Positions 1 through 64,000 of a DNA stretch of 64,000 nt are shown here, one piece after another; the first letter of the stretch is position 1, and each line of letters starts with the position of its first letter. A program made the position numbers and the translations under genes. The notes below the pieces were generated by a model. It was not told the origin of the DNA. It did not search any database and saw only the letters and a list, made by a program, of their open reading frames with translations. The stretch is taken from the NCBI GenBank assembly GCA_003602645.1, contig QQSI01000040.1, positions 4,152 to 68,151 of the forward strand, read 5' to 3'. This stretch comes from Candidatus Poseidoniales archaeon (GTDB lineage: Archaea; Thermoplasmatota; Poseidoniia; Poseidoniales; Poseidoniaceae).

Positions 1-246
1 GGCGGGAAGGCATTTGGTCTCATGTGCACGTTAGGAGGGATCGAGAATTCGAACACCCTCAACCACATGCGAATTATGCTGCGCTGGCTTCATGCATGGC
101 CTGTGCCAGAACAACTTGCTGTCGGCCATGTCAAAGAAGCATTTGATGAGCACGGAGATTTGGTCCATGAAGCCACAATTGAACGGCTTGAAGGACTTGT
201 GGCCTCAGTCATTCGCACTGCTGCCTTACTCAAAACCAGCCAGTGA
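1..246 (+). CDS. 3' end of an unidentified gene, truncated at the window edge
   Basis: The reading frame is open from position 1 through the ORF listed at 22..246. There is no recognisable domain. The stop overlaps the next gene's start. Confidence 0.3.
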   Translation, partial: GGKAFGLMCTLGGIENSNTLNHMRIMLRWLHAWPVPEQLAVGHVKEAFDEHGDLVHEATIERLEGLVASVIRTAALLKTSQ

Positions 247-251
247 GAAGC

Positions 252-1052
252 ATGCCCTCAACACGCCCCTCGTTTGATGACGCATTTGGTGGCCGTTACC
301 TTTTGGTCGAACCGGGAACCTATCAAATGGGTGATGGTGCTTCTCGTGGGAATAAGAATGAGCGTCCAGCTCACAAAGTGGACATCGACCAACCTTTCTT
401 CTTTGGCGAACGTCCAGTCACTCAGGCTCACTGGCAGGCGATTATGGAGACCAATCCCTCAAAATTTCAAGAGGGTTGGGCTGCGGGTTTGAGGCCAGTT
501 GAAAACGTTTCATGGAATGATGTTCATGTGTTTCTCGCCCGTTTGAATTCCACAGAACAAGAAACCGTTCGACTCGGGTTTACCGGATCATGGCGCCTGC
601 CATCCGAATCGGAATGGGAATATGTGGCTCGTGCGGGTACGGAGACTCGTTGGGCCTTTGGCGATCGAGATTCTGAGCTCAATGACTATGGTTGGCATGC
701 TGGCAATGCAGGAGCAACAACACGAGAAGTCGGGCAAAAGAAAGCAAATCCTTGGGGTTTTCTTGACATGTACGGTCAAACCGGTGAGTGGTGTCAAGAT
801 GATTACAGCAAAAATTATGAGAATCACGATGGCTCACAGTCTCCTCAAATATCAACAGGAGGCGAACGCAAGGTGCACCGAGGGGGCTCTTGGTTCACTG
901 AATCGGATTCCACCCGAAGCAGGGCACGCGCATCCGCAACTAGGACCACACGTAGCGATGGGATAGGGTTTAGGCTCGTTTGGGCGCCCCAAAAGGCCAA
1001 TGTAGAACCTGAAGTTCCCCATAGCAATGACGACCCTGTATCACAACCCTAG
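252..1052 (+). CDS. Formylglycine-generating enzyme (FGE/SUMF1)-domain protein
   Basis: FGE-sulfatase fold hallmarks are present: ERPAHKVDI, FFFGERPVTQAHW, VSWNDV, WRLPSESEWEYVARAG, GNAGATT, ANPWGFLDMYG, EWCQDDY and HRGGSW. The ATG at 252 is preferred over the GTG at 243. Confidence 0.8.
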   Translation: MPSTRPSFDDAFGGRYLLVEPGTYQMGDGASRGNKNERPAHKVDIDQPFFFGERPVTQAHWQAIMETNPSKFQEGWAAGLRPVENVSWNDVHVFLARLNSTEQETVRLGFTGSWRLPSESEWEYVARAGTETRWAFGDRDSELNDYGWHAGNAGATTREVGQKKANPWGFLDMYGQTGEWCQDDYSKNYENHDGSQSPQISTGGERKVHRGGSWFTESDSTRSRARASATRTTRSDGIGFRLVWAPQKANVEPEVPHSNDDPVSQP

Positions 1053-1374
1053 GTGCTCCAAATCACGTTCTGCACTTGCGATGTGCCAAGCTTCAGATCA
1101 AGATGTTAATGTTCGATTGTACCTCAATGAACCGCTAACAATAGAGGAGTTGAACGGTATCCTATCACGTCTTAAGGGTCCGGTTTCCAAGATTGTACGC
1201 ACAAAGGATACGAAGTTCAAACTTGTAGATTCAACCATGTTGAACCTCGAGGAGGCCGATTCTATTGCTGAATTCCTCTCTCTCCATGGACATCTTATGG
1301 AACGTCCTTTGCTCGATGATGGCACAACTGCCATCATAGGTCGGCCAGTGGAGCATCTGGATCAACTTCTGTGA
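1027..1374 (+). CDS. ArsC/Spx-family protein (arsenate reductase-like)
   Basis: The N-terminus MTTLYHNPRCSKSRSAL matches the ArsC family catalytic-Cys loop (HNPRCSKSR). The length is about 115 aa, typical of the family. Confidence 0.7.
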   Translation: MTTLYHNPRCSKSRSALAMCQASDQDVNVRLYLNEPLTIEELNGILSRLKGPVSKIVRTKDTKFKLVDSTMLNLEEADSIAEFLSLHGHLMERPLLDDGTTAIIGRPVEHLDQLL

Positions 1375-1876
1375 ACTCCCCATCGCCCTCAATTGGCTCT
1401 GAATCAATCGTAAATTCATGACCTAAGTCACCTAATGTTTGGTGCGGTGGCACTTCACCTGGTTGGATGCACCACTTTTGATTGAATGCCTCGTTCAATG
1501 TCGTCATTAAGTTTCGACGTTTCAGCGCATCGATGCCAGCAGCGGTTCGATCGACGACGGGTGCAATCTCCTCTTGGAACGCAGCATTCATGTGTTCACA
1601 CACTTCCTCGAATGTTCGTTGACCATTGGACAACTCCCAAAGCATACTGTTCATTTGATCAAGAGGCCTTCGAACTTCCCTTGGCGCCCTGAATATGCGC
1701 GCCAAAAAACGTTCAAATTTTGAGAACTTTTTTGGGATCCTCAGGATCACCTTTCGCCCAGTCACGCCGGGTACATCCGGATGTTTTGAAGCCTCACCAT
1801 AGCGCCCCCACCACACGGGGACACGGCACGGATATGTCCCTGAATAGGTATGCTTTCCTTTGTCAGCAACTTCCAT
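1334..1876 (-). CDS. PqqD-like domain protein (standalone)
   Basis: The stretch LDQMNSMLWELSNGQRTFEEVCEHMNAAF...EEIAPVVDRTAAGIDALKRRNLM resembles the PqqD fold. It starts with an ATG, and its 3' end overlaps the ArsC-like gene convergently by about 40 nt. Confidence 0.45.
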   Translation of the reverse strand: MEVADKGKHTYSGTYPCRVPVWWGRYGEASKHPDVPGVTGRKVILRIPKKFSKFERFLARIFRAPREVRRPLDQMNSMLWELSNGQRTFEEVCEHMNAAFQEEIAPVVDRTAAGIDALKRRNLMTTLNEAFNQKWCIQPGEVPPHQTLGDLGHEFTIDSEPIEGDGEFTEVDPDAPLADL

Positions 1877-2084
1877 ATTATCACCTCAAAATTCCAACAA
1901 CGTCCAAACCAACAAGGTCAACATCGATGCAACACCGAGCAAGGCCGATAGTCGTGTGGCCTCGACCCGTTCGGAGAAGTTTCGCAAAAACCACGTTGTG
2001 ACACCAAACACCATCACCAACACCCAAAGTGCATACCAGGATGCAGGATATGTGGTCATGTGCCTCGCTGGTGCGGTTCATGTA

Positions 2085-5000
2085 TCATGGTTGTCCTTGA
2101 TTTCTGTCAAGGTATTGCTGACCATAATGCACCCATTGTTCCATTGTCCAACCTGTGGGCAAGCCACCTTCGGGTACAGGTGGATGGGATGATTCGGTTG
2201 ATTGTTCGTGTTCAACTGGAGCTAAGGTCGCCTGCACATCAGGGATAGAGGCCGGTGGTCCGCTTGAGGCTGGCGGTCCAATTTGAACATCTTCTGGGAT
2301 TTCCTTTTCCAAGGTGAAGTCATCTTCATCATCTGAACGGGATCGCAAAAGGAGCACCATGAGGAGCGAGAAGGCAAGCAAAACCGCAATCCCGCCTGCG
2401 ACCACTTCAACCGAAGCACTTACGTCATCCACTGGGCGTTCTTCAAACTGGTATACCTGTGCGCCCTCCCAAGCTATTTCGCCGTCATGTGAAGCGATTA
2501 TGAATGTGATTTTCCCTTCCAATTGACCGCTAAGTCTGTGAAGCGTGCATGGGACATCTTGCAATTGAGGAGTGATATGTCCTGCACCAAACGTGAGATT
2601 TTGTCCATCCGCATCCATCAAGACACCATTGCATACGAGTTGCCATCCATCGGGGATTTGGGCTAGGAAAAGCATGTGTTCTGTTTGGCTTGAAACACTC
2701 GTCATGTTGACATAGAGTGGCACACCAGTCCCAGTGGCATGACTCATGGTATTCGGGACGCTAAGTTCTGCTTCGACGTGGCGTTGTTGATCGACAACGA
2801 TTAACGCCTCATGTTCCAATTCGTAAGGTTGCATTTCTGCATTCATGCCAGCAATAACTTGGAATGTAACGACAATTCTTGTGTTAAGAATCATGTCTTT
2901 GGGGAGAATCAGGTCGACTGTGAGAAGGGTGGATTGGTTTGCCAATAAAGTGATTGTCAGTGGTTCGTTCACAGCTTTTGTACTGCTGCTTAAACCGGTA
3001 GAAAAGAAGGCGACCATATCGGGTACGGGTGGAGAAGCAGATACACTTGCCAAGACGATGATTCCATCATCTGCTGCGTTACCAATATTGGTCAATGTAG
3101 CATTAATGCTGACCGTACCTCCAACAGTTGCCGATGTGGATTCAAATCCCCCTTCCAGTGAAGGTATTCGAACTGACGCCGTGATCGTATCAAAGGTTAC
3201 AATATTGTCTTGGGGTGTCAAATCCTCGAGGCCAAGGGCGTTTACGGCACTGATTGTGACGGTGTGGATTTCACTGGCTGCCTCTTCGCTTGGTACTTGG
3301 ACCCATAATTCTACGGTGGCGTTGTTCTCTAAATCATAAGGTGCAGAGAGTGAAATGGTTCCGTTATGCTGTGATCCATCCACTGTGATCCATGTGCTCC
3401 AGGCCATTGGGAGGTCAATTGTGGCGACGCTAGCCTCGATGGGCCCATTTCCATTATTGACCACTTCCAAGAGGATACGATTGGCAGTACCTGGTCGTAA
3501 TTTTGCAGGCGATTCTAAGAGTTCAATAGAGAGGTCGCTGATCGTTCGTACCACGATTGAATCAAAATCATCACCCGCGATGGTCATTCCACTTCGTTCA
3601 GAGGTAATTTGCGGGGTAATCGTTGGTGCTTTGTCACCGGCTTGGCCAGTTTCAGGTGCGGTTATTTTTGCTGTGAATGTGGTAGTGGCACCCGGATTGA
3701 TGACTGCATTGGGGCGCGTTGGCTGTTCAATGGTCCATAGCGATGAAGGATCATGAAGGATATTCATTGAAAAAATATCTTGACGAGAGGCATTATTCCA
3801 GATTGTAAATTCAACGGTTTTGGTTTCACCAGCATCGATCATCCAGTCCCTTGATGCTTGGTTATGGGTCATACCAACCTCGGCTTCGCTGATCATTGAT
3901 GCGGCAATATCAATGACTAACCCATGGGATTTAGCTGAATTATTTTGTGATTGGGCAAGCATGGTGAACGATACCACTGTGTCGGGAGTGGCTGTTGATG
4001 GAACTGTCATTGTTAGGCCAACCATCACCGGTGTGTCTGGCCGAACGAGGATTGATTCAGATTGAGTCCACGACAATTGAACCATCCATTGCTCTGGTAA
4101 ACTAAATTGATCTAGGGAGAGATCAAAAACATCGGTTGCGTCTCCGATGTTCCTTACCTCAACCTCAAACGGGCATGTGTAGCCGGGCGGGCATGCCGGG
4201 CGTGTTTCTGGTTGGATGACCAATGGTTCACGGTCCGGTAACACTTGGAATTGAACGGGTAATGTCGTGTTGATCGATTGATATTGACTTGATGTTCCTA
4301 TGAATGTCATTTGTTCGAATCCGGTCGTTGCGTTTTCATCCGGCTTAATTTTTACATCAATGGTTTTGCTTTCACCCGGGGCAAGCAACACCCCGGTTTG
4401 TTCGTTGATTGATACACCTGTTTGGTGAGCAAAATACACCTCCCAACCGCTCGGCAATTCATCGACAGAAGGAAGCACATAATCTGAAATGTTTCCATCA
4501 TTGGTTAAACTCACGCTCACCGTTCCCCATTCATTTGGTAGGGAACCCATTGTGGACACACCTGAGGACGAAAGCGCATATTCGATGGGCTTGACTTTTT
4601 GATCATACACAATGACAATGTCATCCAACCAAAAACCCACATCATTGACAGTTGCGTCGGTCGTAAGGATGAACCTAAATTTCGTTGAGGGTGAAAATCC
4701 ACTTTGTGGTGCGGGTATCAACGGTGATGATGTGCCTTGATTGTTGACAGAAAATGTTTGCCATGAGGCACCATCGATGAAGACTTGGTCGATGGTTCCC
4801 GAGATTGTAGCAAGTTCTGTGCTTGTTCCTGCGTTGTTTTGTACGTAGACTTTCAATTCATCACCGGGTTGGGAACTCCCAGTGTAAAAGAAGGAGAGCC
4901 CATTGGTCTGAAGCGGGGCCATCACCGCATCGGACATGTCGAAGGCAGGCGTTTCAAGAACACTTGTCGTTGATGCAGAATACGATGATGCTTCACCGTT

Positions 5001-5645
5001 ACCGGCATGACACGCAGTTCCTTGAGACAACGATGTGTCGGTGCTTAATCCCCATTCATTTGTCGTCGTCCACTGTGTGAGGTCGTTGCAATTAAAGTAA
5101 TGCGAAGCAACGGTGAAATGGCGGTTTCTTTGGTTATTTGAAGGGACGTCATCGAGGATCGTAGAAGTGCCGATCACCTGGATCGAGTGGTTTCCAGAGT
5201 AAGTAGGAGTAAAGGTAAACCCGATGGAATTTGATGCACCACCAGACAATCCTGCCATTTGTTGGGTGATGTTGATCATCTCAAAGAGCTGGTATTCATT
5301 GTGAAGAACCTTCAAGTTCACATCAATGGTACCTGATGGACTTGTCCCCTGGTTTTCTAACGTCACTTCAGCATAAATTGGGACGTTGACAACTGCGTCG
5401 ACGACATATAATTCAGCAGGTCGGTTGAATGCAGGAATTGGATGGTTCGAAGAAAACATACGGTATTTCGCTTCATCCACACTCGTTGTGTATGAAAAAG
5501 AGGTATTCGTTACTGTAACATCAACACCTGTGGCTTTCGCATTGCTCTGCAGAGGAGATTCTTCTTCAGGCGCCAATTGGGTGATTGGACTTGCAGTACC
5601 CATGACAAACAGAAGAACCAACAAAATTGCGGGGGCTCTTTTCAT
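2085..5645 (-). CDS. Giant cell-surface protein with an N-terminal signal peptide, repeated CARDB-like beta-sandwich segments and a C-terminal TM anchor with a cytoplasmic tail
   Basis: The ORF is about 1,190-1,210 aa. MKRAPAILLVLLFVMGTASP is a classic signal peptide. The ATG at 5645 is preferred over the upstream GTG at 5717. The body is rich in Thr, Ser, Asn and Gly, with repeated motifs such as L.PGES.T..V.V.P. The C-terminus carries a TM helix (VVAGGIAVLLAFSLLMVLLL), then RSRSDDEDD and a Pro/Ser-rich tail. Confidence 0.75.
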   Translation of the reverse strand: MKRAPAILLVLLFVMGTASPITQLAPEEESPLQSNAKATGVDVTVTNTSFSYTTSVDEAKYRMFSSNHPIPAFNRPAELYVVDAVVNVPIYAEVTLENQGTSPSGTIDVNLKVLHNEYQLFEMINITQQMAGLSGGASNSIGFTFTPTYSGNHSIQVIGTSTILDDVPSNNQRNRHFTVASHYFNCNDLTQWTTTNEWGLSTDTSLSQGTACHAGNGEASSYSASTTSVLETPAFDMSDAVMAPLQTNGLSFFYTGSSQPGDELKVYVQNNAGTSTELATISGTIDQVFIDGASWQTFSVNNQGTSSPLIPAPQSGFSPSTKFRFILTTDATVNDVGFWLDDIVIVYDQKVKPIEYALSSSGVSTMGSLPNEWGTVSVSLTNDGNISDYVLPSVDELPSGWEVYFAHQTGVSINEQTGVLLAPGESKTIDVKIKPDENATTGFEQMTFIGTSSQYQSINTTLPVQFQVLPDREPLVIQPETRPACPPGYTCPFEVEVRNIGDATDVFDLSLDQFSLPEQWMVQLSWTQSESILVRPDTPVMVGLTMTVPSTATPDTVVSFTMLAQSQNNSAKSHGLVIDIAASMISEAEVGMTHNQASRDWMIDAGETKTVEFTIWNNASRQDIFSMNILHDPSSLWTIEQPTRPNAVINPGATTTFTAKITAPETGQAGDKAPTITPQITSERSGMTIAGDDFDSIVVRTISDLSIELLESPAKLRPGTANRILLEVVNNGNGPIEASVATIDLPMAWSTWITVDGSQHNGTISLSAPYDLENNATVELWVQVPSEEAASEIHTVTISAVNALGLEDLTPQDNIVTFDTITASVRIPSLEGGFESTSATVGGTVSINATLTNIGNAADDGIIVLASVSASPPVPDMVAFFSTGLSSSTKAVNEPLTITLLANQSTLLTVDLILPKDMILNTRIVVTFQVIAGMNAEMQPYELEHEALIVVDQQRHVEAELSVPNTMSHATGTGVPLYVNMTSVSSQTEHMLFLAQIPDGWQLVCNGVLMDADGQNLTFGAGHITPQLQDVPCTLHRLSGQLEGKITFIIASHDGEIAWEGAQVYQFEERPVDDVSASVEVVAGGIAVLLAFSLLMVLLLRSRSDDEDDFTLEKEIPEDVQIGPPASSGPPASIPDVQATLAPVEHEQSTESSHPPVPEGGLPTGWTMEQWVHYGQQYLDRNQGQP

Positions 5646-5691
5646 GGCGCTCGCTCTGCTACACCGCTTCAAGGTATATGAGGAGAGTGGC

Positions 5692-6555
5692 TCATTCATT
5701 TTCCGAAGTTGATTCACGCCCTAGAGCATTTTCTATATCGTCTTCGGACTGTTTGAGTTTGACAGCATCTCGCTTCTCCTTTGCATTGGCTGCCCAATAC
5801 ACAGTAAAAGATGGGATAAGGACCATCGAGAAACACCCGGCAACGGCAGCGAGCGCCCACAAAAATTCAGTCGCAGCATCAACAGAAAACGGTTCTATGG
5901 TTGCGAATTCTTCATTCACCGTGGTGATGCTCATCGCAGGGGCTGTCGTTCGGTTGCCTCGTTCGATGATCTCGACCCTAATGAGCGAGGGTGAGTGCTC
6001 ATATTCAATGGCCTGTTCAGCCTTTACTTGCGCATCTTCAATGGTCTGGGCGTACACCGTACCGTTCGAACGACGCGCTGGGTCTGTGCTCGTTAGGGCA
6101 TTGATCCGTACATCGCCTCCATCCTCGGCAATGTAGGAGTGGGAGGTGTTCTTCTGGCAAGATTCTCTACAGCTAAACCCATCGGCATCCTCAGAACCCA
6201 AGAGTGGGTGACTGAACAAACCAGCGCCGTTAATCAAACGGACCTCGGCACCATTCGATACTTCTGTTGCGGTCAAATTAACCCACGTCAAATTTGCTCC
6301 ATTTGCCGGGACTGACCATGTCCAGGTTGTTGTGTTTTGATCGCCTTGGTAGATTCTGGTTGGTTCAATTTCCTGATGAAGGGTGGTGTTGGTATCGGTC
6401 TCGTAGAGGTAATAGGAAGGGGAGATCGTAGCACCGTAGACGGCGTACGAGAGCATGAAAATAAGTGTAAAGGAGAGCCCTAACAGGGTTCGTAGCAGGT
6501 TCGGGTTTTGAGCCAAAGCCTTCCTCATCGGGTTTAGGACGGACACGCCCTTCAT
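5692..6555 (-). CDS. Membrane-anchored secreted protein of unknown function
   Basis: It has an N-terminal hydrophobic segment (LLRTLLGLSFTLIFMLSYAVYG), an extracellular region rich in Asn, Thr and Ser, and a C-terminal TM helix (FLWALAAVAGCFSMVLIPSF) followed by a charged tail. It lies directly upstream of the giant surface protein on the same strand, and the two genes overlap. Confidence 0.55.
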   Translation of the reverse strand: MKGVSVLNPMRKALAQNPNLLRTLLGLSFTLIFMLSYAVYGATISPSYYLYETDTNTTLHQEIEPTRIYQGDQNTTTWTWSVPANGANLTWVNLTATEVSNGAEVRLINGAGLFSHPLLGSEDADGFSCRESCQKNTSHSYIAEDGGDVRINALTSTDPARRSNGTVYAQTIEDAQVKAEQAIEYEHSPSLIRVEIIERGNRTTAPAMSITTVNEEFATIEPFSVDAATEFLWALAAVAGCFSMVLIPSFTVYWAANAKEKRDAVKLKQSEDDIENALGRESTSENE

Positions 6556-6677
6556 CAACCCTTGTCTGCCGCATGTATCTGGTGAGAAAACGCCACACGG
6601 CGTGAGTTGTTGTACCGCTTAGCACCCGCTCTCTTCATATAGGGGCGTAAGGTCGGCAAATTGCTTGGTGTATTGTC

Positions 6678-7169
6678 ATGACGACTCTCTATGATATCCC
6701 CGCAGAACTCTTGAACCCTGCTCTTGCTGCGCGTTTGGCCGCTGAAAAGGCTGTTGAAACACCAGATTGGGCTGAATTTGTCAAAACTGGAGTCTCTCGT
6801 GAACGCCCTCCAAGTCAAGAAAACTGGTGGTTCTTGCGATCGGCCGCACTCATGCGAAAAATCGCACGTGAAGGCCCAATCGGTGTGACCCACCTCTCGC
6901 AAGCTTACGGTGGACGCAAGGACAACGGTGCAGCACCCAACACCCCCGGTGTTGCTTCCCGCCACATCATTCGAACCTCGCTTCAACAACTCGAAGCCTC
7001 TGGCCTCGTTGAAAAAGTTCCAACTCGAACCGTGGACACCGAAGACGGGCCTGTCCAACTTTACGCAGGTCGTCGCATCACTGCAGCCGGGCAAAAGATG
7101 ATTGACTCTGTTGCTCACGAATGTCGCCCAGCAGCAGAAGAACAATTCCCAGGTCTATCCAAGTACTGA
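6678..7169 (+). CDS. rps19e: Ribosomal protein S19e (eS19)
   Basis: Characteristic eS19 motifs are present: PDWAEFVKTG, ENWWFLRSAALMRK and the GRR element near the C-terminus. Confidence 0.9.
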   Translation: MTTLYDIPAELLNPALAARLAAEKAVETPDWAEFVKTGVSRERPPSQENWWFLRSAALMRKIAREGPIGVTHLSQAYGGRKDNGAAPNTPGVASRHIIRTSLQQLEASGLVEKVPTRTVDTEDGPVQLYAGRRITAAGQKMIDSVAHECRPAAEEQFPGLSKY

Positions 7170-7194
7170 CGAGGACGTGAAGAGGGTGGCCAGC

Positions 7195-7554
7195 ATGTCG
7201 ACATCGCACGATGATGAACTCAACATGCTCCGAGAACAACGCCGGGCTGCGCTCCAACAACAACTCGAGGCTCAAGCAGCACAGCAAGCCGATGCAGAAG
7301 TACAGGCACAACAAGCACAAGCAGAAGCAGCTCAACTCGATGGGGCAATGCGAACGCTTCTCTCGAACGATGCCCGTTCTCGCCTAGCAACCGTCGCCCT
7401 GGCTACACCTGCTCGCGCCGCATCCATCAAACAAAACATCGTTCAACTTCACTCACAGGGTAAATTCCAAGCCCCTATGTCTGATGATCAACTGAAACAG
7501 TTGCTCGCTTCACACTCCAAGAGCCGCCGTAGTGCGTCCATCCGAAGAATCTGA
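7195..7554 (+). CDS. PDCD5/TFAR19-family dsDNA-binding protein
   Basis: [20 protein letters not shown]...[32 protein letters not shown]...SDDQLKQLL matches the archaeal PDCD5-like family. The ATG at 7195 is preferred; the longer ORF at 7102 overlaps S19e. Confidence 0.8.
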
Positions 7555-7568
7555 GAAGGTGCTCGAAC

Positions 7569-7724
7569 ATGTCAAGAAATAAACCAGCAGCAAAAAAAAT
7601 CCGCCTCATGAAGGCAGGCAAGCAGAACCGGCGTGTCCCAGTTTGGGTCATGCTAAAGACCGACCGAAACACTGTGTCGCATCCTAAGCGACACCACTGG
7701 CGCCGTAGTAAGCTCCAACGCTGA
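7569..7724 (+). CDS. rpl39e: Ribosomal protein L39e (eL39)
   Basis: My own translation gives [51 protein letters not shown], 51 aa. It is absent from the ORF track because it is under 60 aa. This is the canonical eL39 sequence and position, between the PDCD5-like gene and L31e. Confidence 0.9.
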
Positions 7725-7735
7725 GGTGAAGAAGT

Positions 7736-8011
7736 ATGGTACGACCAAATGAATCCGAACTCATCGTCCCACTCCGTAAGGCCTGGGCCATCACCAGGTA
7801 CAAGCGCGCTCCTCGAGCAATGCAAATCATCCGAGAACATGTCATTCAGCACCTCAGTGTGAGGGAAGATGAAGAAGTGTGGATTGACCCCTCAGTCAAC
7901 GAACACATCTGGGCTCGTGGCATTGAAAATCCACCTCGAAAAATCAAGCTCCATGTGACACGTCACGATGAGCCTGATATTCCAATCGAAGTCAAACTAT
8001 CAACGGAGTGA
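7736..8011 (+). CDS. rpl31e: Ribosomal protein L31e (eL31)
   Basis: PLRKAW...RAPRAMQIIREHV...WARGIENPPRKIKL matches eL31. GAGGTGA lies upstream of the ATG. Confidence 0.9.
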   Translation: MVRPNESELIVPLRKAWAITRYKRAPRAMQIIREHVIQHLSVREDEEVWIDPSVNEHIWARGIENPPRKIKLHVTRHDEPDIPIEVKLSTE

Positions 8012-8017
8012 TCATTT

Positions 8018-8209
8018 ATGGGAAATATTCGACCAAGTTTTATCAAAATCCGAGCTATCCATCTTGTTGAAGATCACGGAGAAAAATTCACCGATGATTT
8101 TGACCACAACAAGAAGATGGTCCAACAACTCACTGATGTTGAGTCCAAAAAACTCCGCAACTGGATCGCTGGATACGTCACGCGATACCGACAACGCCGA
8201 GTCGACTGA
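8018..8209 (+). CDS. rps17e: Ribosomal protein S17e (eS17)
   Basis: [57 protein letters not shown] has the eS17 signature. Confidence 0.9.
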
Positions 8210-8223
8210 GCAGGTGCTTCGAC

Positions 8224-8454
8224 GTGGCTCTGCGAGTCAACTGGGACCGCACTCCTGTGTCTGTGCATCACGACAGCAAAGAAGTTCTTGAGTTGCTGAT
8301 TCTGCACCTAAGAAACAAACATGGTCTTCGCAAGCGCTCCATCGTGATGGAGGATCGTGAAGAAGGCCCTGGCCACCTGTTTTTTTTGTATCAACCGTGT
8401 GATCCACGGTGGATCGCTGAATTCGATATCACAAAATTTTCTGAGGAGGAATGA
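8224..8454 (+). CDS. Hypothetical small protein with a GTG start, coupled to the downstream methyltransferase
   Basis: A 76-aa ORF fills the gap between S17e and the SPOUT methyltransferase. Its stop overlaps the methyltransferase ATG (ATGA). It has no recognisable domain and could be a non-coding leader instead. Confidence 0.25.
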   Translation: MALRVNWDRTPVSVHHDSKEVLELLILHLRNKHGLRKRSIVMEDREEGPGHLFFLYQPCDPRWIAEFDITKFSEEE

Positions 8455-9296
8455 AGAAAATGGGTGACCGGAGCACACTTCCGTTGCCTCAATCCACCTA
8501 CGGCCTTGAAATTGTATTGATTGGCGTTTCTCATCCCGGCAACCTTGGTGCCGTTTGCCGGAGCATGTTGAATTATGGATTTGCTAACTTGAGGCTGGTC
8601 AATCCCAAATGTGAACCGGATCATATCGAGGCAAGAAACCGGGCCAAACATGCAGGGCGTATCCTCGACCAGTGCGCTGTGTACGATTCTCTTGATGCAG
8701 CAACAGAAGATGCCTCGATGATCATTGGCACGTCTGGAAAACGAGAAATTGGTTCGAAAACAAATTTTAGGCACTTCGTCTATCCATGGGAACTTTCAGA
8801 ACGCTTGGAAGGTTTTACCGGCAAAGTCTGTCTTGTATTCGGTGAAGAAGGAAAGGGGATGTCCACGGAAGACTTGGCGAAATGCGACTATCTTGTCACC
8901 CTCCCTACCTGGGAAGGCTACCCAATTGCCAACCTCTCTCACGCCGTGAATGCGTGTGTTTACGAATTACATCGGAACCGAGTAATTGCTCGACAAGGCA
9001 AGGAACAAGGGTTGCCCGACGTGGTCCCCCTTGAACGGTCGCTCAATCCTGAGTTGAAACAAATCCTTCATCAAACAGTTCGCGAATTAGCGAATGCCCT
9101 TCCCGGAAACGATGAGCGACGTCAGAGTTTTGGACAATCCCTTACGCGTTCAATCATGCGTTCTATGCCAACGCAAGGGGAGGCGACGAGAATGATTGGT
9201 GGTCTTCTTGATGCGACCACTGCAATCCAATACGTCGAGGGCAACGAGGAGTGGCGCAGCCAACGAAGGCGTAAAATCAGTCCTGAGGAAGAATGA
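8451..9296 (+). CDS. SPOUT (SpoU/TrmJ-like) RNA 2'-O-methyltransferase with a C-terminal extension
   Basis: GVSHPGNLGAVCRSMLNYGFANLRLVNP, IGTSGKRE, LVFGEEGKGMSTEDLAKCDYLVTLPT and ANLSHAVNACVYEL are TrmJ/TrmH-type SPOUT motifs. A C-terminal extension of about 100 aa follows. Confidence 0.75.
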   Translation: MKKMGDRSTLPLPQSTYGLEIVLIGVSHPGNLGAVCRSMLNYGFANLRLVNPKCEPDHIEARNRAKHAGRILDQCAVYDSLDAATEDASMIIGTSGKREIGSKTNFRHFVYPWELSERLEGFTGKVCLVFGEEGKGMSTEDLAKCDYLVTLPTWEGYPIANLSHAVNACVYELHRNRVIARQGKEQGLPDVVPLERSLNPELKQILHQTVRELANALPGNDERRQSFGQSLTRSIMRSMPTQGEATRMIGGLLDATTAIQYVEGNEEWRSQRRRKISPEEE

Positions 9297-9302
9297 GTCC
9301 AT

Positions 9303-9752
9303 TCAACCGTGCCAAGAAGCAACGCTCTTTGGCGTTTCCCGAACGTGCATGGCGACCAAACGTAACCTGTTTCCATAGGCTGATTTGATGTGTGGCTCAA
9401 CTTGCTCGAAAGCCCACTTTGCGAGATTTTCTGCAGTCGGAACAAATGGTACCACGACTGTTCTGTGATCTGAGTCCATCATTTCGAGGGCTGCACGGGC
9501 TTGTTGATCGTGCTCGTACACCACAAAGGCATGGTCCACCACATCATGGACATAAACAGTAAGAATTTCACTCACATCTGAGAAATCCATCAACATCCCC
9601 TCTTCTGAGACACCATGTTCTTGAACAACATCGCCTTCAATTTCTGCTTCAAAGCGGTAGCGATGGCCGTGCATGTGGCGGCATTTGCTCTTGTGGTTTG
9701 GCACTCGGTGGCCAGTGTCAGTCTCAATGTATCTTCGTATTCGTGTGGTCAT
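9303..9752 (-). CDS. queD: 6-carboxy-5,6,7,8-tetrahydropterin synthase QueD (PTPS family)
   Basis: The CRHMHGHRY zinc/catalytic motif and the PTPS fold pattern are present. The gene sits within the preQ0 operon. Confidence 0.85.
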   Translation of the reverse strand: MTTRIRRYIETDTGHRVPNHKSKCRHMHGHRYRFEAEIEGDVVQEHGVSEEGMLMDFSDVSEILTVYVHDVVDHAFVVYEHDQQARAALEMMDSDHRTVVVPFVPTAENLAKWAFEQVEPHIKSAYGNRLRLVAMHVRETPKSVASWHG

Positions 9753-10903
9753 TGTTCCAACTCCTCAAACTCTAACGAGGCTGAATTGATACAGTATCTC
9801 ATTCCGCCGTGTTCTCTTGGTCCATCGTTGAAAATATGTCCAAGATGTGCGTCGCATTGAGAACATCGAACTTCTGTTCGAATCATGCCATGCGTGCGAT
9901 CTTCAATCTGATGAATGGACGCCCTTGCATGCTCACTATGGAAGGATGGCCATCCGCAACCTGAATCAAATTTCATGGCTGATGTGAACAGGTGATGACC
10001 GCAACAAATGCAATTGTAGTTTCCACTTCTTTTCTCATTCCAATACGCGCCTGTAAACGCCCTTTCAGTGCCACTTTCTCTCGTGACATGGTATTGCAAT
10101 TGAGTTAATTTTTCCTTGTAGTATGCATCTTTGTGCTTTTGTTCTGTTTCTAAAGCAGCAGCCAAAACAATCTCCCACGGTTCAATGTATTCAATTGGAT
10201 CCACCAAATCAAGTGCGTTAAAGGCAAGAATTCGCTCCACGTCAGAACCGCTTCGCCCTGAACTTCTGCCATCCTGATCGGGGTTGTACGATGTGATGGT
10301 GTTTTCAAAAACTCGGTCGAAATTTAAACCAATTTTGTCACATGAAGCCAAAGCGTCTTTCAAAATGGTCACTTTATCGCCGTCGATGTATGGTAAGTGG
10401 AAGGATACGGTATGGCTGTCCCAGTTTCCAACTGCAAAAGCGTGTTCAAGGGCATGATAAAATTCTGGACGGCAATCGGGGTAGATGGCATGATCGCCTG
10501 AATGCACTCCTAAGGCAATTTCGACATTCGCCTTTTCTCGCTTGGCCACTGAAAGGGCGTATCCGTAGAGAATTGATGCAAAAATAGCGTTTCTATTTGG
10601 AACGACAGTGGATTTCATTTGTTCTTCTTCGTAGTGGCCTTCAGGAACCTTGATGCCTTCATTGATCAAGGACGATTCGAACAAGGTCATCGCTGAAGTT
10701 AAATCGACAATGTGGTGTTCAACGTAGAATCCTTTGTCCTGCAAGTATGCAATGTTGTTTGATGCTCTGGTCAACTCAACGCTGTGCTTTTGGCCGTAAT
10801 TATAGGAAATACAGCTTACATTTTTCCCCTCAGCCAAGGCGTTCAAGAGCAAAGAAGTAGAGTCCATCCCACCTGAAAGTGCCATGACAGTATGCTCAGC
10901 CAT
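9749..10903 (-). CDS. queC: Fusion protein: 7-cyano-7-deazaguanine synthase QueC (N-terminal) fused to methionine-R-sulfoxide reductase MsrB (C-terminal)
   Basis: The N-terminal part has the PP-loop ALSGGMDST and the VPNRNAIFASILYGYALS and YPDCRPEF motifs of QueC. The C-terminal roughly 130 aa carry TERAFTGAYWNEK, NCICCGHHLF, KFDSGCGWPSF and RCSQCDAHLGHIF, which make up the SelR/MsrB domain with both CxxC pairs. The ATG is at 10903. Confidence 0.8.
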   Translation of the reverse strand: MAEHTVMALSGGMDSTSLLLNALAEGKNVSCISYNYGQKHSVELTRASNNIAYLQDKGFYVEHHIVDLTSAMTLFESSLINEGIKVPEGHYEEEQMKSTVVPNRNAIFASILYGYALSVAKREKANVEIALGVHSGDHAIYPDCRPEFYHALEHAFAVGNWDSHTVSFHLPYIDGDKVTILKDALASCDKIGLNFDRVFENTITSYNPDQDGRSSGRSGSDVERILAFNALDLVDPIEYIEPWEIVLAAALETEQKHKDAYYKEKLTQLQYHVTRESGTERAFTGAYWNEKRSGNYNCICCGHHLFTSAMKFDSGCGWPSFHSEHARASIHQIEDRTHGMIRTEVRCSQCDAHLGHIFNDGPREHGGMRYCINSASLEFEELEQ

Positions 10904-11565
10904 CAATCAACACCCATCCATTTGTGTGTTTGGAGGCTTAGGCGCCATTGTGGATTTTCTTTGACCATTGCTTCTGTTTCAGCGAAATTTTTTCCGTTCC
11001 ACTCTACAGATTCTAATTCCATGTAACACGGTTGGAGGAAATGGTGTTTGAACCCTTGTCGCAATTCTTCGTACATCGATAGATCTTGACCTATATACAC
11101 ACACTTCAATTCGTCACCTGTACGTTGACGCAATTTCACTTCTGGATACATTTGATCTTTAGGTGACACACATATCCAATCCAAGAGTCCATCAGGGATT
11201 TCAATGGTTCCATTTGTTTCAACAGATAATGAGTACCCCCTTGCCTTGAGCAAACGATGCAACGGCCAAAGGTTCTGTAACATGGGTTCTCCACCAGTGA
11301 AGATGATTCGCTTACAATCAAACTTTGATAGTTCCCCAAGCAAGTCAATCGCATTCATAGTATTGAATGTTAGAAAATCTGTGTCGCACCATTCGCAACG
11401 GAGGTTACAATTTCCAAAACGAACGAAAACATGAGGAATCCCTGCGTGGTAACCTTCACCTTGAACTGAATGAAACACTTCGACGATTGGATACTCTGCA
11501 GCCAAATCGGTTGGATCATCAACGGGCGTGTCACCGGCACGAACACAGGAGTCGTTAACGGTCAT
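10903..11565 (-). CDS. queE: 7-carboxy-7-deazaguanine synthase QueE (radical SAM)
   Basis: FHSVQGEGYHAGIPHVFVRFGNCNLRCEWCDT matches the QueE signature, including the CxxxCxxC-like cluster arrangement. Confidence 0.85.
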   Translation of the reverse strand: MTVNDSCVRAGDTPVDDPTDLAAEYPIVEVFHSVQGEGYHAGIPHVFVRFGNCNLRCEWCDTDFLTFNTMNAIDLLGELSKFDCKRIIFTGGEPMLQNLWPLHRLLKARGYSLSVETNGTIEIPDGLLDWICVSPKDQMYPEVKLRQRTGDELKCVYIGQDLSMYEELRQGFKHHFLQPCYMELESVEWNGKNFAETEAMVKENPQWRLSLQTHKWMGVD

Positions 11566-11574
11566 ATTCTCACC

Positions 11575-12144
11575 TCAAAGTGGACGTGAATGAATCAATT
11601 GCATGAGTTCTTGCCTTGCTTCTGGTCGTTCAAAAAACACCCCTCGCATGGCCGATGTGGTCATGATTGAATTTTGCTTTTTGACCCCTCTGCATCGCAT
11701 ACATCCATGCTTCGCTTCAATAATGACGGCAGCACCCAACGGTGCTAGATGAGATTCTAAATCATCAGCAACGCCCTTCGTGATACGTTCCTGATTTTGC
11801 AAGCGTTGAGCATGGAGGTCCACAATCCGTGCTAATTTACTGATCCCCACAATCCGCTCAACTGGGATGTACGCAACGTGAGCACGCCCAGTGAATGGCT
11901 GCAGGTGATGCTCACAAGTGGAATGAAATTCAATATCCCTCAGAAGAACAATTCCATCGTAACCCTCTCCATTGAAGGTTGAATCAAGAAGTTCAGCGGC
12001 ATCCATTTGGTAACCACCAAAAATTTCATCCCATGAATCAATCACGCGTTTTGGTGTTTTTGCTAGCCCTTCACGATTTGGTTCAGGTTCAAGGTAGCCA
12101 AGGAGGGTATGCACTGCCTGTTCTGCTTCGTCTCGTGTCACCAT
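11575..12144 (-). CDS. folE: GTP cyclohydrolase I (FolE type)
   Basis: LAKTPKRV, FHSTCEHHLQPF and VAYIP..RIVGISKLARIV are FolE active-site motifs. The ATG is at 12144. Confidence 0.85.
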   Translation of the reverse strand: MVTRDEAEQAVHTLLGYLEPEPNREGLAKTPKRVIDSWDEIFGGYQMDAAELLDSTFNGEGYDGIVLLRDIEFHSTCEHHLQPFTGRAHVAYIPVERIVGISKLARIVDLHAQRLQNQERITKGVADDLESHLAPLGAAVIIEAKHGCMRCRGVKKQNSIMTTSAMRGVFFERPEARQELMQLIHSRPL

Positions 12145-12146
12145 CG

Positions 12147-12341
12147 TCAATCGCCTCCACGCCCATGCCTTGCGTCAATCTCATCCAGTTGGTCTAGCAA
12201 TTTTCTGCACGCCGTTCGAACTGCATCGGCAAGACTGACAAATTTGTGCTCGTCTCCGACATGCTTACGGAGATCTTCAACGAGCTCAGCAGGCATGTCC
12301 AGGGAGATTTTGGGCATAGTTAACGCACCCGATGGTCCCAT
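12147..12341 (-). CDS. Ribbon-helix-helix (CopG-like) small DNA-binding protein
   Basis: MPKISLDMPAELVEDLRKHV gives a beta-strand followed by a helix, typical of RHH. The stop lies 2 nt before the folE ATG. The start may be the internal Met at 12317. Confidence 0.55.
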   Translation of the reverse strand: MGPSGALTMPKISLDMPAELVEDLRKHVGDEHKFVSLADAVRTACRKLLDQLDEIDARHGRGGD

Positions 12342-12464
12342 ATAAGTATTCTCTGAGTATTACCAGAAGAATACATTGGCCCCTGTTGTTGGTGTTCGTT
12401 TTCGTCAGATTTCATTCAATGTTAAGCCAATGTTCAAGGCATCCCGTGGCCGACACGGTCACTG

Positions 12465-13973
12465 ATGACAGTCATGCTATCACCGCATCAGGCCCTCGAA
12501 CACCTTCATGCATTGCGTTCAAAGACTGGAACGATGGACACCGTCGGACTTCCTGACGACGTGATTGACCGCTTTTGCGCACTGGATCCTAAACTCGTCA
12601 AAGCCATCCATGAAGCAAGCATCCGATTTCAAGAAATAGAATCTGAATTTGGCTCGGAGATGTTGCAACGAGACGAAGCGGATCTCGTCGGGGTCCTTCA
12701 ACACGATTTTGTAAATTTTTATGCACCAGCAACCGTCAATCCATACATTGCCCTTTCGGGCCGAGGTCCATGGATTGTCACCGCCTATGGAGCAGTTCTT
12801 CATGACAATGGGGGCTATGGCATGCTTGGTGCCGGTCATGGTCCTGAAGAAGTCATTGATGCAATGTCTGGAAACTGGGTCATGGCCAATGTCATGACGC
12901 CTTCTTTCAGTCAAAAGCGACTTGCTGAGCGATTGGAGCGAGAACTTGGTCACACTCGTGGCTCTTGCCCATTCACCCGATTTATTTGCATGAACAGTGG
13001 TTCTGAATCGGTCACGGTGAGCCTCAGAATTGCCGATGTGAATGCTCGAAGGCATACGGGTCCAGGTGGGCGACACGAAGGGAAGGAAATCAAATTGCTC
13101 GCCATTGAGAAAGCCTTCCATGGGCGCACAGACAGACCTGCACAGATTTCTCACTCTTGCAAAGGATCCTATGACAAAAATTTAGCAACATTCAGAGACC
13201 GGGATAACCTCCTGCTCGTTCCAGCAAATGACATCGCCTCACTCGAAGCGATGTTTAAGCGCGCCGAAGAAGAAAACTGGTTCATTGAATTAATGGCCAT
13301 TGAACCAGTACAGGGAGAAGGAAACCCAGGGGCATGTGTCCAGCGTGATTTCTATGACGCTGCACGTAGGCTCACATTAGAACACGGATCGATGCTTTTG
13401 GTTGATTCGATTCAGGCGGGAATTAGGGGCCAAGGTTGCCTTTCGATCATTGATTATGATGGATTCCAAGACGCCGAAGTGCCAGATTTGGAAACATGGT
13501 CAAAGGCATTAAACGCGGGCCAATATCCCCTTTCCGTGCTTGGTATGAACGACCGTGCTGCTGAAAATTACGTTGTTGGAATTTATGGCAACACGATGAC
13601 GACCAATCCACGAGCTTTGGAAACGGCATGTGCAGTTCTTGACAGCATGACGCCAGAACTTCGTTCTAACATCAAAGATCGAGGCGATGAATTTGTCGCT
13701 AAGTTGAAAATATTGCGAGAAGAGTTCCCTGGTATCATCACGAAAGTACAGGGCACCGGGCTATTGCTCAGTGCTGAATTAGAACCCACTCGATTCCCGG
13801 TTGTGGGGTTCGATGCTGTTGAACCATGGTGCCGTCGACAAGGACTGGGCGTGATTCATGGTGGCGTAAATGCGCTTCGATTTACCCCGCACTTTGGCAT
13901 CACTTCCGAAGAAATTGATTTGATCATCGAAGTGGTTCGGGCTTCATTAATCGAATTTAATCAGCGTTCATGA
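12465..13973 (+). CDS. Class-III (omega) aminotransferase-family protein, PLP-dependent, with an N-terminal extension
   Basis: FHGRT, MAIEPVQGEGN, LLVDSIQAGIRGQG and the PLP lysine context in ETWSKALNAG are class-III aminotransferase motifs. About 100 extra N-terminal residues are present. Substrate specificity cannot be determined. Confidence 0.7.
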   Translation: MTVMLSPHQALEHLHALRSKTGTMDTVGLPDDVIDRFCALDPKLVKAIHEASIRFQEIESEFGSEMLQRDEADLVGVLQHDFVNFYAPATVNPYIALSGRGPWIVTAYGAVLHDNGGYGMLGAGHGPEEVIDAMSGNWVMANVMTPSFSQKRLAERLERELGHTRGSCPFTRFICMNSGSESVTVSLRIADVNARRHTGPGGRHEGKEIKLLAIEKAFHGRTDRPAQISHSCKGSYDKNLATFRDRDNLLLVPANDIASLEAMFKRAEEENWFIELMAIEPVQGEGNPGACVQRDFYDAARRLTLEHGSMLLVDSIQAGIRGQGCLSIIDYDGFQDAEVPDLETWSKALNAGQYPLSVLGMNDRAAENYVVGIYGNTMTTNPRALETACAVLDSMTPELRSNIKDRGDEFVAKLKILREEFPGIITKVQGTGLLLSAELEPTRFPVVGFDAVEPWCRRQGLGVIHGGVNALRFTPHFGITSEEIDLIIEVVRASLIEFNQRS

Positions 13974-15188
13974 CAAACTCGTCACAATGTCCTCTCGGCT
14001 GAATTGCCGGCTGGCATAATAAGCTGCAAGTCCGGCGTATACAATGCTCGATAGGGCCCACACAAAGATGTGCTCAGGGATGACTCTGTTCATCAACAAC
14101 TCGCGCAAAGCCAACAAAATGTTGACGACAGGAACCGCGAACCAATATGATTCGATTCCATCGAGATTGATAACTTGGGTAAATAAGGCTGGGAAGACAA
14201 TTAACAAAAGCATAGGAGCGAGAATAGACCCTGCCTCTTTTACACTGTGAGAACGCATTGCTAAAGCCAGTTCAATGGCGACTACCATGATGGCAAATAG
14301 GAGAATTGCTCCAACGATCAGTGCCACGGTTGTGATCGACAGTTCCGGAAGCCCTATCACACTCGAAGAAGCGAGGTAGCCGATCGCAAAGAGTAGGCCA
14401 AAAATTTGTAAGATCACGCCCACTCCTGTAATGGTGGCAACAGCAACCCATTTTCCGAGAAGCAATTCAAGACGAGTACATGGCAAGCAGAGAAGCGCCT
14501 CTAGGGTTCCACGTTCTCGCTCTCCAGCCGTCATATCGATGGAAGGTTGTAGTGCGCTTGAATAGGTCCAAATTGCTAGGACTAGGGGTATGAACAACGA
14601 CAATACCATGCCCGCTTGTTCTCCACTGGTGGCTACATCACTCTGCGTGACATCACCATCCCAACGGAGGGGATTGAGCGTTGAGTTGACGTCCATACCT
14701 GAATCCGAAATTCGGCGTTCCACCTCCTCTTCCTCCCATGTGTTCAATGCATCCAACAAACGATTCCATGCCTCATTGGAACGTTCGGACGTCGATAATC
14801 GCAAAATTGCATAATCCCAAGTTGAATTGACCTTCTCGACGCGCAAGATCGCATCAACCGAACCATTCCGCACCCTTTCCAAATCATTTCCAGGTTCGGA
14901 GAGTTGAGATTGATGTTCTAGCGACTCCTTCACGACCTCAATTCCTGCACCAATAATGGCCTGCTCCATTGATTCTTCGAACGAATTAGATTGGACAATT
15001 ACTGTGAGTTCGAGTGCGTCCAATTCTGCTGCTTCAGATTCCAGTAAGATTGGGAATAAGATGAATAAAAGTGGAAACATCAACAGCGGAATGACAATGA
15101 TTGCCATAATGGTACGCCAGTCCCGAACAAATTCAACCACTTCCTTCTTTGCGATTGCCCGAATCCTATGGGTCGAAAATTTACTCAC
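13968..15188 (-). CDS. ABC-2 family transporter permease with a large extracytoplasmic loop
   Basis: The N-terminus IRAIAKKEVVEFVRDWR is followed by six predicted TM segments and a periplasmic loop of about 200 aa between TM1 and TM2. A GTG start at 15188 overlaps the ATPase stop. ATGs further upstream would overlap the ATPase by about 100 nt. Confidence 0.7.
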   Translation of the reverse strand: MSKFSTHRIRAIAKKEVVEFVRDWRTIMAIIVIPLLMFPLLFILFPILLESEAAELDALELTVIVQSNSFEESMEQAIIGAGIEVVKESLEHQSQLSEPGNDLERVRNGSVDAILRVEKVNSTWDYAILRLSTSERSNEAWNRLLDALNTWEEEEVERRISDSGMDVNSTLNPLRWDGDVTQSDVATSGEQAGMVLSLFIPLVLAIWTYSSALQPSIDMTAGERERGTLEALLCLPCTRLELLLGKWVAVATITGVGVILQIFGLLFAIGYLASSSVIGLPELSITTVALIVGAILLFAIMVVAIELALAMRSHSVKEAGSILAPMLLLIVFPALFTQVINLDGIESYWFAVPVVNILLALRELLMNRVIPEHIFVWALSSIVYAGLAAYYASRQFSREDIVTSLS

Positions 15189-16014
15189 TTTCCCTGACCT
15201 CCTTCGTTTCAAGCATCGGTGGTTTCGGCGTGAAGAACCGCCTCCACCAACCGGTAAAACGCCCCTCACCTTCATTGTCTTCTTGTCTTGGTCGAGCCGC
15301 ATCATTTGTTAAAGCAACATAGGCTTCCTCTAACGATGTTGTTTGAGTTTGCTCAAGGAGGAGCTCGGGAGCCCCATCGGCACGAATATCGCCATTGTGG
15401 ACGATGACAATGCGATCGCACACTTGTTGCGCCTCTGAAAGTTGATGGGTCGAGTAAATGACGGTGCCTCCCTCTCGTTTCAGTTGGTCGACCAGCCGCC
15501 TCACGGTTCGGGCACTTGTGATGTCCAATCCTGCTGTTGGTTCATCCAACAAGAGGATGGAAGGTCCGTGGGCTAAAGCCCTGAGCAGGGCCGTTTTTTG
15601 GCGCATGCCACGGCTGAATCCTTTTGTATGACGCCCAAGAGATTCAACCATGTCAAGGTGCTGTGCAAACTTCGCGGTCCTTGCCCAAGCATCCTCATCC
15701 GAAACGCCGTGCATTCGTGAATGATAGCGGATGTTTTCCCAAGCAGTGAGCCTCGAATACAGTCCGGTGGATTCGGGGACAACGCCGAGCACTTGGCGCA
15801 TGTCACTCACAGGTTTTCCATCGGCAAGGAGAACTTTTCCTGATGTAGGTGTGTACACGCCAGCCATGAGGCGTAGGAGGGTGGTTTTTCCAGCGCCGTT
15901 GCTCCCGACCAAACCGATGATTTCGCCCGAATTGATTTTGAGATCAATTTCCGTCAACGCATGTAAATCGCCAAACGATTTGGACACTCGGGTCAATGTT
16001 AGAAGCGGTTGCAT
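15181..16014 (-). CDS. ABC transporter ATP-binding protein
   Basis: Walker A (GSNGAGKTT), the LSGG-like signature (FSRGMRQKTALLRAL), Walker B (LLLDEPTAGLD) and the H-loop are present. The ATG is at 16014. Confidence 0.9.
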   Translation of the reverse strand: MQPLLTLTRVSKSFGDLHALTEIDLKINSGEIIGLVGSNGAGKTTLLRLMAGVYTPTSGKVLLADGKPVSDMRQVLGVVPESTGLYSRLTAWENIRYHSRMHGVSDEDAWARTAKFAQHLDMVESLGRHTKGFSRGMRQKTALLRALAHGPSILLLDEPTAGLDITSARTVRRLVDQLKREGGTVIYSTHQLSEAQQVCDRIVIVHNGDIRADGAPELLLEQTQTTSLEEAYVALTNDAARPRQEDNEGEGRFTGWWRRFFTPKPPMLETKEVRESE

Positions 16015-16026
16015 AACGCCCACATC

Positions 16027-16332
16027 TCATGAAGCACGACCTGATTCCACTGCGGAATCTAGGCCAGGGTGTTTTTCCTCCAAGCGGCAAGCACGGGCGA
16101 GTTGTTGTTTCAATTGACTGAAAATTTCCTTTTGTGGTACACCCATTTCAACGAGGTTTCCTATCATGTTAAACGCACCTTGGATGGCGCCTGCATCGAG
16201 GTAGGCATCGTTGGAAATTTGCCCGGTCTGGCGGAGGACATCCAGTCGGTCTGCAATGAATTGTGCTTCATTTCTGACGCTTGGTCCATCGACATGAGCG
16301 AGAGCCATCAAAGTATCCACGCAGGTTCGCAT
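16027..16332 (-). CDS. Hypothetical protein
   Basis: A 101-aa ORF with a real ATG sits immediately upstream of the ABC ATPase on the same strand. It has no recognisable motif. Confidence 0.3.
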   Translation of the reverse strand: MRTCVDTLMALAHVDGPSVRNEAQFIADRLDVLRQTGQISNDAYLDAGAIQGAFNMIGNLVEMGVPQKEIFSQLKQQLARACRLEEKHPGLDSAVESGRAS

Positions 16333-16391
16333 GGTGATTCACCTGGTACGGATGATTAAGATGGTTTGCCTTTCAAGGCATGAAAAAAGGC

Positions 16392-16832
16392 TCAGTGACT
16401 CGATTCAGTGAGTTCAACCAATACACCGCCAGTGGAATATGGGTGGACAAAAGCAATTCGTTTGCCACCAGCACCTTGCCTCGGCACAGTGTCGATCATT
16501 CGGATGCCATTCTCCACAAGATGAGCAATGAGTCCTTCAAGATCTCCAACTCTGAAACAAATTTGTTGAACGCCCGGCCCACGTTTGTTAAGGAAACGGC
16601 CAATTGGTGTGTCTTCGTGTGTTGGCTCAAGCAGTTCAACCATCGGAGGGTGAGCATCTGAAGTTTGTGAATCGATGGAGGTGGAAAAGAAACGCGTTTT
16701 TACCCCTTGATCAGCAACAACTTCATCCTCCTTGGATTGTGAAAGGCCAATCAATCTCCAAAACGAGGATGCATCATCTAAATTTGATGTAGCAATTCCG
16801 ATGTGATCAATGTGTACAGGTCCAAATCTCAT
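16392..16832 (-). CDS. mce: Methylmalonyl-CoA epimerase (VOC/glyoxalase family)
   Basis: HIDHIGIATSNLDDASSFW and VQQICFRVGDLEGLIAHLVENGIRMI are present. It is adjacent to the methylmalonyl-CoA mutase gene. Confidence 0.75.
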   Translation of the reverse strand: MRFGPVHIDHIGIATSNLDDASSFWRLIGLSQSKEDEVVADQGVKTRFFSTSIDSQTSDAHPPMVELLEPTHEDTPIGRFLNKRGPGVQQICFRVGDLEGLIAHLVENGIRMIDTVPRQGAGGKRIAFVHPYSTGGVLVELTESSH

Positions 16833-16841
16833 TTCAACACC

Positions 16842-18443
16842 TCAAAATCCACTTGGTGCCATCCAAGTTCCAAACTCATCTTTCATAGCCTGCATTATCT
16901 CGCCTAATGTGCAACCGGTTTTGACGGCAACAAGAACATGCGGAAATAGATTTTCGCCAACCTTAGCAGCATTCCTGATCGACTGAAGGTTGGCGTTACA
17001 AGCATCTCCATCTCGCTGTTCACGGAGTTTCTGAAGTTTCTTGCATTGGGCCTCCCCTACAGTTGGGTCGAGTTTCAAAACCTCTGGTGCAGATTCTTCT
17101 TCCATTACGCCATGGTTTACCCCCACAATCCGCCTCGATCCAGCTTCTACGTCGTTCAGATGTGCGTAGGCTGCGTTGTGTATTTCCCGTTGTTGCCACC
17201 CTTGCTCGATGGCCTTCATTGCACCACCAAGTGATTCAATTTGCATGATTTGTTCTAATGCCTGATCATGGATTTTTTTGGTCAACTGTTCCACATGGTA
17301 TGAGCCCCCTAATGGGTCGACGACATCTGCGGCACCACTTTCTTCTGCAATGATTTGCTGTGTTCGAAGGGCGACTGTCGCTGATTTTTCAGTGGGCAAC
17401 CCCAACGCTTCATCGTAGGAATTTGTGTGGAGGCTCTGTGTGCCACCGCATACGGCAGCCAATGCTTGGATGGTGACCCGTGCCACATTGTTGAGGGGTT
17501 GTTGAGCGGTGAGACTCACACCCGCGACTTGTGTGTGGAATCGCAACATTGCCGATTTAGGGTTTTTCGGACTGTACCGTTCAGTGATCAACTCGTACCA
17601 AAGGGTCCGTGCTGCCCTAAATTTGGACGCCTCTTCAAAGAAGTCGTTATGGCAATTAAAGAAAAAGGAAAGCCTTGGTCCAAAAGTGTCGATGTCAAGG
17701 CCAGACTCAATGGCTGCGTCTACATATTGCAACGCATTTGCCAACGTAAAAGCAACTTCTTGGACGGCAGTGGATCCTGCCTCTCGAATGTGGTAGCCTG
17801 AAATTGAAATTGTATTCCACTTCGGGACTTTATCTGCACAATACTCGAAGATGTCTGTAATCAAGCGCATGCTTGGTTGTGGGGGGAACACATAGGTGCC
17901 ACGTGCAATGTATTCTTTCAAGATGTCATTTTGAATGGTGCCAAGGACTTCCTCTGAGGGTACACCTTGTTCTTCAGCGACTGCAATGTACATCGCCAAG
18001 AGTACCATTGCTGGAGCATTAATGGTCATGGATGTGCTGACTTTGTCGAGGGGAATCCCATCAAGCAATTCACGCATGTCATCAAGTTGAGAAATGGAAA
18101 CCCCGACCTTTCCTACCTCGCCGTAAGACATCTCATCGTCTGCATCTAAGCCCAATTGAGTGGGCAAATCAAAGGCTACAGAGAGGCCTTTTTGACCCCG
18201 TTCCAGAAGTAGTTTGAATCGTTTATTTGTTGCCGTGGCACTGGAAAAGCCAGCGTATTGTCGCATGGTCCACAACCGTGAACGGTACATTGTGGAATGT
18301 ATACCGCGGGTGTATGGCGGGGCTCCTGCACTCCCGATGTTGGAAGAATCTATGCCCTGCTGCCTCAACGTATCTTGGCTGCTTTGAAGTGGTAGATCCA
18401 ATCCACTCAGGGTCTTCCACTCGTCCTTTCTTTGAGTGACCAT
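16842..18443 (-). CDS. mcmA: Methylmalonyl-CoA mutase, catalytic (N-terminal) subunit
   Basis: PYTRGIHSTMYRSRLWTMRQYAGFS, QKGLSVAFDLPTQLG and the (beta/alpha)8 substrate-binding domain pattern are present. No B12-binding domain is in this ORF, consistent with the archaeal split arrangement. Confidence 0.85.
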   Translation of the reverse strand: MVTQRKDEWKTLSGLDLPLQSSQDTLRQQGIDSSNIGSAGAPPYTRGIHSTMYRSRLWTMRQYAGFSSATATNKRFKLLLERGQKGLSVAFDLPTQLGLDADDEMSYGEVGKVGVSISQLDDMRELLDGIPLDKVSTSMTINAPAMVLLAMYIAVAEEQGVPSEEVLGTIQNDILKEYIARGTYVFPPQPSMRLITDIFEYCADKVPKWNTISISGYHIREAGSTAVQEVAFTLANALQYVDAAIESGLDIDTFGPRLSFFFNCHNDFFEEASKFRAARTLWYELITERYSPKNPKSAMLRFHTQVAGVSLTAQQPLNNVARVTIQALAAVCGGTQSLHTNSYDEALGLPTEKSATVALRTQQIIAEESGAADVVDPLGGSYHVEQLTKKIHDQALEQIMQIESLGGAMKAIEQGWQQREIHNAAYAHLNDVEAGSRRIVGVNHGVMEEESAPEVLKLDPTVGEAQCKKLQKLREQRDGDACNANLQSIRNAAKVGENLFPHVLVAVKTGCTLGEIMQAMKDEFGTWMAPSGF

Positions 18444-18484
18444 GCACCGCCCAGTACGGCCGGCTTCATCAACACTCGCTTGAA

Positions 18485-18988
18485 TCAGTGGTGGTGGCCA
18501 CCAGGTCCATGGACGTGTCCGTGGTCCAATTCTTCTGGTGTTGCAGGGCGTAATTCAACAATTTCAACAGCAAAAGTCAGCGATTTTCCTGCGAGAGCGT
18601 GGTTGAAATCTGCGGTGACCAATTCGTCAGTGAGGTTGGTAATGGTAAATGGAGAAGGTCCGTGTGGCATCTGTGCCACGAGTTGCATTCCAGTTTCCAA
18701 AGTGTTTGTTGCTTCGAGTTGGGCGAACTGCTCACGTGGAATTTCCATGACTGCTGCGTCGTCACGATCGCCGTATGCCTGGTCGGATTCTAAGGTGAAT
18801 TCTTTCCGATCTCCCACCTTTGCGCCCATTATTTCTTGCTCAAATCCTGGTATCATTTGCTTTAATCCCACGATGAAAGTCAACGGCTCGCGCCCTTCAC
18901 TGCTATCAAAAACTTCACCGCTTTCAGGGAGTGTTCCTGTATAATGTACGCTAGCAACCATTTTGTCGCTTACTGTATGTTCTGTCAT
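18485..18988 (-). CDS. FKBP-type peptidyl-prolyl cis-trans isomerase (SlyD-like) with a His-rich C-terminal tail
   Basis: The FKBP fold is indicated by VHYTGTL.SGEVFDSS..REPL.F.VG...IPGFE. The insert-in-flap region and a C-terminal HGHVHGPGGHHH metal-binding tail resemble SlyD. The ATG is at 18988. Confidence 0.8.
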   Translation of the reverse strand: MTEHTVSDKMVASVHYTGTLPESGEVFDSSEGREPLTFIVGLKQMIPGFEQEIMGAKVGDRKEFTLESDQAYGDRDDAAVMEIPREQFAQLEATNTLETGMQLVAQMPHGPSPFTITNLTDELVTADFNHALAGKSLTFAVEIVELRPATPEELDHGHVHGPGGHHH

Positions 18989-18993
18989 AATAT

Positions 18994-19974
18994 TCACCTT
19001 CTTGTTGTCATTTTATTGACTAAATCTCGTAATTTTTGAGCTGCGTCTTCAGGAAGAATTTCTTCCATCACTTTTTGCTCTATGAACTCAATGCAATCGG
19101 ATACACCGATTCGCTCTCCCTTGGCCCAAACTTGCCCAAGGATGTTCGATCTATGCTCCTCAGGAATGTTTGGATTATCCAAAATATCCCTTGCAGCATA
19201 CTTGTACTCAAGGTACTTTTGTCGGTTCAACTTCTTTTCTTGCTTTTGTCGACCGCCACCTTTCTTGTCGTGGCGTCGGCGTTTGCGGCGTCGATCCCCA
19301 GATGGTTTTGCTACATCAGTTTGAATGGTTTTGAACACATTGATCGAACCTTGTTTTGGTTCCGATTGAGACACCGGTGATGCAACTGGTTCGATCTTCA
19401 CTTTGTCAGTTTCGATGCTCGGTTCGATGGTGGTCTCTTGAACCGGTGAAACGGCAACGGTGTCTGGCTGCACTTCGCTAGGAACGTCTGCTGGCTTCGC
19501 TTTTGCTTTGGCATTTTGCCGTGAAAGTTCCGACTTCCTCCGCAGTTCTGCGAGACGATCTTCGTGAGAAACTTGTGGCTTGGGAGCTGCTGGTTTTGCA
19601 ACCGAGGTTGTCATAGTCGGGGCGAAGGTTTCCTTTTTGGGTTCCGGCTTAGAGGTGGTTGGTTTTGAGACGCCGCCTTGCTGGCGCTTCATTCGCTCCA
19701 TCGCTTCTTTTTGCTTTTTTGCCAACTCAGTCATCCCAGAATTAGCATCGACTTGGGGGGTGGTGGATCGCGTGGGCGCAGGACGTCGTTCCACGCTTTT
19801 TCGTTCAGTTTGACGCTTGTTGCGTTGTGCGGAAGCGTTCGGGGCGAACGGGTTGAACGGCTCGTCCCGTTTTTTCCTTCCATTTCGGTCTGCGATACGA
19901 GAGGCCCCCACGCTGTTCCCGCTTGTGACCGTATAAAAACAATGAGTGTCCCATGCCGTGATTAAACTGGCCAT
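18994..19974 (-). CDS. Lys/Pro/Thr-rich low-complexity protein with a small structured C-terminal domain
   Basis: This 326-aa protein is mostly basic and predicted disordered (KKRDEPFNPF, KPTTSKPEPKK, RRRKRRRHDKKGGGRQKQEKK). A C-terminal segment of about 80 aa looks globular (YLEYKYAARDIL...ILGQVWAKGERIGVSDCIEFIEQKV). It overlaps the Kae1 stop by 13 nt and ends 4 nt upstream of the FKBP start. Confidence 0.5.
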   Translation of the reverse strand: MASLITAWDTHCFYTVTSGNSVGASRIADRNGRKKRDEPFNPFAPNASAQRNKRQTERKSVERRPAPTRSTTPQVDANSGMTELAKKQKEAMERMKRQQGGVSKPTTSKPEPKKETFAPTMTTSVAKPAAPKPQVSHEDRLAELRRKSELSRQNAKAKAKPADVPSEVQPDTVAVSPVQETTIEPSIETDKVKIEPVASPVSQSEPKQGSINVFKTIQTDVAKPSGDRRRKRRRHDKKGGGRQKQEKKLNRQKYLEYKYAARDILDNPNIPEEHRSNILGQVWAKGERIGVSDCIEFIEQKVMEEILPEDAAQKLRDLVNKMTTRR

Positions 19975-20978
19975 GTGACGGGTGTTTGGTCCGTTCGAAG
20001 GTATTGGTCGACCGCGCTTTGTGCATAGGAGGTTGTTCGTCCATGATCAAGCTCGATCTTACCAAGAAGGGCAATCATGGAACCGTTGTCAATACAGAAC
20101 ATCCTTGGTGGTGCATGAGAGGTTGCATCTCGCTCTTCAGCCATGAGTGTGCACATTTCTCTTAGTCGATTATTGCACGCAACGCCGCCTCCTAACAAAA
20201 CTTCTGACTTTCCTGTGTGTGCCAATGCTCGCTCAGCAATCTCTACACAGGCCGCAAACGAATGCTCTTGCAGTGACCAACACACAGCACCCAATTCTGC
20301 ACCGTTGTCCAACAGTCTTTGAGCGGCGGTCATAACTCCAGAAAAGGCAAGATCCATACCACGTACAGCAAAGGGTAATTCGAGTCCCTCTAAACTTGCA
20401 TTTGGGTTTTTGTCAAGCCATTCACTCGCGAGTTTTTCGATGACTGGGCCACCAGGGAATGGGATGCCTTGCCCTCGTGCAAACTTATCGAGCATGTTTC
20501 CAATGCCAATGTCTAGTGTTTCACCGAGCACTCTGTACCGACCATCGAGGTGTGCAATCACCTGAGTGTTTCCACCTGAGACATAGAGGAGAATAGGATC
20601 GCTGCACCCACATTGTTGACGTCCAATTTCGATATGAGCGACGCAGTGATTGACGCCGATGAGAGGGGTTTCTAATTTACTCGCTAGTCCACGGGCAATG
20701 GCTGCTCCTACCCTCAAACACGGGCCTAGACCTGGACCCTGTGAATAGGCGACAGCTCCGATGTCATCAGCGGCGATTCCATTGGCCTCGAACAAGCGTT
20801 GTAGCAATTCAGATGCAGCGTTTTTGTGATGGTCTGCTGCCTCACGTGGATGAATGCCACCTTCGTCTGGGCGAACGGTCGATGAACTGGATGGTGCAGG
20901 GTTTCCATCTGCATCTACCAAACCAAACGAAAGGGTGTGAGCGGTTGATTCGATCCCCAATGTCCAGAGGCCCGGCAT
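19962..20978 (-). CDS. kae1: tRNA N6-adenosine threonylcarbamoyltransferase Kae1 (TsaD/Kae1/Qri7 family), not fused to Bud32
   Basis: LGIESTAHTLSFGL, AYSQGPGLGPCLRVGA, GVNHCVAHIE and LLYVSGGNTQV are Kae1 signatures. The ATG at 20978 gives MPGLWTLGIE. Confidence 0.85.
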   Translation of the reverse strand: MPGLWTLGIESTAHTLSFGLVDADGNPAPSSSSTVRPDEGGIHPREAADHHKNAASELLQRLFEANGIAADDIGAVAYSQGPGLGPCLRVGAAIARGLASKLETPLIGVNHCVAHIEIGRQQCGCSDPILLYVSGGNTQVIAHLDGRYRVLGETLDIGIGNMLDKFARGQGIPFPGGPVIEKLASEWLDKNPNASLEGLELPFAVRGMDLAFSGVMTAAQRLLDNGAELGAVCWSLQEHSFAACVEIAERALAHTGKSEVLLGGGVACNNRLREMCTLMAEERDATSHAPPRMFCIDNGSMIALLGKIELDHGRTTSYAQSAVDQYLRTDQTPVTWPV

Positions 20979-21029
20979 GGTGGGTGGTTGAAGCCATTGT
21001 TCTTCAACCCTCAGCCTCAGCAAGGAGCA

Positions 21030-22295
21030 ATGCGGACCGTTTTGTTGGACATCGGGCCCATGGCACATCTTGGAGGAAAGGGCTCTTTGTCTGGAACCTC
21101 AGCAACTGACTATGAATTATTGACATCTCCTGCTGGAAAAGGAATTGTAGTGAATGACGGCGTTATTGAGAAAATTGAAGAATCATCCGAACTTCGTTCC
21201 GAGTATGGCTCACCACAAGAATCGACCGTTGACGTATCCATTCAATCCTTGGAGGGTTGTGCGGTTGTTCCTGGTTTAGTGGATGGACATAACCATTTGA
21301 TTTGGTCCGGTGATCGTTCGAATGAGATGACGATGAAGCAGCAGGGAATGACATATCAACAAATCGCGGCTAATGGCGGCGGCATCCAGCACACTGTGAG
21401 GGAAACCTCAGAAGCCACATACGAAGAGCTGGTTAAATCGGGTTACCAACGTATGCGCCAGGCTCTTCTTCATGGTACAACACACTTAGAAAGCAAAAGC
21501 GGATATGGCTTGTCGACAGAATCAGAGCTAAAACTCCTGAATGTTGCACATGACCTAAGCCAGATGAATCACCTCCCCACCATGGAGTTGACATGGCTTG
21601 GCGCCCATGATACACCTAAAGGTGTCAATCGCACAGACTATGTTGAGGAAATTCTAAGCGACCAACTTCCCAAAGTACTTGATCAAGGCTATGCTGATGC
21701 CGCTGATGTCTTTTGCGAGCCAGGCTGGTTCACTGTCGAGGAGAGTGAATTGATATTGTCCGCTGCCGGAAAGGGTGGTCTTCGACAACGGATTCACATT
21801 GATGAATTCGAGGATGGTGGTGGTGGAGAATTGGCAGCATCACTGGGTGTCGTTACTGCTGATCATGCCCATTACACTGCGCCTGAAACGCGGTTGAAGA
21901 TGGAATCCGCCGGCGTCAATACTGGATTTTTACCAGGAACCCCCTATACAATGGGTGCAGAATGGCCTTCATTTTCAGATGCCACTGAACAGGGGATTCG
22001 GTGGACAGTTGCAACGGACTTCAATCCAAATTGTAATATTCTCAGCATGCCGCTGATTGGATCTATGCTTGTTCACCGTAACCAAGTTGACCCACTGCTT
22101 GCATTGGTGGCCTCAACCAGAAATGCGGCAGAAACGACTCCACACCCAACGGGGATGCCACATGGGCGAATCGAGGTTGGCGCAGTCGCTAACCTCAATG
22201 TGCTCGATGGGTACCAATGGCAATCATGGTGCAATCGTCCTGGTACCACGCCTTTCAAATCCACCATGTTGAATGGTACTTTGATTCACCATTGA
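21030..22295 (+). CDS. hutI: Imidazolonepropionase HutI (amidohydrolase)
   Basis: PGLVDGHNHL, GGGIQHTVRETS, TTHLESKSGYGL, LGAHD, HIDEF, ADHAHY and TDFNP are present. The ATG at 21030 is preferred over the TTG at 20988. Confidence 0.85.
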   Translation: MRTVLLDIGPMAHLGGKGSLSGTSATDYELLTSPAGKGIVVNDGVIEKIEESSELRSEYGSPQESTVDVSIQSLEGCAVVPGLVDGHNHLIWSGDRSNEMTMKQQGMTYQQIAANGGGIQHTVRETSEATYEELVKSGYQRMRQALLHGTTHLESKSGYGLSTESELKLLNVAHDLSQMNHLPTMELTWLGAHDTPKGVNRTDYVEEILSDQLPKVLDQGYADAADVFCEPGWFTVEESELILSAAGKGGLRQRIHIDEFEDGGGGELAASLGVVTADHAHYTAPETRLKMESAGVNTGFLPGTPYTMGAEWPSFSDATEQGIRWTVATDFNPNCNILSMPLIGSMLVHRNQVDPLLALVASTRNAAETTPHPTGMPHGRIEVGAVANLNVLDGYQWQSWCNRPGTTPFKSTMLNGTLIHH

Positions 22296-22340
22296 TATAT
22301 TTCTAAATGCCAACTCAAATCCTTTTGCTATAAAACGTGG

Positions 22341-22694
22341 GTGAAATGTATGGATTCAGAAATCAATAATGTTCTTGTCGAAACTGTAGTTTGTGCCGGA
22401 GCCGAAGGAAAGGAAGCGAGATTTTTGCGGATGATCGAAACGCGCCAGGCATTCAAACGTCGCCAGAAGGGGTGCCTAGCTGCCTGGGTTGGATCATCAA
22501 CCGATGGAATAGGATTGGTACTGGTTCAAACTGTATTCTCTGATCGTGACAGTTGGAAAACCATTTCTGAATCCGTTGTCAACACACTCGACGCAAAAGA
22601 CGGTGGTCTTGAGTCTGTATTGGCCGGCCCTCCCCTTGTTGGAATGTTCGAAATTGATCCATCCAAACTGAATCTGGATGATGCACGGGAATAA
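22341..22694 (+). CDS. Hypothetical small protein (possible ABM/Dabb-like alpha+beta barrel)
   Basis: A 117-aa ORF. Only weak pattern similarity to stress-responsive alpha+beta barrel proteins can be claimed. Confidence 0.3.
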   Translation: MKCMDSEINNVLVETVVCAGAEGKEARFLRMIETRQAFKRRQKGCLAAWVGSSTDGIGLVLVQTVFSDRDSWKTISESVVNTLDAKDGGLESVLAGPPLVGMFEIDPSKLNLDDARE

Positions 22695-22963
22695 TCACTC
22701 AAATCCCGCACCACATTGTGTCGCATAATGTATGTTATACGACACCGAACGAAATTTGCGATTTTTCGGGTGTTTCCGTCCTTTCCAAATCATAGAGCAG
22801 TACATCGTTTAGCCCCGTCCACGAGAAAAATATTTTCAAAAATTCTGACTTTTTGCCCATCAAGGAGGGGGTTTGAGGGTGGAATAACGTCTTTTTTGAA
22901 AAAGTCCATGCTTGACATGAAATTTTGTCGAAGCAACTAAGAAATGAATATCTCAGGAGGAAA

Positions 22964-23125
22964 TGAGTTCGATGTCTGCAGTAGAAGGATTCTGTTTGAA
23001 GTGCAAGACCTATGGTCCGATTAAGGACGGCCAACTGATCAAAATGAAAAATGGGCGTACGCGCATGGCGGGCTTCTGCTCACAACCAGGATGCAGTGGA
23101 AAAATTTCTAAGATCGTGAGCTAAC
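22964..23125 (+). CDS. Small zinc-ribbon protein (DUF5679-like)
   Basis: My own translation gives MSSMSAVEGFCLKCKTYGPIKDGQLIKMKNGRTRMAGFCSQPGCSGKISKIVS. It has a CxxC...CxxC pattern with a KMKNGR core. AGGAGG lies just upstream. It is absent from the ORF track because it is under 60 aa. Confidence 0.65.
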
Positions 23126-23182
23126 TTCACTGATTCGAACCGATGCGGTTTAATACACCGGTTCGGTGGCCAAATTACCTAG

Positions 23183-23258
23183 GGGCTCGTGGTCTAGGGG
23201 TTATGACGTCGCCTTGACATGGCGAAGATCGAGAGTTCAATTCTCTCCGAGCCCACCA
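23183..23258 (+). tRNA. tRNA-Val (anticodon GAC) with an encoded 3' CCA
   Basis: A hand-folded cloverleaf gives acceptor gggctcg/cgagccc, D-arm gtc...gac, anticodon stem tcgcc/ggcga with loop ttGACat, T-arm gagag/ctctc with loop ttcaatt, a discriminator A and a CCA end. Confidence 0.85.
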
Positions 23259-23342
23259 ATCCTTCAACCATTCAATCTATGATTTTTGAATTATTATATT
23301 TTGTAAAGGTAAAAATATAATGAGTATCTCTGAGAGATTTCA
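23259..23342. terminator. AT-rich intergenic spacer with oligo-T tracts, a putative bidirectional archaeal terminator
   Basis: The region is about 75% AT (gatttttgaattattatattttgtaaaggtaaaaatataatg). It lies between the convergent tRNA-Val and the zinc-ribbon gene. T-stretches occur on both strands. Confidence 0.3.
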
Positions 23343-23714
23343 TTAATCTTCAATACGAGTCAAATCTTCCGGACTTGGTAAGACGAGATCGTCTGGGTCG
23401 ACGCGAGCAAGCGGTCGTTCTTCGATTTCTTCCATTGTGAAATCCGATGAGCCGCCATCCCAATTCACTAAATCCTCGGTTTCCTCAAATATTTCATCAG
23501 GCAGAGCCTGTTCTGTGGACAGCGAATATGCCGCAGGGTCTATTGGTTCACGACGTACAGGTTCGGCATTGGCAGGAACAAAGCGCTCTTCCATATGGAT
23601 GCCGGAGTGGAAGGTGCCACATTCAGAACATCGAACGGTGCCGCTTCTCTCAAAACAACCACAGTTAGGACAAGATGCCAAGGTAGCATACACCTTCAAT
23701 GGATCCTTGCCCAT
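23343..23714 (-). CDS. Zinc-ribbon protein with an acidic C-terminal tail
   Basis: CPNCGC...CSECG is a 4-Cys ribbon. An acidic Glu/Asp-rich tail follows. The ATG at 23714 lies 4 nt after the stop of the upstream EF-hand gene. Confidence 0.5.
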   Translation of the reverse strand: MGKDPLKVYATLASCPNCGCFERSGTVRCSECGTFHSGIHMEERFVPANAEPVRREPIDPAAYSLSTEQALPDEIFEETEDLVNWDGGSSDFTMEEIEERPLARVDPDDLVLPSPEDLTRIED

Positions 23715-23718
23715 TCCA

Positions 23719-25605
23719 TCACTCCACGAACATGTCTTCCTGGTAGCCCGTGATGATATCCCCTGTACCATCTTCCTCGATTGTCACGGTTTCGTCTTCG
23801 TCATCGAACTCTATGATTGTTCCAAAGACCTCCTCGTCCTCAAGTGTAAGACCGATGTGTGAGCCAATATCGATTTCTCCTTCCCCTTCATCATCCTCAT
23901 CTTCCTCAGGTTCATCTGACTCGTCATGAGATTCATCATCCAACTCTTCATCTTCGAAATCCTCTTCGAGAGCCTCTTCCATTTCTTCTTCGAGGTCCCC
24001 ATCATCATCATTATCTTCAGATTCGGACGAAGCATCTGCTTGATCGTCTTGGACTTCCTTCATTGCCTTAGCGCGTGCACGCCAGCTAGGCATGAGCGCT
24101 AGATGCATGTAAAGTGAACCAGCTAATCCTGCTGCGCCAAGTACCATAAACAAAATACCGTCCCAATAGAAACCAGCAGGCATCGAACTTGCTTCACCAC
24201 TTAGGGGCGTTAACGAGTTCTTACAGTCGCCTTCCTGAATTGCTGGATCACAAGGGTAAGAATCACCTTCGGCAAGACCCGCAGGAGGGAGTAAATTGCC
24301 TTTGGTCTCTAGCTCAATTGGGCCGCCAGTTCCATCGACAATGACACCGAATCCATTCACGACCCACACGGCAATGAAAAGGCCAAATGCTAAGTGAATC
24401 AACGGCCATACATATTCGTTCCATTGCTTCCCCATCATGCGCTTTTGCATATCAGTTGGGAAGGGTTTGGTTGGTTTGCTGATGACAGCTCTTTCATCCG
24501 TTGCTTCATCGGCATCTGCCAAATTTTCTAAAGCTGTGATGAATTCTATCATGTCCACCGTTCGATCGTTGTCATCATCAACTTCAGACAGGAATTCTTC
24601 GATATCCTTGTGACCGATTTCATCATCAAAGAGCTTGTTCAATTCGTTCATTAGTTCGACAACATCGACGCGCCCATTGGCATCTCTGTCAATGCTCTTG
24701 AAGAATTGAGCTGGCGAGGTTTCCATTTCATCCATGGCATCAGCGATTTTGCGAATGAGCGAAACCTCCTCGATGCTTTCTTCTTCTGAAGGATCTTCAT
24801 CGGACGCCTCATCTTCGTCCATTGATTCTTCGCCGTTTTCCTCTTCTGAATCCAATGTTTCCTCTTCGACCACCTCTTCGTGTTCTGATTCAGAATCTTC
24901 AGATTCGTCATCATCCTGGGAATCTTGGATTTCCTCTTCATCAAGGTTTGATTCTGTTTGAACTTCTTCGTCAGGTTCGCCTTCATCCTCTGTTTCAATT
25001 TCCTCTTCTGGATCATCATCCACTTGGATTTCGGGATCGGTTTCCACCTCATCGTCTGAGTCATTGTCTTCTTCGTTTTCCGAATCTTCTTCCATTGCAT
25101 CCTCATCTTCAGAGGTTGTTGAATGATCCATTTTTTCGTCTTCTGGCAAGTCATCTCCGGTGATGGTTTTATGCAACTCAGCAAGGTCAATCCTTCCATC
25201 TCCGTCAGCATCGATTGTCTCAATGAGGCGCTCAACTTGAGATGGTGGCAAATCTGCTAGATTGAGGCTCAACAGTCCTGACTTCAATTCACTTGAGTCG
25301 ATTTGACCATCGCCATCCTTGTCAAATTTATTGAACAGCATCGGAATTGTAATCCCTGTTGTTGCCAACCAATTGCGCAGCACATCAACGACGTCGTCGG
25401 CGATAAAAACTGTACCACAGTGGCTACATTTTGTGGAATCTAAAGGCACGAGGCCACCGCATGCACCGCACTCTCCGAGGGCTTCATCGGATACACCGGA
25501 AAAAGAAATATTACATTCAGGACATTTGGTTGAATCGAGGGGAATTACTGCTCTGCAAGCACCACATTCTCCTGTAGCAACTTCTTCAGTCTTGTCTTCG
25601 GACAT
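23719..25605 (-). CDS. Membrane protein with N-terminal double zinc ribbons, four EF-hand calcium-binding loops and long poly-acidic tracts
   Basis: Two CGAC..(11)..CxxC ribbons are present. Four canonical 12-residue EF loops occur in two pairs: DKDGDGQIDSSE and DADGDGRIDLAE, then DRDANGRVDVVE and DDDNDRTVDMIE. A tract of about 150 aa is almost entirely D/E. Two TM helices flank an exposed loop containing Cys. A second acidic tail follows. The ATG is at 25605. Confidence 0.7.
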   Translation of the reverse strand: MSEDKTEEVATGECGACRAVIPLDSTKCPECNISFSGVSDEALGECGACGGLVPLDSTKCSHCGTVFIADDVVDVLRNWLATTGITIPMLFNKFDKDGDGQIDSSELKSGLLSLNLADLPPSQVERLIETIDADGDGRIDLAELHKTITGDDLPEDEKMDHSTTSEDEDAMEEDSENEEDNDSDDEVETDPEIQVDDDPEEEIETEDEGEPDEEVQTESNLDEEEIQDSQDDDESEDSESEHEEVVEEETLDSEEENGEESMDEDEASDEDPSEEESIEEVSLIRKIADAMDEMETSPAQFFKSIDRDANGRVDVVELMNELNKLFDDEIGHKDIEEFLSEVDDDNDRTVDMIEFITALENLADADEATDERAVISKPTKPFPTDMQKRMMGKQWNEYVWPLIHLAFGLFIAVWVVNGFGVIVDGTGGPIELETKGNLLPPAGLAEGDSYPCDPAIQEGDCKNSLTPLSGEASSMPAGFYWDGILFMVLGAAGLAGSLYMHLALMPSWRARAKAMKEVQDDQADASSESEDNDDDGDLEEEMEEALEEDFEDEELDDESHDESDEPEEDEDDEGEGEIDIGSHIGLTLEDEEVFGTIIEFDDEDETVTIEEDGTGDIITGYQEDMFVE

Positions 25606-25676
25606 GGGCACACCTAATCCACCGACTACAACAACGGATATAATGATTCATAGTCTTTCAACGGTTACCCATACCA

Positions 25677-26567
25677 ATGGAGGGCTCAAACATGAGTGGC
25701 GTGACGATGAAAAACCTCCTACGCGGACAGGTTTACAGTTGCAATTTTGCCGATGGAACAACCATGTTTGAATGGATTGATCTCACATCCCAATCAAAGG
25801 ATGACCACCTCGTTTTTGTCTCTAGACTCCCACACAGAAGATTGCTCGACCGCATTGATGTCTCAAAGGTCGAAACATATTGGATGACGCACCGGGTGGG
25901 CCAAGCCCATATCGCCCCTGATTTGGAACAGTTACACAAACTCATGCTTTCCCGTATATCCAACCATCATGGATGTATTATTCTCGAAGGGTTAGAATGG
26001 TTAGTGACCTTGCACGGAGAAACGGTGGTGTTGAACTTCGTTCGTAGTTTGAGGGATGATTTACATCGAACTCAATGGTCGATTTTGATCCCCATCAAAC
26101 CGCTCGCCTTCAATTCAATTTGGTTGGCGCGTTTTCACCGTGAGGCGCCAGATATTTATTTGATGATAGAAGACCATGCCGAAGAAGTCATTCATAATGT
26201 GGAAGTGGACGTCGAGGAACCAAAAACAGAAGCCGCATCAACAGAGGAAGGATTACCGGTGCTGGTGATGCTGAACCGGCTTCCTAAGGTTGGGTTTACC
26301 AAGTCCATTCTACGAAAGCGAATTTTACAATGGCGGAGGATGGGGCTTGATGTCTCAGAAGTTGAACCCGCCCTCCATTTAGGCCCCGCAGCATCATACG
26401 ATTTGTATGCTGTTGTTGAAGAAAAAGTTCGTCGCGCTGTGGAACTCGAACAATTGGTCGATGCAACTCAAGAACACCTCACCGCAAGTGAACAAACCAC
26501 ATGTAAATTTAGAATCCGTCAACTCACTGGATTCGATGATATCCAAGCGATGTTAATGTCCCGGTAG
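25677..26567 (+). CDS. DUF835-like domain protein (archaeal signalling-associated domain)
   Basis: The core LMLSRISNHHGCIILEGLEWLVTLHGETVVLNFVRSLRDDL...ILIPIKPLAFN fits the DUF835 pattern as I recall it. It is divergent from the EF-hand gene, with about 70 bp between them. Confidence 0.45.
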   Translation: MEGSNMSGVTMKNLLRGQVYSCNFADGTTMFEWIDLTSQSKDDHLVFVSRLPHRRLLDRIDVSKVETYWMTHRVGQAHIAPDLEQLHKLMLSRISNHHGCIILEGLEWLVTLHGETVVLNFVRSLRDDLHRTQWSILIPIKPLAFNSIWLARFHREAPDIYLMIEDHAEEVIHNVEVDVEEPKTEAASTEEGLPVLVMLNRLPKVGFTKSILRKRILQWRRMGLDVSEVEPALHLGPAASYDLYAVVEEKVRRAVELEQLVDATQEHLTASEQTTCKFRIRQLTGFDDIQAMLMSR

Positions 26568-28118
26568 TCATCGAGGAATACGACCGTTTTCCGCTTCAAT
26601 CCGTGCTAACCATGCTCCATCTGACAATGCAGTGGCGATGTTGATGAGTTCTCTACTTGTGCTGCGATCACCAGTGAGGGGCTTTGCTAGCGTGCGCACG
26701 CGTTGCTTCAGACTTGCAACATATGTGGAAGGCTCAAGCGACTCAAATTCCAATGCTTCGCATGCAACCAACAGTTCACAGGCCAATACTTCTGAGAATC
26801 GTTGTGTGGCTTGAAGCAGGTTCCATGCGGCGGTAGCACCCATGCTGACATGGTCTTCTTGTCCAGCCGAAGTACTGGTGGAAAAGGCGGCTCGCGGACT
26901 TGCATGTCCATGGAGTTCCGCCAGGGATGCTCCGGCCACATACTGGACAATCATCAAACCAGATTCCAACCCCGAGTTCTTTGCCAAAAAAGCAGGCAAT
27001 TCACTGCGCGCTGGGTCGAGCATTTGGTCAATCCTACGTTCAGAAATTGAGCCGAGTTCAAACAAGGCAGCAGACATGGAATCTGCTGTTAATGCGATCA
27101 CCTCTCCATGAAAATTCCCTTGTGAAATGACTTCGTGCGGGCCCGGGTTCTTTGGGTCGGGGAAAATAAGGGGATTGTCGGTGGCGCTGTTCAATTCAAT
27201 CGTAATGGTTTCTAGCATGGAACTGTATTTTTGCAAGACGGCTCCATGAACTTGAGGGGCACATCGAAATGAATACGCATCTTGGACTCGTTCACAATTG
27301 GCGTGTGAGGCAAGAATTTGAGAATTCATCATGAAGGTCCGAATTCTCTTGGCAACAAGGCTTTGTCCAGGATGTGGTCTTGCATCGTGTACACGTGGGT
27401 CCGAGGGTTGAACACTTGCTTTTCTGGCCTCCATCGATGTGCAAAGGATGAGGTCTGCGAGTGGGAGCAGTGAAGAGAGTTTTCGCTCGGCAAGGGTCAT
27501 GAAGGCCAACATTTGACTTGTCCCATTGATCAATGATAATCCGTCCTTAGCACCCAATCGAACACCTATGAGTCCGTGTTCTCTGAGCACAGCCTCGGTG
27601 GGTGTTGGCGCTCCATCTTGGTCGAGAACATAGCCTTCCCCGAGCAATGCTAGCGCCATGTGAGAGAGTGGTGCTAAATCTCCACTTGCACCAAGACTTC
27701 CAATTCGCGGCACATGAGGAATGATGTCCTTATTGAGAAAATCAACGAGTTGCTCCACAACCTTTGGATGGACGCCTGAGTGGCCTTTGACAAGGGAATT
27801 TATTCGAACAGCCATCATCGCGCGAACGGCATGTTTTGGCATTGGTTCACCGAGGCCAGTGGCGTGTGAACGAACTAAATTGGTTTGCAATTGGGCCAAA
27901 TCATCGGGAGAGATTCGTTCATGAACCAAGGCACCAAATCCTGTATTGATGCCGTAAACCGTTTCCCCACGGCTCAATATTCCATCCACAACAGAGCGAG
28001 CAGCGTGTACATTTTGCCATGCATCTTCTGAAACAGCTACATCGGCATGGTTTGATGCGATCCGCTCAACTTCAGCGGGAGTAAGGGTTGTGCCATCAAA
28101 GTGAATTGTGTTTCTCAT
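26568..28118 (-). CDS. hutH: Histidine ammonia-lyase HutH
   Basis: GSLGASGDLAPLSHMAL contains the MIO-forming Ala-Ser-Gly triad. The aromatic ammonia-lyase fold is evident throughout. Confidence 0.9.
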   Translation of the reverse strand: MRNTIHFDGTTLTPAEVERIASNHADVAVSEDAWQNVHAARSVVDGILSRGETVYGINTGFGALVHERISPDDLAQLQTNLVRSHATGLGEPMPKHAVRAMMAVRINSLVKGHSGVHPKVVEQLVDFLNKDIIPHVPRIGSLGASGDLAPLSHMALALLGEGYVLDQDGAPTPTEAVLREHGLIGVRLGAKDGLSLINGTSQMLAFMTLAERKLSSLLPLADLILCTSMEARKASVQPSDPRVHDARPHPGQSLVAKRIRTFMMNSQILASHANCERVQDAYSFRCAPQVHGAVLQKYSSMLETITIELNSATDNPLIFPDPKNPGPHEVISQGNFHGEVIALTADSMSAALFELGSISERRIDQMLDPARSELPAFLAKNSGLESGLMIVQYVAGASLAELHGHASPRAAFSTSTSAGQEDHVSMGATAAWNLLQATQRFSEVLACELLVACEALEFESLEPSTYVASLKQRVRTLAKPLTGDRSTSRELINIATALSDGAWLARIEAENGRIPR

Positions 28119-30208
28119 GGTTCATCACCGTCTGGAAAAAGAGAATCGAGGAGTTGAGAATCTGTCGAGTGCGGAAGTGTGATGTTGAGCCTTTTCTCAG
28201 CCTTCATTGCCCTTTTTATGGCGAATTTTGCGCCATCATTACGAGCCCAAGCCCTTCTTGCCACACCATTGTTGACGTCCCAATGAAGCATTGATTGAAG
28301 CTTTTCCTCACACTCATTGCTTCCATCAAGTAACATACCAAACCCACCGTTCATTACTTGGCCCCAACCTACACCTCCTCCATTGTGAAGACTGACCCAA
28401 GTTGCGCCTCGGAAAGCATCACCGACAAAATTCTGAACAGCCATGTCTGCGGTCCACATGGATCCGTCTCGGATGTTTGCAGTTTCTCGATAAGGACTGT
28501 CCGTTCCTGAAACATCATGATGGTCGCGACCTAACACAACGGGGCCAGAAAGTTCGCCGTTTCGAATGGCTTGATTCATCGCAGAAGCGATTTTCCTCCG
28601 GCCTTCATCATCTGCATAGAGAATGCGTGCTTGGGAACCAACCACCATTTGATTTTGGCCTGCCTCCTTAATCCACCGAATGTTGTCCCTCATTTGTTGT
28701 GTGATTTCTGAAGGTGATGTATCCATCATGGATTCAAGCACTTCCATTGCAATCTGATCCGTCTTTTTCAGATCATCTGGATCGCCCGAACAACACACCC
28801 ATCGATAAGGACCAAACCCATAATCGAAACACATTGGTCCCATGATATCTTCAACGTAACTTGGATACCTAAAACTTCCATCACTGTTGAGCACGTCAGC
28901 CCCAGCTCTACTAGCTTCAAGCAAGAAGGCATTCCCATAATCCCAGAAATACATGCCTTGTTCTGACATGTGATTGATAGCATCGGCGTGTCGCACAAGG
29001 GTTTCACGGACTTTATTCTTGAACAATTCAGGATTGTTAGAAAGCATTTCAGCGGCTTCGGCGTAAGGCATTCCTACGGGGAAATATCCTCCTTGGAATG
29101 GATTGTGAAGGCTTGTTTGATCTGATCCAAGGTCAACTCGAACATTTCTTTCTACCAGTCGTTCCCAAAGTGCGACGATGTTGCCAACGTAGCCAATGGA
29201 TATTGCTTGACGGTTGGCAGCGCATTCAACCATCCGATCTATGGCAACATCGATGTCCTCGGTGACCTCGGTTAACCAGCCCTGATGGTGACGCTTGTAT
29301 GCTGCATGTGCGTTGGATTCCGCCACAATACACGACGCACCGGCAATGACCGCTGCCTTTGCTTGTGCACCTGACATGCCTCCGAGACCTGATGTGACGA
29401 AGGTAACACCTTCCAGACCCGACTCGCCAGATAGACCCAAATGCGCTCTTGCAGCGTTAAGGAGTGTGATGGTCGTACCATGGACAATACCTTGTGGGCC
29501 AATGTACATGTAAGACCCTGCCGTCATCTGACCATATTGTGTGACGCCGAGTGCGTTGAGGCGTTCGTAATTCTCAGGTGTCGACTCACTAGGAATCATC
29601 ATTCCATTGGTGACAATCACTCGCGGTGCATTGATATTGGAAGGAAAAAGCCCCATTGGATGGCCAGAATACATCACCAGCGTTTGATCATCGTTCATGA
29701 TTGAAAGGTACTGCATGGTCAACCTGTATTGAGCCCAATTTTGGAACACCGAACCGTTCCCACCATAGGTGATGAGTTCATGTGGGAATTGAGCAACTGC
29801 AGGGTCCAAATTATTCTGAATCATGAGCATGATTGATGCGGCATGAATCGATTTCGCGGGGTAGGCATCGATTGGATGGGCTTTCATTTCGTATTCAGTG
29901 GGACGGAACCTCCACATGATAATACGCCCAAATGTGTTCAATTCATCTGCAAACTCAGGTCCAAGAATAGCGTGGTGTTTTTCATCGAAGTAACGCAACG
30001 CATTTTCCAGTGCTAATTTTTTTTCTTGACGGGAAAGAACTTGACGTCTTTTAGGGGCCATATCGACGTTTGGATCAATGCCCGGGTGAGCAGGGAGGGT
30101 GTCGGGGATTCCCTCTGCTATATGCGCTCTTAACCCACTCACATCAGCGCCCATGTTTGGTTCAAACCACGCCTTGTCCTTGAGCGTTCGTATTGGGCTT
30201 TTTCGCAT
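28115..30208 (-). CDS. hutU: Urocanate hydratase HutU, long eukaryote-like form
   Basis: ITYGGNGSVFQNWAQY, GQMTAGSYMYIGPQGIVHGT, TSGLGGMSGAQ (NAD site), SDQTSLHNP and RDHHDVSGTDSPYRET are urocanase motifs. At about 697 aa it carries an N-terminal extension of about 100 aa, as in eukaryotic UROC1. The ATG is at 30208. Confidence 0.9.
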   Translation of the reverse strand: MRKSPIRTLKDKAWFEPNMGADVSGLRAHIAEGIPDTLPAHPGIDPNVDMAPKRRQVLSRQEKKLALENALRYFDEKHHAILGPEFADELNTFGRIIMWRFRPTEYEMKAHPIDAYPAKSIHAASIMLMIQNNLDPAVAQFPHELITYGGNGSVFQNWAQYRLTMQYLSIMNDDQTLVMYSGHPMGLFPSNINAPRVIVTNGMMIPSESTPENYERLNALGVTQYGQMTAGSYMYIGPQGIVHGTTITLLNAARAHLGLSGESGLEGVTFVTSGLGGMSGAQAKAAVIAGASCIVAESNAHAAYKRHHQGWLTEVTEDIDVAIDRMVECAANRQAISIGYVGNIVALWERLVERNVRVDLGSDQTSLHNPFQGGYFPVGMPYAEAAEMLSNNPELFKNKVRETLVRHADAINHMSEQGMYFWDYGNAFLLEASRAGADVLNSDGSFRYPSYVEDIMGPMCFDYGFGPYRWVCCSGDPDDLKKTDQIAMEVLESMMDTSPSEITQQMRDNIRWIKEAGQNQMVVGSQARILYADDEGRRKIASAMNQAIRNGELSGPVVLGRDHHDVSGTDSPYRETANIRDGSMWTADMAVQNFVGDAFRGATWVSLHNGGGVGWGQVMNGGFGMLLDGSNECEEKLQSMLHWDVNNGVARRAWARNDGAKFAIKRAMKAEKRLNITLPHSTDSQLLDSLFPDGDEP

Positions 30209-30212
30209 CAAA

Positions 30213-31454
30213 TCATGCGCTGCGTGGGTTTGGTCGCCACAAAGAGAAGAATGCCCCTGAGATCATCATCATCACGGAGAAGATCAAAAATCCATTTTTG
30301 AGTGTAAAATATTGTTCCTCCAACAGATAACCCGCTGTGGCACTGGATAACGAGAACGCTAATGACATCAAGAGCATGTCCATCGAAAACACTCGGCCGC
30401 GTACTTCATCCTCAACCCATTTCTGAGTCAGAATGGTTGACAACACCCAATTTGCTCCGGAAGCTGCATGAGCGAGCATCACAAGTGAGATCGTCAAGAA
30501 AAGACTCACGCCAAGCGTCCATCCGACGAGAAAATAGAACGCACCAGAAAGCATCACCAACAAACCGACCATAACAGGCCAGCGCTCTTCATTGGTGAGC
30601 AAGGCTCTTGCTGCAATTGGCCCAATTCCTGTGCCTACTCCGCGGGCGAAGAAAAAGATACCAAACCCTAGAGCCATACCAAAGCCGTCAATGTCTGAAC
30701 CTGCCACAACAAGGAATACGCCGGCCAAACCTCCACCTGCTATGTTCCATGAAGATTTTGCGAAGACGATGCGCAGAAGTCTTTTTTCACCGATAATACG
30801 TTTCCAACCTTTCTTGATGTTGGTAAAAGCAGTGGCCAGTAGTGGTCCTTTCATTTCATTTCCAATGGTCTGGGGGATGCTCAGATTTCTAAGCAGATAT
30901 GCCCCAAAGGCGAATGTGACTGCATCGATGATGAAGGCTGCATCTGTGCCCCAAATTTCGACCACAATGCCTCCAAGCATTGCACCTAAGCAGAGGGCTG
31001 TTGACCAACTCGCCGCATCTAATGCATTGGCTGTAGCGAGATGTTCAGCAGGAACAATGTTAGGCAATGCTGCCCGTTCTGCCGTCACATACATCCCATG
31101 CATAATCATCATCGCTCCAGTGAGAACGTAGATCCAAACAATGTGATTTTTTCCATCGATGAGCAGGAAACTTAACGCTAAGCCAACCTGGAGAATGTTT
31201 GTCCAAACCATAATCGTTTTTCGATTTAAGCGATCGGCCAAAAGACCACCAAATGGTTGGAATGCAGCAAAACACAGCATCCTCATCGTGAACAGAAGGC
31301 CGAGGAGAAATTCAGATTCGGTGTATTCGAAAATCAGAAGGAAAAGGGCAATCGTGTTGAACCACTCCCCTAGCATAGAGATGACTGAAGCAGACCATAA
31401 GCGCCTGAATGCGTGGTTGGTCCTGATCAACTCCAGGTAACCGATTTGAGTCAT
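30213..31454 (-). CDS. MFS transporter
   Basis: Twelve predicted TM helices are present, with an N-terminal LGEWFNTIALFLLIF motif and D/R-K motifs between TM2 and TM3. It resembles EntS/YbdA-like exporters. Confidence 0.75.
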   Translation of the reverse strand: MTQIGYLELIRTNHAFRRLWSASVISMLGEWFNTIALFLLIFEYTESEFLLGLLFTMRMLCFAAFQPFGGLLADRLNRKTIMVWTNILQVGLALSFLLIDGKNHIVWIYVLTGAMMIMHGMYVTAERAALPNIVPAEHLATANALDAASWSTALCLGAMLGGIVVEIWGTDAAFIIDAVTFAFGAYLLRNLSIPQTIGNEMKGPLLATAFTNIKKGWKRIIGEKRLLRIVFAKSSWNIAGGGLAGVFLVVAGSDIDGFGMALGFGIFFFARGVGTGIGPIAARALLTNEERWPVMVGLLVMLSGAFYFLVGWTLGVSLFLTISLVMLAHAASGANWVLSTILTQKWVEDEVRGRVFSMDMLLMSLAFSLSSATAGYLLEEQYFTLKNGFLIFSVMMMISGAFFSLWRPNPRSA

Positions 31455-33748
31455 TCTTCTTCATGCCCCATGTTCACCTTGGTCTGAGCATGGATGGAAA
31501 CCGTGATCCATTTTGACGTAGGTGTGTTCGATACTTCAGCGGTTGATTCCAGAGGAACAATGCTGTTGGCTTCAGGGAAATAACTAGCCACGTTTCCCCG
31601 TGGGATGTCATAAGCGACAAGTTGCCAGCCGTTTGATGAGCGTTGTTGACCATTAAAATGACTTGTGAGGCGTATTTTTTGACGGTTTTTCCAACCACGC
31701 TCCACCATGTCCAGCGCATTCATTAACACCACACGACGGTTTCCATGTATGCCCCTGTAACGGTCGTGGACATCGTAGATTGTGGTGTTATACTGATCGT
31801 GTGAACGCATGGTCATCATGGTGTAGCAGTCTTCGGGAATGCTAAGGTTGGGCAATGAATGTGTGGTAAAGTGTGCTTTTCCATCGAATGTTGAGAACGA
31901 ACGGGTGTCACGTGGTGGATTTGGTAAGGCGAATCCATTTTCTTTGGAAACGCGTGTGTTGTAGTTTTCAAAGCCGGCTAAACTTTTGCTCATTAAGTCC
32001 CGGATTAAATTGTAATTACCTGCGAGTTTCATCCAATCAATAGGGCTTGATTCGATCGATCTATTCGCCATTTTTGCTACAATCATCGGTTCGCTAAGCA
32101 ACGATGTTGCCGCTGGAGGAAGCCCACCTACTGAGCGGTGAACGACGCCCATTGAATTTTCAACAGTGACAAACTGCTTCCCACTTTCTTGCATGTCCAA
32201 TTCAGTCCGTCCTAGGCATGGCAGAATCAAAGCGGATTTGCCAGTAATGAGGTGCGAGCGGTTAAGTTTTGTCGAAACTTGCACGGTCAAATTGACCTTT
32301 CTCAAACCATCTGCAGTAACATTGGTGTCAGGTGTTGCAGACAAGAAATTACCACCCATGCAGAAAAATAGATCGACACGGTTATCCACCATTGCTTTGA
32401 TAGCGTTGACAACATCATATCCGTGCTCTCGCGGCATGGGAATGCCGAGACCTCGTTCCATTCGATCAAGGAATTGTTCTGATGGCGCCTCCCAAATGCC
32501 TACTGTCCGGTCGCCTTGCACGTTCGAGTGTCCTCGTACGGGGCAAAATCCTGCGCCCGGACGACCTACGTGCCCACCCATGAGCAGCAAATTGACAACC
32601 TCTTGGATGACGGCAACACCATTGGGTTGCTGAGTGAGCCCCATCGCCCAGCATGCAATGGTTGCGTTCGACCGAGCAAGCAAGCGACCAACCGTTACAA
32701 TCTCTTCTTTTGAAATTCCGCTGTCCCTGACAATGGAATCCCAAGGTGTGCTTTTTGCCATCGATGCCATTGATTCATATCCGCTTGTCGATGATGCAAT
32801 GAATGCATCATCCAATCTACCTTGCTCGATATGGACTTTGATGAAACCCTTCAACAAAGCGGCATCTCCACCGATTCGCACCTGTAGATGATGGTCCGAG
32901 AGTTGAGTTGATTTGAAATCGAGTTTCATGTAATCTTGTGGATGCTTAAAACGCTCTAAACCAGCTTCAGGAAGCGGATTGATGTTGATGATTGTAGATC
33001 CATTATGCTTTGCATCTCGTAGAGCTGTGAGCATCCGCGGGTGATTTGTACCGGGGTTCTGACCGATAACAAGGATCACTTCAGATGAATTGAAATCCTC
33101 GAGGGTGACTGTTCCTTTCCCTATACCAATGGTTTGACCAAGCCCTTTCCCACTTGATTCATGACACATGTTGGAGCAATCTGGCATATTATTGGTCCCC
33201 AATGAACGAACAAATGCTTGGTAAAGAAAAGCTGCTTCATTGGATGTTCTTCCCGATGTGTAAAAAACGGCGCGTTCTGGTTTTGATAGGGATTTGAGTT
33301 GTTGTGCAATTCGGTCAAATGCATTATCCCAAGAAATTTCCTTGTAATGCGATGCTCCTTCCTCAAGCACCACCGGGTGCGAAATTCGTCCTTGCTTATT
33401 GAGCCAATGATCGCTCTTTTTTGCCAAAGACTGAACGCTGTGTTTTGAAAAAAATTCTGGAGTGACCCTTGCTTTCATTGCCTCATCAGCGACTGCTTTC
33501 GCTCCATTTTCGCAGAATTCAAAGGTTGTTCTGTGCTCGGGGTCGGGCCATGCACAACCTGGGCAATCGAATCCATCTTGCTGATTGACCATGGTGAGGG
33601 TTTTGACAGTTTTTACAAGGCCCATTTTTGTGACGCCGTGTTTCATCGATGAAACCGCTGCAGGTATTCCTGCTGCTAATTTTTTGGGTTTTCCAAGACG
33701 AAGACTGAGCCGATCTTCCGGAGTTTCTGGTGAAATCGGTGACCTCAT
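31451..33748 (-). CDS. Molybdopterin (bis-MGD) oxidoreductase alpha subunit, FdhF/YdeP-like
   Basis: An N-terminal Cys cluster (FDCPGCAWPDP...FEFC) is present, along with Mo-bisPGD domain patterns (GQNPGTNHPRML, NINPL) and a C-terminal cap domain. The ATG is at 33748. It lies next to an FdhD gene. Confidence 0.7.
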   Translation of the reverse strand: MRSPISPETPEDRLSLRLGKPKKLAAGIPAAVSSMKHGVTKMGLVKTVKTLTMVNQQDGFDCPGCAWPDPEHRTTFEFCENGAKAVADEAMKARVTPEFFSKHSVQSLAKKSDHWLNKQGRISHPVVLEEGASHYKEISWDNAFDRIAQQLKSLSKPERAVFYTSGRTSNEAAFLYQAFVRSLGTNNMPDCSNMCHESSGKGLGQTIGIGKGTVTLEDFNSSEVILVIGQNPGTNHPRMLTALRDAKHNGSTIININPLPEAGLERFKHPQDYMKLDFKSTQLSDHHLQVRIGGDAALLKGFIKVHIEQGRLDDAFIASSTSGYESMASMAKSTPWDSIVRDSGISKEEIVTVGRLLARSNATIACWAMGLTQQPNGVAVIQEVVNLLLMGGHVGRPGAGFCPVRGHSNVQGDRTVGIWEAPSEQFLDRMERGLGIPMPREHGYDVVNAIKAMVDNRVDLFFCMGGNFLSATPDTNVTADGLRKVNLTVQVSTKLNRSHLITGKSALILPCLGRTELDMQESGKQFVTVENSMGVVHRSVGGLPPAATSLLSEPMIVAKMANRSIESSPIDWMKLAGNYNLIRDLMSKSLAGFENYNTRVSKENGFALPNPPRDTRSFSTFDGKAHFTTHSLPNLSIPEDCYTMMTMRSHDQYNTTIYDVHDRYRGIHGNRRVVLMNALDMVERGWKNRQKIRLTSHFNGQQRSSNGWQLVAYDIPRGNVASYFPEANSIVPLESTAEVSNTPTSKWITVSIHAQTKVNMGHEEE

Positions 33749-33784
33749 GACCAAGCCTCATCCATAACGGAAAGACTGGGGTTC

Positions 33785-34582
33785 TCAAGGGTTGTCCTTC
33801 ATTGCCGGTTGTATGTACCCAATTCCTATGCTGCGGTGGGGTTTCACAAAACTGTAAATCCTCATTCCTAAGGCACGAGCCGTCTCTGCTGCAAGGGTTG
33901 AGCAAGCACCAACGCAAGCAATGGTTCCAATTCCAGCCCGGGCCGATTTAGCAACGATGTCCCACCCACATCGGCCAGACAGAAGTAAAACTAGGTTGTT
34001 CATATTTTGGCCCAAAGAAACGCATGTGCCGACTGCTTTGTCCACAGCATTGTGTCGTCCTATATCCTCGCACACAATCGAATCTTTCTCCCCAATCCGA
34101 AATAATCCCGCAGCATGCATGCCGCCGGTTTTTGAAAAACCATGTTGTTTTGCTTTCATAATTTCAAAGGACTGATTGAGCCAACTCAATTCGATGGTTC
34201 TATGACTTCCAGTATAGATTGGTAAGTTGCTTAGGAGATCTTCAACTCCTGGTGAATTGCATGCTCCACATGAAGTTGATACGATTTGCTTTGGTCTTGA
34301 TTTACCAATTTCATTTACGGTAAAATCAATGGCTTGAACGGTATAACCATCGCCTGATACCATAACTTCTATCTCGGCTGCAGGAGAAAGGTCATAGCCT
34401 TCAGTGGTGCAATGCCCAATGAGCAATTCAGGAAGTTGTGTTGGCGTGGCAAGCAACGTAGTGAACACGCCATCTTGGTCCGATAATTTGACTACAGTTT
34501 CCGTCGCAAGGTGATCGGAGGTCAATGCATACCCATCATGTGTCATTGTATGTACGCCAATTTGTTTGAATAGATCATTCAT
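33785..34582 (-). CDS. fdhD: Formate dehydrogenase accessory sulfurtransferase FdhD
   Basis: SCGACN, GGMHAAGLF, CEDIGRHNAVDKAVG and LLSGRCGWDIVAKSARAGI are FdhD family signatures. Confidence 0.8.
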   Translation of the reverse strand: MNDLFKQIGVHTMTHDGYALTSDHLATETVVKLSDQDGVFTTLLATPTQLPELLIGHCTTEGYDLSPAAEIEVMVSGDGYTVQAIDFTVNEIGKSRPKQIVSTSCGACNSPGVEDLLSNLPIYTGSHRTIELSWLNQSFEIMKAKQHGFSKTGGMHAAGLFRIGEKDSIVCEDIGRHNAVDKAVGTCVSLGQNMNNLVLLLSGRCGWDIVAKSARAGIGTIACVGACSTLAAETARALGMRIYSFVKPHRSIGIGYIQPAMKDNP

Positions 34583-35157
34583 GATTCATCCTCCGATTTT
34601 TTCAAATGGTCTAAATCAAAGAACTCGAATTGTAATGCGACCAATTCTGCGCTGGATTGCGCTGCTGCGTATGCTTCTAATGGCTCTCGATTCAATTCAA
34701 AAAACCGTTCACCCCAACGGAACGCACCTAGGACATCCCGAGCCTGTTCTTCTCTCCCGAGTAGAAATAGTACGGTTGATATCGCTTCAGCGGTCGTGAG
34801 TCGGCCAGGTTTCCCCCAATTGACAGGGTTTGCTGCAAGAAGAAGCGGTAACATGCGCGGTTGAAGCCTTGTTCGCTTCATGACCTGGGCCACGCTCGAC
34901 TCAATGTGCGCCCAACTGCAGTCAAGGCCCACAATCGATCCCCCTTGTTGCAAAATCAATGGGTGATCTTCAGGACCGAAGACTTTGCCGCAAAGAGGCT
35001 CCAGAATGATTCCTTTCCTTGGGAGTGTGTTTATTTTTTTGTGGAGGGTTAAGTCACCACGCCGGGATGCAAGAACTGCAGTGTTCTTCTTTGGATCATC
35101 CTGAGCCAGCCAAAGGGCATGGACGGGCAAATCGATGTTCGAATCAACTGTTTTCAT
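34579..35157 (-). CDS. tsr3: 16S rRNA aminocarboxypropyltransferase Tsr3 (DUF367)
   Basis: LAQDDPKKNTAV, GLDCSWAH, RMLPLLLAANPVNWGKPGRLTTAEAISTVLFLLG and AFRWGERFFELNREPLEAY match Tsr3. The ATG is at 35157. Confidence 0.75.
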   Translation of the reverse strand: MKTVDSNIDLPVHALWLAQDDPKKNTAVLASRRGDLTLHKKINTLPRKGIILEPLCGKVFGPEDHPLILQQGGSIVGLDCSWAHIESSVAQVMKRTRLQPRMLPLLLAANPVNWGKPGRLTTAEAISTVLFLLGREEQARDVLGAFRWGERFFELNREPLEAYAAAQSSAELVALQFEFFDLDHLKKSEDES

Positions 35158-35647
35158 TGAAGTAATCACCTAAGGTCATGCCTCTGCTCGATGAACGATC
35201 AAGTTGAGTGGTGGTCTCCTCCGATGCTACGACCCAGAGTGAGATTCCAAGAACACGTTCGAACTTCTTAAGCACGCCATCGGTTGGTCTTTTTCCGGCT
35301 TCGGTTGATTTGATGATGTTGACCGTTTCAGCCATTCTTTTTCCAAGAGTCGCATGATTCCAGCCCTTGTTTTTCCTTGCTTGAGTGATCCTCTTGCCAA
35401 AATCGGATGCGAGTTCCTTTTCAGTCTTCAACATGATGTCCTTGCCTTTCTTGCCGCGTGCAGCGTAGGCCGAATTGTGAGCTGGCCTTGCATGCATTGA
35501 TTGAGCCTTGGCCAAACCTGGAGCCGTTTCCTTGGGGCCCAGGTTCATTCTTTCGATACAACGGGAGCATGCGGCCACTTCAGTCTTCCCTGTTTTTACC
35601 CGGCGAACACTCACTTTCATTGCGCCACACAATTCACAATCTGCCAT
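35144..35647 (-). CDS. mbf1: Archaeal multiprotein-bridging factor 1 (aMBF1): zinc ribbon plus HTH-XRE
   Basis: An N-terminal CELCG...CSRC zinc ribbon is followed by a helix-turn-helix (RITQARKNKGWNHATLGKRM...). The length is about 165 aa. Confidence 0.8.
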   Translation of the reverse strand: MADCELCGAMKVSVRRVKTGKTEVAACSRCIERMNLGPKETAPGLAKAQSMHARPAHNSAYAARGKKGKDIMLKTEKELASDFGKRITQARKNKGWNHATLGKRMAETVNIIKSTEAGKRPTDGVLKKFERVLGISLWVVASEETTTQLDRSSSRGMTLGDYFNENS

Positions 35648-35758
35648 TTACCTCACTCCCTAGCGCATGGTTCGGTCGACAACCTTTGAAGGCTTCGTCT
35701 TTGATTGCTGCGTGTAAAATCTCCCGGTTTGTTCTTATAACCTAAGCAAGTGGGTACA

Positions 35759-36988
35759 ATGGTTAGCATGGGTACAGAGGTCGAACAGAATGCTCATTCC
35801 AGGGCACAACCTCATGAAGATGAGATCAAAACCCTTGAACTTGCATACTCTGATTTGCAAGACCAAGCCCAGAATTTGATCAATGAACGCTCCCAATTGG
35901 AAAGCGATATTCGTAACTTGAAGAAAAGAGCTCAGCGGCTCGATGATGAAGTTCGTTTGCTCAAGTCACCTCCGCTGATTATTGGGCATTTACAAGATGT
36001 GTTAGATGACCGTACAGCGATTGTTCGTTCATCAAATGGTACGGTTTTCCAAGTTTCACTTAACCAGCGCCTCGAACCCAAAACCCTCAAGCCTGGCACA
36101 CGGGTTGCCCTAAATCAAGACACACTTGCTGTAATTGAAGTGCTCCATGACGCTTGGGATCCAATGGTCAGTGGGGCTGAAATGGTCACTAAACCCGACA
36201 TTAATTATGATGCGGTTGCGGGACTGGATGAACAAGTAGAGTCTGTTCGAGAAGCGATTGAACTTCCGTTGACATCCCCAGAATTGTTCCACAAGGTTGG
36301 AATCACACCTCCAAAAGGAATTTTGCTTGTAGGGCCACCCGGATGTGGAAAGACCCTCCTCGCAAAAGCCGTTGCCAATCAAACAGATGCGACATTTATC
36401 CGAATGGTCGGGAGCGAATTAGCTCAGAAATACATTGGGGAAGGTGGTCGAATGGTCCGAGAATTGTTTTCCCTCGCTAAAGACAAATCACCTTCAATTA
36501 TCTTCTTGGATGAAATTGATGCAATTGGGGCTAAGCGTTTGGATGGTTCAACCAGTGGTGACCGAGAAGTGCAACGGACCCTCATGCAATTGCTAGCAGA
36601 ATTGGATGGATTTGACGCTTTAGAAGATGTCAAAATTATTGCTGCAACCAACCGGCCCGATATTCTGGATGATGCCCTCCTGCGCCCTGGTCGATTTGAC
36701 AGAATCATTACCATACCTCTCCCGGATGAAAAGGGACGTAAAGCAATCTTATCGTTGCACATATCAGCCATGTCCACAAAAAGAATCAATCTACAACGTA
36801 TTGTCGAAAAAACAGAAGGCTATTCAGGCGCTGAACTCAAAGCAACATGTGTTGAAGCCGGGATGATCGCGATTCGTGATGGTCGTAGTTCAATCACAAA
36901 CGACGATCTTCTTCAAGCAGTCGTTCGGATCAACGAAAAGAAAAGCAATGGAGGCCGCAGCGCATCTCCTGATGCACTCTATTCGTGA
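35759..36988 (+). CDS. pan: Proteasome-activating nucleotidase PAN (AAA+ ATPase)
   Basis: An N-terminal coiled coil leads into Walker A (GPPGCGKT), Walker B (IIFLDEID) and the second region of homology. LRPGRFDR is also present. The ATG is at 35759. Confidence 0.9.
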   Translation: MVSMGTEVEQNAHSRAQPHEDEIKTLELAYSDLQDQAQNLINERSQLESDIRNLKKRAQRLDDEVRLLKSPPLIIGHLQDVLDDRTAIVRSSNGTVFQVSLNQRLEPKTLKPGTRVALNQDTLAVIEVLHDAWDPMVSGAEMVTKPDINYDAVAGLDEQVESVREAIELPLTSPELFHKVGITPPKGILLVGPPGCGKTLLAKAVANQTDATFIRMVGSELAQKYIGEGGRMVRELFSLAKDKSPSIIFLDEIDAIGAKRLDGSTSGDREVQRTLMQLLAELDGFDALEDVKIIAATNRPDILDDALLRPGRFDRIITIPLPDEKGRKAILSLHISAMSTKRINLQRIVEKTEGYSGAELKATCVEAGMIAIRDGRSSITNDDLLQAVVRINEKKSNGGRSASPDALYS

Positions 36989-37042
36989 TTTTATTGCAAA
37001 TTGCAGTGAACATTGAAGGTCCGAGTAGGCTGGACAACAGAC

Positions 37043-38089
37043 ATGCACCCCCTCGTCGAATGCGTACCTAATATTTCAGAAGGCAGAGATGCTGAGAAAA
37101 TCCAACGGATCGTGGCCGCCGCATCCACATTCGATGGGTGCTCAGTTTTGGGTGTCGAACCTGATGCTGATTACAACCGAACTGTAATCACAATCGCAGG
37201 GTCGCCTGAATCGGTTGCTTCGGCAGCCTTCGCCCTTGTTTCCATGGCCATTGCGGAAATTGATATGCGTTCCCATAGCGGAGAACACCCAAGGCTAGGT
37301 GCCGTCGATGTTTGTCCGTTTGTCCCACTGGCAGACACCACAATGGATCAATGTGCCGAACTTGCAAGATCGCTTGCCAAGCGGGTAGCGGAGGAATTGG
37401 ATGTTCCAACTTTCTTGTACGGTGCAGCGGCCACACATCCTGCAAAATCCCTCCTATCCTCGATTCGCAAAGGTGAATATGAGGGGCTGGAAAATCGCCT
37501 TACAAATGGAAACTCTCCGCATGATGAGCACACCAGATACCCAGATTTTGGTCCAAGAGATTGGTCCGAGGGTGTAGCGCGATCTGGGGGTTTGACGTTT
37601 GGGGCACGAGAAATTCTCGTAGCCTACAATGTTAATTTGAACGAGTCTGACGCGAAAGTAGCTCGTTTGGTTGGGTCATTAGTGCGATCATCCGGCCGTT
37701 TGGTCAAGAAAGACGATGGACGAAGAATGAGGATCCCTGGTTCGTTGCCGATGGTTCAAGGCATGGGTGTCCCTCTGGAATCCCACGGTATTAGTCAAGT
37801 TTCTATGAACCTCAGGGATGTCAATCAGTGCCCAATGCATGTGGCCTTTGAGGCTTGCAAATCAATCGCGATGGACCATGGCGTGGAGGTACCTGGAAGC
37901 GAGGTTGTTGGTCTAGTTCCACTTTCTGCAATTTTGACCGCAGGCCAATGGTATGCCAAGGATGGGGAAACCAATGAATCTGCACTGGTGGACGCGGCCA
38001 TTCGAGGTCTAGGATTGGACAATTTGAATGCGTTTGACCCGAAAGAACGGATTATTGAATATGCACTCAAGGAAGGTGAAATCGAGTGA
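37043..38089 (+). CDS. ftcD: Glutamate formimidoyltransferase (FTCD N-terminal-type domain)
   Basis: LVECVPNISEGRD is the formiminotransferase signature. It lies upstream of a separate cyclodeaminase gene. The ATG at 37043 is preferred over the TTG at 37013. Confidence 0.8.
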   Translation: MHPLVECVPNISEGRDAEKIQRIVAAASTFDGCSVLGVEPDADYNRTVITIAGSPESVASAAFALVSMAIAEIDMRSHSGEHPRLGAVDVCPFVPLADTTMDQCAELARSLAKRVAEELDVPTFLYGAAATHPAKSLLSSIRKGEYEGLENRLTNGNSPHDEHTRYPDFGPRDWSEGVARSGGLTFGAREILVAYNVNLNESDAKVARLVGSLVRSSGRLVKKDDGRRMRIPGSLPMVQGMGVPLESHGISQVSMNLRDVNQCPMHVAFEACKSIAMDHGVEVPGSEVVGLVPLSAILTAGQWYAKDGETNESALVDAAIRGLGLDNLNAFDPKERIIEYALKEGEIE

Positions 38090-38715
38090 ATTGGATGGAT
38101 CTCACTCTAGAAGAGTTCCAGAACCATCTGGCGTCAGACGATCCAACTCCGGGGGGTGGCACCGCAGCAGCAATTGCCTTGGGTCAAGCGGCAGCACTCA
38201 CCGAAATGGTTGCTGGCCTAACATTGGGTAGAGAAAAATGGCAATCTGGGTGGGTTGCTGCTGAAACTGCTCGTGCGGTAGCACGACGGGTCATGGTGCG
38301 TTCAGGTGAACTCGCCAAAGAAGACAGTCAGGCCTTCGACTCTGTGGTTGCCGGATTTAAAATGCCAAAATCAACGGAGGAAGAAAAGGATGCTCGTCGG
38401 CAATCCATTCGGCTTGCGACCTTGCATGCTGCCGAGGTACCATTAGCGACATCCCAGCATGGAATGGAATTGCTGAATGTCCTTTCAAGTTTAGCAACCC
38501 ATGGCAATGCAAATGCTGCTTCTGACGTAGGAGTGGCCTCCCTTCTTGCCAGTGCGGCAGTCAAGGGTGCACTTTTCAACGTGGACATCAATGTAGCAGC
38601 ACTTCCGGTTGATATGGCCCAGCATGTCATCGAACAGTGCGCTGGGATGCGTGAAGAATGCAGCAGAATCTCACGCCTCGTCATGCATGCGGTTCATGAG
38701 AGGATTAATTCTTGA
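38086..38715 (+). CDS. Formimidoyltetrahydrofolate cyclodeaminase (FTCD C-terminal-type domain)
   Basis: PTPGGGTAAAIALGQAAAL is the cyclodeaminase motif. Its start is coupled to the stop of the formimidoyltransferase gene. Confidence 0.75.
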   Translation: MNWMDLTLEEFQNHLASDDPTPGGGTAAAIALGQAAALTEMVAGLTLGREKWQSGWVAAETARAVARRVMVRSGELAKEDSQAFDSVVAGFKMPKSTEEEKDARRQSIRLATLHAAEVPLATSQHGMELLNVLSSLATHGNANAASDVGVASLLASAAVKGALFNVDINVAALPVDMAQHVIEQCAGMREECSRISRLVMHAVHERINS

Positions 38716-40992
38716 TCAACGGACTTGTGACCCTGTTGATATGTCGCCATCTATGGTGATGAGGCGAACGTTGTCCTCCCCATCATCTGCCGCCAACATC
38801 ATGCCTTCCGAAACAACACCGCGAAGTGGGCGTGGTTTTAGATTCGCAACAAAAACAATCGATTTCCCTTGCATTTCTTCTGAGGAATAATATGCTTTGA
38901 GTCCAGCGCAAATGGTCCTACCACTCTCTGTACCATCATCAATAGACACAACATACAGCCGATCGGCGTTTGGATGGTCCTCAACCTTGGTAATTTTACC
39001 TACTCTAAGATCGACTTCCATGAATGTTTCAAAATTCAAATAGGTTATTCCTTCTGGTGCTTCTGGCATATTTTGTTCCTCCTTGGTCTTGCTTTTTGCT
39101 TTCTTCCCACCTTTGATGGCGAGTGTGGCGGGTGTTGAGGATGTGTCTTTTTCCACTAAAGCCTGTTCGGATTCGAGAATTTCATCGAGGTCCAATCGCT
39201 TGAACAAAGGAACCGCTTCATTTGAGTTCCAAGTCATCGGAGCGTCCCAATCTAGAGCTTCACTCCAATCAGCCTCGGAAACTTCTCCGCTTTGTCCGAG
39301 AGCTTCCCAAAGGCGTTGGGCGCTAAAGGGCATGAATGGCTGTGTTGTGATGGCTAGGTAGCGAGCAATACGCCAACCAAACGCGAGGTCTGACAATGAG
39401 CGTGATCGATTTTCAGAAGGAGTATCATCCTTGAGGAACTTCCATGGCGTTGCTGCCTGAAGCATTTGGTTTCCATATTGAGCTGCATTCATGACAAAAC
39501 GAAGTGCCTCTTTGTAACGGTGTTTTTCCAGTGAGGCTGTAATGGAGGCGTGTAAACTTTCCAACTTCTCTTGGTGAGGTCTTGTGTAATCCACATTCTC
39601 ACATGGTGCGAGCGGGCCGTTCTTGCTGGTCGGCAATCGATGACCGAGGGTAAGGACGCGATGGACAAAATTACCGTAGGCTGCTATCAATTCGCTGTTA
39701 ATTTTTTCAACAAAATCAGGCCAGTTGAAATCCGTATCGTGGTTTTCAGGCATGTTGATGCTGAGGTAGTACCTCAGGGTATCAGGGTCGAAGCGTTCTA
39801 AAAATGATGGTAACCACACAGCATGTTTCCGTGATTTGGAAAATTGCCCTCCTGCTAACATGAGGTATTCCATTGCAGGGACGTTCGTTTCTAAAGCCAT
39901 TTCACCCGGTCCAGGCAATTCGATTGGATCGTCAATGGTTAATCCCTTACTGGCTTGATTGAGACCTAAAATTAGGGCTGGCCAAATGACTGTATGAAAC
40001 GGTATGTTGTCCTTACCGAGGAAATACAAATGACGTGGCTTCGTTCCATCTTCTGCTACCTGCCACCATTGCTTCCATGCATCTTTACCATCAGGGTGAG
40101 AGGCACCAGCCGCCACCGTTTCTGCCCAAATCCGAGCGCAGGTGGAATACCCTTGCACAGCTTCAAACCAAACATAGACGCATTTTCCATCCCATTGTTT
40201 CTCATCGAGTGGAAGAGGTATGCCCCAAGAGAGATCTCGTGTCACAGCCCTCGGCCTTAGACCCATATCCAGCCATTGTTTTGTCATGGCCTTGACGTTG
40301 GATTTCCATACTTTTTGTTGTTCGCTCGCATGATGTTCGAGAGCCGTTTGAAAGGCATCCAAACGGTAGAAAAGATGTTCTGTATCGCGAACCTCAATTT
40401 TTGCTTCAGGGTTCATTTTCGATATTGGTTGTAGCAATTCCTCTGCCTCATACGTCGCCCCGCAAGCATCACATTGGTCGCCACGGGCACCATCTGAACC
40501 ACAAGAGGGGCAAACCCCCTCAACATATCGGTCTGGAAGGAAGCGCCCACTCCCGTCCGCGTTCGTTTCATAATATTGCTTCATTGTCTTCTGTTCAAAG
40601 AAACCTGCTTCAAGCAAGGATGTGAAATTATCTTGCACCATAGTTTTGTGACGCTCATCGGTTGTCCGATTAAACAAGGAACCCCCGTATTCGACACCCC
40701 GTGGATCAATTCGTGGCTCCCATGAGCATCCCAAGTCAAGCAATGCTTGGGTGTTCAGTGCGTGATATTGATCCACAATATCTTGGGGTGAAACACCATT
40801 CTGCTCAGCTGAGACCGTGATCGGTGTGCCGTGTTCATCAGAGCCAGAAACCATGAGGACTCTATTGCCTCGGGCGCGTTCAAATCGGGCTTGTATATCG
40901 GGAGGGAGGTAGCACCCTGCAACATGGCCGAGATGGAGGGGGCCGTTAGCGTATGGCCAAGCGACACAAATCAACACATAGTCGTCGGTCAT
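38716..40992 (-). CDS. metG: Methionyl-tRNA synthetase with a C-terminal EMAP/tRNA-binding domain
   Basis: HLGHVAGCYL is the HIGH motif. Zinc knuckles (CPSCG...CDACG) and KMSKS-like FSKSRKH are present. A C-terminal OB-fold segment (KVEDHPNADRLYVVSIDDG) follows. Confidence 0.9.
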   Translation of the reverse strand: MTDDYVLICVAWPYANGPLHLGHVAGCYLPPDIQARFERARGNRVLMVSGSDEHGTPITVSAEQNGVSPQDIVDQYHALNTQALLDLGCSWEPRIDPRGVEYGGSLFNRTTDERHKTMVQDNFTSLLEAGFFEQKTMKQYYETNADGSGRFLPDRYVEGVCPSCGSDGARGDQCDACGATYEAEELLQPISKMNPEAKIEVRDTEHLFYRLDAFQTALEHHASEQQKVWKSNVKAMTKQWLDMGLRPRAVTRDLSWGIPLPLDEKQWDGKCVYVWFEAVQGYSTCARIWAETVAAGASHPDGKDAWKQWWQVAEDGTKPRHLYFLGKDNIPFHTVIWPALILGLNQASKGLTIDDPIELPGPGEMALETNVPAMEYLMLAGGQFSKSRKHAVWLPSFLERFDPDTLRYYLSINMPENHDTDFNWPDFVEKINSELIAAYGNFVHRVLTLGHRLPTSKNGPLAPCENVDYTRPHQEKLESLHASITASLEKHRYKEALRFVMNAAQYGNQMLQAATPWKFLKDDTPSENRSRSLSDLAFGWRIARYLAITTQPFMPFSAQRLWEALGQSGEVSEADWSEALDWDAPMTWNSNEAVPLFKRLDLDEILESEQALVEKDTSSTPATLAIKGGKKAKSKTKEEQNMPEAPEGITYLNFETFMEVDLRVGKITKVEDHPNADRLYVVSIDDGTESGRTICAGLKAYYSSEEMQGKSIVFVANLKPRPLRGVVSEGMMLAADDGEDNVRLITIDGDISTGSQVR

Positions 40993-41176
40993 ACTGCTTG
41001 TACGGGCGTAGGACTACGACTTAAACTCATCATTCGCACGATATCCAAAAATGACCGATGGGCATACTGAGGCTATCGCCGACCGCATTTTTCATGTTCC
41101 AACCTAGCGTCATTTTGAAGAACCCACCGGTCTTGGATGAGTTTACACCCGAAAGGTCAGGGGCTCTCGAAAATCC

Positions 41177-42265
41177 ATGGATTACTCAGCAATGGCAGCG
41201 GTCGTAAACGCATCTAACAGCACTGGTGATGGGGATATCACCCTCCTTCTCTTCTATGTTTCACTCGCCTTGGGCGTGTCATTTCTCTGTTCAATATTGG
41301 AAGCTGTTGTTCTATCGATCCCACACACCCAAATTGCGATGTGGGAAAAGGATGGACGCTCGGAGGGCTCTGTTTGGTCATCTCTAAAATCGGATGATGC
41401 CGTTAAACCACTCACAGCAATTCTCACCCTCAACACCATCGCCCACACGATGGGTGCTGCAGGTGTTGGTTCTGAAGTTGCCAAAATTTGGGGCAGTGAA
41501 GTCCTCACCGGCGCCTCAATCGTTCTCACATTACTCGTTTTGTTCCTCTCAGAAATCATACCCAAGACTTTGGGGACTGCCTATTGGAGGCAACTTGCAC
41601 GGCCAACGGGTTGGATTTTGAAGAACCTCACATTCCTACTCAGTTTCCTTATCGTTCCGATTCAAATGCTCAAATCAGTATTGCCAAAGGGCGATTACAC
41701 TCTTGTCACACGTGACGATGTAGCTGCACTTGCGGACTTAGGAGAAGAAGAGGGCATCATTGAGAAAGATGAAGAAACCGTCATTCATAATTTATTGAAA
41801 TTGCGAGAAATGCATGTGGGAGAAATTATGACACCGCGTGTGGTTATGACCGCGTTTGAAACAACCCAGACCATCAAATCTGTTCTCGATGAACATAAAA
41901 TCATTCGAGTCTCAAGAATCCCTGTCTTTGATGAAACCGTCGATGATATTTCGGGAATTGTGATCCGTTCTGAGTTGCTCATGGCAGCAAGCCGGGATGA
42001 GTGGGATGTCACGATGGCTGATCTACGAAAAGATGTGATGTTCCTTGATGCCAAATCCTCTGTCGATCATGCATTAGAGATGTTTTTGTCCCAGCGACAA
42101 CAATTCGCAGTTGTTCGCGATGAATTTGGCGGCACAGCGGGTCTTGTCACCATGGAAGACGTTTTAGAAACTCTGTTGGGTGAAGAGATTGTTGATGAAT
42201 TGGATGAAGTCGACGACATGCGCGAACTAGCTCGTGTACAAGCAGATTCACAAGAGCAAGAATGA
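41177..42265 (+). CDS. CNNM/CorC-type transporter (DUF21 transmembrane domain plus CBS pair)
   Basis: Four TM helices form the DUF21 region. A CBS pair follows (IMTPRVVMTAFE..., AVVRDEFGGTAGLVTMEDVLETLLGEEI). Confidence 0.8.
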   Translation: MDYSAMAAVVNASNSTGDGDITLLLFYVSLALGVSFLCSILEAVVLSIPHTQIAMWEKDGRSEGSVWSSLKSDDAVKPLTAILTLNTIAHTMGAAGVGSEVAKIWGSEVLTGASIVLTLLVLFLSEIIPKTLGTAYWRQLARPTGWILKNLTFLLSFLIVPIQMLKSVLPKGDYTLVTRDDVAALADLGEEEGIIEKDEETVIHNLLKLREMHVGEIMTPRVVMTAFETTQTIKSVLDEHKIIRVSRIPVFDETVDDISGIVIRSELLMAASRDEWDVTMADLRKDVMFLDAKSSVDHALEMFLSQRQQFAVVRDEFGGTAGLVTMEDVLETLLGEEIVDELDEVDDMRELARVQADSQEQE

Positions 42266-43249
42266 TTACACCGTCTTGCTCAACCATTCCTCAATCAGTT
42301 GATTCCTCTCTGGATGTATTTTTGCACCTGTATGAGTGAGCCCCTTTAACCGATGCGCGGTGAGTAAGTCTGATTCTCCCCGCTGTTTGTAAGTCAAAAC
42401 CAAGCGGTTGAAATGCTCCATGCCAAGGCGTTGATCTGGATCTGCTTGAATGCAAAGAACTGGAATTGACGGTCCACCCCACAGGGGCAGATCAAATTCA
42501 TCCATAGACCGGAACTCGGACCTTGGCGTAATTGAGGCATTAAACCGTTGAATAAGCCGTCGTTGATACGGGTATTTCAAGAGAGAAGGGATGCGTAAAC
42601 GAATGGAAATCTCCTCTAAAATAGGGCTGTACATCGTCATTGGGGATTCTAAAATGAGAGCGGTAAAAGGCTGGGAGCCAATGCGTAATCCAGGTTGGTT
42701 GAGCAGTCTTAAGCCGATGAAACCGCCCATACTGTGGCCATAGTACATTGAATATTGAATCATATCATGTCGGGCAAGTTGCTCGATGTTTCGGCAAACA
42801 TGCTCGACGGCCTGCATGGATTTGTATGCGGACCATACGGGGTGGGTATCCGATGAACCGTGGCTTGGTAATTCAATCATAAGAACGTGCCAACCACGAT
42901 TCGCAAACCATATTCCACGATCGCTCACAGATGCTGATGAAGCCCTCCATCCATGGACCAAAACGAGCAAAGGTGCAGGTGTTTCCTTCCAATGTGAGAT
43001 TGTATGGACCATTCGAGACTCAAATGTAAATCCGTTTTGTTGCCACCCGTCTGCCACGAATGACGGTTTTGCGCGTCCCGGTGTCAAGAAACTAAGCGAA
43101 ACAAATGAATCAATCACTGCATTGTAAGCAAAAAATATCCCCAAAGGAATGAGAATTGGGTAAGGGGCATTGTAAAAAAAACCTGTAAACCCTGTAGAGA
43201 TCAACAGAAGAAACCATATCAATGGCTTCGCTATTAGAAGGGGTGCCAT
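42266..43249 (-). CDS. Alpha/beta-hydrolase fold protein with an N-terminal membrane anchor
   Basis: The N-terminus carries TM segments. The nucleophile elbow is YGHSMGG, and LVHGW precedes it. The ATG is at 43249. Confidence 0.65.
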   Translation of the reverse strand: MAPLLIAKPLIWFLLLISTGFTGFFYNAPYPILIPLGIFFAYNAVIDSFVSLSFLTPGRAKPSFVADGWQQNGFTFESRMVHTISHWKETPAPLLVLVHGWRASSASVSDRGIWFANRGWHVLMIELPSHGSSDTHPVWSAYKSMQAVEHVCRNIEQLARHDMIQYSMYYGHSMGGFIGLRLLNQPGLRIGSQPFTALILESPMTMYSPILEEISIRLRIPSLLKYPYQRRLIQRFNASITPRSEFRSMDEFDLPLWGGPSIPVLCIQADPDQRLGMEHFNRLVLTYKQRGESDLLTAHRLKGLTHTGAKIHPERNQLIEEWLSKTV

Positions 43250-43269
43250 ATGAATCAATGTTCAAAAGG

Positions 43270-44175
43270 TCACTGAGGTGAGGCTTCTTTGGAAGCCTCC
43301 TCTTTCTTATCGTCTTTCCCTGTGGTGGTTTCTTTGGTGGCATCCTTAGGTGAATCCTCTTGTGCGAGGGCTGCTTCCTTCTTTTCAGCACGCCTCTTAG
43401 CAGCTTTTTCTTGGCGCTTTTGGAAGGAGTCACCGAAGTTTGCCATGCTTTCAAGCCGTAGGGCGATGCCAGAGAGTTCCTCATCCTCTGCACGGACATA
43501 TTTGACAAGGTAGGCGCCAAACAACATGTCGTAGAGGCCTTGATTTTGGTCGCTGTTTTTCTTGAATCTGCCATCAATAATGCGGATTGAGAACAAGATG
43601 ATACCCAGGACAAGCAATCCGATGGCAACTGGGTTGGCTTTACCTGCCGTGTCGAAGAGGTTACCCATGTTGATAATGACCAATGATAATCCTACAAGCG
43701 CCATCAGTCCTACCGAATTGACAAGGAATCCATGCAATGGGTTAGGTTTGGCATCTGCTGATGTGATGTAGCGCGTTCTTGACATGAAATTTCCAAGTGT
43801 TCGACCGGTCATAATCGGGATAACAAATACATTTGTGATGATCATCAGGAGTGCTCCAATAGCGGGTATGGTAGGGGTCGAGCCCATGACTGAGAGGAAA
43901 ATGGCTCCAAAGAGGACACCGAAATTCCAGATGAAATTCATCAACCAGGCTAAAAATCTAGAGTTTTGTGTGGCAATTTCATACCCTTCAGGGAGTCCAG
44001 CAGTGCTTAATTTGGGTTTCTTAACACGTGGTGCACGAGGGGTTTTTTCAGCCTTTGCGGCCTTGACAGGTTTTGCGACAGCAGTGGCTTTTTTGGGTAT
44101 AGCTTTGGCCACTGCCTTTTTGGGCGCTTCCTTTGTTTCACTGCCTGCTGTGTTTGCCTTGTCTAGTAGTCCCAT
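43270..44175 (-). CDS. RDD-family membrane protein with Lys/Ala/Pro-rich N- and C-terminal tails
   Basis: The RDD-like core carries conserved Arg and Asp positions (ATQNSRFLAWLMN, GRTLGNFMSRTRYI, GLYDMLFGAYLV). A histone-H1-like N-terminal tail (KEAPKKAVAKAIPKKATAVAKPVKAAKAEK) and a basic C-terminal tail flank it. The start lies 5-8 nt from the stop of the upstream gene. Confidence 0.6.
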   Translation of the reverse strand: MGLLDKANTAGSETKEAPKKAVAKAIPKKATAVAKPVKAAKAEKTPRAPRVKKPKLSTAGLPEGYEIATQNSRFLAWLMNFIWNFGVLFGAIFLSVMGSTPTIPAIGALLMIITNVFVIPIMTGRTLGNFMSRTRYITSADAKPNPLHGFLVNSVGLMALVGLSLVIINMGNLFDTAGKANPVAIGLLVLGIILFSIRIIDGRFKKNSDQNQGLYDMLFGAYLVKYVRAEDEELSGIALRLESMANFGDSFQKRQEKAAKRRAEKKEAALAQEDSPKDATKETTTGKDDKKEEASKEASPQ

Positions 44176-44180
44176 TGTGG

Positions 44181-45173
44181 TCACTCACCCTTGTACTGTG
44201 CGCCAATTGCGCTGTAAATTTGGAAGTTCTCAGAAGCAACAAAGGCATCGATGTCGGCTTCGGCCATGTTGCCAAGTTGGCCGTCAACGATGGTAAAGAA
44301 GGCCGTCCTCATTTCGTCACTGGAGTTTTGAGGATCACTTCCGACGGCTTCGTAGATTGCAAAATCTTCACTGCCCACGAACGTGGTGACGACCTCTTCC
44401 GGCAAATTTGATCCAAGGAGATCATCCACGATTGCGACAAAAGTGACAAACATGTCATCAGTTTGCTCTGTTTCGTTGGATATTGGTTGTGCAGTGGTCA
44501 CGTCAGCGGTGTCCCCAGCAATCATGGCTTGAAGTGATTTACGTTCGGCCATTAATGATTCCAAAACTGGACGAAGTTCTGCAAGAACTTGAGCGTCCCC
44601 GGCAACCTTTGCTGCTTGATATTCAGGTTTCAATGAACGCAATTCATCTTCAATCATGGTTAACTGACTTTGGAGTTCATTTTCAGCAGTCTCTGATTCA
44701 AGGAGTTCGACGACTGGAGCATCTCGAACCTCTGATATTTTCCCTTCATGTTCTTGCTTGCGTAAAACGATGATGTCCCTGTCGAGTGCATGACCAAATC
44801 GGTCGGCATATCGGTCCAATAGTGAACCAGCGTCCGCAGAGGAAATTCGATCAATGTGCCCATAAATTTGTGGGAGTGGTTTATCCGATCGCTTGGCCCA
44901 CAGGTCGCCATATTTGTCAGACACTGGAGTTTTAGGTGTTGCAGCGAGACTGTCATTGTTCCAAACTGAAGCCTCTGCAGGCACTGGAAGGGGTGCGTCT
45001 GGAAGCGGAAGGCTTGGTTCAGCAGCCGGTGCGGGTGGCAATGGAAGGGGGGGGTTGTCCGGAGAGGCGCCTGGCGGTGCTGGCAGAGGTGGCATACCGG
45101 GCAATGGCGGCAATGGTAGACCTGGTGTTGGTGCGGCTGGAGCCTTGTTTTTCTTGCCTTTCCTCAGACCCAT
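44181..45173 (-). CDS. Protein with a polyproline N-terminus, central coiled coil and C-terminal tandem repeats; unknown function
   Basis: The N-terminus is PAAPTPGLPLPPLPGMPPLPAPPGASPDNPPLPLPPAPAAEPSLPLPDAPLPVP. The central region (ELQSQLTMIEDELRSLKPEYQAAKVAG...) is helical with a heptad-like pattern. A duplicated C-terminal module is present: EEVVTTFVGSEDFAIYEAVG and ADIDAFVASENFQIYSAIG. The ATG is at 45173. Confidence 0.5.
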   Translation of the reverse strand: MGLRKGKKNKAPAAPTPGLPLPPLPGMPPLPAPPGASPDNPPLPLPPAPAAEPSLPLPDAPLPVPAEASVWNNDSLAATPKTPVSDKYGDLWAKRSDKPLPQIYGHIDRISSADAGSLLDRYADRFGHALDRDIIVLRKQEHEGKISEVRDAPVVELLESETAENELQSQLTMIEDELRSLKPEYQAAKVAGDAQVLAELRPVLESLMAERKSLQAMIAGDTADVTTAQPISNETEQTDDMFVTFVAIVDDLLGSNLPEEVVTTFVGSEDFAIYEAVGSDPQNSSDEMRTAFFTIVDGQLGNMAEADIDAFVASENFQIYSAIGAQYKGE

Positions 45174-45269
45174 GTGGTTCACCCCTAAACCTGTGGATGG
45201 TAGCGCGGTCTTGAACCTTACCTCAAGAAGTGGTGACGAAAAGCGTAGTTGTCAAACGAATTATTTTCG

Positions 45270-46472
45270 CTATGCGATGACTTTTGCCCAGCCTTTTAAC
45301 ACCAAAAATGTGGCGCCAGCTTCGTGAATTTCAAATTGGTCCCCAGCGGCTTTGGCATACATTGTATCGCCAAATTGTGCGATTGAATCATCCACCGTCA
45401 TTTCCACTGTTAGCTTGTCTTGAGTACTGAGTGCAAGTGCCTCGTGTAGAGGGGAATAAGGGTTTGAACCATCAGGATCCAACCTTGACAGTGGGAATTC
45501 ACACACCTTCATGCCCGACTTGCCATGAAGGGATGTAGGCCATCGAATTTGGCGTCGAACGTCGATGGTAACAACTTCATCTGTTTCTCCTGCAGAACCT
45601 AAGACCACAGAAGTATCGGTTTTAAGCAAATCGAGAAAGAGGGCTTGATGTTTGTCGAGGACTCCAAAATTTCCATCCCTCAGACGAGAAGCACGGTCAG
45701 GATGATTGACAATAGATGCGAGCTGCTCGATGGATGTAGGGCCCTTTGTTGATTTTCGACCTTCGCGTTGAGATTGTGACTTTAACCCTTCATGAAGTGT
45801 TTTTATCACCTTTTTATGGCCCTCTTCTTTTTCTGCAATGCCTTGCAGTTTTTCGATCATGCCACCCATTCCGTCGCGGATCCTGCGCGTCCACCCCTCG
45901 CTTGAAAGATCATGATATCGAGCAAGTCCTCCTTTGACATCAACACCTTCACCTCTGATGTAAGACACCATTTCTCTACGAGCTTCAGAATCGAGGTGAA
46001 AGAGGGATGGGTCCCGATAGTGCAGGTGGAACCCTCTGTGACCAGAAAAGGTTACTTGCAAATATTTTTCTTGAAATCCAAATTCTGGTTCGAGAAAATC
46101 ATTCCATAACGACCATGCTTGTTCGTGGATCACCTCAAGCATACCCGGGAAATCCTTGTCGGTCACCCCTGGCAAGTGATCTCCATCTAAGTCGAAAATT
46201 AAGTCTGCGCCCAACCAATTTTTATCGGCCATTTTCATTTCAAATGGTCGCTCCCAATATGCGGTCGAATAGAAACAGGAATGCATGGCTCGGTCTGTCA
46301 AGAATTGACGAACACCTTGCATATCACTGAATCCCTTGTGGCGAATTGGAGGGGCTCCCCCGAATGGAATGAACATCCATTCCCTGGTTTTCAAGCGAGG
46401 AGGCGTCCAAAATTCTGAGCTCCGATAATACGCACCAAAACGATGTGCGAACCTTGCCCAACCAGTTGCCAA
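45270..46472 (-). CDS. priS: DNA primase small (catalytic) subunit PriS
   Basis: The catalytic DxD is in ADLIFDLDGDH. GHRGFHLHY and an N-terminal FYRR-like region are present. The start is non-ATG (TTG) in the given ORF, and the true start is uncertain. Confidence 0.8.
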   Translation of the reverse strand: MATGWARFAHRFGAYYRSSEFWTPPRLKTREWMFIPFGGAPPIRHKGFSDMQGVRQFLTDRAMHSCFYSTAYWERPFEMKMADKNWLGADLIFDLDGDHLPGVTDKDFPGMLEVIHEQAWSLWNDFLEPEFGFQEKYLQVTFSGHRGFHLHYRDPSLFHLDSEARREMVSYIRGEGVDVKGGLARYHDLSSEGWTRRIRDGMGGMIEKLQGIAEKEEGHKKVIKTLHEGLKSQSQREGRKSTKGPTSIEQLASIVNHPDRASRLRDGNFGVLDKHQALFLDLLKTDTSVVLGSAGETDEVVTIDVRRQIRWPTSLHGKSGMKVCEFPLSRLDPDGSNPYSPLHEALALSTQDKLTVEMTVDDSIAQFGDTMYAKAAGDQFEIHEAGATFLVLKGWAKVIA

Positions 46473-46525
46473 TAAAGTCCCTCCAGTTCCCTGAAAGGAC
46501 GAAGGTTCTTGAACACTGAGGGCGG

Positions 46526-46735
46526 TTATTCGTTGGTCATCCAGAAGCGTTCTTCTGCTTCACCGACCGCGGTCGCGGTGTCAGCACCGGTTGTTTCGAC
46601 GTAGTGCTCCCAACACATGTAGAACTTACCAACGGCCATAGCGTTGCCAAAAGTGAGGCGAATGCCGCAGGACTCGCAACGAGGGCCAATTTCACCGTTT
46701 GGTGCTTGGGCGAGAGTGATGTGTTCGTGTGGCAT
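46526..46735 (-). CDS. Hypothetical small Cys/His-containing protein
   Basis: A 69-aa ORF from the ATG at 46735: MPHEHITLAQAPNGEIGPRCESCGIRL...MCWEHY, with possible metal ligands C, C, C and H. The function is unknown. Confidence 0.3.
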   Translation of the reverse strand: MPHEHITLAQAPNGEIGPRCESCGIRLTFGNAMAVGKFYMCWEHYVETTGADTATAVGEAEERFWMTNE

Positions 46736-46794
46736 TGCTGTCCCCTTGTTATGGCTGTGGGCGCTCAAGTCTTTGAACTTGAGCCTTGTTGGGA

Positions 46795-47277
46795 TTACCA
46801 ACTGGTCTCTTCCCATTGGGGTGATTTACACCATTGGAGCAAATCGAGAGCGACCTCGCAAGATTCTGCAACTTCTGGATTTGGATCGTTGAGGTGGGCT
46901 TTGAGCACCGGCAAGACGCTCAGATCACCAATCGCTCCCATTGCTTCGGCCGCTTCGTGTCGGACCATGACATGCTCCTTATCGTCGCTGAGCCTTTCAA
47001 TGAGAGTAGGGAGGGCGGTTGGGTTTTGCATTTGACCAAGGACATAGGCGAGTTCATGACGCAGCAAAGCACTGCTTGAAAAAAATGCACTACACAATGC
47101 TAGGCAAGCTTCGTCCGACCCGTCGTTGCGAAGGGAGAACACTGTTCGCATTCGCTGAAACATTGGTGCGTTTTCATCCATTAAAAGAGCAGACCACTCT
47201 TTGAGTGTACCCACATTCTGTGGAGGGGCGGGGTCAACCGAACCATATTGGCTCACTCCAGGTGCCCGTTCAGTCAT
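46795..47277 (-). CDS. Deoxyhypusine hydroxylase (DOHH)-like half-protein: HEAT repeats with two His-Glu iron-ligand motifs
   Basis: VDPAPP, FSLRNDG, SALLRHELAYVLGQMQ, HVMVRHEAAEAMGAIGD and ESCEVALD align almost residue for residue with the C-terminal half of eukaryotic DOHH, including both HE dyads. The protein is only about 160 aa. The ATG is at 47277. Confidence 0.7.
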   Translation of the reverse strand: MTERAPGVSQYGSVDPAPPQNVGTLKEWSALLMDENAPMFQRMRTVFSLRNDGSDEACLALCSAFFSSSALLRHELAYVLGQMQNPTALPTLIERLSDDKEHVMVRHEAAEAMGAIGDLSVLPVLKAHLNDPNPEVAESCEVALDLLQWCKSPQWEETSW

Positions 47278-47289
47278 ACACCTCACCAC

Positions 47290-48177
47290 TCAGGACTCAT
47301 CGGAGCCAATAAATTGCATGTCTCCGGGCTTGAACGCTGGATCAATGAGTCCGATTTCTTGGCCTTCTGTGATAAATTGCCGGATGGAAGCGCGTCCTTC
47401 TTTCTTGTAATCGATGGTGCGGTCATTGACGTACATGCTCACAAATTCCTTATTGGTGTCATCATCAATGCCTCTGCCCCACTTTTTGGCAAATTCAAGT
47501 GCTTCAGCAGGTGATTTCAGAGCATACTCAATGCTCATTTTGGTGTACTTAGTGATGTCTTCCATTGCTTGTGCTCCAAGATCTCGACGGACGACATTGC
47601 CTCCAAGCGGCATAGGCCAACCGCCGGTTCGTTCGTTCCACCAAACACCAAGATCAATATGCACGTGAAGGTCGTGATCAACATAGGTCAGTTGGCCTTC
47701 GTGAATGATGAGACCACTCAAGTAGGTTCCATCGAGGATGCGTGGGATGATTTCATCGAAGGGAACAACGGCAACTTCGCAGTCACCCCATGCCAGACGC
47801 AGCCCCATGTAGGCACTTGTTTTGAGGCCAGGGACGGCGATGATGTTGCTTCGGACATCTGATTCGCTTGCGCCCTGCATTGAAACAACCATTGGACCAT
47901 ACCCCTCACCCATCGAGGCACCACAATTCATCAAAGCATAATTCTCGGAAATTTCTGGGAATGCGTGGATGGAGACTGCTGAAACTTCAAGGTCGCAATT
48001 CATTGCGCGGTGGTTGAGTGTTTCGATGTCTTGCAGTTCGTGTACGAAGTGGTAGCCAGGAGTTGGAAAGGCACCAGTGGTCATTGCGTGGAACATAAAG
48101 GCGTCATCTGGGTCCGGAGAGTGTCCGATTCGAACAATTTTGTTGCCGTCTTCATCAAGGGGTAATTGAGCCACCAT
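47290..48177 (-). CDS. mqnD: 1,4-dihydroxy-6-naphthoate synthase MqnD (futalosine pathway)
   Basis: VRIGHSPDPDDAFMFHAM, AVPGLKTSAYMGLRLA, LIIHEGQLTY and WWNERTGGWPMPLGGNVVRRDLG match the MqnD family closely. The ATG at 48177 is preferred over the TTG at 48210. Confidence 0.8.
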   Translation of the reverse strand: MVAQLPLDEDGNKIVRIGHSPDPDDAFMFHAMTTGAFPTPGYHFVHELQDIETLNHRAMNCDLEVSAVSIHAFPEISENYALMNCGASMGEGYGPMVVSMQGASESDVRSNIIAVPGLKTSAYMGLRLAWGDCEVAVVPFDEIIPRILDGTYLSGLIIHEGQLTYVDHDLHVHIDLGVWWNERTGGWPMPLGGNVVRRDLGAQAMEDITKYTKMSIEYALKSPAEALEFAKKWGRGIDDDTNKEFVSMYVNDRTIDYKKEGRASIRQFITEGQEIGLIDPAFKPGDMQFIGSDES

Positions 48178-48345
48178 GATGCCTCGACTGGCGCGCCCTT
48201 GATGAACCAACCGCTAATTTTTCCTGATTTCTTCTTTTCCTGCATTGGTGATGCATTCACCGATTTGTTTTCAGTGTTGATTGATTCATCTGGGTCCAAG
48301 GGGAGTCGTGGTTTGGGCGTCAAGGCAACTGGTTGCATTGCATTT

Positions 48346-50514
48346 ATGCTGTTGGTGATGCTCTCCACGCCAGTGGCCTCGAGCGCGTCAACCATTTCGT
48401 TCACAGGCACCACGACCGTTGAAACCACCGACGGATCCTCGGCCTTAGCTATTGATTCGGACATGAACTACCTCGCAAGCGGTTACGATGACCACATGGC
48501 CATCATGTGGTTGGATAATCTATCGCTGATTGATATCATTGAAGTGGATCGACCCGTGGAATCACTGGAGTTTTCACCGGATGGCTCTCTCTTGGCTATT
48601 GCCATATCAGGGTCGGAAACAAAGGAGGACACCATTCAATTATTTGATGTCGAATCCATGACTCTGAGCCAAAAGCAACAATCGGCTAACGCTCGCCCAG
48701 TGGACATTGCCTGGTCGCCAGATGGGTTGCTACTTGCGGTTCCAAACGCGAATAATGGTATTGATTTAATCCGTATTTCTGATATGGAAATAGAGCGGAG
48801 TTTGACTGGCGAACACAATACAGACGTGACTTGTATTGGATTCACAAGCAACGGTGGGCATGTTATCAGCGGTGATGAATCGGGGCGAATGGTGATGTGG
48901 AACGTCGATGGTACTCCGACAGCAAAAAAATGGGAGTTTGGAAATGAACTCAAAACATGTTCTTTTGACCCAACCGACACACGCATCGCATCGCTTACGG
49001 TCGACGGTGCATTGAACACGCTTTCTTTTTCCGGTGGTGATTTACAAAGCGCTCAATTTACCTCAGGAGGTGGCTTGAGTTGGTCGTATGAAGGGACCTA
49101 CATACATTTGACAGAAAATGGCGATGCTCCACGATTGCTGACATTGGATGCCTCCACATTTGAACAAGTGGAATCGACCTACATGGCTCACCAAGTGTTG
49201 GATATTGCCACGATCGAAAATCAATACGGTTTGGTTCAAGAATTCTATGCAGCAACCAACACCCTCCATTTGGCGAGGTATGGTAGCCATGCTGTCCCCG
49301 AAGGAATGGGGGTTGCTGGAGCAGACCTCGATGGTGATGGCATACCGGATTCACTCGACGATGATGATGACGGTGATGCGATCTTTGATCAATGGGATAC
49401 GTATTGCGGTGAGGTTGAAACAGATTGTGCACGCTCCCCCCATGAAGACCACATTCGTTCGGTTTCGATTCAATTGAACGCCACACATATGACGATTAAT
49501 GACAGGATCAAATTGGACATCGTCCTATCCTCTTCAATCAGAAATATGTCGAGAATTTCTATTATTGAGGATGCTCAGCTCAGTGGGAGCGAAACCGAAT
49601 TGTTTGCCCAATCCGTTTGTGCTAACCATGATGAGAGCAGAATCCTTGAACAATGGAAAGATACACTGATGCTTTCAGAAGGCCAATTGGAAGGTGGAAT
49701 AGTAACCTGTGCCGTCAGCGAAGGCATGACGCTCAGAGCACAAAATGATTTCAAAACTCACATCGGTGTTGAATACACGATTTCGTTCAACCTTTCCTCT
49801 GCACCGATTTTCCCGTTCACAGTTGCATTCGAAGAGCAACCTATCGCCACTGATGCCTCATTATCCCATCTTGCAGAAATGCATCCTATTCATGTGACGC
49901 TTTCTGCAAAGGGAGCGAATGATGTCGAATTGTCTCCATGGTGGACCACAGAATCTCCTTTGGAACTCACTTTGGAGGAACGCGTGGTCAAAGAACCAAC
50001 CTTGACACAGAAAGGAGTGGATTTATTCGCGAATTATCCAATTCTTTTTGTCTTCGTTCTTGCCTTCCTTGCTGGAGGCATCGTGCTCGTATTGAGGACA
50101 AAAAACACAATGGGTATGGATCTCAACATCTTTGACGAAGAGGATGATGAGCCGAGTCGCGATGAAGACGAGGATGAATCAAGCACCTCAATCGAAGAGG
50201 AAGCTTCACTTGAAGTCCCTCTTGCCGAGCCGGAACAAGCAAAACCCGTCGAATCAAAAACGAATGTAAGGGACACAACGACCGACCATCCAGTTCAGAC
50301 CAAAAAACGCAGGAAAGTGAGCCAACGCACCTCCAGAGAGGGCCCGATTACAACAGTGAAGAGAAAGCGCTTGGATGGTGGAGAAGAACCTCCTGTTCAG
50401 AAAAGAGCAACCAGCAAAAAGCGAATTGTCAAACCCAACACGTCGACAAAGCGGAAGACAAGAAGGGTCGTAACTCAATCCGACAAAGAAGAAGACACTT
50501 CACCAGGCGAATGA
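48346..50514 (+). CDS. Membrane-anchored extracellular WD40/beta-propeller protein with an Asp-rich calcium-binding-like loop and a basic cytoplasmic tail
   Basis: The signal peptide is MLLVMLSTPVASSAS. WD-like blades are present (LEFSPDGSLLAIA, IAWSPDGLLLAV, CIGFTSNGGHVISGDESGRMVMWNV). A DLDGDGIPDSLDDDDDGD loop follows. A C-terminal TM helix (ILFVFVLAFLAGGIVLVL) leads into a K/R-rich tail. The ATG is at 48346. Confidence 0.65.
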   Translation: MLLVMLSTPVASSASTISFTGTTTVETTDGSSALAIDSDMNYLASGYDDHMAIMWLDNLSLIDIIEVDRPVESLEFSPDGSLLAIAISGSETKEDTIQLFDVESMTLSQKQQSANARPVDIAWSPDGLLLAVPNANNGIDLIRISDMEIERSLTGEHNTDVTCIGFTSNGGHVISGDESGRMVMWNVDGTPTAKKWEFGNELKTCSFDPTDTRIASLTVDGALNTLSFSGGDLQSAQFTSGGGLSWSYEGTYIHLTENGDAPRLLTLDASTFEQVESTYMAHQVLDIATIENQYGLVQEFYAATNTLHLARYGSHAVPEGMGVAGADLDGDGIPDSLDDDDDGDAIFDQWDTYCGEVETDCARSPHEDHIRSVSIQLNATHMTINDRIKLDIVLSSSIRNMSRISIIEDAQLSGSETELFAQSVCANHDESRILEQWKDTLMLSEGQLEGGIVTCAVSEGMTLRAQNDFKTHIGVEYTISFNLSSAPIFPFTVAFEEQPIATDASLSHLAEMHPIHVTLSAKGANDVELSPWWTTESPLELTLEERVVKEPTLTQKGVDLFANYPILFVFVLAFLAGGIVLVLRTKNTMGMDLNIFDEEDDEPSRDEDEDESSTSIEEEASLEVPLAEPEQAKPVESKTNVRDTTTDHPVQTKKRRKVSQRTSREGPITTVKRKRLDGGEEPPVQKRATSKKRIVKPNTSTKRKTRRVVTQSDKEEDTSPGE

Positions 50515-51306
50515 TGAGCCTTCTGTGAGATCGCAAGCATCGACCAAGAACTGTTCTAGCCCTTGTATGTGTTCTGGGTCCAACCGATTGAAAACTTCAC
50601 CAAAGTATCGATCCAATCGATCGTATTTGAGGTCTGATTTCGACATTGACCACTCGATAACTTCCTTCCTTGTTTTTGGGTCGGATTCAAAATGTGAAAG
50701 GCGATGAAGCAAAGCTTCCTGTGCGGCTTGCACATCCTCTATTGGGGTGTCTCTTCTGGCTGCAAAAACTCCGAAAACCATTGGTTTTTGCGTTCGATTG
50801 AGCCATGCTTGTCCAAGATCGAGTTGAACTCGTTCTGGTTGTTTCTTGGCTTCTTCCAAGGCACGGTCTCCAATGAGAAGGGCACCATCGCATTCGGAGA
50901 GCATGGTGTCCAAATCTGGGCCCATCAACTGTGTTTTTGGTTCCAAACGCTCTTGTTTTAGAATGTACTTCAGTAGAGCAACAGACGTCATCGAATCTGT
51001 GGGTAATGCGATGCTTTGCATTTTTGCCAACGGCAGATCACCGAACAGCAAAACGCTACCAACTTCCCCTTTGCTGCAGATCCCTATTTCTGGAACCAGA
51101 ACAAGTTTGTCGGCATGTCGGGCGTAATCTGCTGCTGGAATGGGGGCAAGGACACAATCCTTTCTCAGGAGGTGTCCGGTGAGCCATGAAGGGGGAGCGG
51201 GTAGAACTTCCCATTCATCATCGAGGCCGTAAAAAAGTGGGTCGCAATTTAGGAAAGCAACGCGGCCGATGATGCGCTTCCACCGAGGGGTTTGAGCCAC
51301 TTGCAT
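50500..51306 (-). CDS. mqnA: Chorismate dehydratase MqnA (futalosine pathway)
   Basis: IIGRVAFLNCDPLFYGL is the hallmark N-terminus of MqnA. The protein is about 268 aa with a periplasmic-binding-protein-like fold pattern. Confidence 0.75.
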   Translation of the reverse strand: MQVAQTPRWKRIIGRVAFLNCDPLFYGLDDEWEVLPAPPSWLTGHLLRKDCVLAPIPAADYARHADKLVLVPEIGICSKGEVGSVLLFGDLPLAKMQSIALPTDSMTSVALLKYILKQERLEPKTQLMGPDLDTMLSECDGALLIGDRALEEAKKQPERVQLDLGQAWLNRTQKPMVFGVFAARRDTPIEDVQAAQEALLHRLSHFESDPKTRKEVIEWSMSKSDLKYDRLDRYFGEVFNRLDPEHIQGLEQFLVDACDLTEGSSFAW

Positions 51307-51314
51307 CCGTCCAT

Positions 51315-52529
51315 CTACTCCTGTATAACTTGCAGTCTTTTTCGGCGCTTTGGCTCAGGCGCAACATAGATTTCAAATCGCTCATACGTCGTGTTTCTTT
51401 GAATTGGAACACACCCCGCATCTTTGATTAAGCGAGACAACTGAAATCGATCATGGTCCAACGGTGTTGTCGAACCTGCCAAATGCATGATTGATTCTTT
51501 TTGAACGGTCCCGTCAATATCATCAGCGCCAAATTGGAGGGCAAGTTCAGCGAGTTCATCACCAATGTTCATTCTGTAAGCTTTGATGTGGGGAATTGAA
51601 TGGAGCATAAGTCGAGATACTGCTATGGTTCTTAGGATTTCACTCCCTGTCGCAAGTTGCGCTTCAGGAAGGCGAGTGTCATCTGGAAGGAAGGGATAGG
51701 GCACAAAGCATTGAAATCCGCCGGTTTCTGAGGCAAGTTCGCGCAATGAAATCATGTGCTCCACTCGTTGTTGGAGTGTTTCAATGGTCCCAAAGAGCAT
51801 GGTGCAATTGGTTGGAAGCCCGATTTCGTGGGCAGATCTGTGGATGTCGAGGTATTCTTGGGAACTTTCTTTTCCGTTGCAGATAATGGCTCTCACATCA
51901 TCGTCGAGTATTTCCGCGCCCCCTCCAGGCAAAGACCCTAGGCCGGCGTCCTTCATTCGTTGGAGTGTCTCGGTGTACGAAAGGTTCGAAAGTTGGGAAA
52001 TATGTTTGATTTCAACAGCCGTCAATGCCTTGATCGTGATGTGAGGGAACTGTGCTTTTGTGGCACGGAAAAGTTGTTCATAATGTTCAATACCCCAATC
52101 TGGATGAAGGCCTCCTACTGAATGAACCTCATCCACAAATGGAGCATACTGGGCGAGATCTTCGAGGTAAGCGTCGATTTCCATAGCGTACGCATCCTGT
52201 GCCTTTTTGCTTCTTCGGAAAGCGCAGAATTTGCAGGCTAATACGCAGACATTGGTTTGGTTCACGTGGACATTGCTGTTGAAGAATGCCTTGTCATCAA
52301 AGCGCGCTGTCCGTACCTCATGCGCTAACCGCCCAACCTCACTGAGGTTTGGGTGATTGTAGAGGGTGAGACCGTCTTCCAATGAGAGGGATTCACCGCG
52401 AATCAATTTGTCTACCAAGGGTGAGAGAGGTTTGCTCCATTGGGAACTTTGTAGAAGTGAATCTGTCAGGCGTTGTTGCCAATCTTGGTTTGAACCAGCG
52501 TCAAACCGCGATGATGTCCATCCTGACAT
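51315..52529 (-). CDS. Radical SAM menaquinone biosynthesis enzyme of the MqnC/MqnE family
   Basis: The CxxxCxxC cluster is in VCVLACKFCAF. LPGGGAEIL and GGFQCFVPYPF match cyclic dehypoxanthinyl-futalosine and aminofutalosine synthases. MqnC and MqnE cannot be told apart by eye. The ATG at 52529 avoids overlap with the ATPase gene. Confidence 0.7.
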   Translation of the reverse strand: MSGWTSSRFDAGSNQDWQQRLTDSLLQSSQWSKPLSPLVDKLIRGESLSLEDGLTLYNHPNLSEVGRLAHEVRTARFDDKAFFNSNVHVNQTNVCVLACKFCAFRRSKKAQDAYAMEIDAYLEDLAQYAPFVDEVHSVGGLHPDWGIEHYEQLFRATKAQFPHITIKALTAVEIKHISQLSNLSYTETLQRMKDAGLGSLPGGGAEILDDDVRAIICNGKESSQEYLDIHRSAHEIGLPTNCTMLFGTIETLQQRVEHMISLRELASETGGFQCFVPYPFLPDDTRLPEAQLATGSEILRTIAVSRLMLHSIPHIKAYRMNIGDELAELALQFGADDIDGTVQKESIMHLAGSTTPLDHDRFQLSRLIKDAGCVPIQRNTTYERFEIYVAPEPKRRKRLQVIQE

Positions 52530-52584
52530 ACATACCCCTATCACGATGCGTTCTTGAAGATGTGGATGAATCCATAGCGTAACA

Positions 52585-55506
52585 TCAACGAGAACCCGGT
52601 GTGAAGAAATTCGAATTGACGATGAATTTTCTGAACTCGTCAATCACGAAAACAGAGCCTGAGACGACAAAAATAATCGCCCAATCTGTTGCTGATAAGA
52701 CCGTTGTCGACATCAAGTCACCCACGTGTAAACTGGTGAGTGGTATCCTATGTTCTGCAAGTTGAACAAAGAACATCAATAATCCGAGTGAGAATAAAAA
52801 GGCGTAATTAATCCACTTGTTTGAAAACAAGCCGAGCTTGAACGCACTTTCTCGATTGCTTCGGCAATTCATCACGTTGAACAGTTGATAGACAATAAAC
52901 ACTGAGAACGTCATGGTTTGAGCATGTTGGAACAATTCCTCATTGTTTGTTTCAGAAGCTTGTATTGCAGCAAGTTGTTCTTGAGTGGCCTCGTCTCCCA
53001 TTCGAATACCAAGTTCACATTGGGCGACATCAAAGGGAGCTTCAGCTTCAGTTTGGAGGGGGTGGATGTCACATGTACCAACTCCGCCACCTGCAAGGAA
53101 GAAGACGATGAGCGTCCCAGTGACCATCACAGCACCAAGATAGAAGATCAGTGTGATGTCCCTGAAATTAGGCATGCCTTCATTGACCGGACGCGGTGGT
53201 TGGTTCATGACATCACCATGGTTTTTCTCAACACCTAAGGCAACGGCAGGTGGACCATCCATCAGAATGTTGATGACGAGAATTTGTGTTGCTGTCAAAG
53301 GTAAATTCCAACCAAACAAAAAGGTGGAAATAATGATCAAGGCAACAGCTGCGACGTTGGTAGAGACCTGGTAGCGTACGAAATTTCGAATGTTTTGGTA
53401 GATTTTTCGTCCTTCTTCAACGGCATGAACAATGTTGGCGAAGTTATCATCTTGAAGCACCATGTCGGCAGCATCCTTGGCTACATCTGTACCAGCAATG
53501 CCCATTGCGATGCCGATGTTAGCTCGTGATAAGGCGGGGGCGTCATTGACCCCATCACCCGTCATGGCAACAATTTCACCTTGATCCTGTAGGGAAGAGA
53601 CGATGCGCATCTTCTGTTCTGGTGTGACCCTAGAAAAGATGGAAGCCTGACCGGATGCTTCGCTCAATTGTTGGTCGTCATAATCCGCCAATGCATTGCC
53701 GTTCACAGGAGGTATGCCACCTTCGGTGATGTTCAATTCACGGCCGATGGCTTCCGCAGTGTATTGTTGATCACCAGTGATCATTTTCACCCGGATTCCT
53801 GCGCGCTGACACACTTCAATGGCGTCTTTGACTTCCGCTCTAGGCGGGTCCATGATACCAACAAGGCCGAGGAAAATGAAACTTGATTCAACACTGTCGA
53901 TGTCCTCGATGTCTTCATCATCATCAAGGCGACGGGCGCAGAGGGCAATCACGCGCATGGCTTGGCCTGCCATGTCTTTGTTAGCAATTGAGGCCAGTTC
54001 AAAGTCAGTTTCCTCGATCGGAACAATTTCCCCATCCTTGATTTTCCATTTCACCAGAGAAACATATCCACCAGCTCCGCCTTTCGAAAAGACCCAGCGT
54101 TCGCCTTCATAATCGTGGATAACTGACATTCGCTTCCGATTGGTATCGAAAAAGAATTCATGGAGCCGCGAATGTCGTTGAGCGAATTTCTTCACATCCC
54201 CATTGATTTTCCACCCAAGAACTGCGCATGCTGAGTCTGTTGGATCGCCAAGTGCCTGCCATTGTCCATCAACTTTAGAGATTTGAGAATTGTGACATAG
54301 ACTCAAGCACGCAGCAGAAAGGCGGAAAGCAAGATCGCTTTGATATCCTGAAAGTTCTTCGCCAGTGACAATTTTTCCGTTATACGAAAGTTCACCCTTT
54401 GGTTTGAAACCTTCTCCGGAGATAGTGAATGTGCCATCCGTGGTGGTGAGTTGGCGTGCTGTCATCTGATTCTTTGTGAGTGTGCCAGTTTTGTCAGAGC
54501 AAATGACAGTTGTGGAGCCAAGCGTTTCAACAGCCTTCATTCGTCGAATGATTGCTTTGTGTTTAGCCATATTACGCATACCAAGGGCAAGCGTAATCAC
54601 AAGAATAATTGGCAATCCTTCTGGAACAATAGCCACGAAAATCGCGATGGCTACAATAAATTGTTCAACCGCAACCTCTCGCAAATCCGCTGTCGGGTCA
54701 CCATAAGCAATGATCATCTTGATGGCTACCATGAGTACCGCAACAACAAGCGCTACAATTCCAAGGAATTTGCCCAAGGATTCAAGTTTGTGCTCAAGGG
54801 GGGTTTTCGGTGACTCGGAGCCCACGATATCGCTTGCAATCCGTCCAAGTTCAGTGTTCATTCCTATGTTGACCACAATGCCAACAGCACGTCCAGTGGC
54901 TACACTGGTGCCCATGTAGGCCATGTTATTTCTGTCAGCGAGCAAAGCTTCGCTAGCAATTGGCGCGGTTGTTTTCTTAATGCTGTCAGATTCACCTGTC
55001 AGCGATGACTCATCAATTTTGCATTGATAGGATTCAACCACTCGTACATCCGCTGGCACATTGATGCCTTCCTCGAGTTTGACCACATCCCCGGGAACCA
55101 GGAGGGGGGTTGGCACCTCTTGTTCGACACCATCACGAACAACAATACAGCTTGATACGGCCATTTGTTTGAGTGAATCCATCGCCTGTTCCGCCTGACC
55201 TTCTTGCCAAAATCCGAAAACGGCATTTGCAGTGAGGACTGAAAAAATGAAAATTGCGTCTCCAGGTTGGTCTGGGTGAATGGAAAGGGCAACGAGTGCA
55301 GCACCAATGAGAAGGTAATTGAGTGGATCGTTATATTGGGAGAGAAAACGCAACCAGGCAGGGGTTTTCTCAGGTTCTTGGAGTTTGTTTTCACCATATT
55401 TGGCGCGTCGAACTTCAACCTCGGAAGCACTCAACCCTTCAGGCTGGGTCTCGAGCTTGAGATATGTGTCTTCAGATGTCACATCGTGCCATTGTTGTGT
55501 TGCCAT
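52585..55506 (-). CDS. P-type ATPase, type IIA (SERCA-like) calcium-transporting
   Basis: ICSDKTGTLT is the phosphorylation site. TGES, VPEGLP in TM4, TGDGVNDAPAL and the N-terminal cation-ATPase domain are present. There are ten TM segments. The ATG is at 55506. Confidence 0.85.
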   Translation of the reverse strand: MATQQWHDVTSEDTYLKLETQPEGLSASEVEVRRAKYGENKLQEPEKTPAWLRFLSQYNDPLNYLLIGAALVALSIHPDQPGDAIFIFSVLTANAVFGFWQEGQAEQAMDSLKQMAVSSCIVVRDGVEQEVPTPLLVPGDVVKLEEGINVPADVRVVESYQCKIDESSLTGESDSIKKTTAPIASEALLADRNNMAYMGTSVATGRAVGIVVNIGMNTELGRIASDIVGSESPKTPLEHKLESLGKFLGIVALVVAVLMVAIKMIIAYGDPTADLREVAVEQFIVAIAIFVAIVPEGLPIILVITLALGMRNMAKHKAIIRRMKAVETLGSTTVICSDKTGTLTKNQMTARQLTTTDGTFTISGEGFKPKGELSYNGKIVTGEELSGYQSDLAFRLSAACLSLCHNSQISKVDGQWQALGDPTDSACAVLGWKINGDVKKFAQRHSRLHEFFFDTNRKRMSVIHDYEGERWVFSKGGAGGYVSLVKWKIKDGEIVPIEETDFELASIANKDMAGQAMRVIALCARRLDDDEDIEDIDSVESSFIFLGLVGIMDPPRAEVKDAIEVCQRAGIRVKMITGDQQYTAEAIGRELNITEGGIPPVNGNALADYDDQQLSEASGQASIFSRVTPEQKMRIVSSLQDQGEIVAMTGDGVNDAPALSRANIGIAMGIAGTDVAKDAADMVLQDDNFANIVHAVEEGRKIYQNIRNFVRYQVSTNVAAVALIIISTFLFGWNLPLTATQILVINILMDGPPAVALGVEKNHGDVMNQPPRPVNEGMPNFRDITLIFYLGAVMVTGTLIVFFLAGGGVGTCDIHPLQTEAEAPFDVAQCELGIRMGDEATQEQLAAIQASETNNEELFQHAQTMTFSVFIVYQLFNVMNCRSNRESAFKLGLFSNKWINYAFLFSLGLLMFFVQLAEHRIPLTSLHVGDLMSTTVLSATDWAIIFVVSGSVFVIDEFRKFIVNSNFFTPGSR

Positions 55507-55559
55507 GAAATTCACCAAAGAAGGGAGGACCCTACATTAGGGGGTTCTATATTGGACTT

Positions 55560-57686
55560 ATGATAATAATGGTGGCACTCCCTTCTCTATTGCAGCGATG
55601 TGTTGAACAACTGGCTTGGTTTGGAGACGGTATGAGCGCCGACCATCAGCCGTATATTCCGGCTACTGAATCGCCCAGTGAATTGACACTGCGTGTGATT
55701 GTTGTCGGTATTTTGCTCGGTATTTTGATGACCGCTGCAAATGCCTACCTCGGGCTCTATGCAGGAATGACTGTCTCCGCAAGCATACCCGCTGCCGTCA
55801 TGTCAATGATCATACTACGCGGTATTTTCAACGATGTGAGTATTCTTGAAAACAACGCTGTTCAAACTATGGCAAGCGCAGGAGAGTCGCTAGCGGCTGG
55901 TGTGATTTTTACTGTACCTGCTATGTTGGTGATTGGACTGTGGACTGAAATTCAATGGTTCGATACGCTCATGATCGCCACTCTAGGAGGGCTCTTGGGA
56001 ACGATGTTTACCATCGCCCTTCGACGTCTTTTCATCGTTGAAGAAGCATTACCATATCCGGAAGGTGTAGCATGCCGAGAAGTCTTGGTTGCTGGAGAAG
56101 AAGGTGGCGAAGGAGCATTGGCCATCCTTTACGCTCTAGGAATTGGTGCAATCTATGGACTCATGGTAAAAGGTTTCGAAGTCACTCACCACACGGTTGA
56201 ATCGGCAGTTGGCTTCCTTGGCACACGATTGTATGCTGGAATGGATTTGTCCATTGCTTTGCTGTCAGTCGGTTACATCGTCGGCGTTCGCATTGCTTCG
56301 TTCATTTTCTTGGGAGGTGTCTTGGGGTTCGGACTCCTCGTGCCAATGTACGGGCTCATTCATGGATGGCCGAATTCACCAACGCTCGTCGAAGGGTTTT
56401 ACGACATCTGGGCTGAGCAAATCCGGTATGTTGGAGTCGGTGCGATGGTGGTTGGCGGGGTCTACACCCTTTGGTCAATGAGAAAAACAATCATCACAGG
56501 TCTCTCTAAGGCCTTGATCAAAACAGATGGGGAGGCTGAACAACCCCTTCGTACAGAAATCGATTTGCCTCTAGATAAGGTCATCATGTTTTGTGGGTTC
56601 CTCGTTCTCATGACTTTCCTGTACTATTGGCAAGCAACGGGATCGCTTGGCTTAGCATTCGCAGGGGCACTTTTCCTTGGCGTAGTCGCCTTCTTTTTCG
56701 CTGCAGTTGCAGGTTACATTGCAGGGGTTGTCGGTTCATCCAACTCCCCTGTTTCAGGCATGACCATAGCCACCCTTCTGTTCACCGTAGCGCTTGTGTG
56801 GATTGTTGGGGATTTCATGCTTGGCTTGGGCACTGAGGAACTTATGCTGGCTACGTTGTTAATTGCGGCGGTTGTCGCATCGTCGGCAGCGATCGCTGGG
56901 GACGTGATGCAGGATTTGAAGACCGGCCACATGGTAGGGGCAACTCCTTGGCGGCAACAAGTGGCTGAAATCATTGGTGTGTTAACCGGAGCAGTAGTGA
57001 TTGGACCAACCCTTGCCCTTCTGCACAATGCCTTCCAAATTTCCAAAACCGCATGTGCCAAGACAAATTTGAACCTTGCCGTTGCAGACCAATATGACTG
57101 CAGCAACGCTCTGTTCGCACCACAAGCTGAGTTAATTGGTGCCATCATTCAAGGTGCATTTGGTGGAGAACTTAACCTCCAAATGGTGACGTTGGGAGCC
57201 ATCATCGCCATCGTTTTGATCTATCTAAAAATGCCAGTGATGTCTGTTGCCATTGGAATTTACCTTCCACTGGGCCTTTCAGTTCCGATTATGCTTGGTG
57301 GAATCATATCCTTTTTCGCTTTACGAACGGCGCATTACCGCGTGGACGGACGCCTTGACATGGTCCCTTCGAAAAAGGCGCAACTCGCAGCGAAAGAAGT
57401 TGAAAATCGTGGCGTGCTTATAGGGGCAGGATTCATTGCTGGAGAATCCATCCTCGGAGTGTTCATTGCCGTACTAATTGTGGCCGATATCCGCTTGCCA
57501 GAAATCTTCGGCGTTGTCACCCTCAATGATCTCTTCTCGCTGGTATTCTTTGGATGGTTTGTTGCTGTGTTCATTTGGCTTGCGACCCGAGCCCTTCCAA
57601 AGGGCGGTCATCTGATGAGCGATGCTGTTGTTGTCGCCAGGGATGTTGCCTCGCGATTCAAAGCGGCTTTGTTGCCAGGGAAGTGA
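55560..57686 (+). CDS. OPT-family oligopeptide transporter
   Basis: More than 15 TM segments are predicted. The length of about 700 aa, the N-terminal motif region (LGLYAGMTVSASIPAAV) and mid-protein motifs are typical of the prokaryotic OPT family. Confidence 0.7.
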   Translation: MIIMVALPSLLQRCVEQLAWFGDGMSADHQPYIPATESPSELTLRVIVVGILLGILMTAANAYLGLYAGMTVSASIPAAVMSMIILRGIFNDVSILENNAVQTMASAGESLAAGVIFTVPAMLVIGLWTEIQWFDTLMIATLGGLLGTMFTIALRRLFIVEEALPYPEGVACREVLVAGEEGGEGALAILYALGIGAIYGLMVKGFEVTHHTVESAVGFLGTRLYAGMDLSIALLSVGYIVGVRIASFIFLGGVLGFGLLVPMYGLIHGWPNSPTLVEGFYDIWAEQIRYVGVGAMVVGGVYTLWSMRKTIITGLSKALIKTDGEAEQPLRTEIDLPLDKVIMFCGFLVLMTFLYYWQATGSLGLAFAGALFLGVVAFFFAAVAGYIAGVVGSSNSPVSGMTIATLLFTVALVWIVGDFMLGLGTEELMLATLLIAAVVASSAAIAGDVMQDLKTGHMVGATPWRQQVAEIIGVLTGAVVIGPTLALLHNAFQISKTACAKTNLNLAVADQYDCSNALFAPQAELIGAIIQGAFGGELNLQMVTLGAIIAIVLIYLKMPVMSVAIGIYLPLGLSVPIMLGGIISFFALRTAHYRVDGRLDMVPSKKAQLAAKEVENRGVLIGAGFIAGESILGVFIAVLIVADIRLPEIFGVVTLNDLFSLVFFGWFVAVFIWLATRALPKGGHLMSDAVVVARDVASRFKAALLPGK

Positions 57687-57767
57687 TGTTGAGGCCTGAG
57701 GTCAACCTTTCCGATGCACAAGCATCAAAGGTCGCCCGTTAAGGCCTCAGAATGAGCAGGGACTTAC

Positions 57768-58601
57768 ATGTCAACGAGCATCGAAGAAATTGAAGAGATT
57801 GCACGAAAGTGCAGGGTAGAGATTGTGAAGATGGTCTATCGTGCTCAAGCAGGGCACCCTGGCGGCTCGTTATCTGAAATTGATCTGCTCGCGGCGTTGT
57901 ATGCCACCCGTATGCGCGTTCGACCTGATGAACCAAAGTGGAACGATCGAGACCGATTCATTTTGTCCAAAGGTCACGCCTCACCCGGTATGTATGCCAT
58001 CCTAGCAGAGATGGGGTTCATCAGCCATGAAGATTTGAAATCATACAGGGTTCTTGGTGGCGTCTGCCAGGGCCACGTTGACATGAAGTGGTGTCCAGGG
58101 GTTGATTTCTCCGCCGGATCCCTTGGCATGGGCCTTTCGTTTGGAATGGGTTGTGCTCTTGCGGCTCGACTTGACAACAGCGACCGAAGATCGTTTGTCA
58201 TGATTGGAGACGGTGAAATGCAAGAAGGAAGCGTTTGGGAAGCTGCGATGGCTGCTGCCCATCATGAATTGGGTAATCTCAAGGTGATCCTTGATCGAAA
58301 TCGCATACAAAACGATGATTTTTGTGAGGAACAAATGCGCATGTTCGACATACCTGCAAAGTGGAAGGCTTTCGGCTGGAACGTCAAAGAAATTGACGGA
58401 CATAACATGCAAGAAGTCATGGAAGGACTGGACTTTCTCGAGGCAGAGGAAAATTGCAACGGACCTTCAATCCTGATTGCCCACACCATCAAGGGCGGTG
58501 GAATCTCCTACATGGAAAACAACCCTTCGTTCCACGGAGCAGCCCCCAACGAGGAACAGTACAATCAAGCCATGATCGAACTCGGGGAGGTGAAAGCATG
58601 A
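57768..58601 (+). CDS. tktN: Transketolase, N-terminal (TPP-binding) subunit
   Basis: HPGGSLS, ILSKGHAS and the TPP motif GDGEMQEGSVWEA are present, in the split archaeal/bacterial transketolase arrangement. Confidence 0.9.
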   Translation: MSTSIEEIEEIARKCRVEIVKMVYRAQAGHPGGSLSEIDLLAALYATRMRVRPDEPKWNDRDRFILSKGHASPGMYAILAEMGFISHEDLKSYRVLGGVCQGHVDMKWCPGVDFSAGSLGMGLSFGMGCALAARLDNSDRRSFVMIGDGEMQEGSVWEAAMAAAHHELGNLKVILDRNRIQNDDFCEEQMRMFDIPAKWKAFGWNVKEIDGHNMQEVMEGLDFLEAEENCNGPSILIAHTIKGGGISYMENNPSFHGAAPNEEQYNQAMIELGEVKA

Positions 58602-59533
58602 CCCGAATGGCTGCGACACGCGATGGTTACGGCCAAGCATTGCTCGACCTTGCAGGCAACCCTAAAGTTGTGGTCCTTGAAGCTGATTTAGGAAAGTCAA
58701 CCAAGTCCCTTCACTTCCGAAAAGCACATCCTGAACGAACAGTTTCTTGTGGAATTGGAGAACAAAACATGCTGCTTGTTGGCGCAGGTTTGGCTTCCGC
58801 AGGTTACATTCCATTCGCCAGCACCTTCGCTATCTTCACTGAACGTGCTTTCGAGCAAATGCGGAACGGAGTGGCTCGTCCCAACCTGCCAGTCCACCTT
58901 TGTGGTAGCCACGGCGGTACGCACACTGGCACAGACGGATCCTCCGCACAATCCATTGAAGATCTCGCAGTGTTCCGAACCCTCCCAAACGTTGTGGTGA
59001 TGCATCCCTGTGATGATGTGAGCACACGAGCACTTACTATGCAATTGCCCGCACTTGGAAAACCATCCTACATGCGCACTGCGCGCAACAAAACTCCGGT
59101 GCTCTACGACGGAAGAGAAGCGGAGATTCAAATTGGTAAAGGCGTCGTTTTGGAAGAAGGGACCGATGTGGCCATCATCGCTTGCGGTGTCTTAGTGTCT
59201 GAAGCGCTAAAAGCAGCGGACCAGCTGAAGCAAGAAGGCGTCTCTGCGTGTGTTGTTGACATGCACACCCTCAAGCCTCTGGATGGTGCTTTGATTGACA
59301 GGCTTGTCGAACAGTGTGGTGCACTCGTCACTGCTGAAGATCACAACATCATTGGTGGACTTGGTGGCGCTGTTGCAGAACACCTCGTTTCAAACACCTT
59401 TGCTCCGTTGGAACGGGTGGGCGTCCCTGACCGGTTTGGTGAATCTGGACAAGCTGATGAGATGTTGGAATTGATGCAAATATCTGCTCCACACATTGCT
59501 AAAGCAGCACAGAGAGCGCTCACTCGAAAGTGA
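58598..59533 (+). CDS. tktC: Transketolase, C-terminal (pyrimidine-binding and C-domain) subunit
   Basis: The ATG at 58598 overlaps the tktN stop (ATGA). RDGYGQAL, GIGEQNMLLVGAGLA and HGGTHTG are present, along with a C-terminal regulatory-like domain. Confidence 0.9.
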   Translation: MTRMAATRDGYGQALLDLAGNPKVVVLEADLGKSTKSLHFRKAHPERTVSCGIGEQNMLLVGAGLASAGYIPFASTFAIFTERAFEQMRNGVARPNLPVHLCGSHGGTHTGTDGSSAQSIEDLAVFRTLPNVVVMHPCDDVSTRALTMQLPALGKPSYMRTARNKTPVLYDGREAEIQIGKGVVLEEGTDVAIIACGVLVSEALKAADQLKQEGVSACVVDMHTLKPLDGALIDRLVEQCGALVTAEDHNIIGGLGGAVAEHLVSNTFAPLERVGVPDRFGESGQADEMLELMQISAPHIAKAAQRALTRK

Positions 59534-59569
59534 GCCAAGAACCATTAGCGTCATCGTTCACCAATAACC

Positions 59570-59932
59570 ATGCCCGAAACGGACCGACTGGCCCAAACAA
59601 ATCGTGTTCTGGAATCATTCATCCAAGAACGGGATTGGGAACAATTTCACACCGTCAAAAACATCATTGCCTCCATTGGGATTGAAGCGGCTGAATTGGC
59701 CGAAACTGTCCAATGGTCGAATCCCTCGGTTGATGATGCCAAGAAGGATCCAAAACTAATGGAAAATTTGTCTCATGAATTGGCCGATGTAATGCTGTAT
59801 TGTCTCCGATTGTGCAGCATCTTGGGACTCGACCCAATTGATTTGATGAATAAAAAAATCATCCTCAATGGAGAAAAATACCCTGCGGATTTAGTCCGTG
59901 GTTCCTCTGCAAAATACACAGATTATGTATGA
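59570..59932 (+). CDS. MazG-like nucleoside triphosphate pyrophosphohydrolase (dCTPase-like)
   Basis: The EExxE metal motif (GIEAAELAETVQW) and a second acidic helix (ELADVMLYCL) are present. The protein is 120 aa. Confidence 0.65.
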   Translation: MPETDRLAQTNRVLESFIQERDWEQFHTVKNIIASIGIEAAELAETVQWSNPSVDDAKKDPKLMENLSHELADVMLYCLRLCSILGLDPIDLMNKKIILNGEKYPADLVRGSSAKYTDYV

Positions 59933-59988
59933 AATCTTTTGAAGGCTGAGGCGCATACTTGATGGAGTGGGTCCGATAACCAATCTTC

Positions 59989-60651
59989 ATGGAGTTCTTT
60001 TTGGACACAGCCGACGTAGATGAAATTCGTGAAATAGCAGCTTGGGGCATCTTAGATGGTGTGACCACAAACCCTTCATTGATCAAAAAGAGCGGTCGCG
60101 ATTTTAAACAAGTCGTTGCAGAAATCGCTTCCATTTGTGATGGCCCAATTTCAGCAGAGGTCACGGCAATGGACACCGAGGGGATGGTGGCTCAAGGCAT
60201 GGCTCTCAAGAATGAACTTCCAGAAAATGTCATCATCAAGATTCCATGCACTCCAGAAGGATTGGCTGCGACTAAAATTCTCACAGAAGCAAACATCAAA
60301 ACAAACGTCACGTTGATTTTTTCTGCGTCCCAAGCGTTGATGGCCGCAAAAGCAGGAGCAACCTATGTCTCCCCATTCATTGGTCGAATCGACGATACAG
60401 GCCATGATGGAATGAACCTTATTGCGGAAATTATGGAAACCTGGAACAATTATCCAACGATCACCACCAAAGTTCTTGCAGCATCCATTCGACACCCCAC
60501 ACATGTGCTTCAGTGCATTCAATTGGGCGCTCATACCGCAACAATGCCAGCAAAGACATTCCGTCAACTCATGACCCATCCATTAACGGACAAAGGACTT
60601 GAAGGATTCATGCGGGATTGGGCCGAAGTCGAAAAGGCTGGAAACGCGTGA
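59989..60651 (+). CDS. tal: Transaldolase / fructose-6-phosphate aldolase-type short enzyme
   Basis: MEFFLDTAD...GVTTNPSL is the N-terminus. The Schiff-base Lys is in [13 protein letters not shown] is present. At 220 aa it is the short subfamily. Confidence 0.85.
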
Positions 60652-60731
60652 AGCCGAGCAAATCAAACCGCTATTGGAAAAGGAGGATTCTTGAATGAAG
60701 TCCTCCCCGCTTGTTGTATAGGGGGTACACC

Positions 60732-61307
60732 ATGAGTTCATCGAGAGACCGGCTACAGCAGTTGTTGGATGGTGACCTTTCACCAGAGGACATCGCTGAT
60801 GACCCAGCGCTCGTTAGCCTTGCAGATCGTCTCTACGGAATCAAAATTGCACCTGCTCGCCCTAAAAAGGCGAGGGACATGGTCGACAACCCTGTCTCCG
60901 AAGTGACAGAAGTGGCACCGCCAACTGACATGTTGATCGAGGTCATTGGCGACATTGCCATCGCAGAACCACTCCCTGAGCTCCCATTGGGTGACCTTCC
61001 CGCGATTGCTCCAATTCCTGGAGCCAAAGGGAAAATGAATCCTCTTGTCTATGCTCTAGGGGCAGGTCTTGCATTTGTTGTTGCGAACCTCTTTGGTCTG
61101 TTCCAATCAGTTCTTGGAAACAACTGTCAAGCAAGTGATCTTTGCCCGGCCGACGGTTACACAAGAATGAATTTACTCGATCTTCACAACCTTGACACTG
61201 GTATGGGGTGGTCCCTTCCGTTGCAGGAAGGAGCCTATGGCATCCCGGACCTGGTCGCAGTGCTCGTGCTCACAATTGGCATTGTTGTGCTCATGCGCAG
61301 ATCGTGA
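60732..61307 (+). CDS. Hypothetical membrane protein
   Basis: A hydrophilic N-terminal half is followed by two predicted TM helices (PLVYALGAGLAFVVANLFGLF, LVAVLVLTIGIVVLM). The ATG at 60732 is preferred over the TTG at 60711. Confidence 0.4.
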   Translation: MSSSRDRLQQLLDGDLSPEDIADDPALVSLADRLYGIKIAPARPKKARDMVDNPVSEVTEVAPPTDMLIEVIGDIAIAEPLPELPLGDLPAIAPIPGAKGKMNPLVYALGAGLAFVVANLFGLFQSVLGNNCQASDLCPADGYTRMNLLDLHNLDTGMGWSLPLQEGAYGIPDLVAVLVLTIGIVVLMRRS

Positions 61308-61312
61308 TTTCA

Positions 61313-61588
61313 ATGATGTTAGAAACACCAACAGAGGTCCTTTCTTACATAGGAATGATGGCAATCCTTGCAGCATTTGTTCTTGAAACTCGCAATGTGC
61401 TTCACAGCAAACAGACCAGCTATCTGGCCCTCATGGCTGTTGGTTCGGCCCTTCTTGGCATCCGAGCTTTGTTGATCGAAGAATGGGCCTTTTTGATCCT
61501 GGAAGCGGCATGGTGTTTTGCGGCGGTGTGGGCCTACATTCAAACTCGACAACCCCAAACATCGACCAAGGAACAAGCGTCATCTTGA
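61313..61588 (+). CDS. Hypothetical small 3-TM membrane protein
   Basis: A 91-aa ORF (MMLETPTEVLSYIGMMAILAAFVL...) sits between the previous gene's stop and the ProRS start, with tight coupling at both ends (TGATG at 61586). Confidence 0.35.
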   Translation: MMLETPTEVLSYIGMMAILAAFVLETRNVLHSKQTSYLALMAVGSALLGIRALLIEEWAFLILEAAWCFAAVWAYIQTRQPQTSTKEQASS

Positions 61589-63144
61589 TGAGCAAGAGAT
61601 GGCCGAAGGGAACCATGAGCCAAGGACCGGGTAAGGCCAAACGTGGCATTCCTTCGAAAGAAGAGAACTTCAACGAATGGTACCCTTTTATTGTTGAAGC
61701 AGCAGAATTGGTTGACAAACGTTACCCAATCAAGGGCATGGATGTATGGCGTCCATATGGTTGGAAAACGATGAAGCTCATCGACGCTCTGACGCATCGG
61801 GAGATGGAGCGAACTGACCATGAAGAAGTCAATTTCCCACTCCTCATCCCAGAGAATCTCCTTGACCGTGAAAACGCTCTTGTTGCACGGCTGAAGCGTG
61901 CAAGGGAAGAAGGCGTAGACCCTGATGACCTCCGCGATGAAGAGGAAGAAGGCGGCTTCAAAAAAGAGGTCTATTGGGTTAAACACGCTGGTGAAAATGA
62001 ACTTGACATTCCGATGTTCTTGAGGCCAACATCTGAAACGGCGATGTACACAATGTTCCCACTTTGGATTCGATCACACAAGGATTTACCCTTGAAGGTG
62101 TATCAAATGGTCAACACTTTCCGATATGAAACAAAACAGACGAGGTCGTTTATTCGGGTGAGGGAGATTCACTTTTTCGAAGCACACACTGCCCACGCTG
62201 ACGAAGCTGACGCAACTCGGCAAATCGAACAGGATTTGGAAATCGTTGACACAATCATGCACGACCTTTGCCTCCCAGTGATCAAGGCAAAACGTCCCCT
62301 TTGGGATACATTCCCTGGCGCATGGTACACCATTGGTATCGATGCAGTAATGCCAAACGGACGAACGCTCCAAGTGGCTTCATGCCACCATTATCAAGAC
62401 CAGTGGGCCAAGGCTTTCGATCTCACCTATGAAAACCTCGATGCACAACAACAACATTGCCATCAAACAACCTACGGCATGTCGGAACGATTGTTGGGTG
62501 CAGTGGTAGGTATGCATGGAGATGAAAATGGACTCATCATGCCACCCGCTGTTGCACCATTCCAAGTGGTCGTCTGTCCGATGATCAAGAAGAATTCAGA
62601 TGTCGACACCGTGGCGGCAGCCGAAGAATTAGCAGCGAAGTTGCGCCGTCATGGTTTGCGTGTCAAGGTTGATTCCCGTGACATTCGTGCAGGTCAGAAG
62701 TACTACGATTGGGAAATCAAAGGCGTGCCCCTCCGCCTCGACTTAGGCCCCCGGGATCTCGCTCAAGGAACAGCCTATGCAGCCCGTCGAACAGGAGGCA
62801 AAGAACCAATTCCCCTCGATGGAATTGAAGAGACATGCCTTTCAATCCTCGAGGAAATATCAGAGGAATTGCGTCGTCGGTCCCATGCCCACATGAACGA
62901 TGTTGTCCAACCATTGCCCCCAATCAATTTGATTGATGAGACGTACGTTCTCGAAGGTGATGTTAAAGACGGCCACATTTACGAGTTACCTTTTGATGGA
63001 ACAGACGCTCATGCAGAAACAATTGAACGATTAACCGGCTTCGCATTCTTAGGGGATTCAACCGATGAATACGAATCAGACCGGCCTTGTCACATGAGTG
63101 GAACACCGACACGCCGCCGAGTTCTCTTAGCCAAAACCTACTGA
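61588..63144 (+). CDS. proS: Prolyl-tRNA synthetase, archaeal/eukaryotic type
   Basis: NFNEWYPFIVEAAELVDKRYPIKGMDVWRPYG is the archaeal-type ProRS N-terminus. Class II motifs 2 and 3 are present, with a C-terminal zinc-binding-like domain. An alternative start exists at the ATG at 61618. Confidence 0.85.
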   Translation: MSKRWPKGTMSQGPGKAKRGIPSKEENFNEWYPFIVEAAELVDKRYPIKGMDVWRPYGWKTMKLIDALTHREMERTDHEEVNFPLLIPENLLDRENALVARLKRAREEGVDPDDLRDEEEEGGFKKEVYWVKHAGENELDIPMFLRPTSETAMYTMFPLWIRSHKDLPLKVYQMVNTFRYETKQTRSFIRVREIHFFEAHTAHADEADATRQIEQDLEIVDTIMHDLCLPVIKAKRPLWDTFPGAWYTIGIDAVMPNGRTLQVASCHHYQDQWAKAFDLTYENLDAQQQHCHQTTYGMSERLLGAVVGMHGDENGLIMPPAVAPFQVVVCPMIKKNSDVDTVAAAEELAAKLRRHGLRVKVDSRDIRAGQKYYDWEIKGVPLRLDLGPRDLAQGTAYAARRTGGKEPIPLDGIEETCLSILEEISEELRRRSHAHMNDVVQPLPPINLIDETYVLEGDVKDGHIYELPFDGTDAHAETIERLTGFAFLGDSTDEYESDRPCHMSGTPTRRRVLLAKTY

Positions 63145-63203
63145 CGAAGCATCGAGGTTAGGGGTTGGTTCAACGCTCTTGTCAGTGGTGTATGATGTTG
63201 AAA

Positions 63204-64000
63204 TCATTCAGTCCATGTACCATGGAAATCTTCAGCATTGTCAACCCTGATGAAAAGGTCAAGAGAACTCCACACGAGGCTGTTAAAACCGCTTTCCATG
63301 CCTTCTTGACCGCCAGCTTTGGCCGTCATAAATTCAAATGTATCGGATGGAGAATGCCATTCTTGCCAGAAGGAGATGTCACCACCGGGGCTGAAAAAAT
63401 TGAATGTCGGATATCCTTCAGAGAAGAACGAACAATGATCAGAGGCACATGATTCTGCAATTTGCCAAGTGATTGGGTTCGCTTCGGTTGGCTGGTATGA
63501 TAAATCATCATCAATCGTGGTTCCAACCCAGTCATACATTCGTTCCATATTGGATTGACTTGCACCAGCGATACTAATGGTCCAATCGTATTTTGTGGCC
63601 GAAAAGATCTCTCCACCTGGGCCAATAAGAGGCTCCGCCAAAGGTACAATCGGATAGTTGAGGGAGACCATATCGAAGTTCATGTAGGCGCGGACTGATA
63701 CATTTTCTGGAAGGTGCTCCACGTAAGCAAGCGACCCGAGGAGACCTTCTTCTTCGCACGCCCATAGGGCTGCCACCACAGTATGATCAAATTCCATTTG
63801 TGCAAGGGCTTGGGCCATCTCCAATGAAACAGTCGAACCTGATGTGTCGTCGTTTGCTCCTTCGTTGGTACCGCCACCTGGTGGGGTGAACATGTACGCA
63901 ATGTCGAAATGTCCTCCAATCACAATGTATTCATCAGGTGTGACTCGGCCCCAATTGTAACCAACAACGTTGAGTTGATCGGGATCATCATCATAGCGAG
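63204..64000 (-). CDS. M28-family zinc aminopeptidase; N-terminal part lies beyond the window edge
   Basis: Metal-ligand motifs HFD, ANDDTSGS and ACEEEGLLGS, and a C-terminal H, are present. The reading frame stays open to the window end, so the gene is 5'-truncated here. Confidence 0.7.
   Translation of the reverse strand, partial: RYDDDPDQLNVVGYNWGRVTPDEYIVIGGHFDIAYMFTPPGGGTNEGANDDTSGSTVSLEMAQALAQMEFDHTVVAALWACEEEGLLGSLAYVEHLPENVSVRAYMNFDMVSLNYPIVPLAEPLIGPGGEIFSATKYDWTISIAGASQSNMERMYDWVGTTIDDDLSYQPTEANPITWQIAESCASDHCSFFSEGYPTFNFFSPGGDISFWQEWHSPSDTFEFMTAKAGGQEGMESGFNSLVWSSLDLFIRVDNAEDFHGTWTE

Follow-up and report, generated by a model that had tools for sequence, protein, structure and literature searches.

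The window, by which we mean the whole stretch of 64,000 nucleotides analyzed here, is part of a Poseidoniales (Marine Group II) chromosome and carries an operon with the gene order folE-queE-queC::msrB-queD, in which the stops and starts overlap. The features of the locus, from the head of the operon downwards, are as follows.

12147..12341, minus strand: small conserved ORF of 64 aa at the operon head, with no assigned function
11575..12150, minus strand: folE, GTP cyclohydrolase I, which starts the pathway and is of the zinc-dependent type IA (PF01227, E 7e-67; TIGR00063 above cutoff)
10903..11565, minus strand: queE, radical-SAM 7-carboxy-7-deazaguanine synthase, directly upstream of queC and overlapping its start
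9749..10903, minus strand: queC::msrB, encoding 384 aa and ending in a stop at 9749-9751 that overlaps the queD start; its ATG at 10903 lies in the overlap with the queE stop
10214..10891, minus strand: QueC (PP-loop ATPase) domain, residues ~5-230 (PF06508, E 3.1e-42; Foldseek TM 0.77 to 3BL5)
10220..10294, minus strand: former zinc-knuckle loop, residues 204-228, TSYNPDQDGRSSGRSGSDVERILAF
10109..10213, minus strand: QueC C-terminal extension and linker, residues ~231-265, with a long predicted helix at 243-265; "long" 49-residue junction class
9764..10108, minus strand: MsrB/SelR domain, residues ~266-380 (PF01641, E 1.5e-50; TIGR00357, 178.5 bits against a cutoff of 113.05)
9303..9752, minus strand: queD, 6-carboxytetrahydropterin synthase (PF01242, E 6e-26), its start overlapping the queC::msrB stop

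The reading frame from 9749 to 10903 is single and uninterrupted, with no stop or frameshift between the QueC and MsrB domains, and QueC and SelR were the only domains that Pfam found in it. An earlier note on this DNA had described one ORF joining QueC to a complete MsrB with both CxxC pairs, and the Pfam matches, the motifs and the coordinates bear this out. The coordinates given there for the ORF were right, but the length of 385 aa was not, because it counted the stop codon of a 384-aa protein. The mechanical ORF call starts at a TTG at 10906 and also yields 385 aa; the next codon is the ATG at 10903, which overlaps the queE stop (TGATG) and gives 384 aa, the same length as the 384-aa homologues. 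Numbered from the TTG of the 385-aa ORF, the Pfam matches cover residues 6-231 (PF06508) and 267-381 (PF01641). The domain boundary falls at ~10105-10210 and not near 10250, where the note had placed it; that position belongs to the former zinc loop.

The association of queC with folE, queD and queE was kept in every Poseidoniales locus whose length takes in the flanking genes. Almost all Poseidoniales loci carry the 64-aa ORF upstream of folE, with phmmer E values of 1e-21 to 1e-32. We considered it as a ribbon-helix-helix regulator and rejected this assignment, as there was no Pfam or PDB match.

Motifs and zinc ligands of the two halves

The motifs SGGxDS, YxQxHxxE, VPxRN and YPDC of QueC, together with an essential Tyr beside the first zinc ligand, have been defined experimentally (PMC13329287). 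All are kept in the archaeal protein, as SGGMDS (residues 10-15), YGQKHSVE (36-43), VPNRN (101-105), YPDC (141-144) and Y206, and all are invariant in its homologues. The protein shares with canonical QueC the PP-loop Rossmann fold, these motifs and the folE/queD/queE operon, but it differs in the fused MsrB and in that each of the four C(x)nCxxCxxC ligands is replaced. It also has ~30 extra C-terminal residues relative to canonical QueC, which are present in the nearest Cys-bearing relatives as well. The defense proteins QatC and Cap9, in contrast, lack YxQxHxxE, VPxRN and YPDC, have motifs of their own and lie beside Qat or CBASS genes; the archaeal protein, with its canonical motifs and its folE, queE and queD neighbors, is not of this kind.

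Loss of the zinc cysteines, as proposed in the earlier note, was confirmed by alignment to 3BL5 and by collinear Cys-bearing relatives. HMMER aligned the NTLTCYN of B. subtilis QueC (3BL5) to NTITSYN of the archaeal protein, and the loop of the nearest Cys-bearing relatives (TCYNPDxxGRSCGKCGSCxER..AF) is collinear with the archaeal loop. The four cysteines are thus represented, without indels, by S205 (TCG, 10289-10291), S215 (TCA, 10259-10261), S218 (AGC, 10250-10252) and D221 (GAC, 10241-10243). The former loop is strongly conserved, S205, S/T218 and D221 being near-invariant, and in the zinc-free lineage to which the protein belongs the Cys4 positions read S / variable / S or T / D. Also invariant in the QueC alignment are three Met: M7, M13 (within SGGMDS of the PP-loop) and M96, which directly precedes VPxRN. 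The Met of SGGMDS was considered as an oddity linked to MsrB and rejected, since the same loop occurs in Cys-bearing QueCs of Alteromonas and Idiomarina that have no msrB nearby.

The AlphaFold2 model of the fused protein had a pLDDT of 82.6 and a pTM of 0.77. The former zinc loop was modeled with a pLDDT of 76-81, with a helix at residues 219-230, and S218-x-x-D221 is positioned at the N-terminus of this helix. This arrangement suggests that the place of the CxxC-zinc staple has probably been taken by a helix capping box of the form Ser/Thr-x-x-Asp. The pTM value, for a chain of two domains, may indicate a fixed domain interface.

The QueC half scored 144.9 bits with Pfam against a gathering score of 22, but only 137.7 bits with NCBIfam TIGR00364 against an equivalog cutoff of 150.3. 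The loss of the zinc site pulls this half below the NCBI cutoff, and therefore NCBI names the protein only "MsrB". The low TIGR00364 score would also fit a QueC domain with altered or lost activity, for example one that stops at the amide ADG or serves only as a scaffold, with preQ0 supplied by another enzyme. The C(x)8CxxCxxC zinc motif is regarded as a hallmark of the QueC family (PMC13329287), and changing the four Cys to Ala abolishes the function of QatC (PMC13639016). We nevertheless consider such a change of activity very unlikely: every experimentally essential catalytic motif is present, the former loop is strongly conserved, and in every Poseidoniales locus the protein stands at the place of queC in a complete operon. 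A further argument comes from a Flavobacterium phage, immuto_2-6A, whose QueC is also Cys-less and which needs the nitrile preQ0 for QueF to make fdPreQ1 DNA. All G in the DNA of this phage is replaced by fdPreQ1, a base derived from preQ0 (PMC10516641). The phage QueC is 44% identical to the archaeal domain, lacks all four Cys and is encoded with FolE, QueD and QueE; it differs in its loop variant (S/D/S/S, SDYKSASSVER, against S/S/S/D here), in its frequent insertions, in the absence of MsrB and in feeding the modification of DNA rather than tRNA. The phage gives indirect support for an active Cys-less QueC, as the QueC of the host could contribute.

The MsrB half carries the two zinc-binding CxxC pairs C298/C301 and C347/C350, the resolving C316 (GCGWPSF) and the catalytic C371 (RYCINS). 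Invariance was read from 39 aligned sequences, the archaeal protein and 38 homologues, and these six Cys were invariant in 39 of 39; the substrate-site residues H353/H356 (HLGH) and W318 (GWPSF) were likewise invariant. Compared with MsrB of E. coli (6SYM), B. pseudomallei (3CEZ) and human (MSRB3), the domain is 50-55% identical, with TM 0.8-0.88, the same Zn(Cys)4 site and the same RYCINS and GCGWPSF Cys (for 3CEZ, 52% identity, Foldseek TM 0.88 and rmsd 1.9 Å), whereas here it forms the C-terminal part of a fusion with QueC and is encoded inside a preQ0 operon. Judging from the intact active site, we infer that the C-terminal half is an ordinary zinc-containing, two-Cys, thioredoxin-recycled methionine-R-sulfoxide reductase.

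Recurrence and origin of the fusion

When relatives were compared for fused and separate genes, the fusion proved to be widespread, and split and msrB-less states were found as well. The fused architecture occurs in >120 homologous protein clusters with 66-93% identity, named Poseidoniaceae or Thalassarchaeaceae, which come from JGI, ENA, NCBI, Tara and Logan and hold ≤276 member sequences per cluster. A genome scan of Poseidoniales loci gave ~30 with the fused gene, 11 with split genes and ~10 with no msrB. The msrB gene, fused or split, lay between queC and queD in ~40 of the ~50 loci extending as far as the queC end, a frequency that hints at more than accidental co-expression. Two junction classes were distinguished, with a linker of 49 residues, as here, or of 35 residues. 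The fused, split and absent states fell in terminal clades with 100% bootstrap in a tree built from 1017 columns of the operon. In the split loci the two genes overlap by ATGA or TAATG, and GGAGG precedes the msrB start; these queC and msrB are bona fide, translationally coupled genes.

The earlier note had raised the concern of a frameshift or an assembly join between the domains. The split versions in related genomes would fit a false fusion by such a join, a frameshift or a sequencing error, but the frame is unbroken here and the same architecture recurs across the >120 clusters from several sources. In the split loci, moreover, msrB has a start codon and a ribosome-binding site to itself, and these loci lie in supported clades. 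The fusion is no artefact, and the probability that we leave to an error of this kind is negligible.

The occurrence of related genomes with split or absent msrB indicates that the fusion joined two operon neighbors. The ancestral operon would have had the order small ORF-folE-queE-queC-msrB-queD, with queC and msrB adjoining and translationally coupled, and loss of the stop/start overlap between these two genes would then have produced the fusion, with its two junction types. Other QueC-MsrB fusions were sought among long relatives of QueC, in which the extra parts were inteins or HNH domains and none was MsrB. A literature search on the QueC-MsrB fusion, zinc-independent QueC and Msr genes in Marine Group II returned nothing relevant, and we found no earlier description of either the fusion or a Cys-free canonical QueC.

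The closest parallels differ in the relation between the partners. Gat-QueC of Crenarchaeota and phage 9g also combines a QueC-family domain with a second enzyme in archaeal or viral deazaguanine metabolism, but there the link is mechanistic, the glutamine amidotransferase supplying nitrogen for archaeosine, whereas a chemical link between MsrB and preQ0 is not evident. The N-terminal class-II glutamine amidotransferase domain that marks Gat-QueC was absent from the fused ORF by Pfam. MsrA-MsrB and Trx-MsrA-MsrB (PilB) likewise use MsrB as a module of a multi-domain protein, but their partners all belong to one repair pathway, while the partner here is an enzyme of nucleobase biosynthesis.

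Cys-less QueC beyond the fusion and the role of the fused protein

Every QueC at the Poseidoniales loci lacked the zinc Cys, whatever the state of msrB. MGIII also has a Cys-less QueC without MsrB, and so do marine Pirellulaceae, where the gene stands in a bacterial genomic context with no msrB nearby. At the closest viral QueC loci, 76 of 80 were Cys-less, the QueC of phage immuto_2-6A among them, and many of these viruses again have no msrB nearby. The earlier note had suggested that MsrB might provide a substitute zinc site in trans, an idea for which the co-occurrence in this one protein is the only argument. Because Cys-less QueC occurs without a nearby msrB in Poseidoniales, MGIII, Pirellulaceae and viruses, this idea fails, and the split forms have the same loop; we regard a structural zinc site lent by MsrB as extremely improbable. 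The loss of the zinc ligands is separate in origin from the fusion and far more widespread.

A neighbor-joining tree of QueC with 200 bootstraps left the backbone unresolved, and the Cys-less sequences formed one clade in 0 of 200 replicates. Simple zinc sparing as an explanation of the loss is weakened by the zinc-dependent folE of the operon and by the fused MsrB, which keeps its Zn(Cys)4. FolE2 (GTP cyclohydrolase IB) offers a precedent for an escape from zinc in preQ0 and folate biosynthesis, although it is a non-orthologous swap of a catalytic zinc enzyme, whereas here the same enzyme loses a structural zinc site.

The view that we favor, and hold to be likely, is that of a bifunctional protein with two independently active halves, a zinc-free preQ0 synthase and an MsrB, in which the loss of the zinc ligands was independent of the fusion. 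The N-terminal half is predicted, from its motifs and operon, to be the organism's preQ0 synthase (QueC) for archaeosine, a modified tRNA base whose precursor it would complete. The fusion most likely fixes the co-expression and stoichiometry of two enzymes that would act independently, and probably brings no new chemistry.

A functional coupling of the two halves, the other idea of the earlier note, would go further. MsrB, fused or adjacent, might guard the preQ0 pathway by repairing in cis the oxidized Met of QueC and/or the radical-SAM QueE in a sunlit, oxidizing habitat, and in that case the fusion would point, in the Rosetta-stone sense, to a physical interaction. The position of msrB between queC and queD in ~40 of ~50 loci, in both families, is consistent with this, as are the formation of the fusion with two different junctions, the invariance of M7, M13 and M96, and the pTM of 0.77. 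On the other hand, several Poseidoniales clades have the preQ0 operon without msrB, SGGMDS is found also in the Cys-bearing QueCs of Alteromonas and Idiomarina, which have no msrB nearby, and the viruses and Pirellulaceae with the same type of QueC have no msrB nearby either. MsrB, moreover, serves repair in general, and in streamlined genomes genes commonly hitch-hike in operons. We judge such coupling unlikely.

A single reading of both features can also be put forward, although we think it somewhat more doubtful still. Zinc-free QueC would be an adaptive, ocean-wide replacement, probably spread by horizontal transfer among Poseidoniales, marine Pirellulaceae and many marine viruses with deazaguanine DNA, which, in surface water that is sunlit and poor in zinc, drops a Cys4 site that is sensitive to oxidation and needs zinc. 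In Poseidoniales the same pressure would have brought MsrB first into the operon and later into one chain with QueC, to act as a dedicated in-cis protector of the preQ0 pathway. If this reading is true, the archaeosine pathway of Poseidoniales would be "oxidation-hardened".

Because msrB is fused, split or absent within one and the same operon, the locus is a natural experiment, in which fusion as functional coupling can be set against co-expression only. The loss of the zinc ligands is more interesting than the fusion because it is common to marine bacteria and many ocean viruses. QueC is usually seen as a zinc enzyme with Cys4 as its hallmark, and an otherwise canonical QueC here has none of those Cys. 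The group that carries it is among the most abundant archaea of the surface ocean, and marine planctomycetes and most of the nearest viral relatives show the same state. Under the NCBI label "MsrB", the preQ0/archaeosine pathway can appear incomplete in reconstructions of Marine Group II. The results suggest that preQ0 synthesis can do without the zinc site, and the Cys-less QueC is a natural template for zinc-free variants of the enzyme.

The fused gene and its operon

The gene is a single unbroken ORF on the minus strand at window 9749-10906. The mechanical start is a TTG at 10906; the following codon, ATG at 10903, shares bases with the stop of the gene upstream (TGATG) and yields a product of 384 aa, the same length as most homologues. 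The Pfam search found two domains, listed here in the numbering of the 385-aa TTG-start ORF.

Domains of the fused protein
residues 6-231, minus strand: QueC (PF06508), E 3.1e-42
residues 267-381, minus strand: SelR/MsrB (PF01641), E 1.5e-50

The uninterrupted frame and the two domains bear out the earlier note's proposal of one ORF joining QueC to MsrB. With NCBIfam, the C-terminal half scored 178.5 bits, above the MsrB equivalog cutoff of 113, and the N-terminal half 137.7 bits, just below the QueC cutoff of 150.3 (TIGR00364). Sequence searches of the PDB showed that the MsrB half is 50-55% identical to bacterial and human MsrB and that the QueC half clearly matches both QueC structures, 2PG3 and 3BL5. 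The AlphaFold2 model of the fused protein (mean pLDDT 82.6, pTM 0.77) gave TM scores of 0.88 against MsrB 3CEZ and 0.77 against Bacillus subtilis QueC 3BL5.

Within a tightly packed operon the fusion is the third gene to encode an enzyme, and it shares stop/start overlaps with its neighbours at both ends.

The preQ0 operon
12147-12341, minus strand: small 64-aa ORF, first in the operon
11575-12150, minus strand: folE
10903-11565, minus strand: queE
9749-10903, minus strand: queC::msrB
9303-9752, minus strand: queD

The order folE-queE-queC::msrB-queD covers the complete pathway from GTP to preQ0. Nearly every Poseidoniales locus has the 64-aa ORF 5' of folE (phmmer E 1e-21 to 1e-32), and it matched nothing in Pfam and PDB searches; by eye it looks ribbon-helix-helix-like, and so it may be a regulator of the operon. 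A SpoU-family RNA 2'-O-methyltransferase (window 8451-9296, plus strand) faces queD convergently in almost all Poseidoniales loci, so that two RNA-modification functions stay paired. The remaining window is ordinary archaeal chromosome (Kae1, histidine-utilisation genes, PAN ATPase, MetRS, ProRS, futalosine-pathway genes, transketolase), in which we also observed a 630-aa protein with EF-hand calcium-binding motifs (23719-25611, minus strand) and a 782-aa WD40 beta-propeller protein (48166-50514, plus strand). Neither tgt nor an msr gene other than the fused msrB was found within the window.

Fused, split and msrB-free loci

The two-domain architecture is common to more than 120 protein clusters from five data sources, at 66-93% identity; by their labels the homologues belong to Candidatus Poseidoniaceae or Thalassarchaeaceae, both of them Marine Group II. 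The stop, frameshift or assembly join between the domains that the earlier note had raised is contradicted by this recurrence and by the intact frame. Within the QueC neighbourhood, sampled as 50%-identity representatives, MsrB is borne by the Poseidoniales cluster alone; the other long QueC proteins checked had none, and they carried inteins or an HNH domain or gave no further Pfam match. Scanning one genome per GTDB species yielded 80 loci, and a search of their six-frame ORFs with the window operon proteins showed both the fusion and separate genes among relatives.

States of msrB in the scanned loci
fused, about 30 Poseidoniales loci: queC::msrB is one ORF
split, 11 Poseidoniales loci: queC and msrB adjacent and separate
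no msrB, about 10 loci: queD directly after queC; includes an MGIII genome with non-adjacent queD

Each split msrB begins at a start codon of its own that overlaps the queC stop (ATGA or TAATG), and GGAGG precedes it in several loci (at least five); on these features the split pairs are real, translationally coupled genes rather than products of sequencing error. Two classes of junction occur among the fused proteins. A 49-residue spacer, the window's class, retains the QueC tail and the entire MsrB N-terminal helix, and the other spacer, of 35 residues, is 14 residues shorter. In a neighbour-joining tree of concatenated FolE-QueE-QueC-QueD-SpoU (1017 columns, 200 bootstraps), whose backbone is unresolved, the loci of each state group in terminal clades, supported at up to 100%, and one split clade is nested within the long-linker fusions. 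There were therefore several transitions between states, of which the backbone fixes neither count nor direction. On L016 (NZFX01000056.1), a contig labelled Phycisphaerae bacterium, the whole archaeal operon is present, fused gene and SpoU neighbour included; the contig probably comes from Marine Group II and was binned by mistake with a bacterial MAG.

Replacement of the QueC zinc ligands

The QueC domain was searched exhaustively against 1.84 billion cluster representatives, and the best 150 were aligned. HMMER placed B. subtilis NTLTCYN onto window NTITSYN, and the nearest Cys-bearing relatives (47-55% identity), which read TCYNPDxxGRSCGKCGSCxER..AF, align without indel to the window loop, TSYNPDQDGRSSGRSGSDVERILAF. 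The four ligand positions are thus S205, S215, S218 and D221 (codons TCG, TCA, AGC, GAC), and the suspected replacement of the zinc cysteines is confirmed. Across 120 fused homologues, position 1 is always Ser, position 2 mostly Ser, position 3 Ser or rarely Thr, and position 4 always Asp; position 2 varies (S, H, D, N, A) over the wider Poseidoniales and Pirellulaceae loci. The other canonical signatures are present and invariant (SGGxDS, YxQxHxxE, VPxRN, YPDC and the Tyr after the first-cysteine position). This signature set, in which the residue following the first cysteine is an essential Tyr, was defined by a 2026 family study that treats the Cys motif as a QueC hallmark and leaves Cys-less canonical QueCs unmentioned (PMC13329287); in QatC, replacing the four Cys by Ala abolishes function (PMC13639016). 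Because helix 219-230 starts directly after S218 in the AlphaFold2 model, S/T218-x-x-D221 looks, as modelled, like a helix N-capping box, which we infer replaces the CxxC-zinc staple.

A few of the aligned relatives (P0234, P0250, P0257, P0269) show a C-C-C-D pattern, with Asp as the fourth ligand, which may be an intermediate towards the Cys-less state. Many metagenomic relatives contain inteins (P0123, P0124, P0138, P0143, P0144, P0250, P0256); in P0144 and P0256, judged from alignment alone, the insertion lies within the Cys knuckle itself.

The Cys-less loop occurs in every Poseidoniales QueC of the scanned loci, whether fused, split or without msrB. It is also found in more than 15 marine Pirellulaceae/Planctomycetota genomes, 55-59% identical to the window QueC, where the gene stands alone in bacterial chromosomal context, for example beside RlmKL and a WYL regulator; loci L045-L062 of this group have no adjoining que genes. 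The likeness suggests horizontal transfer among marine archaea, bacteria and viruses. Of the 80 viral contigs in IMG/VR with the greatest similarity to the window QueC, a sample biased towards relatives of the Cys-less query, 76 are without the cysteines; many of these contigs encode FolE, QueD and QueE, and none encodes MsrB. A tree of QueC representatives did not settle whether the Cys-less forms have one origin. The presence of this loop without MsrB in all three groups shows that the loss of the cysteines does not depend on the fusion and reaches far beyond it.

Proposed function of the fusion and of the zinc-free QueC

This distribution refutes the earlier suggestion that MsrB supplies QueC with a substitute zinc site. 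Fusion might instead couple methionine-sulfoxide repair to preQ0 synthesis. In favour of a link, both Poseidoniales families have msrB placed between queC and queD, and it was fused to queC in two ways; against it, some Poseidoniales clades, and the bacterial and viral relatives, lack msrB. We consider it likely that two operon neighbours fused into one bifunctional protein, in which a putatively active, zinc-free preQ0 synthase is joined to an ordinary MsrB, and that the fusion would mainly fix their co-expression. For the cysteine loss itself, simple zinc economy is a weak explanation, because folE here is of the zinc-dependent type and the fused MsrB retains its Zn(Cys)4 site; a structural site better able to resist oxidation in sunlit water would be a plausible one.

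The only cultured Cys-less example found is Flavobacterium phage vB_FspM_immuto, in which all DNA G is replaced by the preQ0-derived base fdPreQ1 (PMC10516641). Its QueC is 44% identical to that of the window and likewise Cys-less (TSYKP...SDYKSASSVER at the loop). Since QueF acts on the nitrile preQ0, the phage lends indirect experimental support to preQ0 synthesis by a Cys-less QueC of this sequence neighbourhood.

Literature searches returned no paper on a QueC-MsrB fusion or a zinc-free canonical QueC. Public databases already list the fused proteins, automatically named '7-cyano-7-deazaguanine synthase' at JGI and only 'MsrB' at NCBI because the QueC half scores below its cutoff; QueC may thus go unnoticed when Marine Group II genomes are reconstructed automatically. 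Taken alone, the fusion is modestly interesting; what specialists would want tested is the lineage of zinc-free QueCs, together with its abundance among marine archaea and viruses.

Follow-up and report, generated by a model that had tools for sequence, protein, structure and literature searches.

A conserved basic protein of an undescribed family encoded between kae1 and a SlyD-like FKBP gene in Poseidoniales

The window analysed here is a stretch of 64,000 nucleotides from a Candidatus Poseidoniales archaeon (contig QQSI01000040.1). In it, a gene for a basic, low-complexity protein, which we call X, lies between the gene for the tRNA-modification enzyme Kae1 and a gene for an FKBP peptidyl-prolyl isomerase. 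The locus raises the question of what X is, and whether it works with either of its neighbours. The initial annotation described the three genes as an overlapping string and suggested that X might be an RNA- or ribosome-binding factor or a partner in t6A synthesis. Checked against the list of open reading frames, all three genes lie on the minus strand, as follows.

19962..20978, minus strand: kae1, standalone archaeal Kae1, 338 aa, t6A threonylcarbamoyltransferase; stop TAA at 19962-19964
18994..19911, minus strand: gene X; 305 aa if started at GTG 19911, 300 aa if at ATC 19894-19896; stop TGA at 18994-18996
18485..18988, minus strand: SlyD-like FKBP peptidyl-prolyl isomerase, 167 aa, with insert-in-flap domain and short His-rich tail; PF00254 match at 1.2e-17

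The first gene encodes an ordinary standalone archaeal Kae1. Its start is M31 of the ORF 19962..21068, which gives 338 aa. The protein matches Pfam TsaD (PF00814; 246 bits, 7e-73) and TIGR03722 arch_KAE1 (437.7 bits, cutoff 375) over model positions 2-323 of 323, and its residues 5-336 align full length to the M. jannaschii and P. abyssi Kae1 structures with E-values of about 1e-97. The absence of a Bud32 half, already proposed in the initial annotation, is borne out because NF007174, the model of the bifunctional Kae1/Bud32 protein, is matched only at positions 3-325 of 535; the ORF ends at 19962. The translation contains VNHCVAHIE, a His-x-x-x-His motif that we take to be the metal-binding site of the ASKHA active site.

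The third gene was described as an FKBP of SlyD type with a His-rich tail, and both the Pfam model and the SlyD structures agree with this description. The protein scores 64.5 bits against PF00254 (FKBP_C; cutoff 21.1). Its residues 9-167 align continuously to residues 6-160 of E. coli SlyD (2k8i, 1.9e-29) and also to residues 7-156 of T. thermophilus SlyD (3cgm, 3e-27), and both alignments span the inserted chaperone domain (insert-in-flap). It thus shares the common FKBP fold, the inserted chaperone domain and a His-rich C-terminus with these SlyD proteins and with archaeal short FKBPs, although its tail, DHGHVHGPGGHHH, is much shorter than that of E. coli SlyD. Because its score against PRK10737, the NCBIfam SlyD equivalog, is below the cutoff (114.8 versus 174 bits), we call it SlyD-like and not a certified orthologue.

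The FKBP gene follows X closely, and a Shine-Dalgarno-like sequence occurs at the end of X.

18994..18999, minus strand: AGGTGA, made up of the final Arg codon of X and its stop; a Shine-Dalgarno-like sequence for the FKBP gene, whose ATG 18988 follows after 5 nt

For the FKBP, ATG 18988 is the most likely start: it lies 5 nt past the stop of X and behind AGGTGA. The overlapping GTG 18997 is probably not used. In relatives, the gap between the two genes is 4-8 nt.

We considered whether X is a gene at all. Instead of being absent or unconserved in close relatives, which would have spoken against it, X has 975 homologues in a sequence search and is found in 113 GTDB species-representative genomes; this latter search used the patterns KKGGGRQK and LNRQKYLE, whose matches are confined to one Poseidoniales family. 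The ORF is intact, at 276-300 aa, in 63 unique Poseidoniaceae sequences, dN/dS is 0.03-0.28 across every segment and the C-terminal 116 aa are 66-98% identical between species. A chance ORF or a decaying spacer could be suspected from the low-complexity composition, from the annotation merely as “hypothetical protein” and from the unusual start region described below. However, the open frame, the dN/dS values well under 1, the C-terminal identity and a confident AlphaFold fold effectively refute this idea already, and we give it next to no chance. Comparative sequence evidence indicates that X is a genuine, autonomous and translated gene of the Poseidoniales (Marine Group II, MGII) that is strongly conserved under purifying selection.

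Searches with X gave no relatives of described function. Database annotation of its homologues is “hypothetical protein” only. X matches no Pfam or NCBIfam family at E<=0.1, its short-form relatives likewise match no family in either library, and no Pfam family recurs among 97 X-domain sequences scanned singly. Searches of PDB sequences, with the single sequence and with a profile, returned only chance matches to glutaredoxin and Cas10 (E>0.2). With the predicted domain model, Foldseek found nothing at E<0.001 in PDB and BFVD, and no match below an E-value of 0.2. An Rfam scan of the region found nothing. Judged by the libraries searched, X is a protein of an undescribed family.

This agrees with the earlier statement that the middle protein matches no known KEOPS subunit family. 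Bud32, Cgi121, Pcc1/Pcc2 and Gon7 show no sequence match to X in Pfam, NCBIfam or a PDB profile search. The fold of X does not resemble solved KEOPS subunits, and no Bud32 or Cgi121 structure is among the Foldseek or profile matches. We also considered X as a degenerate Bud32 C-lobe, and rejected this since neither fold nor sequence supports it.

The start of X differs from that of the deposited gene. Three features are relevant.

19932..19939, minus strand: TTTTTATA, putative TATA-like box of X, whose T5 run is a possible oligo-T terminator for kae1
19905..19911, minus strand: GTGGGGG, an instance of the invariant element NTGGGGG (62 of 62 unique loci)
19894..19896, minus strand: ATC, the second candidate start codon

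The longest ORF (326 aa, 18994..19974) does overlap kae1 by 13 nt, as was reported, but the true start is further downstream. ATG 19974 and the next 21 codons are unconserved as protein, and related loci have stops or shifts in this frame; neither the overlap nor the coupling of kae1 and X that it implies is confirmed. On this comparison, the 13-nt overlap is a longest-ORF artefact, and the deposited 326-aa model is very probably too long. The peptide THCFYTVTSG, encoded in the extension, was considered as a real N-terminus and rejected, given the frame change and stops in relatives. It corresponds to the DNA element TTTTTATA, and the same DNA is found in a different frame in loci L030 and L033.

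Of 61 unique upstream regions from related loci, 60 have a TTTTA core whose centre lies 24-26 nt upstream of NTGGGGG. Across the 62 unique loci, the variable base N is T, A or G but in no case C, and GGG is the second codon throughout; nine of these loci have a stop at codon 4. NTGGGGG could be either a start codon followed by Gly codons, or the predicted site of transcription start with a Shine-Dalgarno-like GGGGG behind it. Because the upstream extension is closed or frame-shifted and the spacing from TTTTA to NTGGGGG is fixed, X is expected to start at GTG 19911 or ATC 19896. The invariant ATC appears more likely. Both candidates lie 51-66 nt past the kae1 stop, and the start region that X seems to use is unusual and highly conserved. 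Our literature search on MGII promoters found nothing.

The description as an overlapping string of three genes is therefore wrong or goes too far. X and the FKBP gene alone are tightly coupled, whereas kae1 and X are separated by a spacer of 51-66 nt that holds the TATA-like box of X.

X is strongly basic, with a pI of 10.08 and a net charge of +23, where the median pI of 31 other ORFs in the window is 5.4. Together with the full-length model, these values uphold its description as a basic, low-complexity and mostly disordered protein. Its conserved parts are the following.

19843..19878, minus strand: N-terminal motif RKKRDEPFNPFA, a basic cluster and an EPxNPF short linear motif, residues 12-23 counted from GTG; from alignments
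19498..19566, minus strand: conserved central basic helix HEDRLAELRRKSELSRQNAKAKA, residues 116-138; dN/dS 0.03
19231..19296, minus strand: Arg/Lys-rich tract DRRRKRRRHDKKGGGRQKQEKK, residues 206-227, directly before the folded domain; from alignments
18997..19236, minus strand: C-terminal domain, residues 226-305, predicted as strand, four helices, strand; AlphaFold2 model

The N-terminal motif is kept in the 63 Poseidoniaceae sequences (dN/dS 0.05, pLDDT about 67), and P18 and F22 are nearly invariant among 68 long-form sequences. The protein contains 25 prolines, and the conserved motif extends to EPFNPFAP. The full-length model has helices at 26-42, 61-77 and 116-138 and the domain at 226-305, and the remainder has pLDDT <55. 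The central helix is predicted with pLDDT 74-86, and in the alignment its R, A, E, L, R, R, K and S positions are invariant. The least conserved parts of X are the Lys/Pro/Ala stretches (KPTTSKPEPKK, VAKPAAPKP and AKAKAKP), with dN/dS of 0.13-0.28. A short NVFKTIQT motif is conserved at the end of the spacer, immediately N-terminal to the Arg-rich tract. In this tract KKGGGRQKQEK is invariant, and segment 191-228 has a net charge of +11.

The initial annotation noted a conserved-looking stretch of about 80 aa at the C-terminus and proposed predicting its structure. Conservation maps delimit the same module, and AlphaFold2 gave a confident model of the last 100 aa (pLDDT 91.3, pTM 0.76), whose elements recur in the full-length model. 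The domain (77-80 aa) is not basic, with a pI of 5.8 when taken alone. The invariant positions are G265, E266, R267 and, at the C-terminus, R305; W262, A263 and T302 are nearly invariant. X thus has the signature of its family, W-A-K-G-E-R and a terminal T-T-R-R in a strand/four-helix/strand domain, and that of the long forms, EPxNPF behind an N-terminal Arg/Lys cluster. The two terminal strands of the domain are predicted to pair together; as the ends form a two-stranded sheet, one pole would carry both the Arg-rich tract and the Arg-Arg that is invariant at the C-terminus. According to the models, X consists of the N-terminal motif, about 200 aa of disorder with three isolated basic helices, NVFKTIQT, the Arg-rich/GGGR tract and a new four-helix domain.

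The kae1 neighbourhood is conserved in related genomes, but it sits in a block of unrelated genes, about 12 kb long, that is frozen as a whole. Every long-form lineage examined keeps the order amidohydrolase, kae1, X, FKBP (present or absent), methylmalonyl-CoA mutase, epimerase and ABC transporter. The order kae1-X is found throughout the Poseidoniales, even where the X domain is only ~35% identical. In each of the 80 Poseidoniaceae species loci whose contig extends far enough, X is followed by the FKBP gene; the same holds for L011, L013 and L101. In two sister long-form lineages the order is kae1-X-mutase, and the FKBP gene is absent at the locus. Other Thermoplasmatota have short forms of X (~100 aa) that consist of a MARRRK N-terminus and the C-terminal domain. 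These are located away from kae1 and have no FKBP neighbour, and no recurrent partner gene was found beside them. We infer that the adjacency of X to kae1 is inherited synteny, and not evidence for a shared machine. The neighbourhood in the window is rich in tRNA-modification genes.

Our preferred reading, to which we tentatively assign a probability of roughly 40%, takes X as an adaptor that binds nucleic acid, most likely RNA. X would have its own promoter, be co-transcribed with the FKBP gene and owe its position beside kae1 to inheritance. What suggests RNA binding is the charge of X, its Arg-rich/GGGR composition and its conservation. The ~100-aa relatives in other Thermoplasmatota consist only of a basic N-terminus and the domain; these two parts are the ancestral unit, into which a long spacer was inserted in Poseidoniales. 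The nucleic acid, most likely ribosomal RNA or tRNA, may be held by the Arg-rich tract together with the domain and the basic helices, and the N-terminal motif, with its docking-type EPFNPF, may recruit a protein partner. X would be transcribed from its TATA-like promoter right after kae1, from a start at ~19908-19910 and with a short leader containing GGGGG. It would share a transcript with the gene of the SlyD-like FKBP, probably with translational coupling, and this FKBP may aid the proline-rich chain of X. Many ribosomal proteins, and arginine-rich-motif and RGG proteins, are similar to X in that basic disordered extensions occur beside a small conserved domain, and X shares their invariant basic stretches. 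X has no homology to any ribosomal protein family or structure searched and its gene is not part of a ribosomal operon; the analogy is one of design only. Against the adaptor reading, X matches no nucleic-acid-binding family, fold or motif, and the folded domain itself is not basic.

In many Euryarchaeota, bud32 is often located directly after kae1, a slot that X fills here, although this likeness to Bud32 is positional and compositional only. X might then be a lineage-specific accessory of Kae1 or KEOPS in t6A synthesis, for example one that recruits or positions tRNA in the manner of Cgi121 or the Bud32 tail. In KEOPS, Cgi121 recruits the CCA end of the tRNA, and the C-terminal tail of Bud32 has an invariant Arg that is essential for t6A (PMC11621456). 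X likewise ends in an invariant Arg and has a basic tract, and these could contact tRNA, but it matches no kinase or Cgi121 family. The position of X after kae1 in every long-form lineage, including the ones that lack the FKBP gene and have ~35% identity, is compatible with a functional link and speaks against mere inheritance, as do the plentiful tRNA-modification genes nearby. Moreover, no Bud32, Cgi121 or Pcc1 is found among the 30 window ORFs scanned. On the other hand, a promoter-like box and a T5 tract separate kae1 from X, the frozen block equally retains an unrelated amidohydrolase, methylmalonyl-CoA mutase and epimerase, the short forms are not near kae1 and X lacks similarity to the known subunits. 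We therefore regard a KEOPS accessory as unlikely. Its fullest version, a Poseidoniales-specific Kae1 partner whose tract and domain hold tRNA, whose EPFNPF motif or central helix docks KEOPS and whose translation starts at a conserved AUC or AUU, seems distinctly unlikely; such a partner would supplement or replace tRNA recruitment by Cgi121 and the Bud32 tail. Gon7/C14orf142, the fifth KEOPS subunit in fungi and metazoa, and Pcc2 in archaea are associated with the Kae1 machinery and are small or partly disordered, lineage-restricted and hard to detect by sequence (PMC9889334). X is likewise partly disordered and lineage-restricted, and its link to KEOPS is one of gene order. However, X has no sequence or fold similarity to Gon7 or Pcc2, which bind Pcc1 and not Kae1, and its 300 aa contain a four-helix domain in place of a Pcc1-like beta/alpha fold. 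We found no paper that links Poseidoniales with Kae1. Overall, apart from gene order, none of our findings points specifically to a KEOPS role for X, and that order is shared by the whole frozen block.

The FKBP offers another possible partner. X could be its proline-rich client, or the ribosome- or RNA-tethering half of a two-gene chaperone that loosely resembles trigger factor. The 5-nt gap, the Shine-Dalgarno sequence within the last codons of X, the persistence of this arrangement in Poseidoniaceae, the prolines and conserved EPFNPFAP of X and the chaperone insert of the FKBP fit this idea, but two long-form lineages have no FKBP at the locus, the short forms have no FKBP neighbour and SlyD-type FKBPs are general chaperones. 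A dedicated partnership is thus improbable. Finally, Lys/Pro/Ala-rich tails, a small globular domain, a pI of 10.1 amid an acidic proteome and presence in all Poseidoniales species representatives retrieved (113, from one family) recall a DNA-binding chromatin or nucleoid protein like histone H1. Yet the Lys/Pro/Ala stretches are precisely the least conserved ones, the basic segments that are conserved have an Arg-rich, GGGR-like make-up seen more typically in RNA binders, and no known DNA-binding fold is matched. We consider a chromatin role very unlikely.

We know of no cultured representative of the Poseidoniales. In the literature, they are described as globally abundant marine archaea. 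Since X is a core gene of 113 species-representative genomes and encodes a domain unmatched in the family and structure libraries searched, it offers a well-defined subject for biochemical work in a heterologous host. Binding to tRNA or KEOPS would make X a lineage-specific addition to a tRNA-modification pathway that is universal, whereas binding to ribosomes, or joint action with the FKBP, would point to a new archaeal accessory of translation or folding. Regardless, the annotation of its start region can be corrected and the overlap with kae1 removed. One short form of X is fused to a zinc-binding CxxC-x17-CxxC finger (PMC12704099).

Sequence conservation argues that X, the minus-strand gene between kae1 and the FKBP gene, is genuine. 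Its complete protein has 975 relatives at E≤0.001, and a pattern scan in which each GTDB species was represented by one genome confirmed it in 113 species. Among 63 unique Poseidoniaceae sequences, its frame is open for 276-300 codons. Estimates of dN/dS are 0.03 for both the central helix and the C-terminal part and 0.05 for the N-terminal motif, as compared with 0.13 and 0.28 for the two spacers, all with dS near saturation and few qualifying pairs. The open reading frames (ORFs) at this locus are as follows.

20978 (ATG) to 19962-19964 (stop), minus strand: kae1
19974-18994, minus strand: longest middle ORF
ending at 18485, minus strand: FKBP gene
18443-16842, minus strand: methylmalonyl-CoA mutase gene

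The longest middle ORF has a 100% identical copy deposited as a hypothetical protein of "Candidatus Poseidoniales archaeon", which places the window in Marine Group II. X has zero Pfam or NCBIfam matches, no recurring family emerged when 97 X-domain sequences were scanned individually, and no PDB relatives were found by sequence or by profile search. Within the libraries searched, the X family and its domain are undescribed; there is so far no evidence of a novel type of system. We kept 80 loci from the species scan, whose titles name Poseidoniales, Poseidoniaceae, Poseidonia or generic euryarchaeote/Methanobacteriota MAGs, apart from one mis-binned contig. This contig (L081; NZEQ01000052.1), labelled "Verrucomicrobiales bacterium isolate ARS100", carries the full archaeal block of amidohydrolase, kae1, X, FKBP and mutase, and its Kae1 is 76% identical to that of the window. 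It is almost certainly a Poseidoniales contig.

The two neighbors of X are ordinary members of their families. Kae1 reaches 437.7 bits on TIGR03722 (cutoff 375) and matches solved archaeal Kae1 structures along its whole length (E about 1e-97), and its match to the 535-position Kae1/Bud32 fusion model is confined to positions 3-325. It is an orthodox Kae1, and standalone as originally proposed. The FKBP passes the Pfam FKBP_C cutoff. Its residues 9-167 align in one piece to SlyD of E. coli and T. thermophilus, and therefore include the chaperone insert; its C-terminal end is DHGHVHGPGGHHH. Given that it scores 114.8 on the NCBIfam SlyD equivalog, below the cutoff of 174, "SlyD-like" is the appropriate name, as the initial annotation had it. 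Upstream, the gap between kae1 and the divergent amidohydrolase ORF is only 9 nt if the latter starts at TTG 20988. Because this spacer is about 57 nt in relatives, the true start is probably the Met near 21030.

The genes and the odd middle protein of the initial annotation hold up, but its overlapping three-gene string, with 13 nt shared by kae1 and the middle ORF, does not; its interpretation finds support in part. In close relatives of the window, translating the 21 codons that precede GTG 19911 gives ...THCFYTVTSG.... The corresponding DNA sits in another frame in two related loci (L030 and L033), and most other species have an in-frame stop just upstream of the conserved X start region. 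These two facts, and conservation at the level of the DNA, led us to reject THCFYTVTSG as part of the X protein, and the overlap is an artefact. In 60 of 61 unique upstream regions, the centre of a TTTTA core falls 24-26 nt ahead of an invariant NTGGGGG, with a spacing of exactly 25 nt in 53 cases. The window has these elements at the following positions.

19932-19939, minus strand: TTTTTATA, a TTTTA-type element
19905-19911, minus strand: GTGGGGG

In archaeal promoters the TATA box has its centre about 26 nt before the transcription start. If TTTTTATA is a TATA-like box, X transcription would start at about 19908-19910. Its T5 run could also terminate kae1 transcription.

The N of NTGGGGG is T, A or G and never C, which would also fit a start codon, and GTG 19911 is a possible start in genomes with an open frame. 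There are several arguments for constraint on NTGGGGG at the nucleotide rather than the codon level. All 62 sequences have GGG as codon 2, while their other synonymous sites vary. Codon 4 is TAG, TAA or TGA in 9 of 62 unique sequences, spread over at least five separate groups and including a TAG/TAA pair inside one group, and these nine genomes have no other ATG, GTG or TTG ahead of the conserved motif. All 62 sequences have ATC or ATT as codon 6, and in Poseidoniaceae GGGGG lies 8 nt ahead of it. At the equivalent place, other long-form lineages (relatives of X with its spacer) have a normal Shine-Dalgarno sequence (GAGGTGAT or GGAGG) followed by ATG or TTG, giving N-termini such as MARKR..., MARRE... 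and MQRRRR.... In the simplest reading, a short leader may carry GGGGG as a Shine-Dalgarno-like sequence, with X initiation at AUC/AUU (window 19896). With either start, X opens 51-66 nt past the kae1 stop.

Conservation maps and two AlphaFold runs agree on the anatomy of X (residues counted from GTG 19911).

X residues 12-23: RKKRDEPFNPFA, with P18 and F22 nearly invariant
X residues 26-42, 61-77 and 116-138: three isolated basic helices, pLDDT 72-86
rest of X residues 1-205: disordered spacer, pLDDT below 55
X residues 191-198: NVFKTIQT, a short conserved motif
X residues 206-227: DRRRKRRRHDKKGGGRQKQEKK, an invariant Arg-rich tract
X residues 226-305: C-terminal domain (strand, four helices, strand), pLDDT above 90

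The third helix (EDRLAELRRKS) is almost invariant. A conserved C-terminal module had been suspected; the last 100 aa modelled alone reach pLDDT 91.3 and pTM 0.76. Within the domain, the first strand (KKL) pairs with the last (TTR). G265, E266, R267 and the final residue, R305, are invariant across 68 long-form sequences.

Searching 1.84 billion cluster representatives with a profile of the C-terminal 116 aa gave 144 matches. The stronger ones are long forms of 200-390 aa, all of which combine the domain with a variable spacer and an N-terminal RRR...EPxNPF-type motif. The weaker ones (E 1e-6 to 1e-3) are proteins of ~100 aa covered over nearly their full length, with the pattern "MARRRK..., MLNM, F-x-YD, ...AKASR..., ...RYSxWR"; both named ones come from "Candidatus Thermoplasmatota archaeon". 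These short forms have a basic N-terminus fused straight to the domain, so Poseidoniales X looks like a short form with an inserted long spacer. One short-form relative (P0229; 164 aa, Ca. Thermoplasmatota) has at its N-terminus a CxxC-x17-CxxC treble-clef zinc finger (PF23477, TIGR04272), which a Gly/Ser-rich linker connects to the X-type domain. Zinc binding by this module was demonstrated in small Methanosarcina proteins (PMC12704099).

Gene order was compared in 80 species loci, where contigs were long enough, and in loci L001-L005, L009-L014 and L099-L101. Every long-form locus examined keeps the order divergent amidohydrolase, kae1, X, FKBP (present or absent), mutase and epimerase, at Kae1 identities as low as 64% and X-domain identities as low as about 35%. 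The persistent kae1-X order is compatible with a functional link. However, the conserved unit is a ~12-kb block that also includes genes with no metabolic relation to one another, a promoter-like element of its own precedes X, and short forms are located in unrelated contexts. A KEOPS partner is an unlikely identity for X. Bud32, Cgi121 and Pcc1 are absent from the 30 window ORFs scanned. The wider neighborhood is rich in tRNA-related genes, with an AlaX-like gene in relatives and preQ0 genes and a methylase in the window, which makes a tRNA role slightly more probable a priori.

11575-12150, same strand as kae1: GTP cyclohydrolase I, preQ0/archaeosine-precursor set
10903-11565, same strand as kae1: radical-SAM QueE-like gene, same set
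9749-10906, same strand as kae1: QueC-SelR (MsrB) fusion, same set
9303-9752, same strand as kae1: PTPS/QueD, same set
8451-9296, plus strand: SpoU-type methylase

This precursor set lies about 7 kb downstream of kae1. QueC and SelR, fused in the window, are encoded separately in relatives.

Of the links in the string, predicted co-transcription of X and FKBP, probably with coupled translation, has the best support: the final Arg codon of X together with its stop codon reads AGGTGA, FKBP ATG 18988 follows after 5 nt, and the gap is 4-8 nt in relatives. In two divergent long-form lineages (L009/L010 and L099/L100), kae1-X is followed by the mutase and the FKBP gene is missing from the interval, so the pairing is not universal. 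That X is an FKBP client or co-factor is as improbable as the KEOPS role. X was described as basic and largely disordered, and its pI is 10.08 with a net charge of +23 (median pI 5.4 for 31 other window ORFs). The charge is concentrated in the N-terminal 135 residues and the tract preceding the domain, and the C-terminal domain alone has pI 5.8. A chromatin protein is less likely still. The most likely function, at a tentative probability of about 0.4, is that of an adaptor which binds nucleic acid, probably RNA, and is produced along with a SlyD-like chaperone.

We note some further features of the window.

7102-7554, plus strand: PF01984 double-stranded-DNA-binding-domain protein
23183-23258, plus strand: tRNA-Val (anticodon GAC), the sole Rfam or ARAGORN match in the 64-kb window
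23719-25611, minus strand: 630-aa protein with two N-terminal zinc ribbons and EF-hand pairs
34579-35169, minus strand: Tsr3-type ribosome biogenesis protein (PF04034)

The PF01984 and Tsr3-type proteins are both unrelated to X. EF-hand pairs form NPF-binding EH domains in eukaryotes, and X carries an EPFNPF motif. With 199 Asp+Glu, a net charge of -167 and pI 4.05, the 630-aa protein is extremely acidic, and its synteny is kept in relatives whose flank extends to it.

Follow-up and report, generated by a model that had tools for sequence, protein, structure and literature searches.

A gene pair conserved across Poseidoniales encodes a membrane-anchored multi-EF-hand protein, tentatively a Ca2+-responsive scaffold or sensor, and a small zinc-ribbon protein

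EF-hand sensors are thought to be mainly eukaryotic, with bacterial roots (PMC7016017), and a two-gene locus of a Candidatus Poseidoniales archaeon raises the question of what an elaborate EF-hand protein would do in an archaeal cell. The locus lies in a 64-kb stretch of DNA, called the window below. The original prediction, drawn from the bare letters, had proposed a dedicated Ca2+ buffering or sensing module. The sequence features that it had listed were all recovered in their places; it had missed an extracytoplasmic loop (exo-loop) with the motif MPAGFYWDG, a Tudor/SH3-like barrel, linear motifs in the small protein and a DUF835 neighbour. The features of the locus are the following.

23343..23714 (-): gene for a 123-aa acidic zinc-ribbon protein (ATG at 23714, stop at 23343)
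23719..25605 (-), stop codon included: large gene, 628-aa membrane-anchored multi-EF-hand protein (ORF and Pfam EF-hand matches)
23722..23877 (-): C-terminal Tudor/SH3-like five-stranded beta-barrel, residues 577-628 (very acidic, no K/R)
23878..24087 (-): basic juxtamembrane helix and poly-acidic linker 2, residues 507-576 (composition, AF2)
24088..24414 (-): TM1, predicted 57-aa extracytoplasmic loop and TM2, residues 398-506 (hydropathy, K/R distribution)
24520..24750 (-): EF-hand pair 2, residues 286-362 (PS00018; loops 306-317 and 343-354)
24751..25161 (-): poly-acidic disordered linker 1, residues 149-285 (composition, pLDDT about 30)
25162..25395 (-): amphipathic helix and EF-hand pair 1, residues 71-148 (PS00018, Pfam EF-hand_7)
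25396..25605 (-): double zinc ribbon, residues 1-70 (8 invariant Cys, n=37 orthologues)
25638..25651 (-): conserved ATGAATCATTATAT element with TATA-like TTATAT, a putative promoter (alignment of upstream regions)
25677..26567 (+): divergent DUF835 (inactivated KaiC-type) gene (Pfam DUF835, 40.1 bits against a cutoff of 33.1)

The large ORF had been given as 630 aa. The ORF itself stood and its length did not: reading from the ATG at 25605 yields 628 aa, and the 630-aa version corresponds to an upstream GTG which sits within a conserved Shine-Dalgarno-like motif, AGGTGTG; orthologues begin at the ATG. A database protein (P0001) is 100% identical to the 628-aa product. Annotation is sparse, the large protein being labelled just "EF-hand domain-containing protein", as is another member of the family (P0117, MBT6844606.1, "EF-hand domain-containing protein [Euryarchaeota archaeon]"), and the small one "hypothetical protein" only. 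NCBIfam has no specific family for either, the only match being a weak one to XopAW EF-hand (28.9 bits against a cutoff of 120). In the literature, one sentence of Meheust et al. 2022 (PMC9258230) mentions MGIIa- and MGIIb-specific modules with calcium-binding domains; the architecture, topology, Tudor-like barrel and exo-loop module of the EF-hand family, as well as its coupled zinc-ribbon gene and synteny, are described nowhere in the literature searched.

Whether the EF-hands are genuine was addressed with profile searches. A canonical loop was taken to span 12 residues, of which numbers 1, 3, 5 and 12 supply oxygen ligands (D-x-[DNS]-x-[DENSTG]...[DE]), number 6 is Gly and number 8 is hydrophobic. 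The four loops that had been proposed, starting at residues 95, 132, 306 and 343, all match PROSITE PS00018, and they are the only matches to this pattern in the six frames of the window. The first pair, with loops 95-106 and 132-143, is preceded by a conserved amphipathic helix (residues 70-83) and is covered by a Pfam EF-hand_7 match at residues 90-146. Profile scores far exceed their cutoffs, contrary to one way in which the original prediction might have failed: 59.7 bits for EF-hand_1 (PF00036; cutoff 25.4, 4 stretches), 56.5 for EF-hand_7 (PF13499; cutoff 30), 46.5 for EF-hand_6 (cutoff 25) and 46.5 for EF-hand_5 (cutoff 25.9). In all 37 orthologues used for conservation counts of loops and cysteines, every loop has D at position 1 and E at position 12, with D, N or S at positions 3 and 5. 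AF2 models each lobe as helix, short strand, helix, twice over, with pLDDT of 78-88 (78-88 in the region of lobe 1, 82-88 in lobe 2). Foldseek retrieves calmodulin, troponin C and centrin at probability 1.00, with both lobes placed on calmodulin and troponin C, and phmmer aligns lobe 1 with the calmodulin N-lobe at E of about 1e-12. We conclude that the 628-aa protein is a true EF-hand protein kept under selection, and it is predicted to bind Ca2+.

The two CxxC...CxxC zinc ribbons were likewise present, ribbon 1 formed by C14/C17...C28/C31 and ribbon 2 by C46/C49...C60/C63, and all eight cysteines are kept in the 37 orthologues. The Pfam DZR profile (PF12773) gives 19.8 bits for the 628-aa protein, below its cutoff of 27.3, and 29.0 bits for the orthologue P0164. 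AF2 predicts beta hairpins in this region, with pLDDT of 58-72. An apparent ribbon-less variant, P0173, proved to be a gene call cut short; the full protein, of 782 aa, has the zinc ribbons. The JGI annotation compares the ribbons to RPABC4/Spt4-type zinc ribbons.

Could the gene be a lineage-specific low-complexity artefact, or an ORF that is not expressed? Low-complexity D/E sequence does make up ~30% of the protein. The family nevertheless spans at least 50 Poseidoniales genomes at species level and hundreds of database clusters. Purifying selection on its folded domains is strong: compared with the nearest species, dN/dS is 0.004 for the EF lobe 1 region (residues 71-148; synonymous sites are close to saturation), 0.011 for the double zinc ribbon and 0.06 for EF-hand pair 2. 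A range of 0.004-0.06 for the folded parts means that the gene is no low-complexity artefact. Conservation is as high in the zinc ribbons, the exo-loop, the juxtamembrane helix and the Tudor-like barrel as it is in the EF-hands, and lobe 1 is near-invariant among orthologues even on its surface and in the linker between its helices. Together with the invariant Cys and Ca2+ ligands and the conserved promoter-like and Shine-Dalgarno-like elements upstream, this leaves the artefact reading effectively refuted. A scan for promoters and terminators of bacterial type was uninformative, with 4 sites where 3.9 were expected and no terminators; the TATA-like element emerged instead from the alignment of upstream regions.

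The small gene lies, as predicted, 4 nt downstream, its ATG starting 4 nt past the TGA of the large gene, with a GGAG 7 nt upstream of this ATG, within the last codons of the large gene. Its product, of pI 4.2, carries one zinc ribbon (C15-H36, positions 23607-23672) and the conserved motifs CPxCGC..RCxxCGxFH, ERxxP, DPxxYS[LIM], EExFE and WxGGS[TS]DF. The comparison of genomes that the original prediction had called for revealed a pair conserved and syntenic across Poseidoniales: in about 35 loci the small gene is directly downstream of the large one, with a gap of 1, 4 or 5 nt or with an overlap, and in one locus (L053) the two are kept together though their downstream neighbours differ. The large and small genes behave as one conserved unit.

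The membrane part of the protein is a hairpin of two TM helices (about 398-423 and 481-506) around a loop with two cysteines, C452 and C461, as had been predicted. K/R residues number 4.0 over the 15 aa that precede TM1 and 4.1 over the 15 aa that follow TM2, against 1.4 over the whole 57-aa loop. Because of this distribution (positive-inside rule) and because the protein lacks a signal peptide, everything but the 57-aa loop is predicted to be cytoplasmic. The question of which side the EF-hands face thus receives a predicted answer, N-in and C-in, with EF-hands towards the cytoplasm. Of the 10 Cys of the protein, the 8 in the ribbons are predicted to lie in the cytoplasm; the other 2 lie in the loop, which is probably stapled by a disulfide. 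At the boundary of loop and TM2 stands the invariant MPAGFYWDG; dN/dS of the hairpin is 0.018. TM2 is followed by the juxtamembrane helix SWRARAKAMKE, and AF2 extends it into one long helix, 478-530.

Several of these traits would suit an EF-hand-regulated membrane pore or transport regulator, in which the hairpin oligomerises, and the loop and polar TM residues line or gate an ion path. H404, N417, D482 and H501 are invariant polar residues in or beside the TM helices, TM2 bears a small-xxx-small motif (GAAGLAG), MPAGFYWDG stands where the loop meets TM2, and the 50-residue helix that continues TM2 could form a bundle. The hairpin, moreover, occurs twice in each of two unrelated basic proteins, P0191 and P0213, and on this distribution we regard it as a separate evolutionary module. 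Yet searching Pfam with the isolated hairpin at E<=10 returned no channel or transporter, just "Sensor" at 18.9 bits, below its cutoff of 28.2. Compared with P-loop and two-TM ion channels, no channel profile (e.g. Ion_trans_2) was matched, and the loop, which AF2 leaves disordered (pLDDT 34-43), has no predicted helix; the likeness to P-loop or CorA-type motifs is one made by eye. We therefore hold a pore to be very unlikely. As to the P0191/P0236 family with two hairpin copies, the neighbours on its sole contig (L051, 7.5 kb) are all unannotated and PHROGs gave no match there, so that it offers no functional clue.

The acidic tracts bear on a different reading, that of a local buffer or sink, functionally akin to calsequestrin or calbindin, which is what the original prediction meant by buffering. 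Held just under the membrane, 2-7 EF-hands and about 110 carboxylates would absorb Ca2+, or divalent cations, leaking into the cell from seawater with 10 mM Ca2+ until the P-type pump exports them. Tract 1 had been described as some 150 aa of nearly all Asp and Glu. The acidic stretch is there and "nearly all" is overstated, since it comprises 137 aa with 55% D+E (75 D+E), 2 K/R and a net charge of -73. The second stretch, announced after the TM helices, was found at residues 521-576 (64% D+E, 36 D+E). The protein is a clear outlier in this regard, with a maximal D+E fraction per 50 aa of 0.70 compared to at most 0.40 in the 54 other crude ORFs of the window, and such a composition is compatible with the high-capacity, low-affinity Ca2+ binding of calsequestrin. 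The composition persists among orthologues as the sequence changes, PS00018-type loops range from 2 to 7 per protein and reach 6-7 in several genera, and the same genome encodes a Ca2+-ATPase.

Other observations fit a buffer poorly. Tract 1 has no secondary structure in the AF2 model and a dN/dS of 0.32 (0.105 for tract 2); among orthologues it spans 98-252 aa with a D+E fraction of 0.29-0.68, some lineages have additional EF-hand pairs or else (EEEEA)n repeats inserted in it, and the lineage of P0177 retains a single EF pair. Judged by these comparisons, the tracts are variable spacers, of which the acidic composition is kept, and neither sequence nor length. The proposed resemblance to calsequestrin did not extend beyond composition, that is, long tracts with 55-64% D+E. 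Calsequestrin consists of three thioredoxin-like domains (PF01216) and resides inside a store, whereas the 628-aa protein has no such domain and no Calsequestrin Pfam match at E<=1. Membership in that family was rejected on this ground, and also because the tract is disordered, poorly conserved and predicted to be cytoplasmic. Cytoplasmic Mg2+ and K+ would moreover compete at low-affinity carboxylates. Finally, a buffer could do without the invariant zinc ribbons, the conserved exo-loop, the Tudor-like barrel and the coupled partner gene, and EF lobe 1 is near-invariant on its surface.

The original prediction had combined the EF-hand gene with a SERCA-like pump of the same window, and a P-type Ca2+-ATPase, closest to LMCA1/SPCA/SERCA, is indeed encoded at 52585-55518. 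It stands 27 kb away, with about 25 unrelated genes in between (MetRS, menaquinone synthesis, WD40 and molybdopterin oxidoreductase genes among them), and its presence is thus no evidence for a dedicated Ca2+ module. No operon link joins the two genes. Overall, we consider simple buffering unlikely.

The C-terminal residues 577-628 correspond to the Tudor/SH3-like superfold, i. e. an antiparallel barrel that is strongly bent, has five strands and covers about 50-60 aa, here with a net charge of -19. Such a barrel, which would prefer basic ligands, suggests a reading in which Ca2+ is secondary and the protein tethers nucleic-acid machinery or basic proteins to the membrane. Components of transcription, translation or chromatin would be docked by the zinc ribbons and the KOW/Tudor-like barrel, a role to which the JGI comparison of the ribbons would also lend itself; the acidic tracts would mimic nucleic acid or act as chaperones of basic proteins, and the EF-hands would be structural. 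Structural EF-hands, however, often lose their Ca2+-ligand positions, and these are strictly conserved in all four loops. No nucleic-acid-binding family scores above the Pfam threshold, and the barrel has F600, Y621 and F626 as its only conserved aromatics, with no four-residue aromatic cage evident by sequence. A tether of this kind appears highly improbable to us. Taken in isolation, the barrel had no Pfam match above threshold. A copy of it is carried by P0195, a protein of 1361 aa suspected to be viral, for which an IMG/VR scan gave no relative, Pfam no match and PHROGs a weak match to a NinI-like phosphatase.

As the best explanation of the pair we tentatively favour a scaffold or sensor that is specific to Poseidoniales, anchored in the membrane, turned towards the cytoplasm and responsive to Ca2+, rather than a plain buffer. 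The conserved modules that do not deal with Ca2+ (exo-loop, barrel, motifs of the small protein, DUF835 neighbour) argue for partner binding or signalling over simple buffering, and the pair probably couples calcium to signalling or scaffolding. The two-helix hairpin would insert the protein with both ends in the cytoplasm and the 57-aa loop alone outside. On the cytoplasmic side would come, in order, the double zinc ribbon, a calmodulin-type EF lobe, and the variable acidic spacer with further EF lobes; beyond the membrane segment, the second acidic spacer and then the Tudor-like barrel. Ca2+ bound to the EF lobes may shift their conformation, and this may change the partners held at the membrane by zinc ribbons, lobe 1 and barrel. 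The prime candidate partner would be the co-translated small protein, with its disordered acidic tail and four conserved short linear motifs. The poly-acidic tracts would be mainly flexible, charge-repelling tethers, which could also weakly bind divalent cations near the membrane. It should be said that an EF-loop number of 2-7 and extreme acidity would fit a capacity or buffer role too.

The DUF835 protein is a candidate functional partner, and might be a downstream component of the scaffold or sensor. PMC5847659 assigns DUF835 to iKaiC, which serves as an output domain in the response regulators of archaea; against PDB sequences the protein had no match at E<=1. Its gene is upstream and divergent in all loci that reach that far. 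The 71-bp divergent intergenic region contains the ATGAATCATTATAT element, ~35 nt from the ATGs at 25605 and 25677, and nearly all orthologous upstream regions have this element, even in genera where the protein is only ~40% identical. Because the whole neighbourhood is syntenic across the order (MFS-hutU-hutH, DUF835, EF-hand gene, zinc-ribbon gene, DUF5679, ABM, hutI, kae1), adjacency to DUF835 is weak evidence for a functional tie. A bolder proposal would have Marine Group II (MGII) archaea run an intracellular Ca2+ second-messenger pathway around a membrane-anchored receptor resembling a split calmodulin. Its exo-loop would respond to a cue from outside, or else gate or regulate the entry of ions, and its EF lobes would recruit or release the zinc-ribbon adaptor and signal through the DUF835 protein as a hub. 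We think this distinctly unlikely.

A Ca2+-responsive scaffold or sensor has partial parallels among known proteins. As in calmodulin, troponin C and centrin, there are two lobes, each with paired canonical 12-residue EF-hand loops. Calmodulin is a soluble protein of about 150 aa with a central helix, whereas the archaeal protein has 628 aa, two TM helices, zinc ribbons, a Tudor-like barrel and a 137-aa poly-acidic disordered tract between its lobes; membership in the calmodulin family was rejected for the TM helices and the split lobes. Eukaryotic STIM has a single TM helix, an EF-SAM part towards the store lumen and a CAD/SOAR region. By analogy, it too is a membrane protein coupling EF-hand Ca2+ sensing to interaction modules; the archaeal protein differs by its two-TM hairpin, its predicted cytoplasmic EF-hands and termini, and its lack of SAM or CAD/SOAR. 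EfhP (PA4107) of Pseudomonas aeruginosa, likened here by the EF-hand motif, is a prokaryotic, cell-envelope-associated EF-hand protein that binds Ca2+ with a Kd of 13.7 uM and exposes a hydrophobic surface in a Ca2+-dependent manner (PMC9132961), the behaviour that we propose for the archaeal protein. It has two EF-hands, is predicted to be periplasmic and senses external Ca2+, whereas the archaeal EF-hands are predicted to be cytoplasmic, with many extra modules.

Calcium signalling in archaea is almost unexplored, and here is an order-wide, strongly selected calmodulin-like protein, predicted to face the cytoplasm, in an archaeal group that ranks among the most abundant of the surface ocean, where external Ca2+ is about 10 mM. 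The analysis defines two new conserved modules, the YPCD...C...MPxGxYxD exo-loop hairpin and the acidic Tudor-like barrel, both also found in other uncharacterised proteins. Soluble parts that can be expressed (EF lobe 1 with the zinc ribbons, EF lobe 2, the Tudor-like barrel, the small partner protein) let one ask whether cytosolic Ca2+ is a signal in archaea. If the second-messenger proposal were true, this would be calmodulin-style archaeal Ca2+ signalling made from unrelated accessory parts.

The EF-hand gene is an ORF of the minus strand that starts with the ATG at 25605 and encodes 628 aa. The length of 630 aa originally assigned to it needs an upstream GTG; this GTG is part of a conserved Shine-Dalgarno-like motif (AGGTGTG), and the ATG is the start in orthologues. 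The locus and the segments of the protein are as follows.

Features around the EF-hand gene
19962-21068 (-), kae1/tsaD
20988-22295 (+), hutI
22963-23124 (+), 53-aa Cys-rich DUF5679 protein
23183-23258 (+), tRNA-Val(GAC)
23343-23714 (-), small zinc-ribbon protein
23719-25605 (-), EF-hand protein
25606-25676, 71-bp divergent intergenic region
25677-26567 (+), DUF835 protein
26568-30211 (-) and 30213-31454 (-), hut genes of the MFS-hutU-hutH side

Segments of the EF-hand protein (residues), with dN/dS per segment against the nearest species (L001), for which synonymous sites are close to saturation, and pLDDT in an AlphaFold2 model built with a 28-sequence alignment
Zinc ribbons (Cys 14/17/28/31 and 46/49/60/63): dN/dS 0.011; pLDDT of the hairpins 58-72
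EF pair 1 (71-148): dN/dS 0.004; pLDDT of both EF lobes 78-88
Acidic tract 1 (149-285): dN/dS 0.32
EF pair 2 (286-362): dN/dS 0.06
Membrane hairpin (398-506): dN/dS 0.018; pLDDT of the two TM helices 68-79, the second running on as a single helix 478-530
Acidic tract 2 (521-576): dN/dS 0.105
C-terminal Tudor/SH3-like barrel (577-628): pLDDT 82-89
Disordered in the model: 160-278, 420-480, 550-577

The protein holds exactly ten Cys, eight in the two CxxC...CxxC ribbons and two (C452 and C461) in the loop between the hydrophobic segments, originally noted as Cys-containing. The four EF-hand loops quoted there all match PROSITE PS00018, and are the only matches across the six frames of the 64-kb window. 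Pfam EF-hand_1 scored 59.7 bits over four stretches (cutoff 25.4) and EF-hand_7 56.5 bits (cutoff 30), and therefore the concern that EF-hand profiles might fall below threshold does not hold. Foldseek against the PDB matched calmodulin, troponin C and centrin over both EF lobes, and phmmer aligned EF lobe 1 with the calmodulin N-lobe (E about 1e-12). The protein belongs to the EF-hand superfamily but falls outside the calmodulin, calsequestrin and STIM families.

The acidic tracts are genuine outliers, the maximal D+E content per 50-aa window being 0.70, against at most 0.40 in the other 54 crude ORFs (median whole-protein D+E 0.13). The description of the first as nearly all Asp and Glu was nevertheless overstated: its 137 aa are 55% D+E, with two K/R and a net charge of -73. 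The second, the acidic tail that follows the membrane segments, reaches 64%.

On which side of the membrane do the EF-hands lie? No signal peptide was found in the EF-hand protein. Among orthologues, the 15 residues preceding TM1 and the 15 following TM2 carry on average 4.0 and 4.1 K/R, against 1.4 K/R and 10.3 D/E in the 57-residue loop. Applied to this distribution, the positive-inside rule predicts a cytoplasmic N- and C-terminus. The part inside the cell would then comprise the zinc ribbons, every EF-hand, the two acidic tracts and the barrel, with only the two-Cys loop outside. The likeness to calsequestrin, a luminal store protein, was consequently dropped. The protein would almost certainly bind Ca2+ at the cytoplasmic face of the membrane.

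An alignment of 37 orthologues was used to assess conservation. All eight ribbon Cys, C461 and an MPAGFYWDG motif are invariant, C452 is conserved at more than 90%, and conservation is high in EF lobe 1 and the final 52 residues. Each of the four EF loops has D at position 1 and E at position 12 in 37/37, with D, N or S at positions 3 and 5. Given these invariant Cys and Ca2+-ligand positions, and the low dN/dS of the folded segments, the gene being a low-complexity artefact was rejected.

The double ribbon, EF lobe 1, hairpin and barrel are constant among orthologues; the stretch from EF lobe 1 to the membrane is variable. PS00018 matches range from 2 to 7 per protein: the MGIIb-type P0177 has one EF pair only, and a 782-aa relative (locus L053, 6815-9163) has three, with a perfect (EEEEA)n repeat as linker. 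P0173 in the database represents this latter gene type, cut short at the N-terminus by the gene call. The segment aligned to tract 1 varies from 98 to 252 aa and from 0.29 to 0.68 in D+E, and therefore the acidic tracts behave as disordered, composition-constrained spacers rather than as a conserved binding domain.

These observations bear on function. Serving as a local Ca2+ buffer, perhaps as a secondary effect, would suit the extreme acidity of the protein and the expandable number of its EF-hands. A mere buffer, however, hardly explains the near-invariance of EF lobe 1 or the strong conservation of modules unconnected with chelation, namely the zinc ribbons, the exo-loop, the juxtamembrane helix, the barrel, and a coupled partner with linear motifs; we consider this role rather doubtful. 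The same features fit a Ca2+-responsive scaffold or sensor, the reading that we tentatively prefer. A pore or its regulator could account for the conserved polar residues of the TM helices (H404, N417, D482, H501), the GAAGLAG motif and the invariant loop/TM2 junction, but no channel profile was matched, and we hold it to be improbable. Less probable still is a minor alternative in which the protein would tether basic proteins or nucleic-acid machinery.

The coupled partner is the small protein (123 aa, pI 4.2, CPxCGC...RCxxCG ribbon). As originally noted, its gene lies 4 nt downstream, the ATG at 23714 being 4 nt past the TGA of the EF-hand gene; a GGAG is found 7 nt 5′ of this ATG, within the final codons of the EF-hand gene. 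The pair is kept together in relatives, with a gap of 1, 4 or 5 nt in about 35 loci, and in L053 the stop of the EF-hand gene overlaps the start of the small gene (6815-9163 and 9160-9477). The order MFS-hutU-hutH, divergent DUF835, EF-hand gene, small gene was found in every locus long enough, and DUF5679, an ABM-like gene, hutI (TIGR01224, 300 bits, cutoff 298) and kae1 come next in most lineages. Such order-wide synteny weakens guilt by association for the neighbours. In L053, the downstream genes differ (AlaX-like, photolyase-like), yet the pair and the upstream DUF835 gene are still together, so that the EF-hand and small genes are a unit.

DUF835 is counted among inactivated KaiC domains and serves archaeal response regulators as an output domain (PMC5847659). 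The intergenic region dividing its gene from the EF-hand gene holds a single near-palindromic conserved element, ATGAATCATTATAT, at 25638-25651. This element, and a GGTG motif just 5′ of the start codon, are common to genera down to about 40% protein identity, and may be read as a putative archaeal TATA-type promoter and ribosome-binding site. The single TATA-like element lies about 35 nt from both starts (25677 and 25605), which suggests a bidirectional promoter shared by the two genes; ATGAATCATTATAT may represent such a promoter (TATA/BRE) or else the binding site of a regulator.

Past its ribbon, the small protein has an acidic tail with no overall conservation, in which four short motifs are kept: ERxxP, DPxxYS[LIM], EExFE[EQ][ST] and WxGGS[TS]DF. 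Such a pattern is usual for a disordered adaptor docking on folded domains. The small protein may dock on the big one, the barrel and the EF lobes being the obvious candidate sites. A near-copy of the acidic Tudor-like barrel is embedded at residues about 940-993 (IGIGSHIGLTIDDEEYFGVIIGFDDEDDLVTIKEDGSGDELTGYQDEMFLE) of P0195, an otherwise unrelated protein of 1361 aa, making the barrel a putative mobile docking module. C-terminal to it, P0195 shows a motif of calcineurin-like phosphoesterases (GDFHAD...GNHE), and it weakly matches a NinI-like phosphatase among the PHROGs. The TM-loop-TM module (G..YPCD...Q...C......P.G.Y.D) is present as two tandem copies in P0191, P0213 and P0236, basic proteins without EF-hands that form a small family and measure about 610-640 aa; the sole contig recovered for this family (L051, gene at 156-1988) has only unannotated neighbours.

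The EF-hand cluster divides the hut genes, MFS-hutU-hutH being on one side and hutI on the other, an arrangement conserved in Poseidoniales. As mechanically listed, the ORFs of kae1/tsaD and hutI share 81 nt at their 5′ ends; the true starts are probably more internal, with a short intergenic region between the two divergent genes. The DUF5679 protein, up to 96% identical between genera, is far more conserved than its neighbours, and its gene adjoins the tRNA-Val gene; both lie shortly downstream of the pair and are encoded on the other strand. Of two other unusual genes of the window, the one at 48166-50514 (+) encodes a 782-aa WD40 beta-propeller protein, and the one at 2085-5717 (-) a 1210-aa, probably surface, protein with CARDB, NPCBM-associated and Ig-like domains.

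A SERCA-like Ca2+ pump in the window had been taken to suggest a dedicated Ca2+ module. The call itself is reasonable: the P2-type ATPase encoded by ORF 52585-55518 has Listeria LMCA1, SPCA and SERCA as its closest matches (E about 1e-158 to 1e-136), the nearest NCBIfam models being PMR1/SERCA, with scores under equivalog cutoffs. The pump is 27 kb from the EF-hand gene with unrelated genes between, so it lends no support to such a module.

With each GTDB species represented by one genome, 50 loci with relatives of the EF-hand protein were found; their labels are Poseidoniaceae, Poseidoniales or MGII "Euryarchaeota", and MGIIb is represented at least once (L048). The sole exception, a Yoonia sp. 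MAG contig (L049, CAXRJJ010000038.1), is probably archaeal and was placed in this bacterial MAG by mis-binning, because it carries the whole Poseidoniales order, hutU-hutH-DUF835-EF-ZnR-DUF5679-ABM-hutI-kae1. Searching 5.8 billion proteins yielded more than 1,600 matches at E<=0.001, some of which may reflect no more than composition or an EF-hand motif; the top 120 matches are full-length relatives, 590-640 aa long. With the hairpin and C-terminus as query, just 87 matches were obtained by exhaustive HMMER among 1.84 billion cluster representatives, and this part is therefore restricted to a narrow group. Source names are limited to "EF-hand domain-containing protein" and a COG-style composite, and the small protein is named "hypothetical protein".

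Our literature search found no description of this architecture; Meheust et al. 2022 devote one sentence to calcium-binding domains in protein modules specific to Poseidoniales (PMC9258230). By analogy, the nearest functional counterparts would be sensors of the calmodulin type and EfhP, an EF-hand sensor of bacteria, the latter being predicted periplasmic, with two EF-hands and a Ca2+ Kd of 13.7 uM (PMC9132961). The EF-hand protein is an order-wide, calmodulin-like membrane protein, predicted to face the cytoplasm, in a globally abundant archaeal group, and with its expressible domains archaeal Ca2+ signalling becomes testable.
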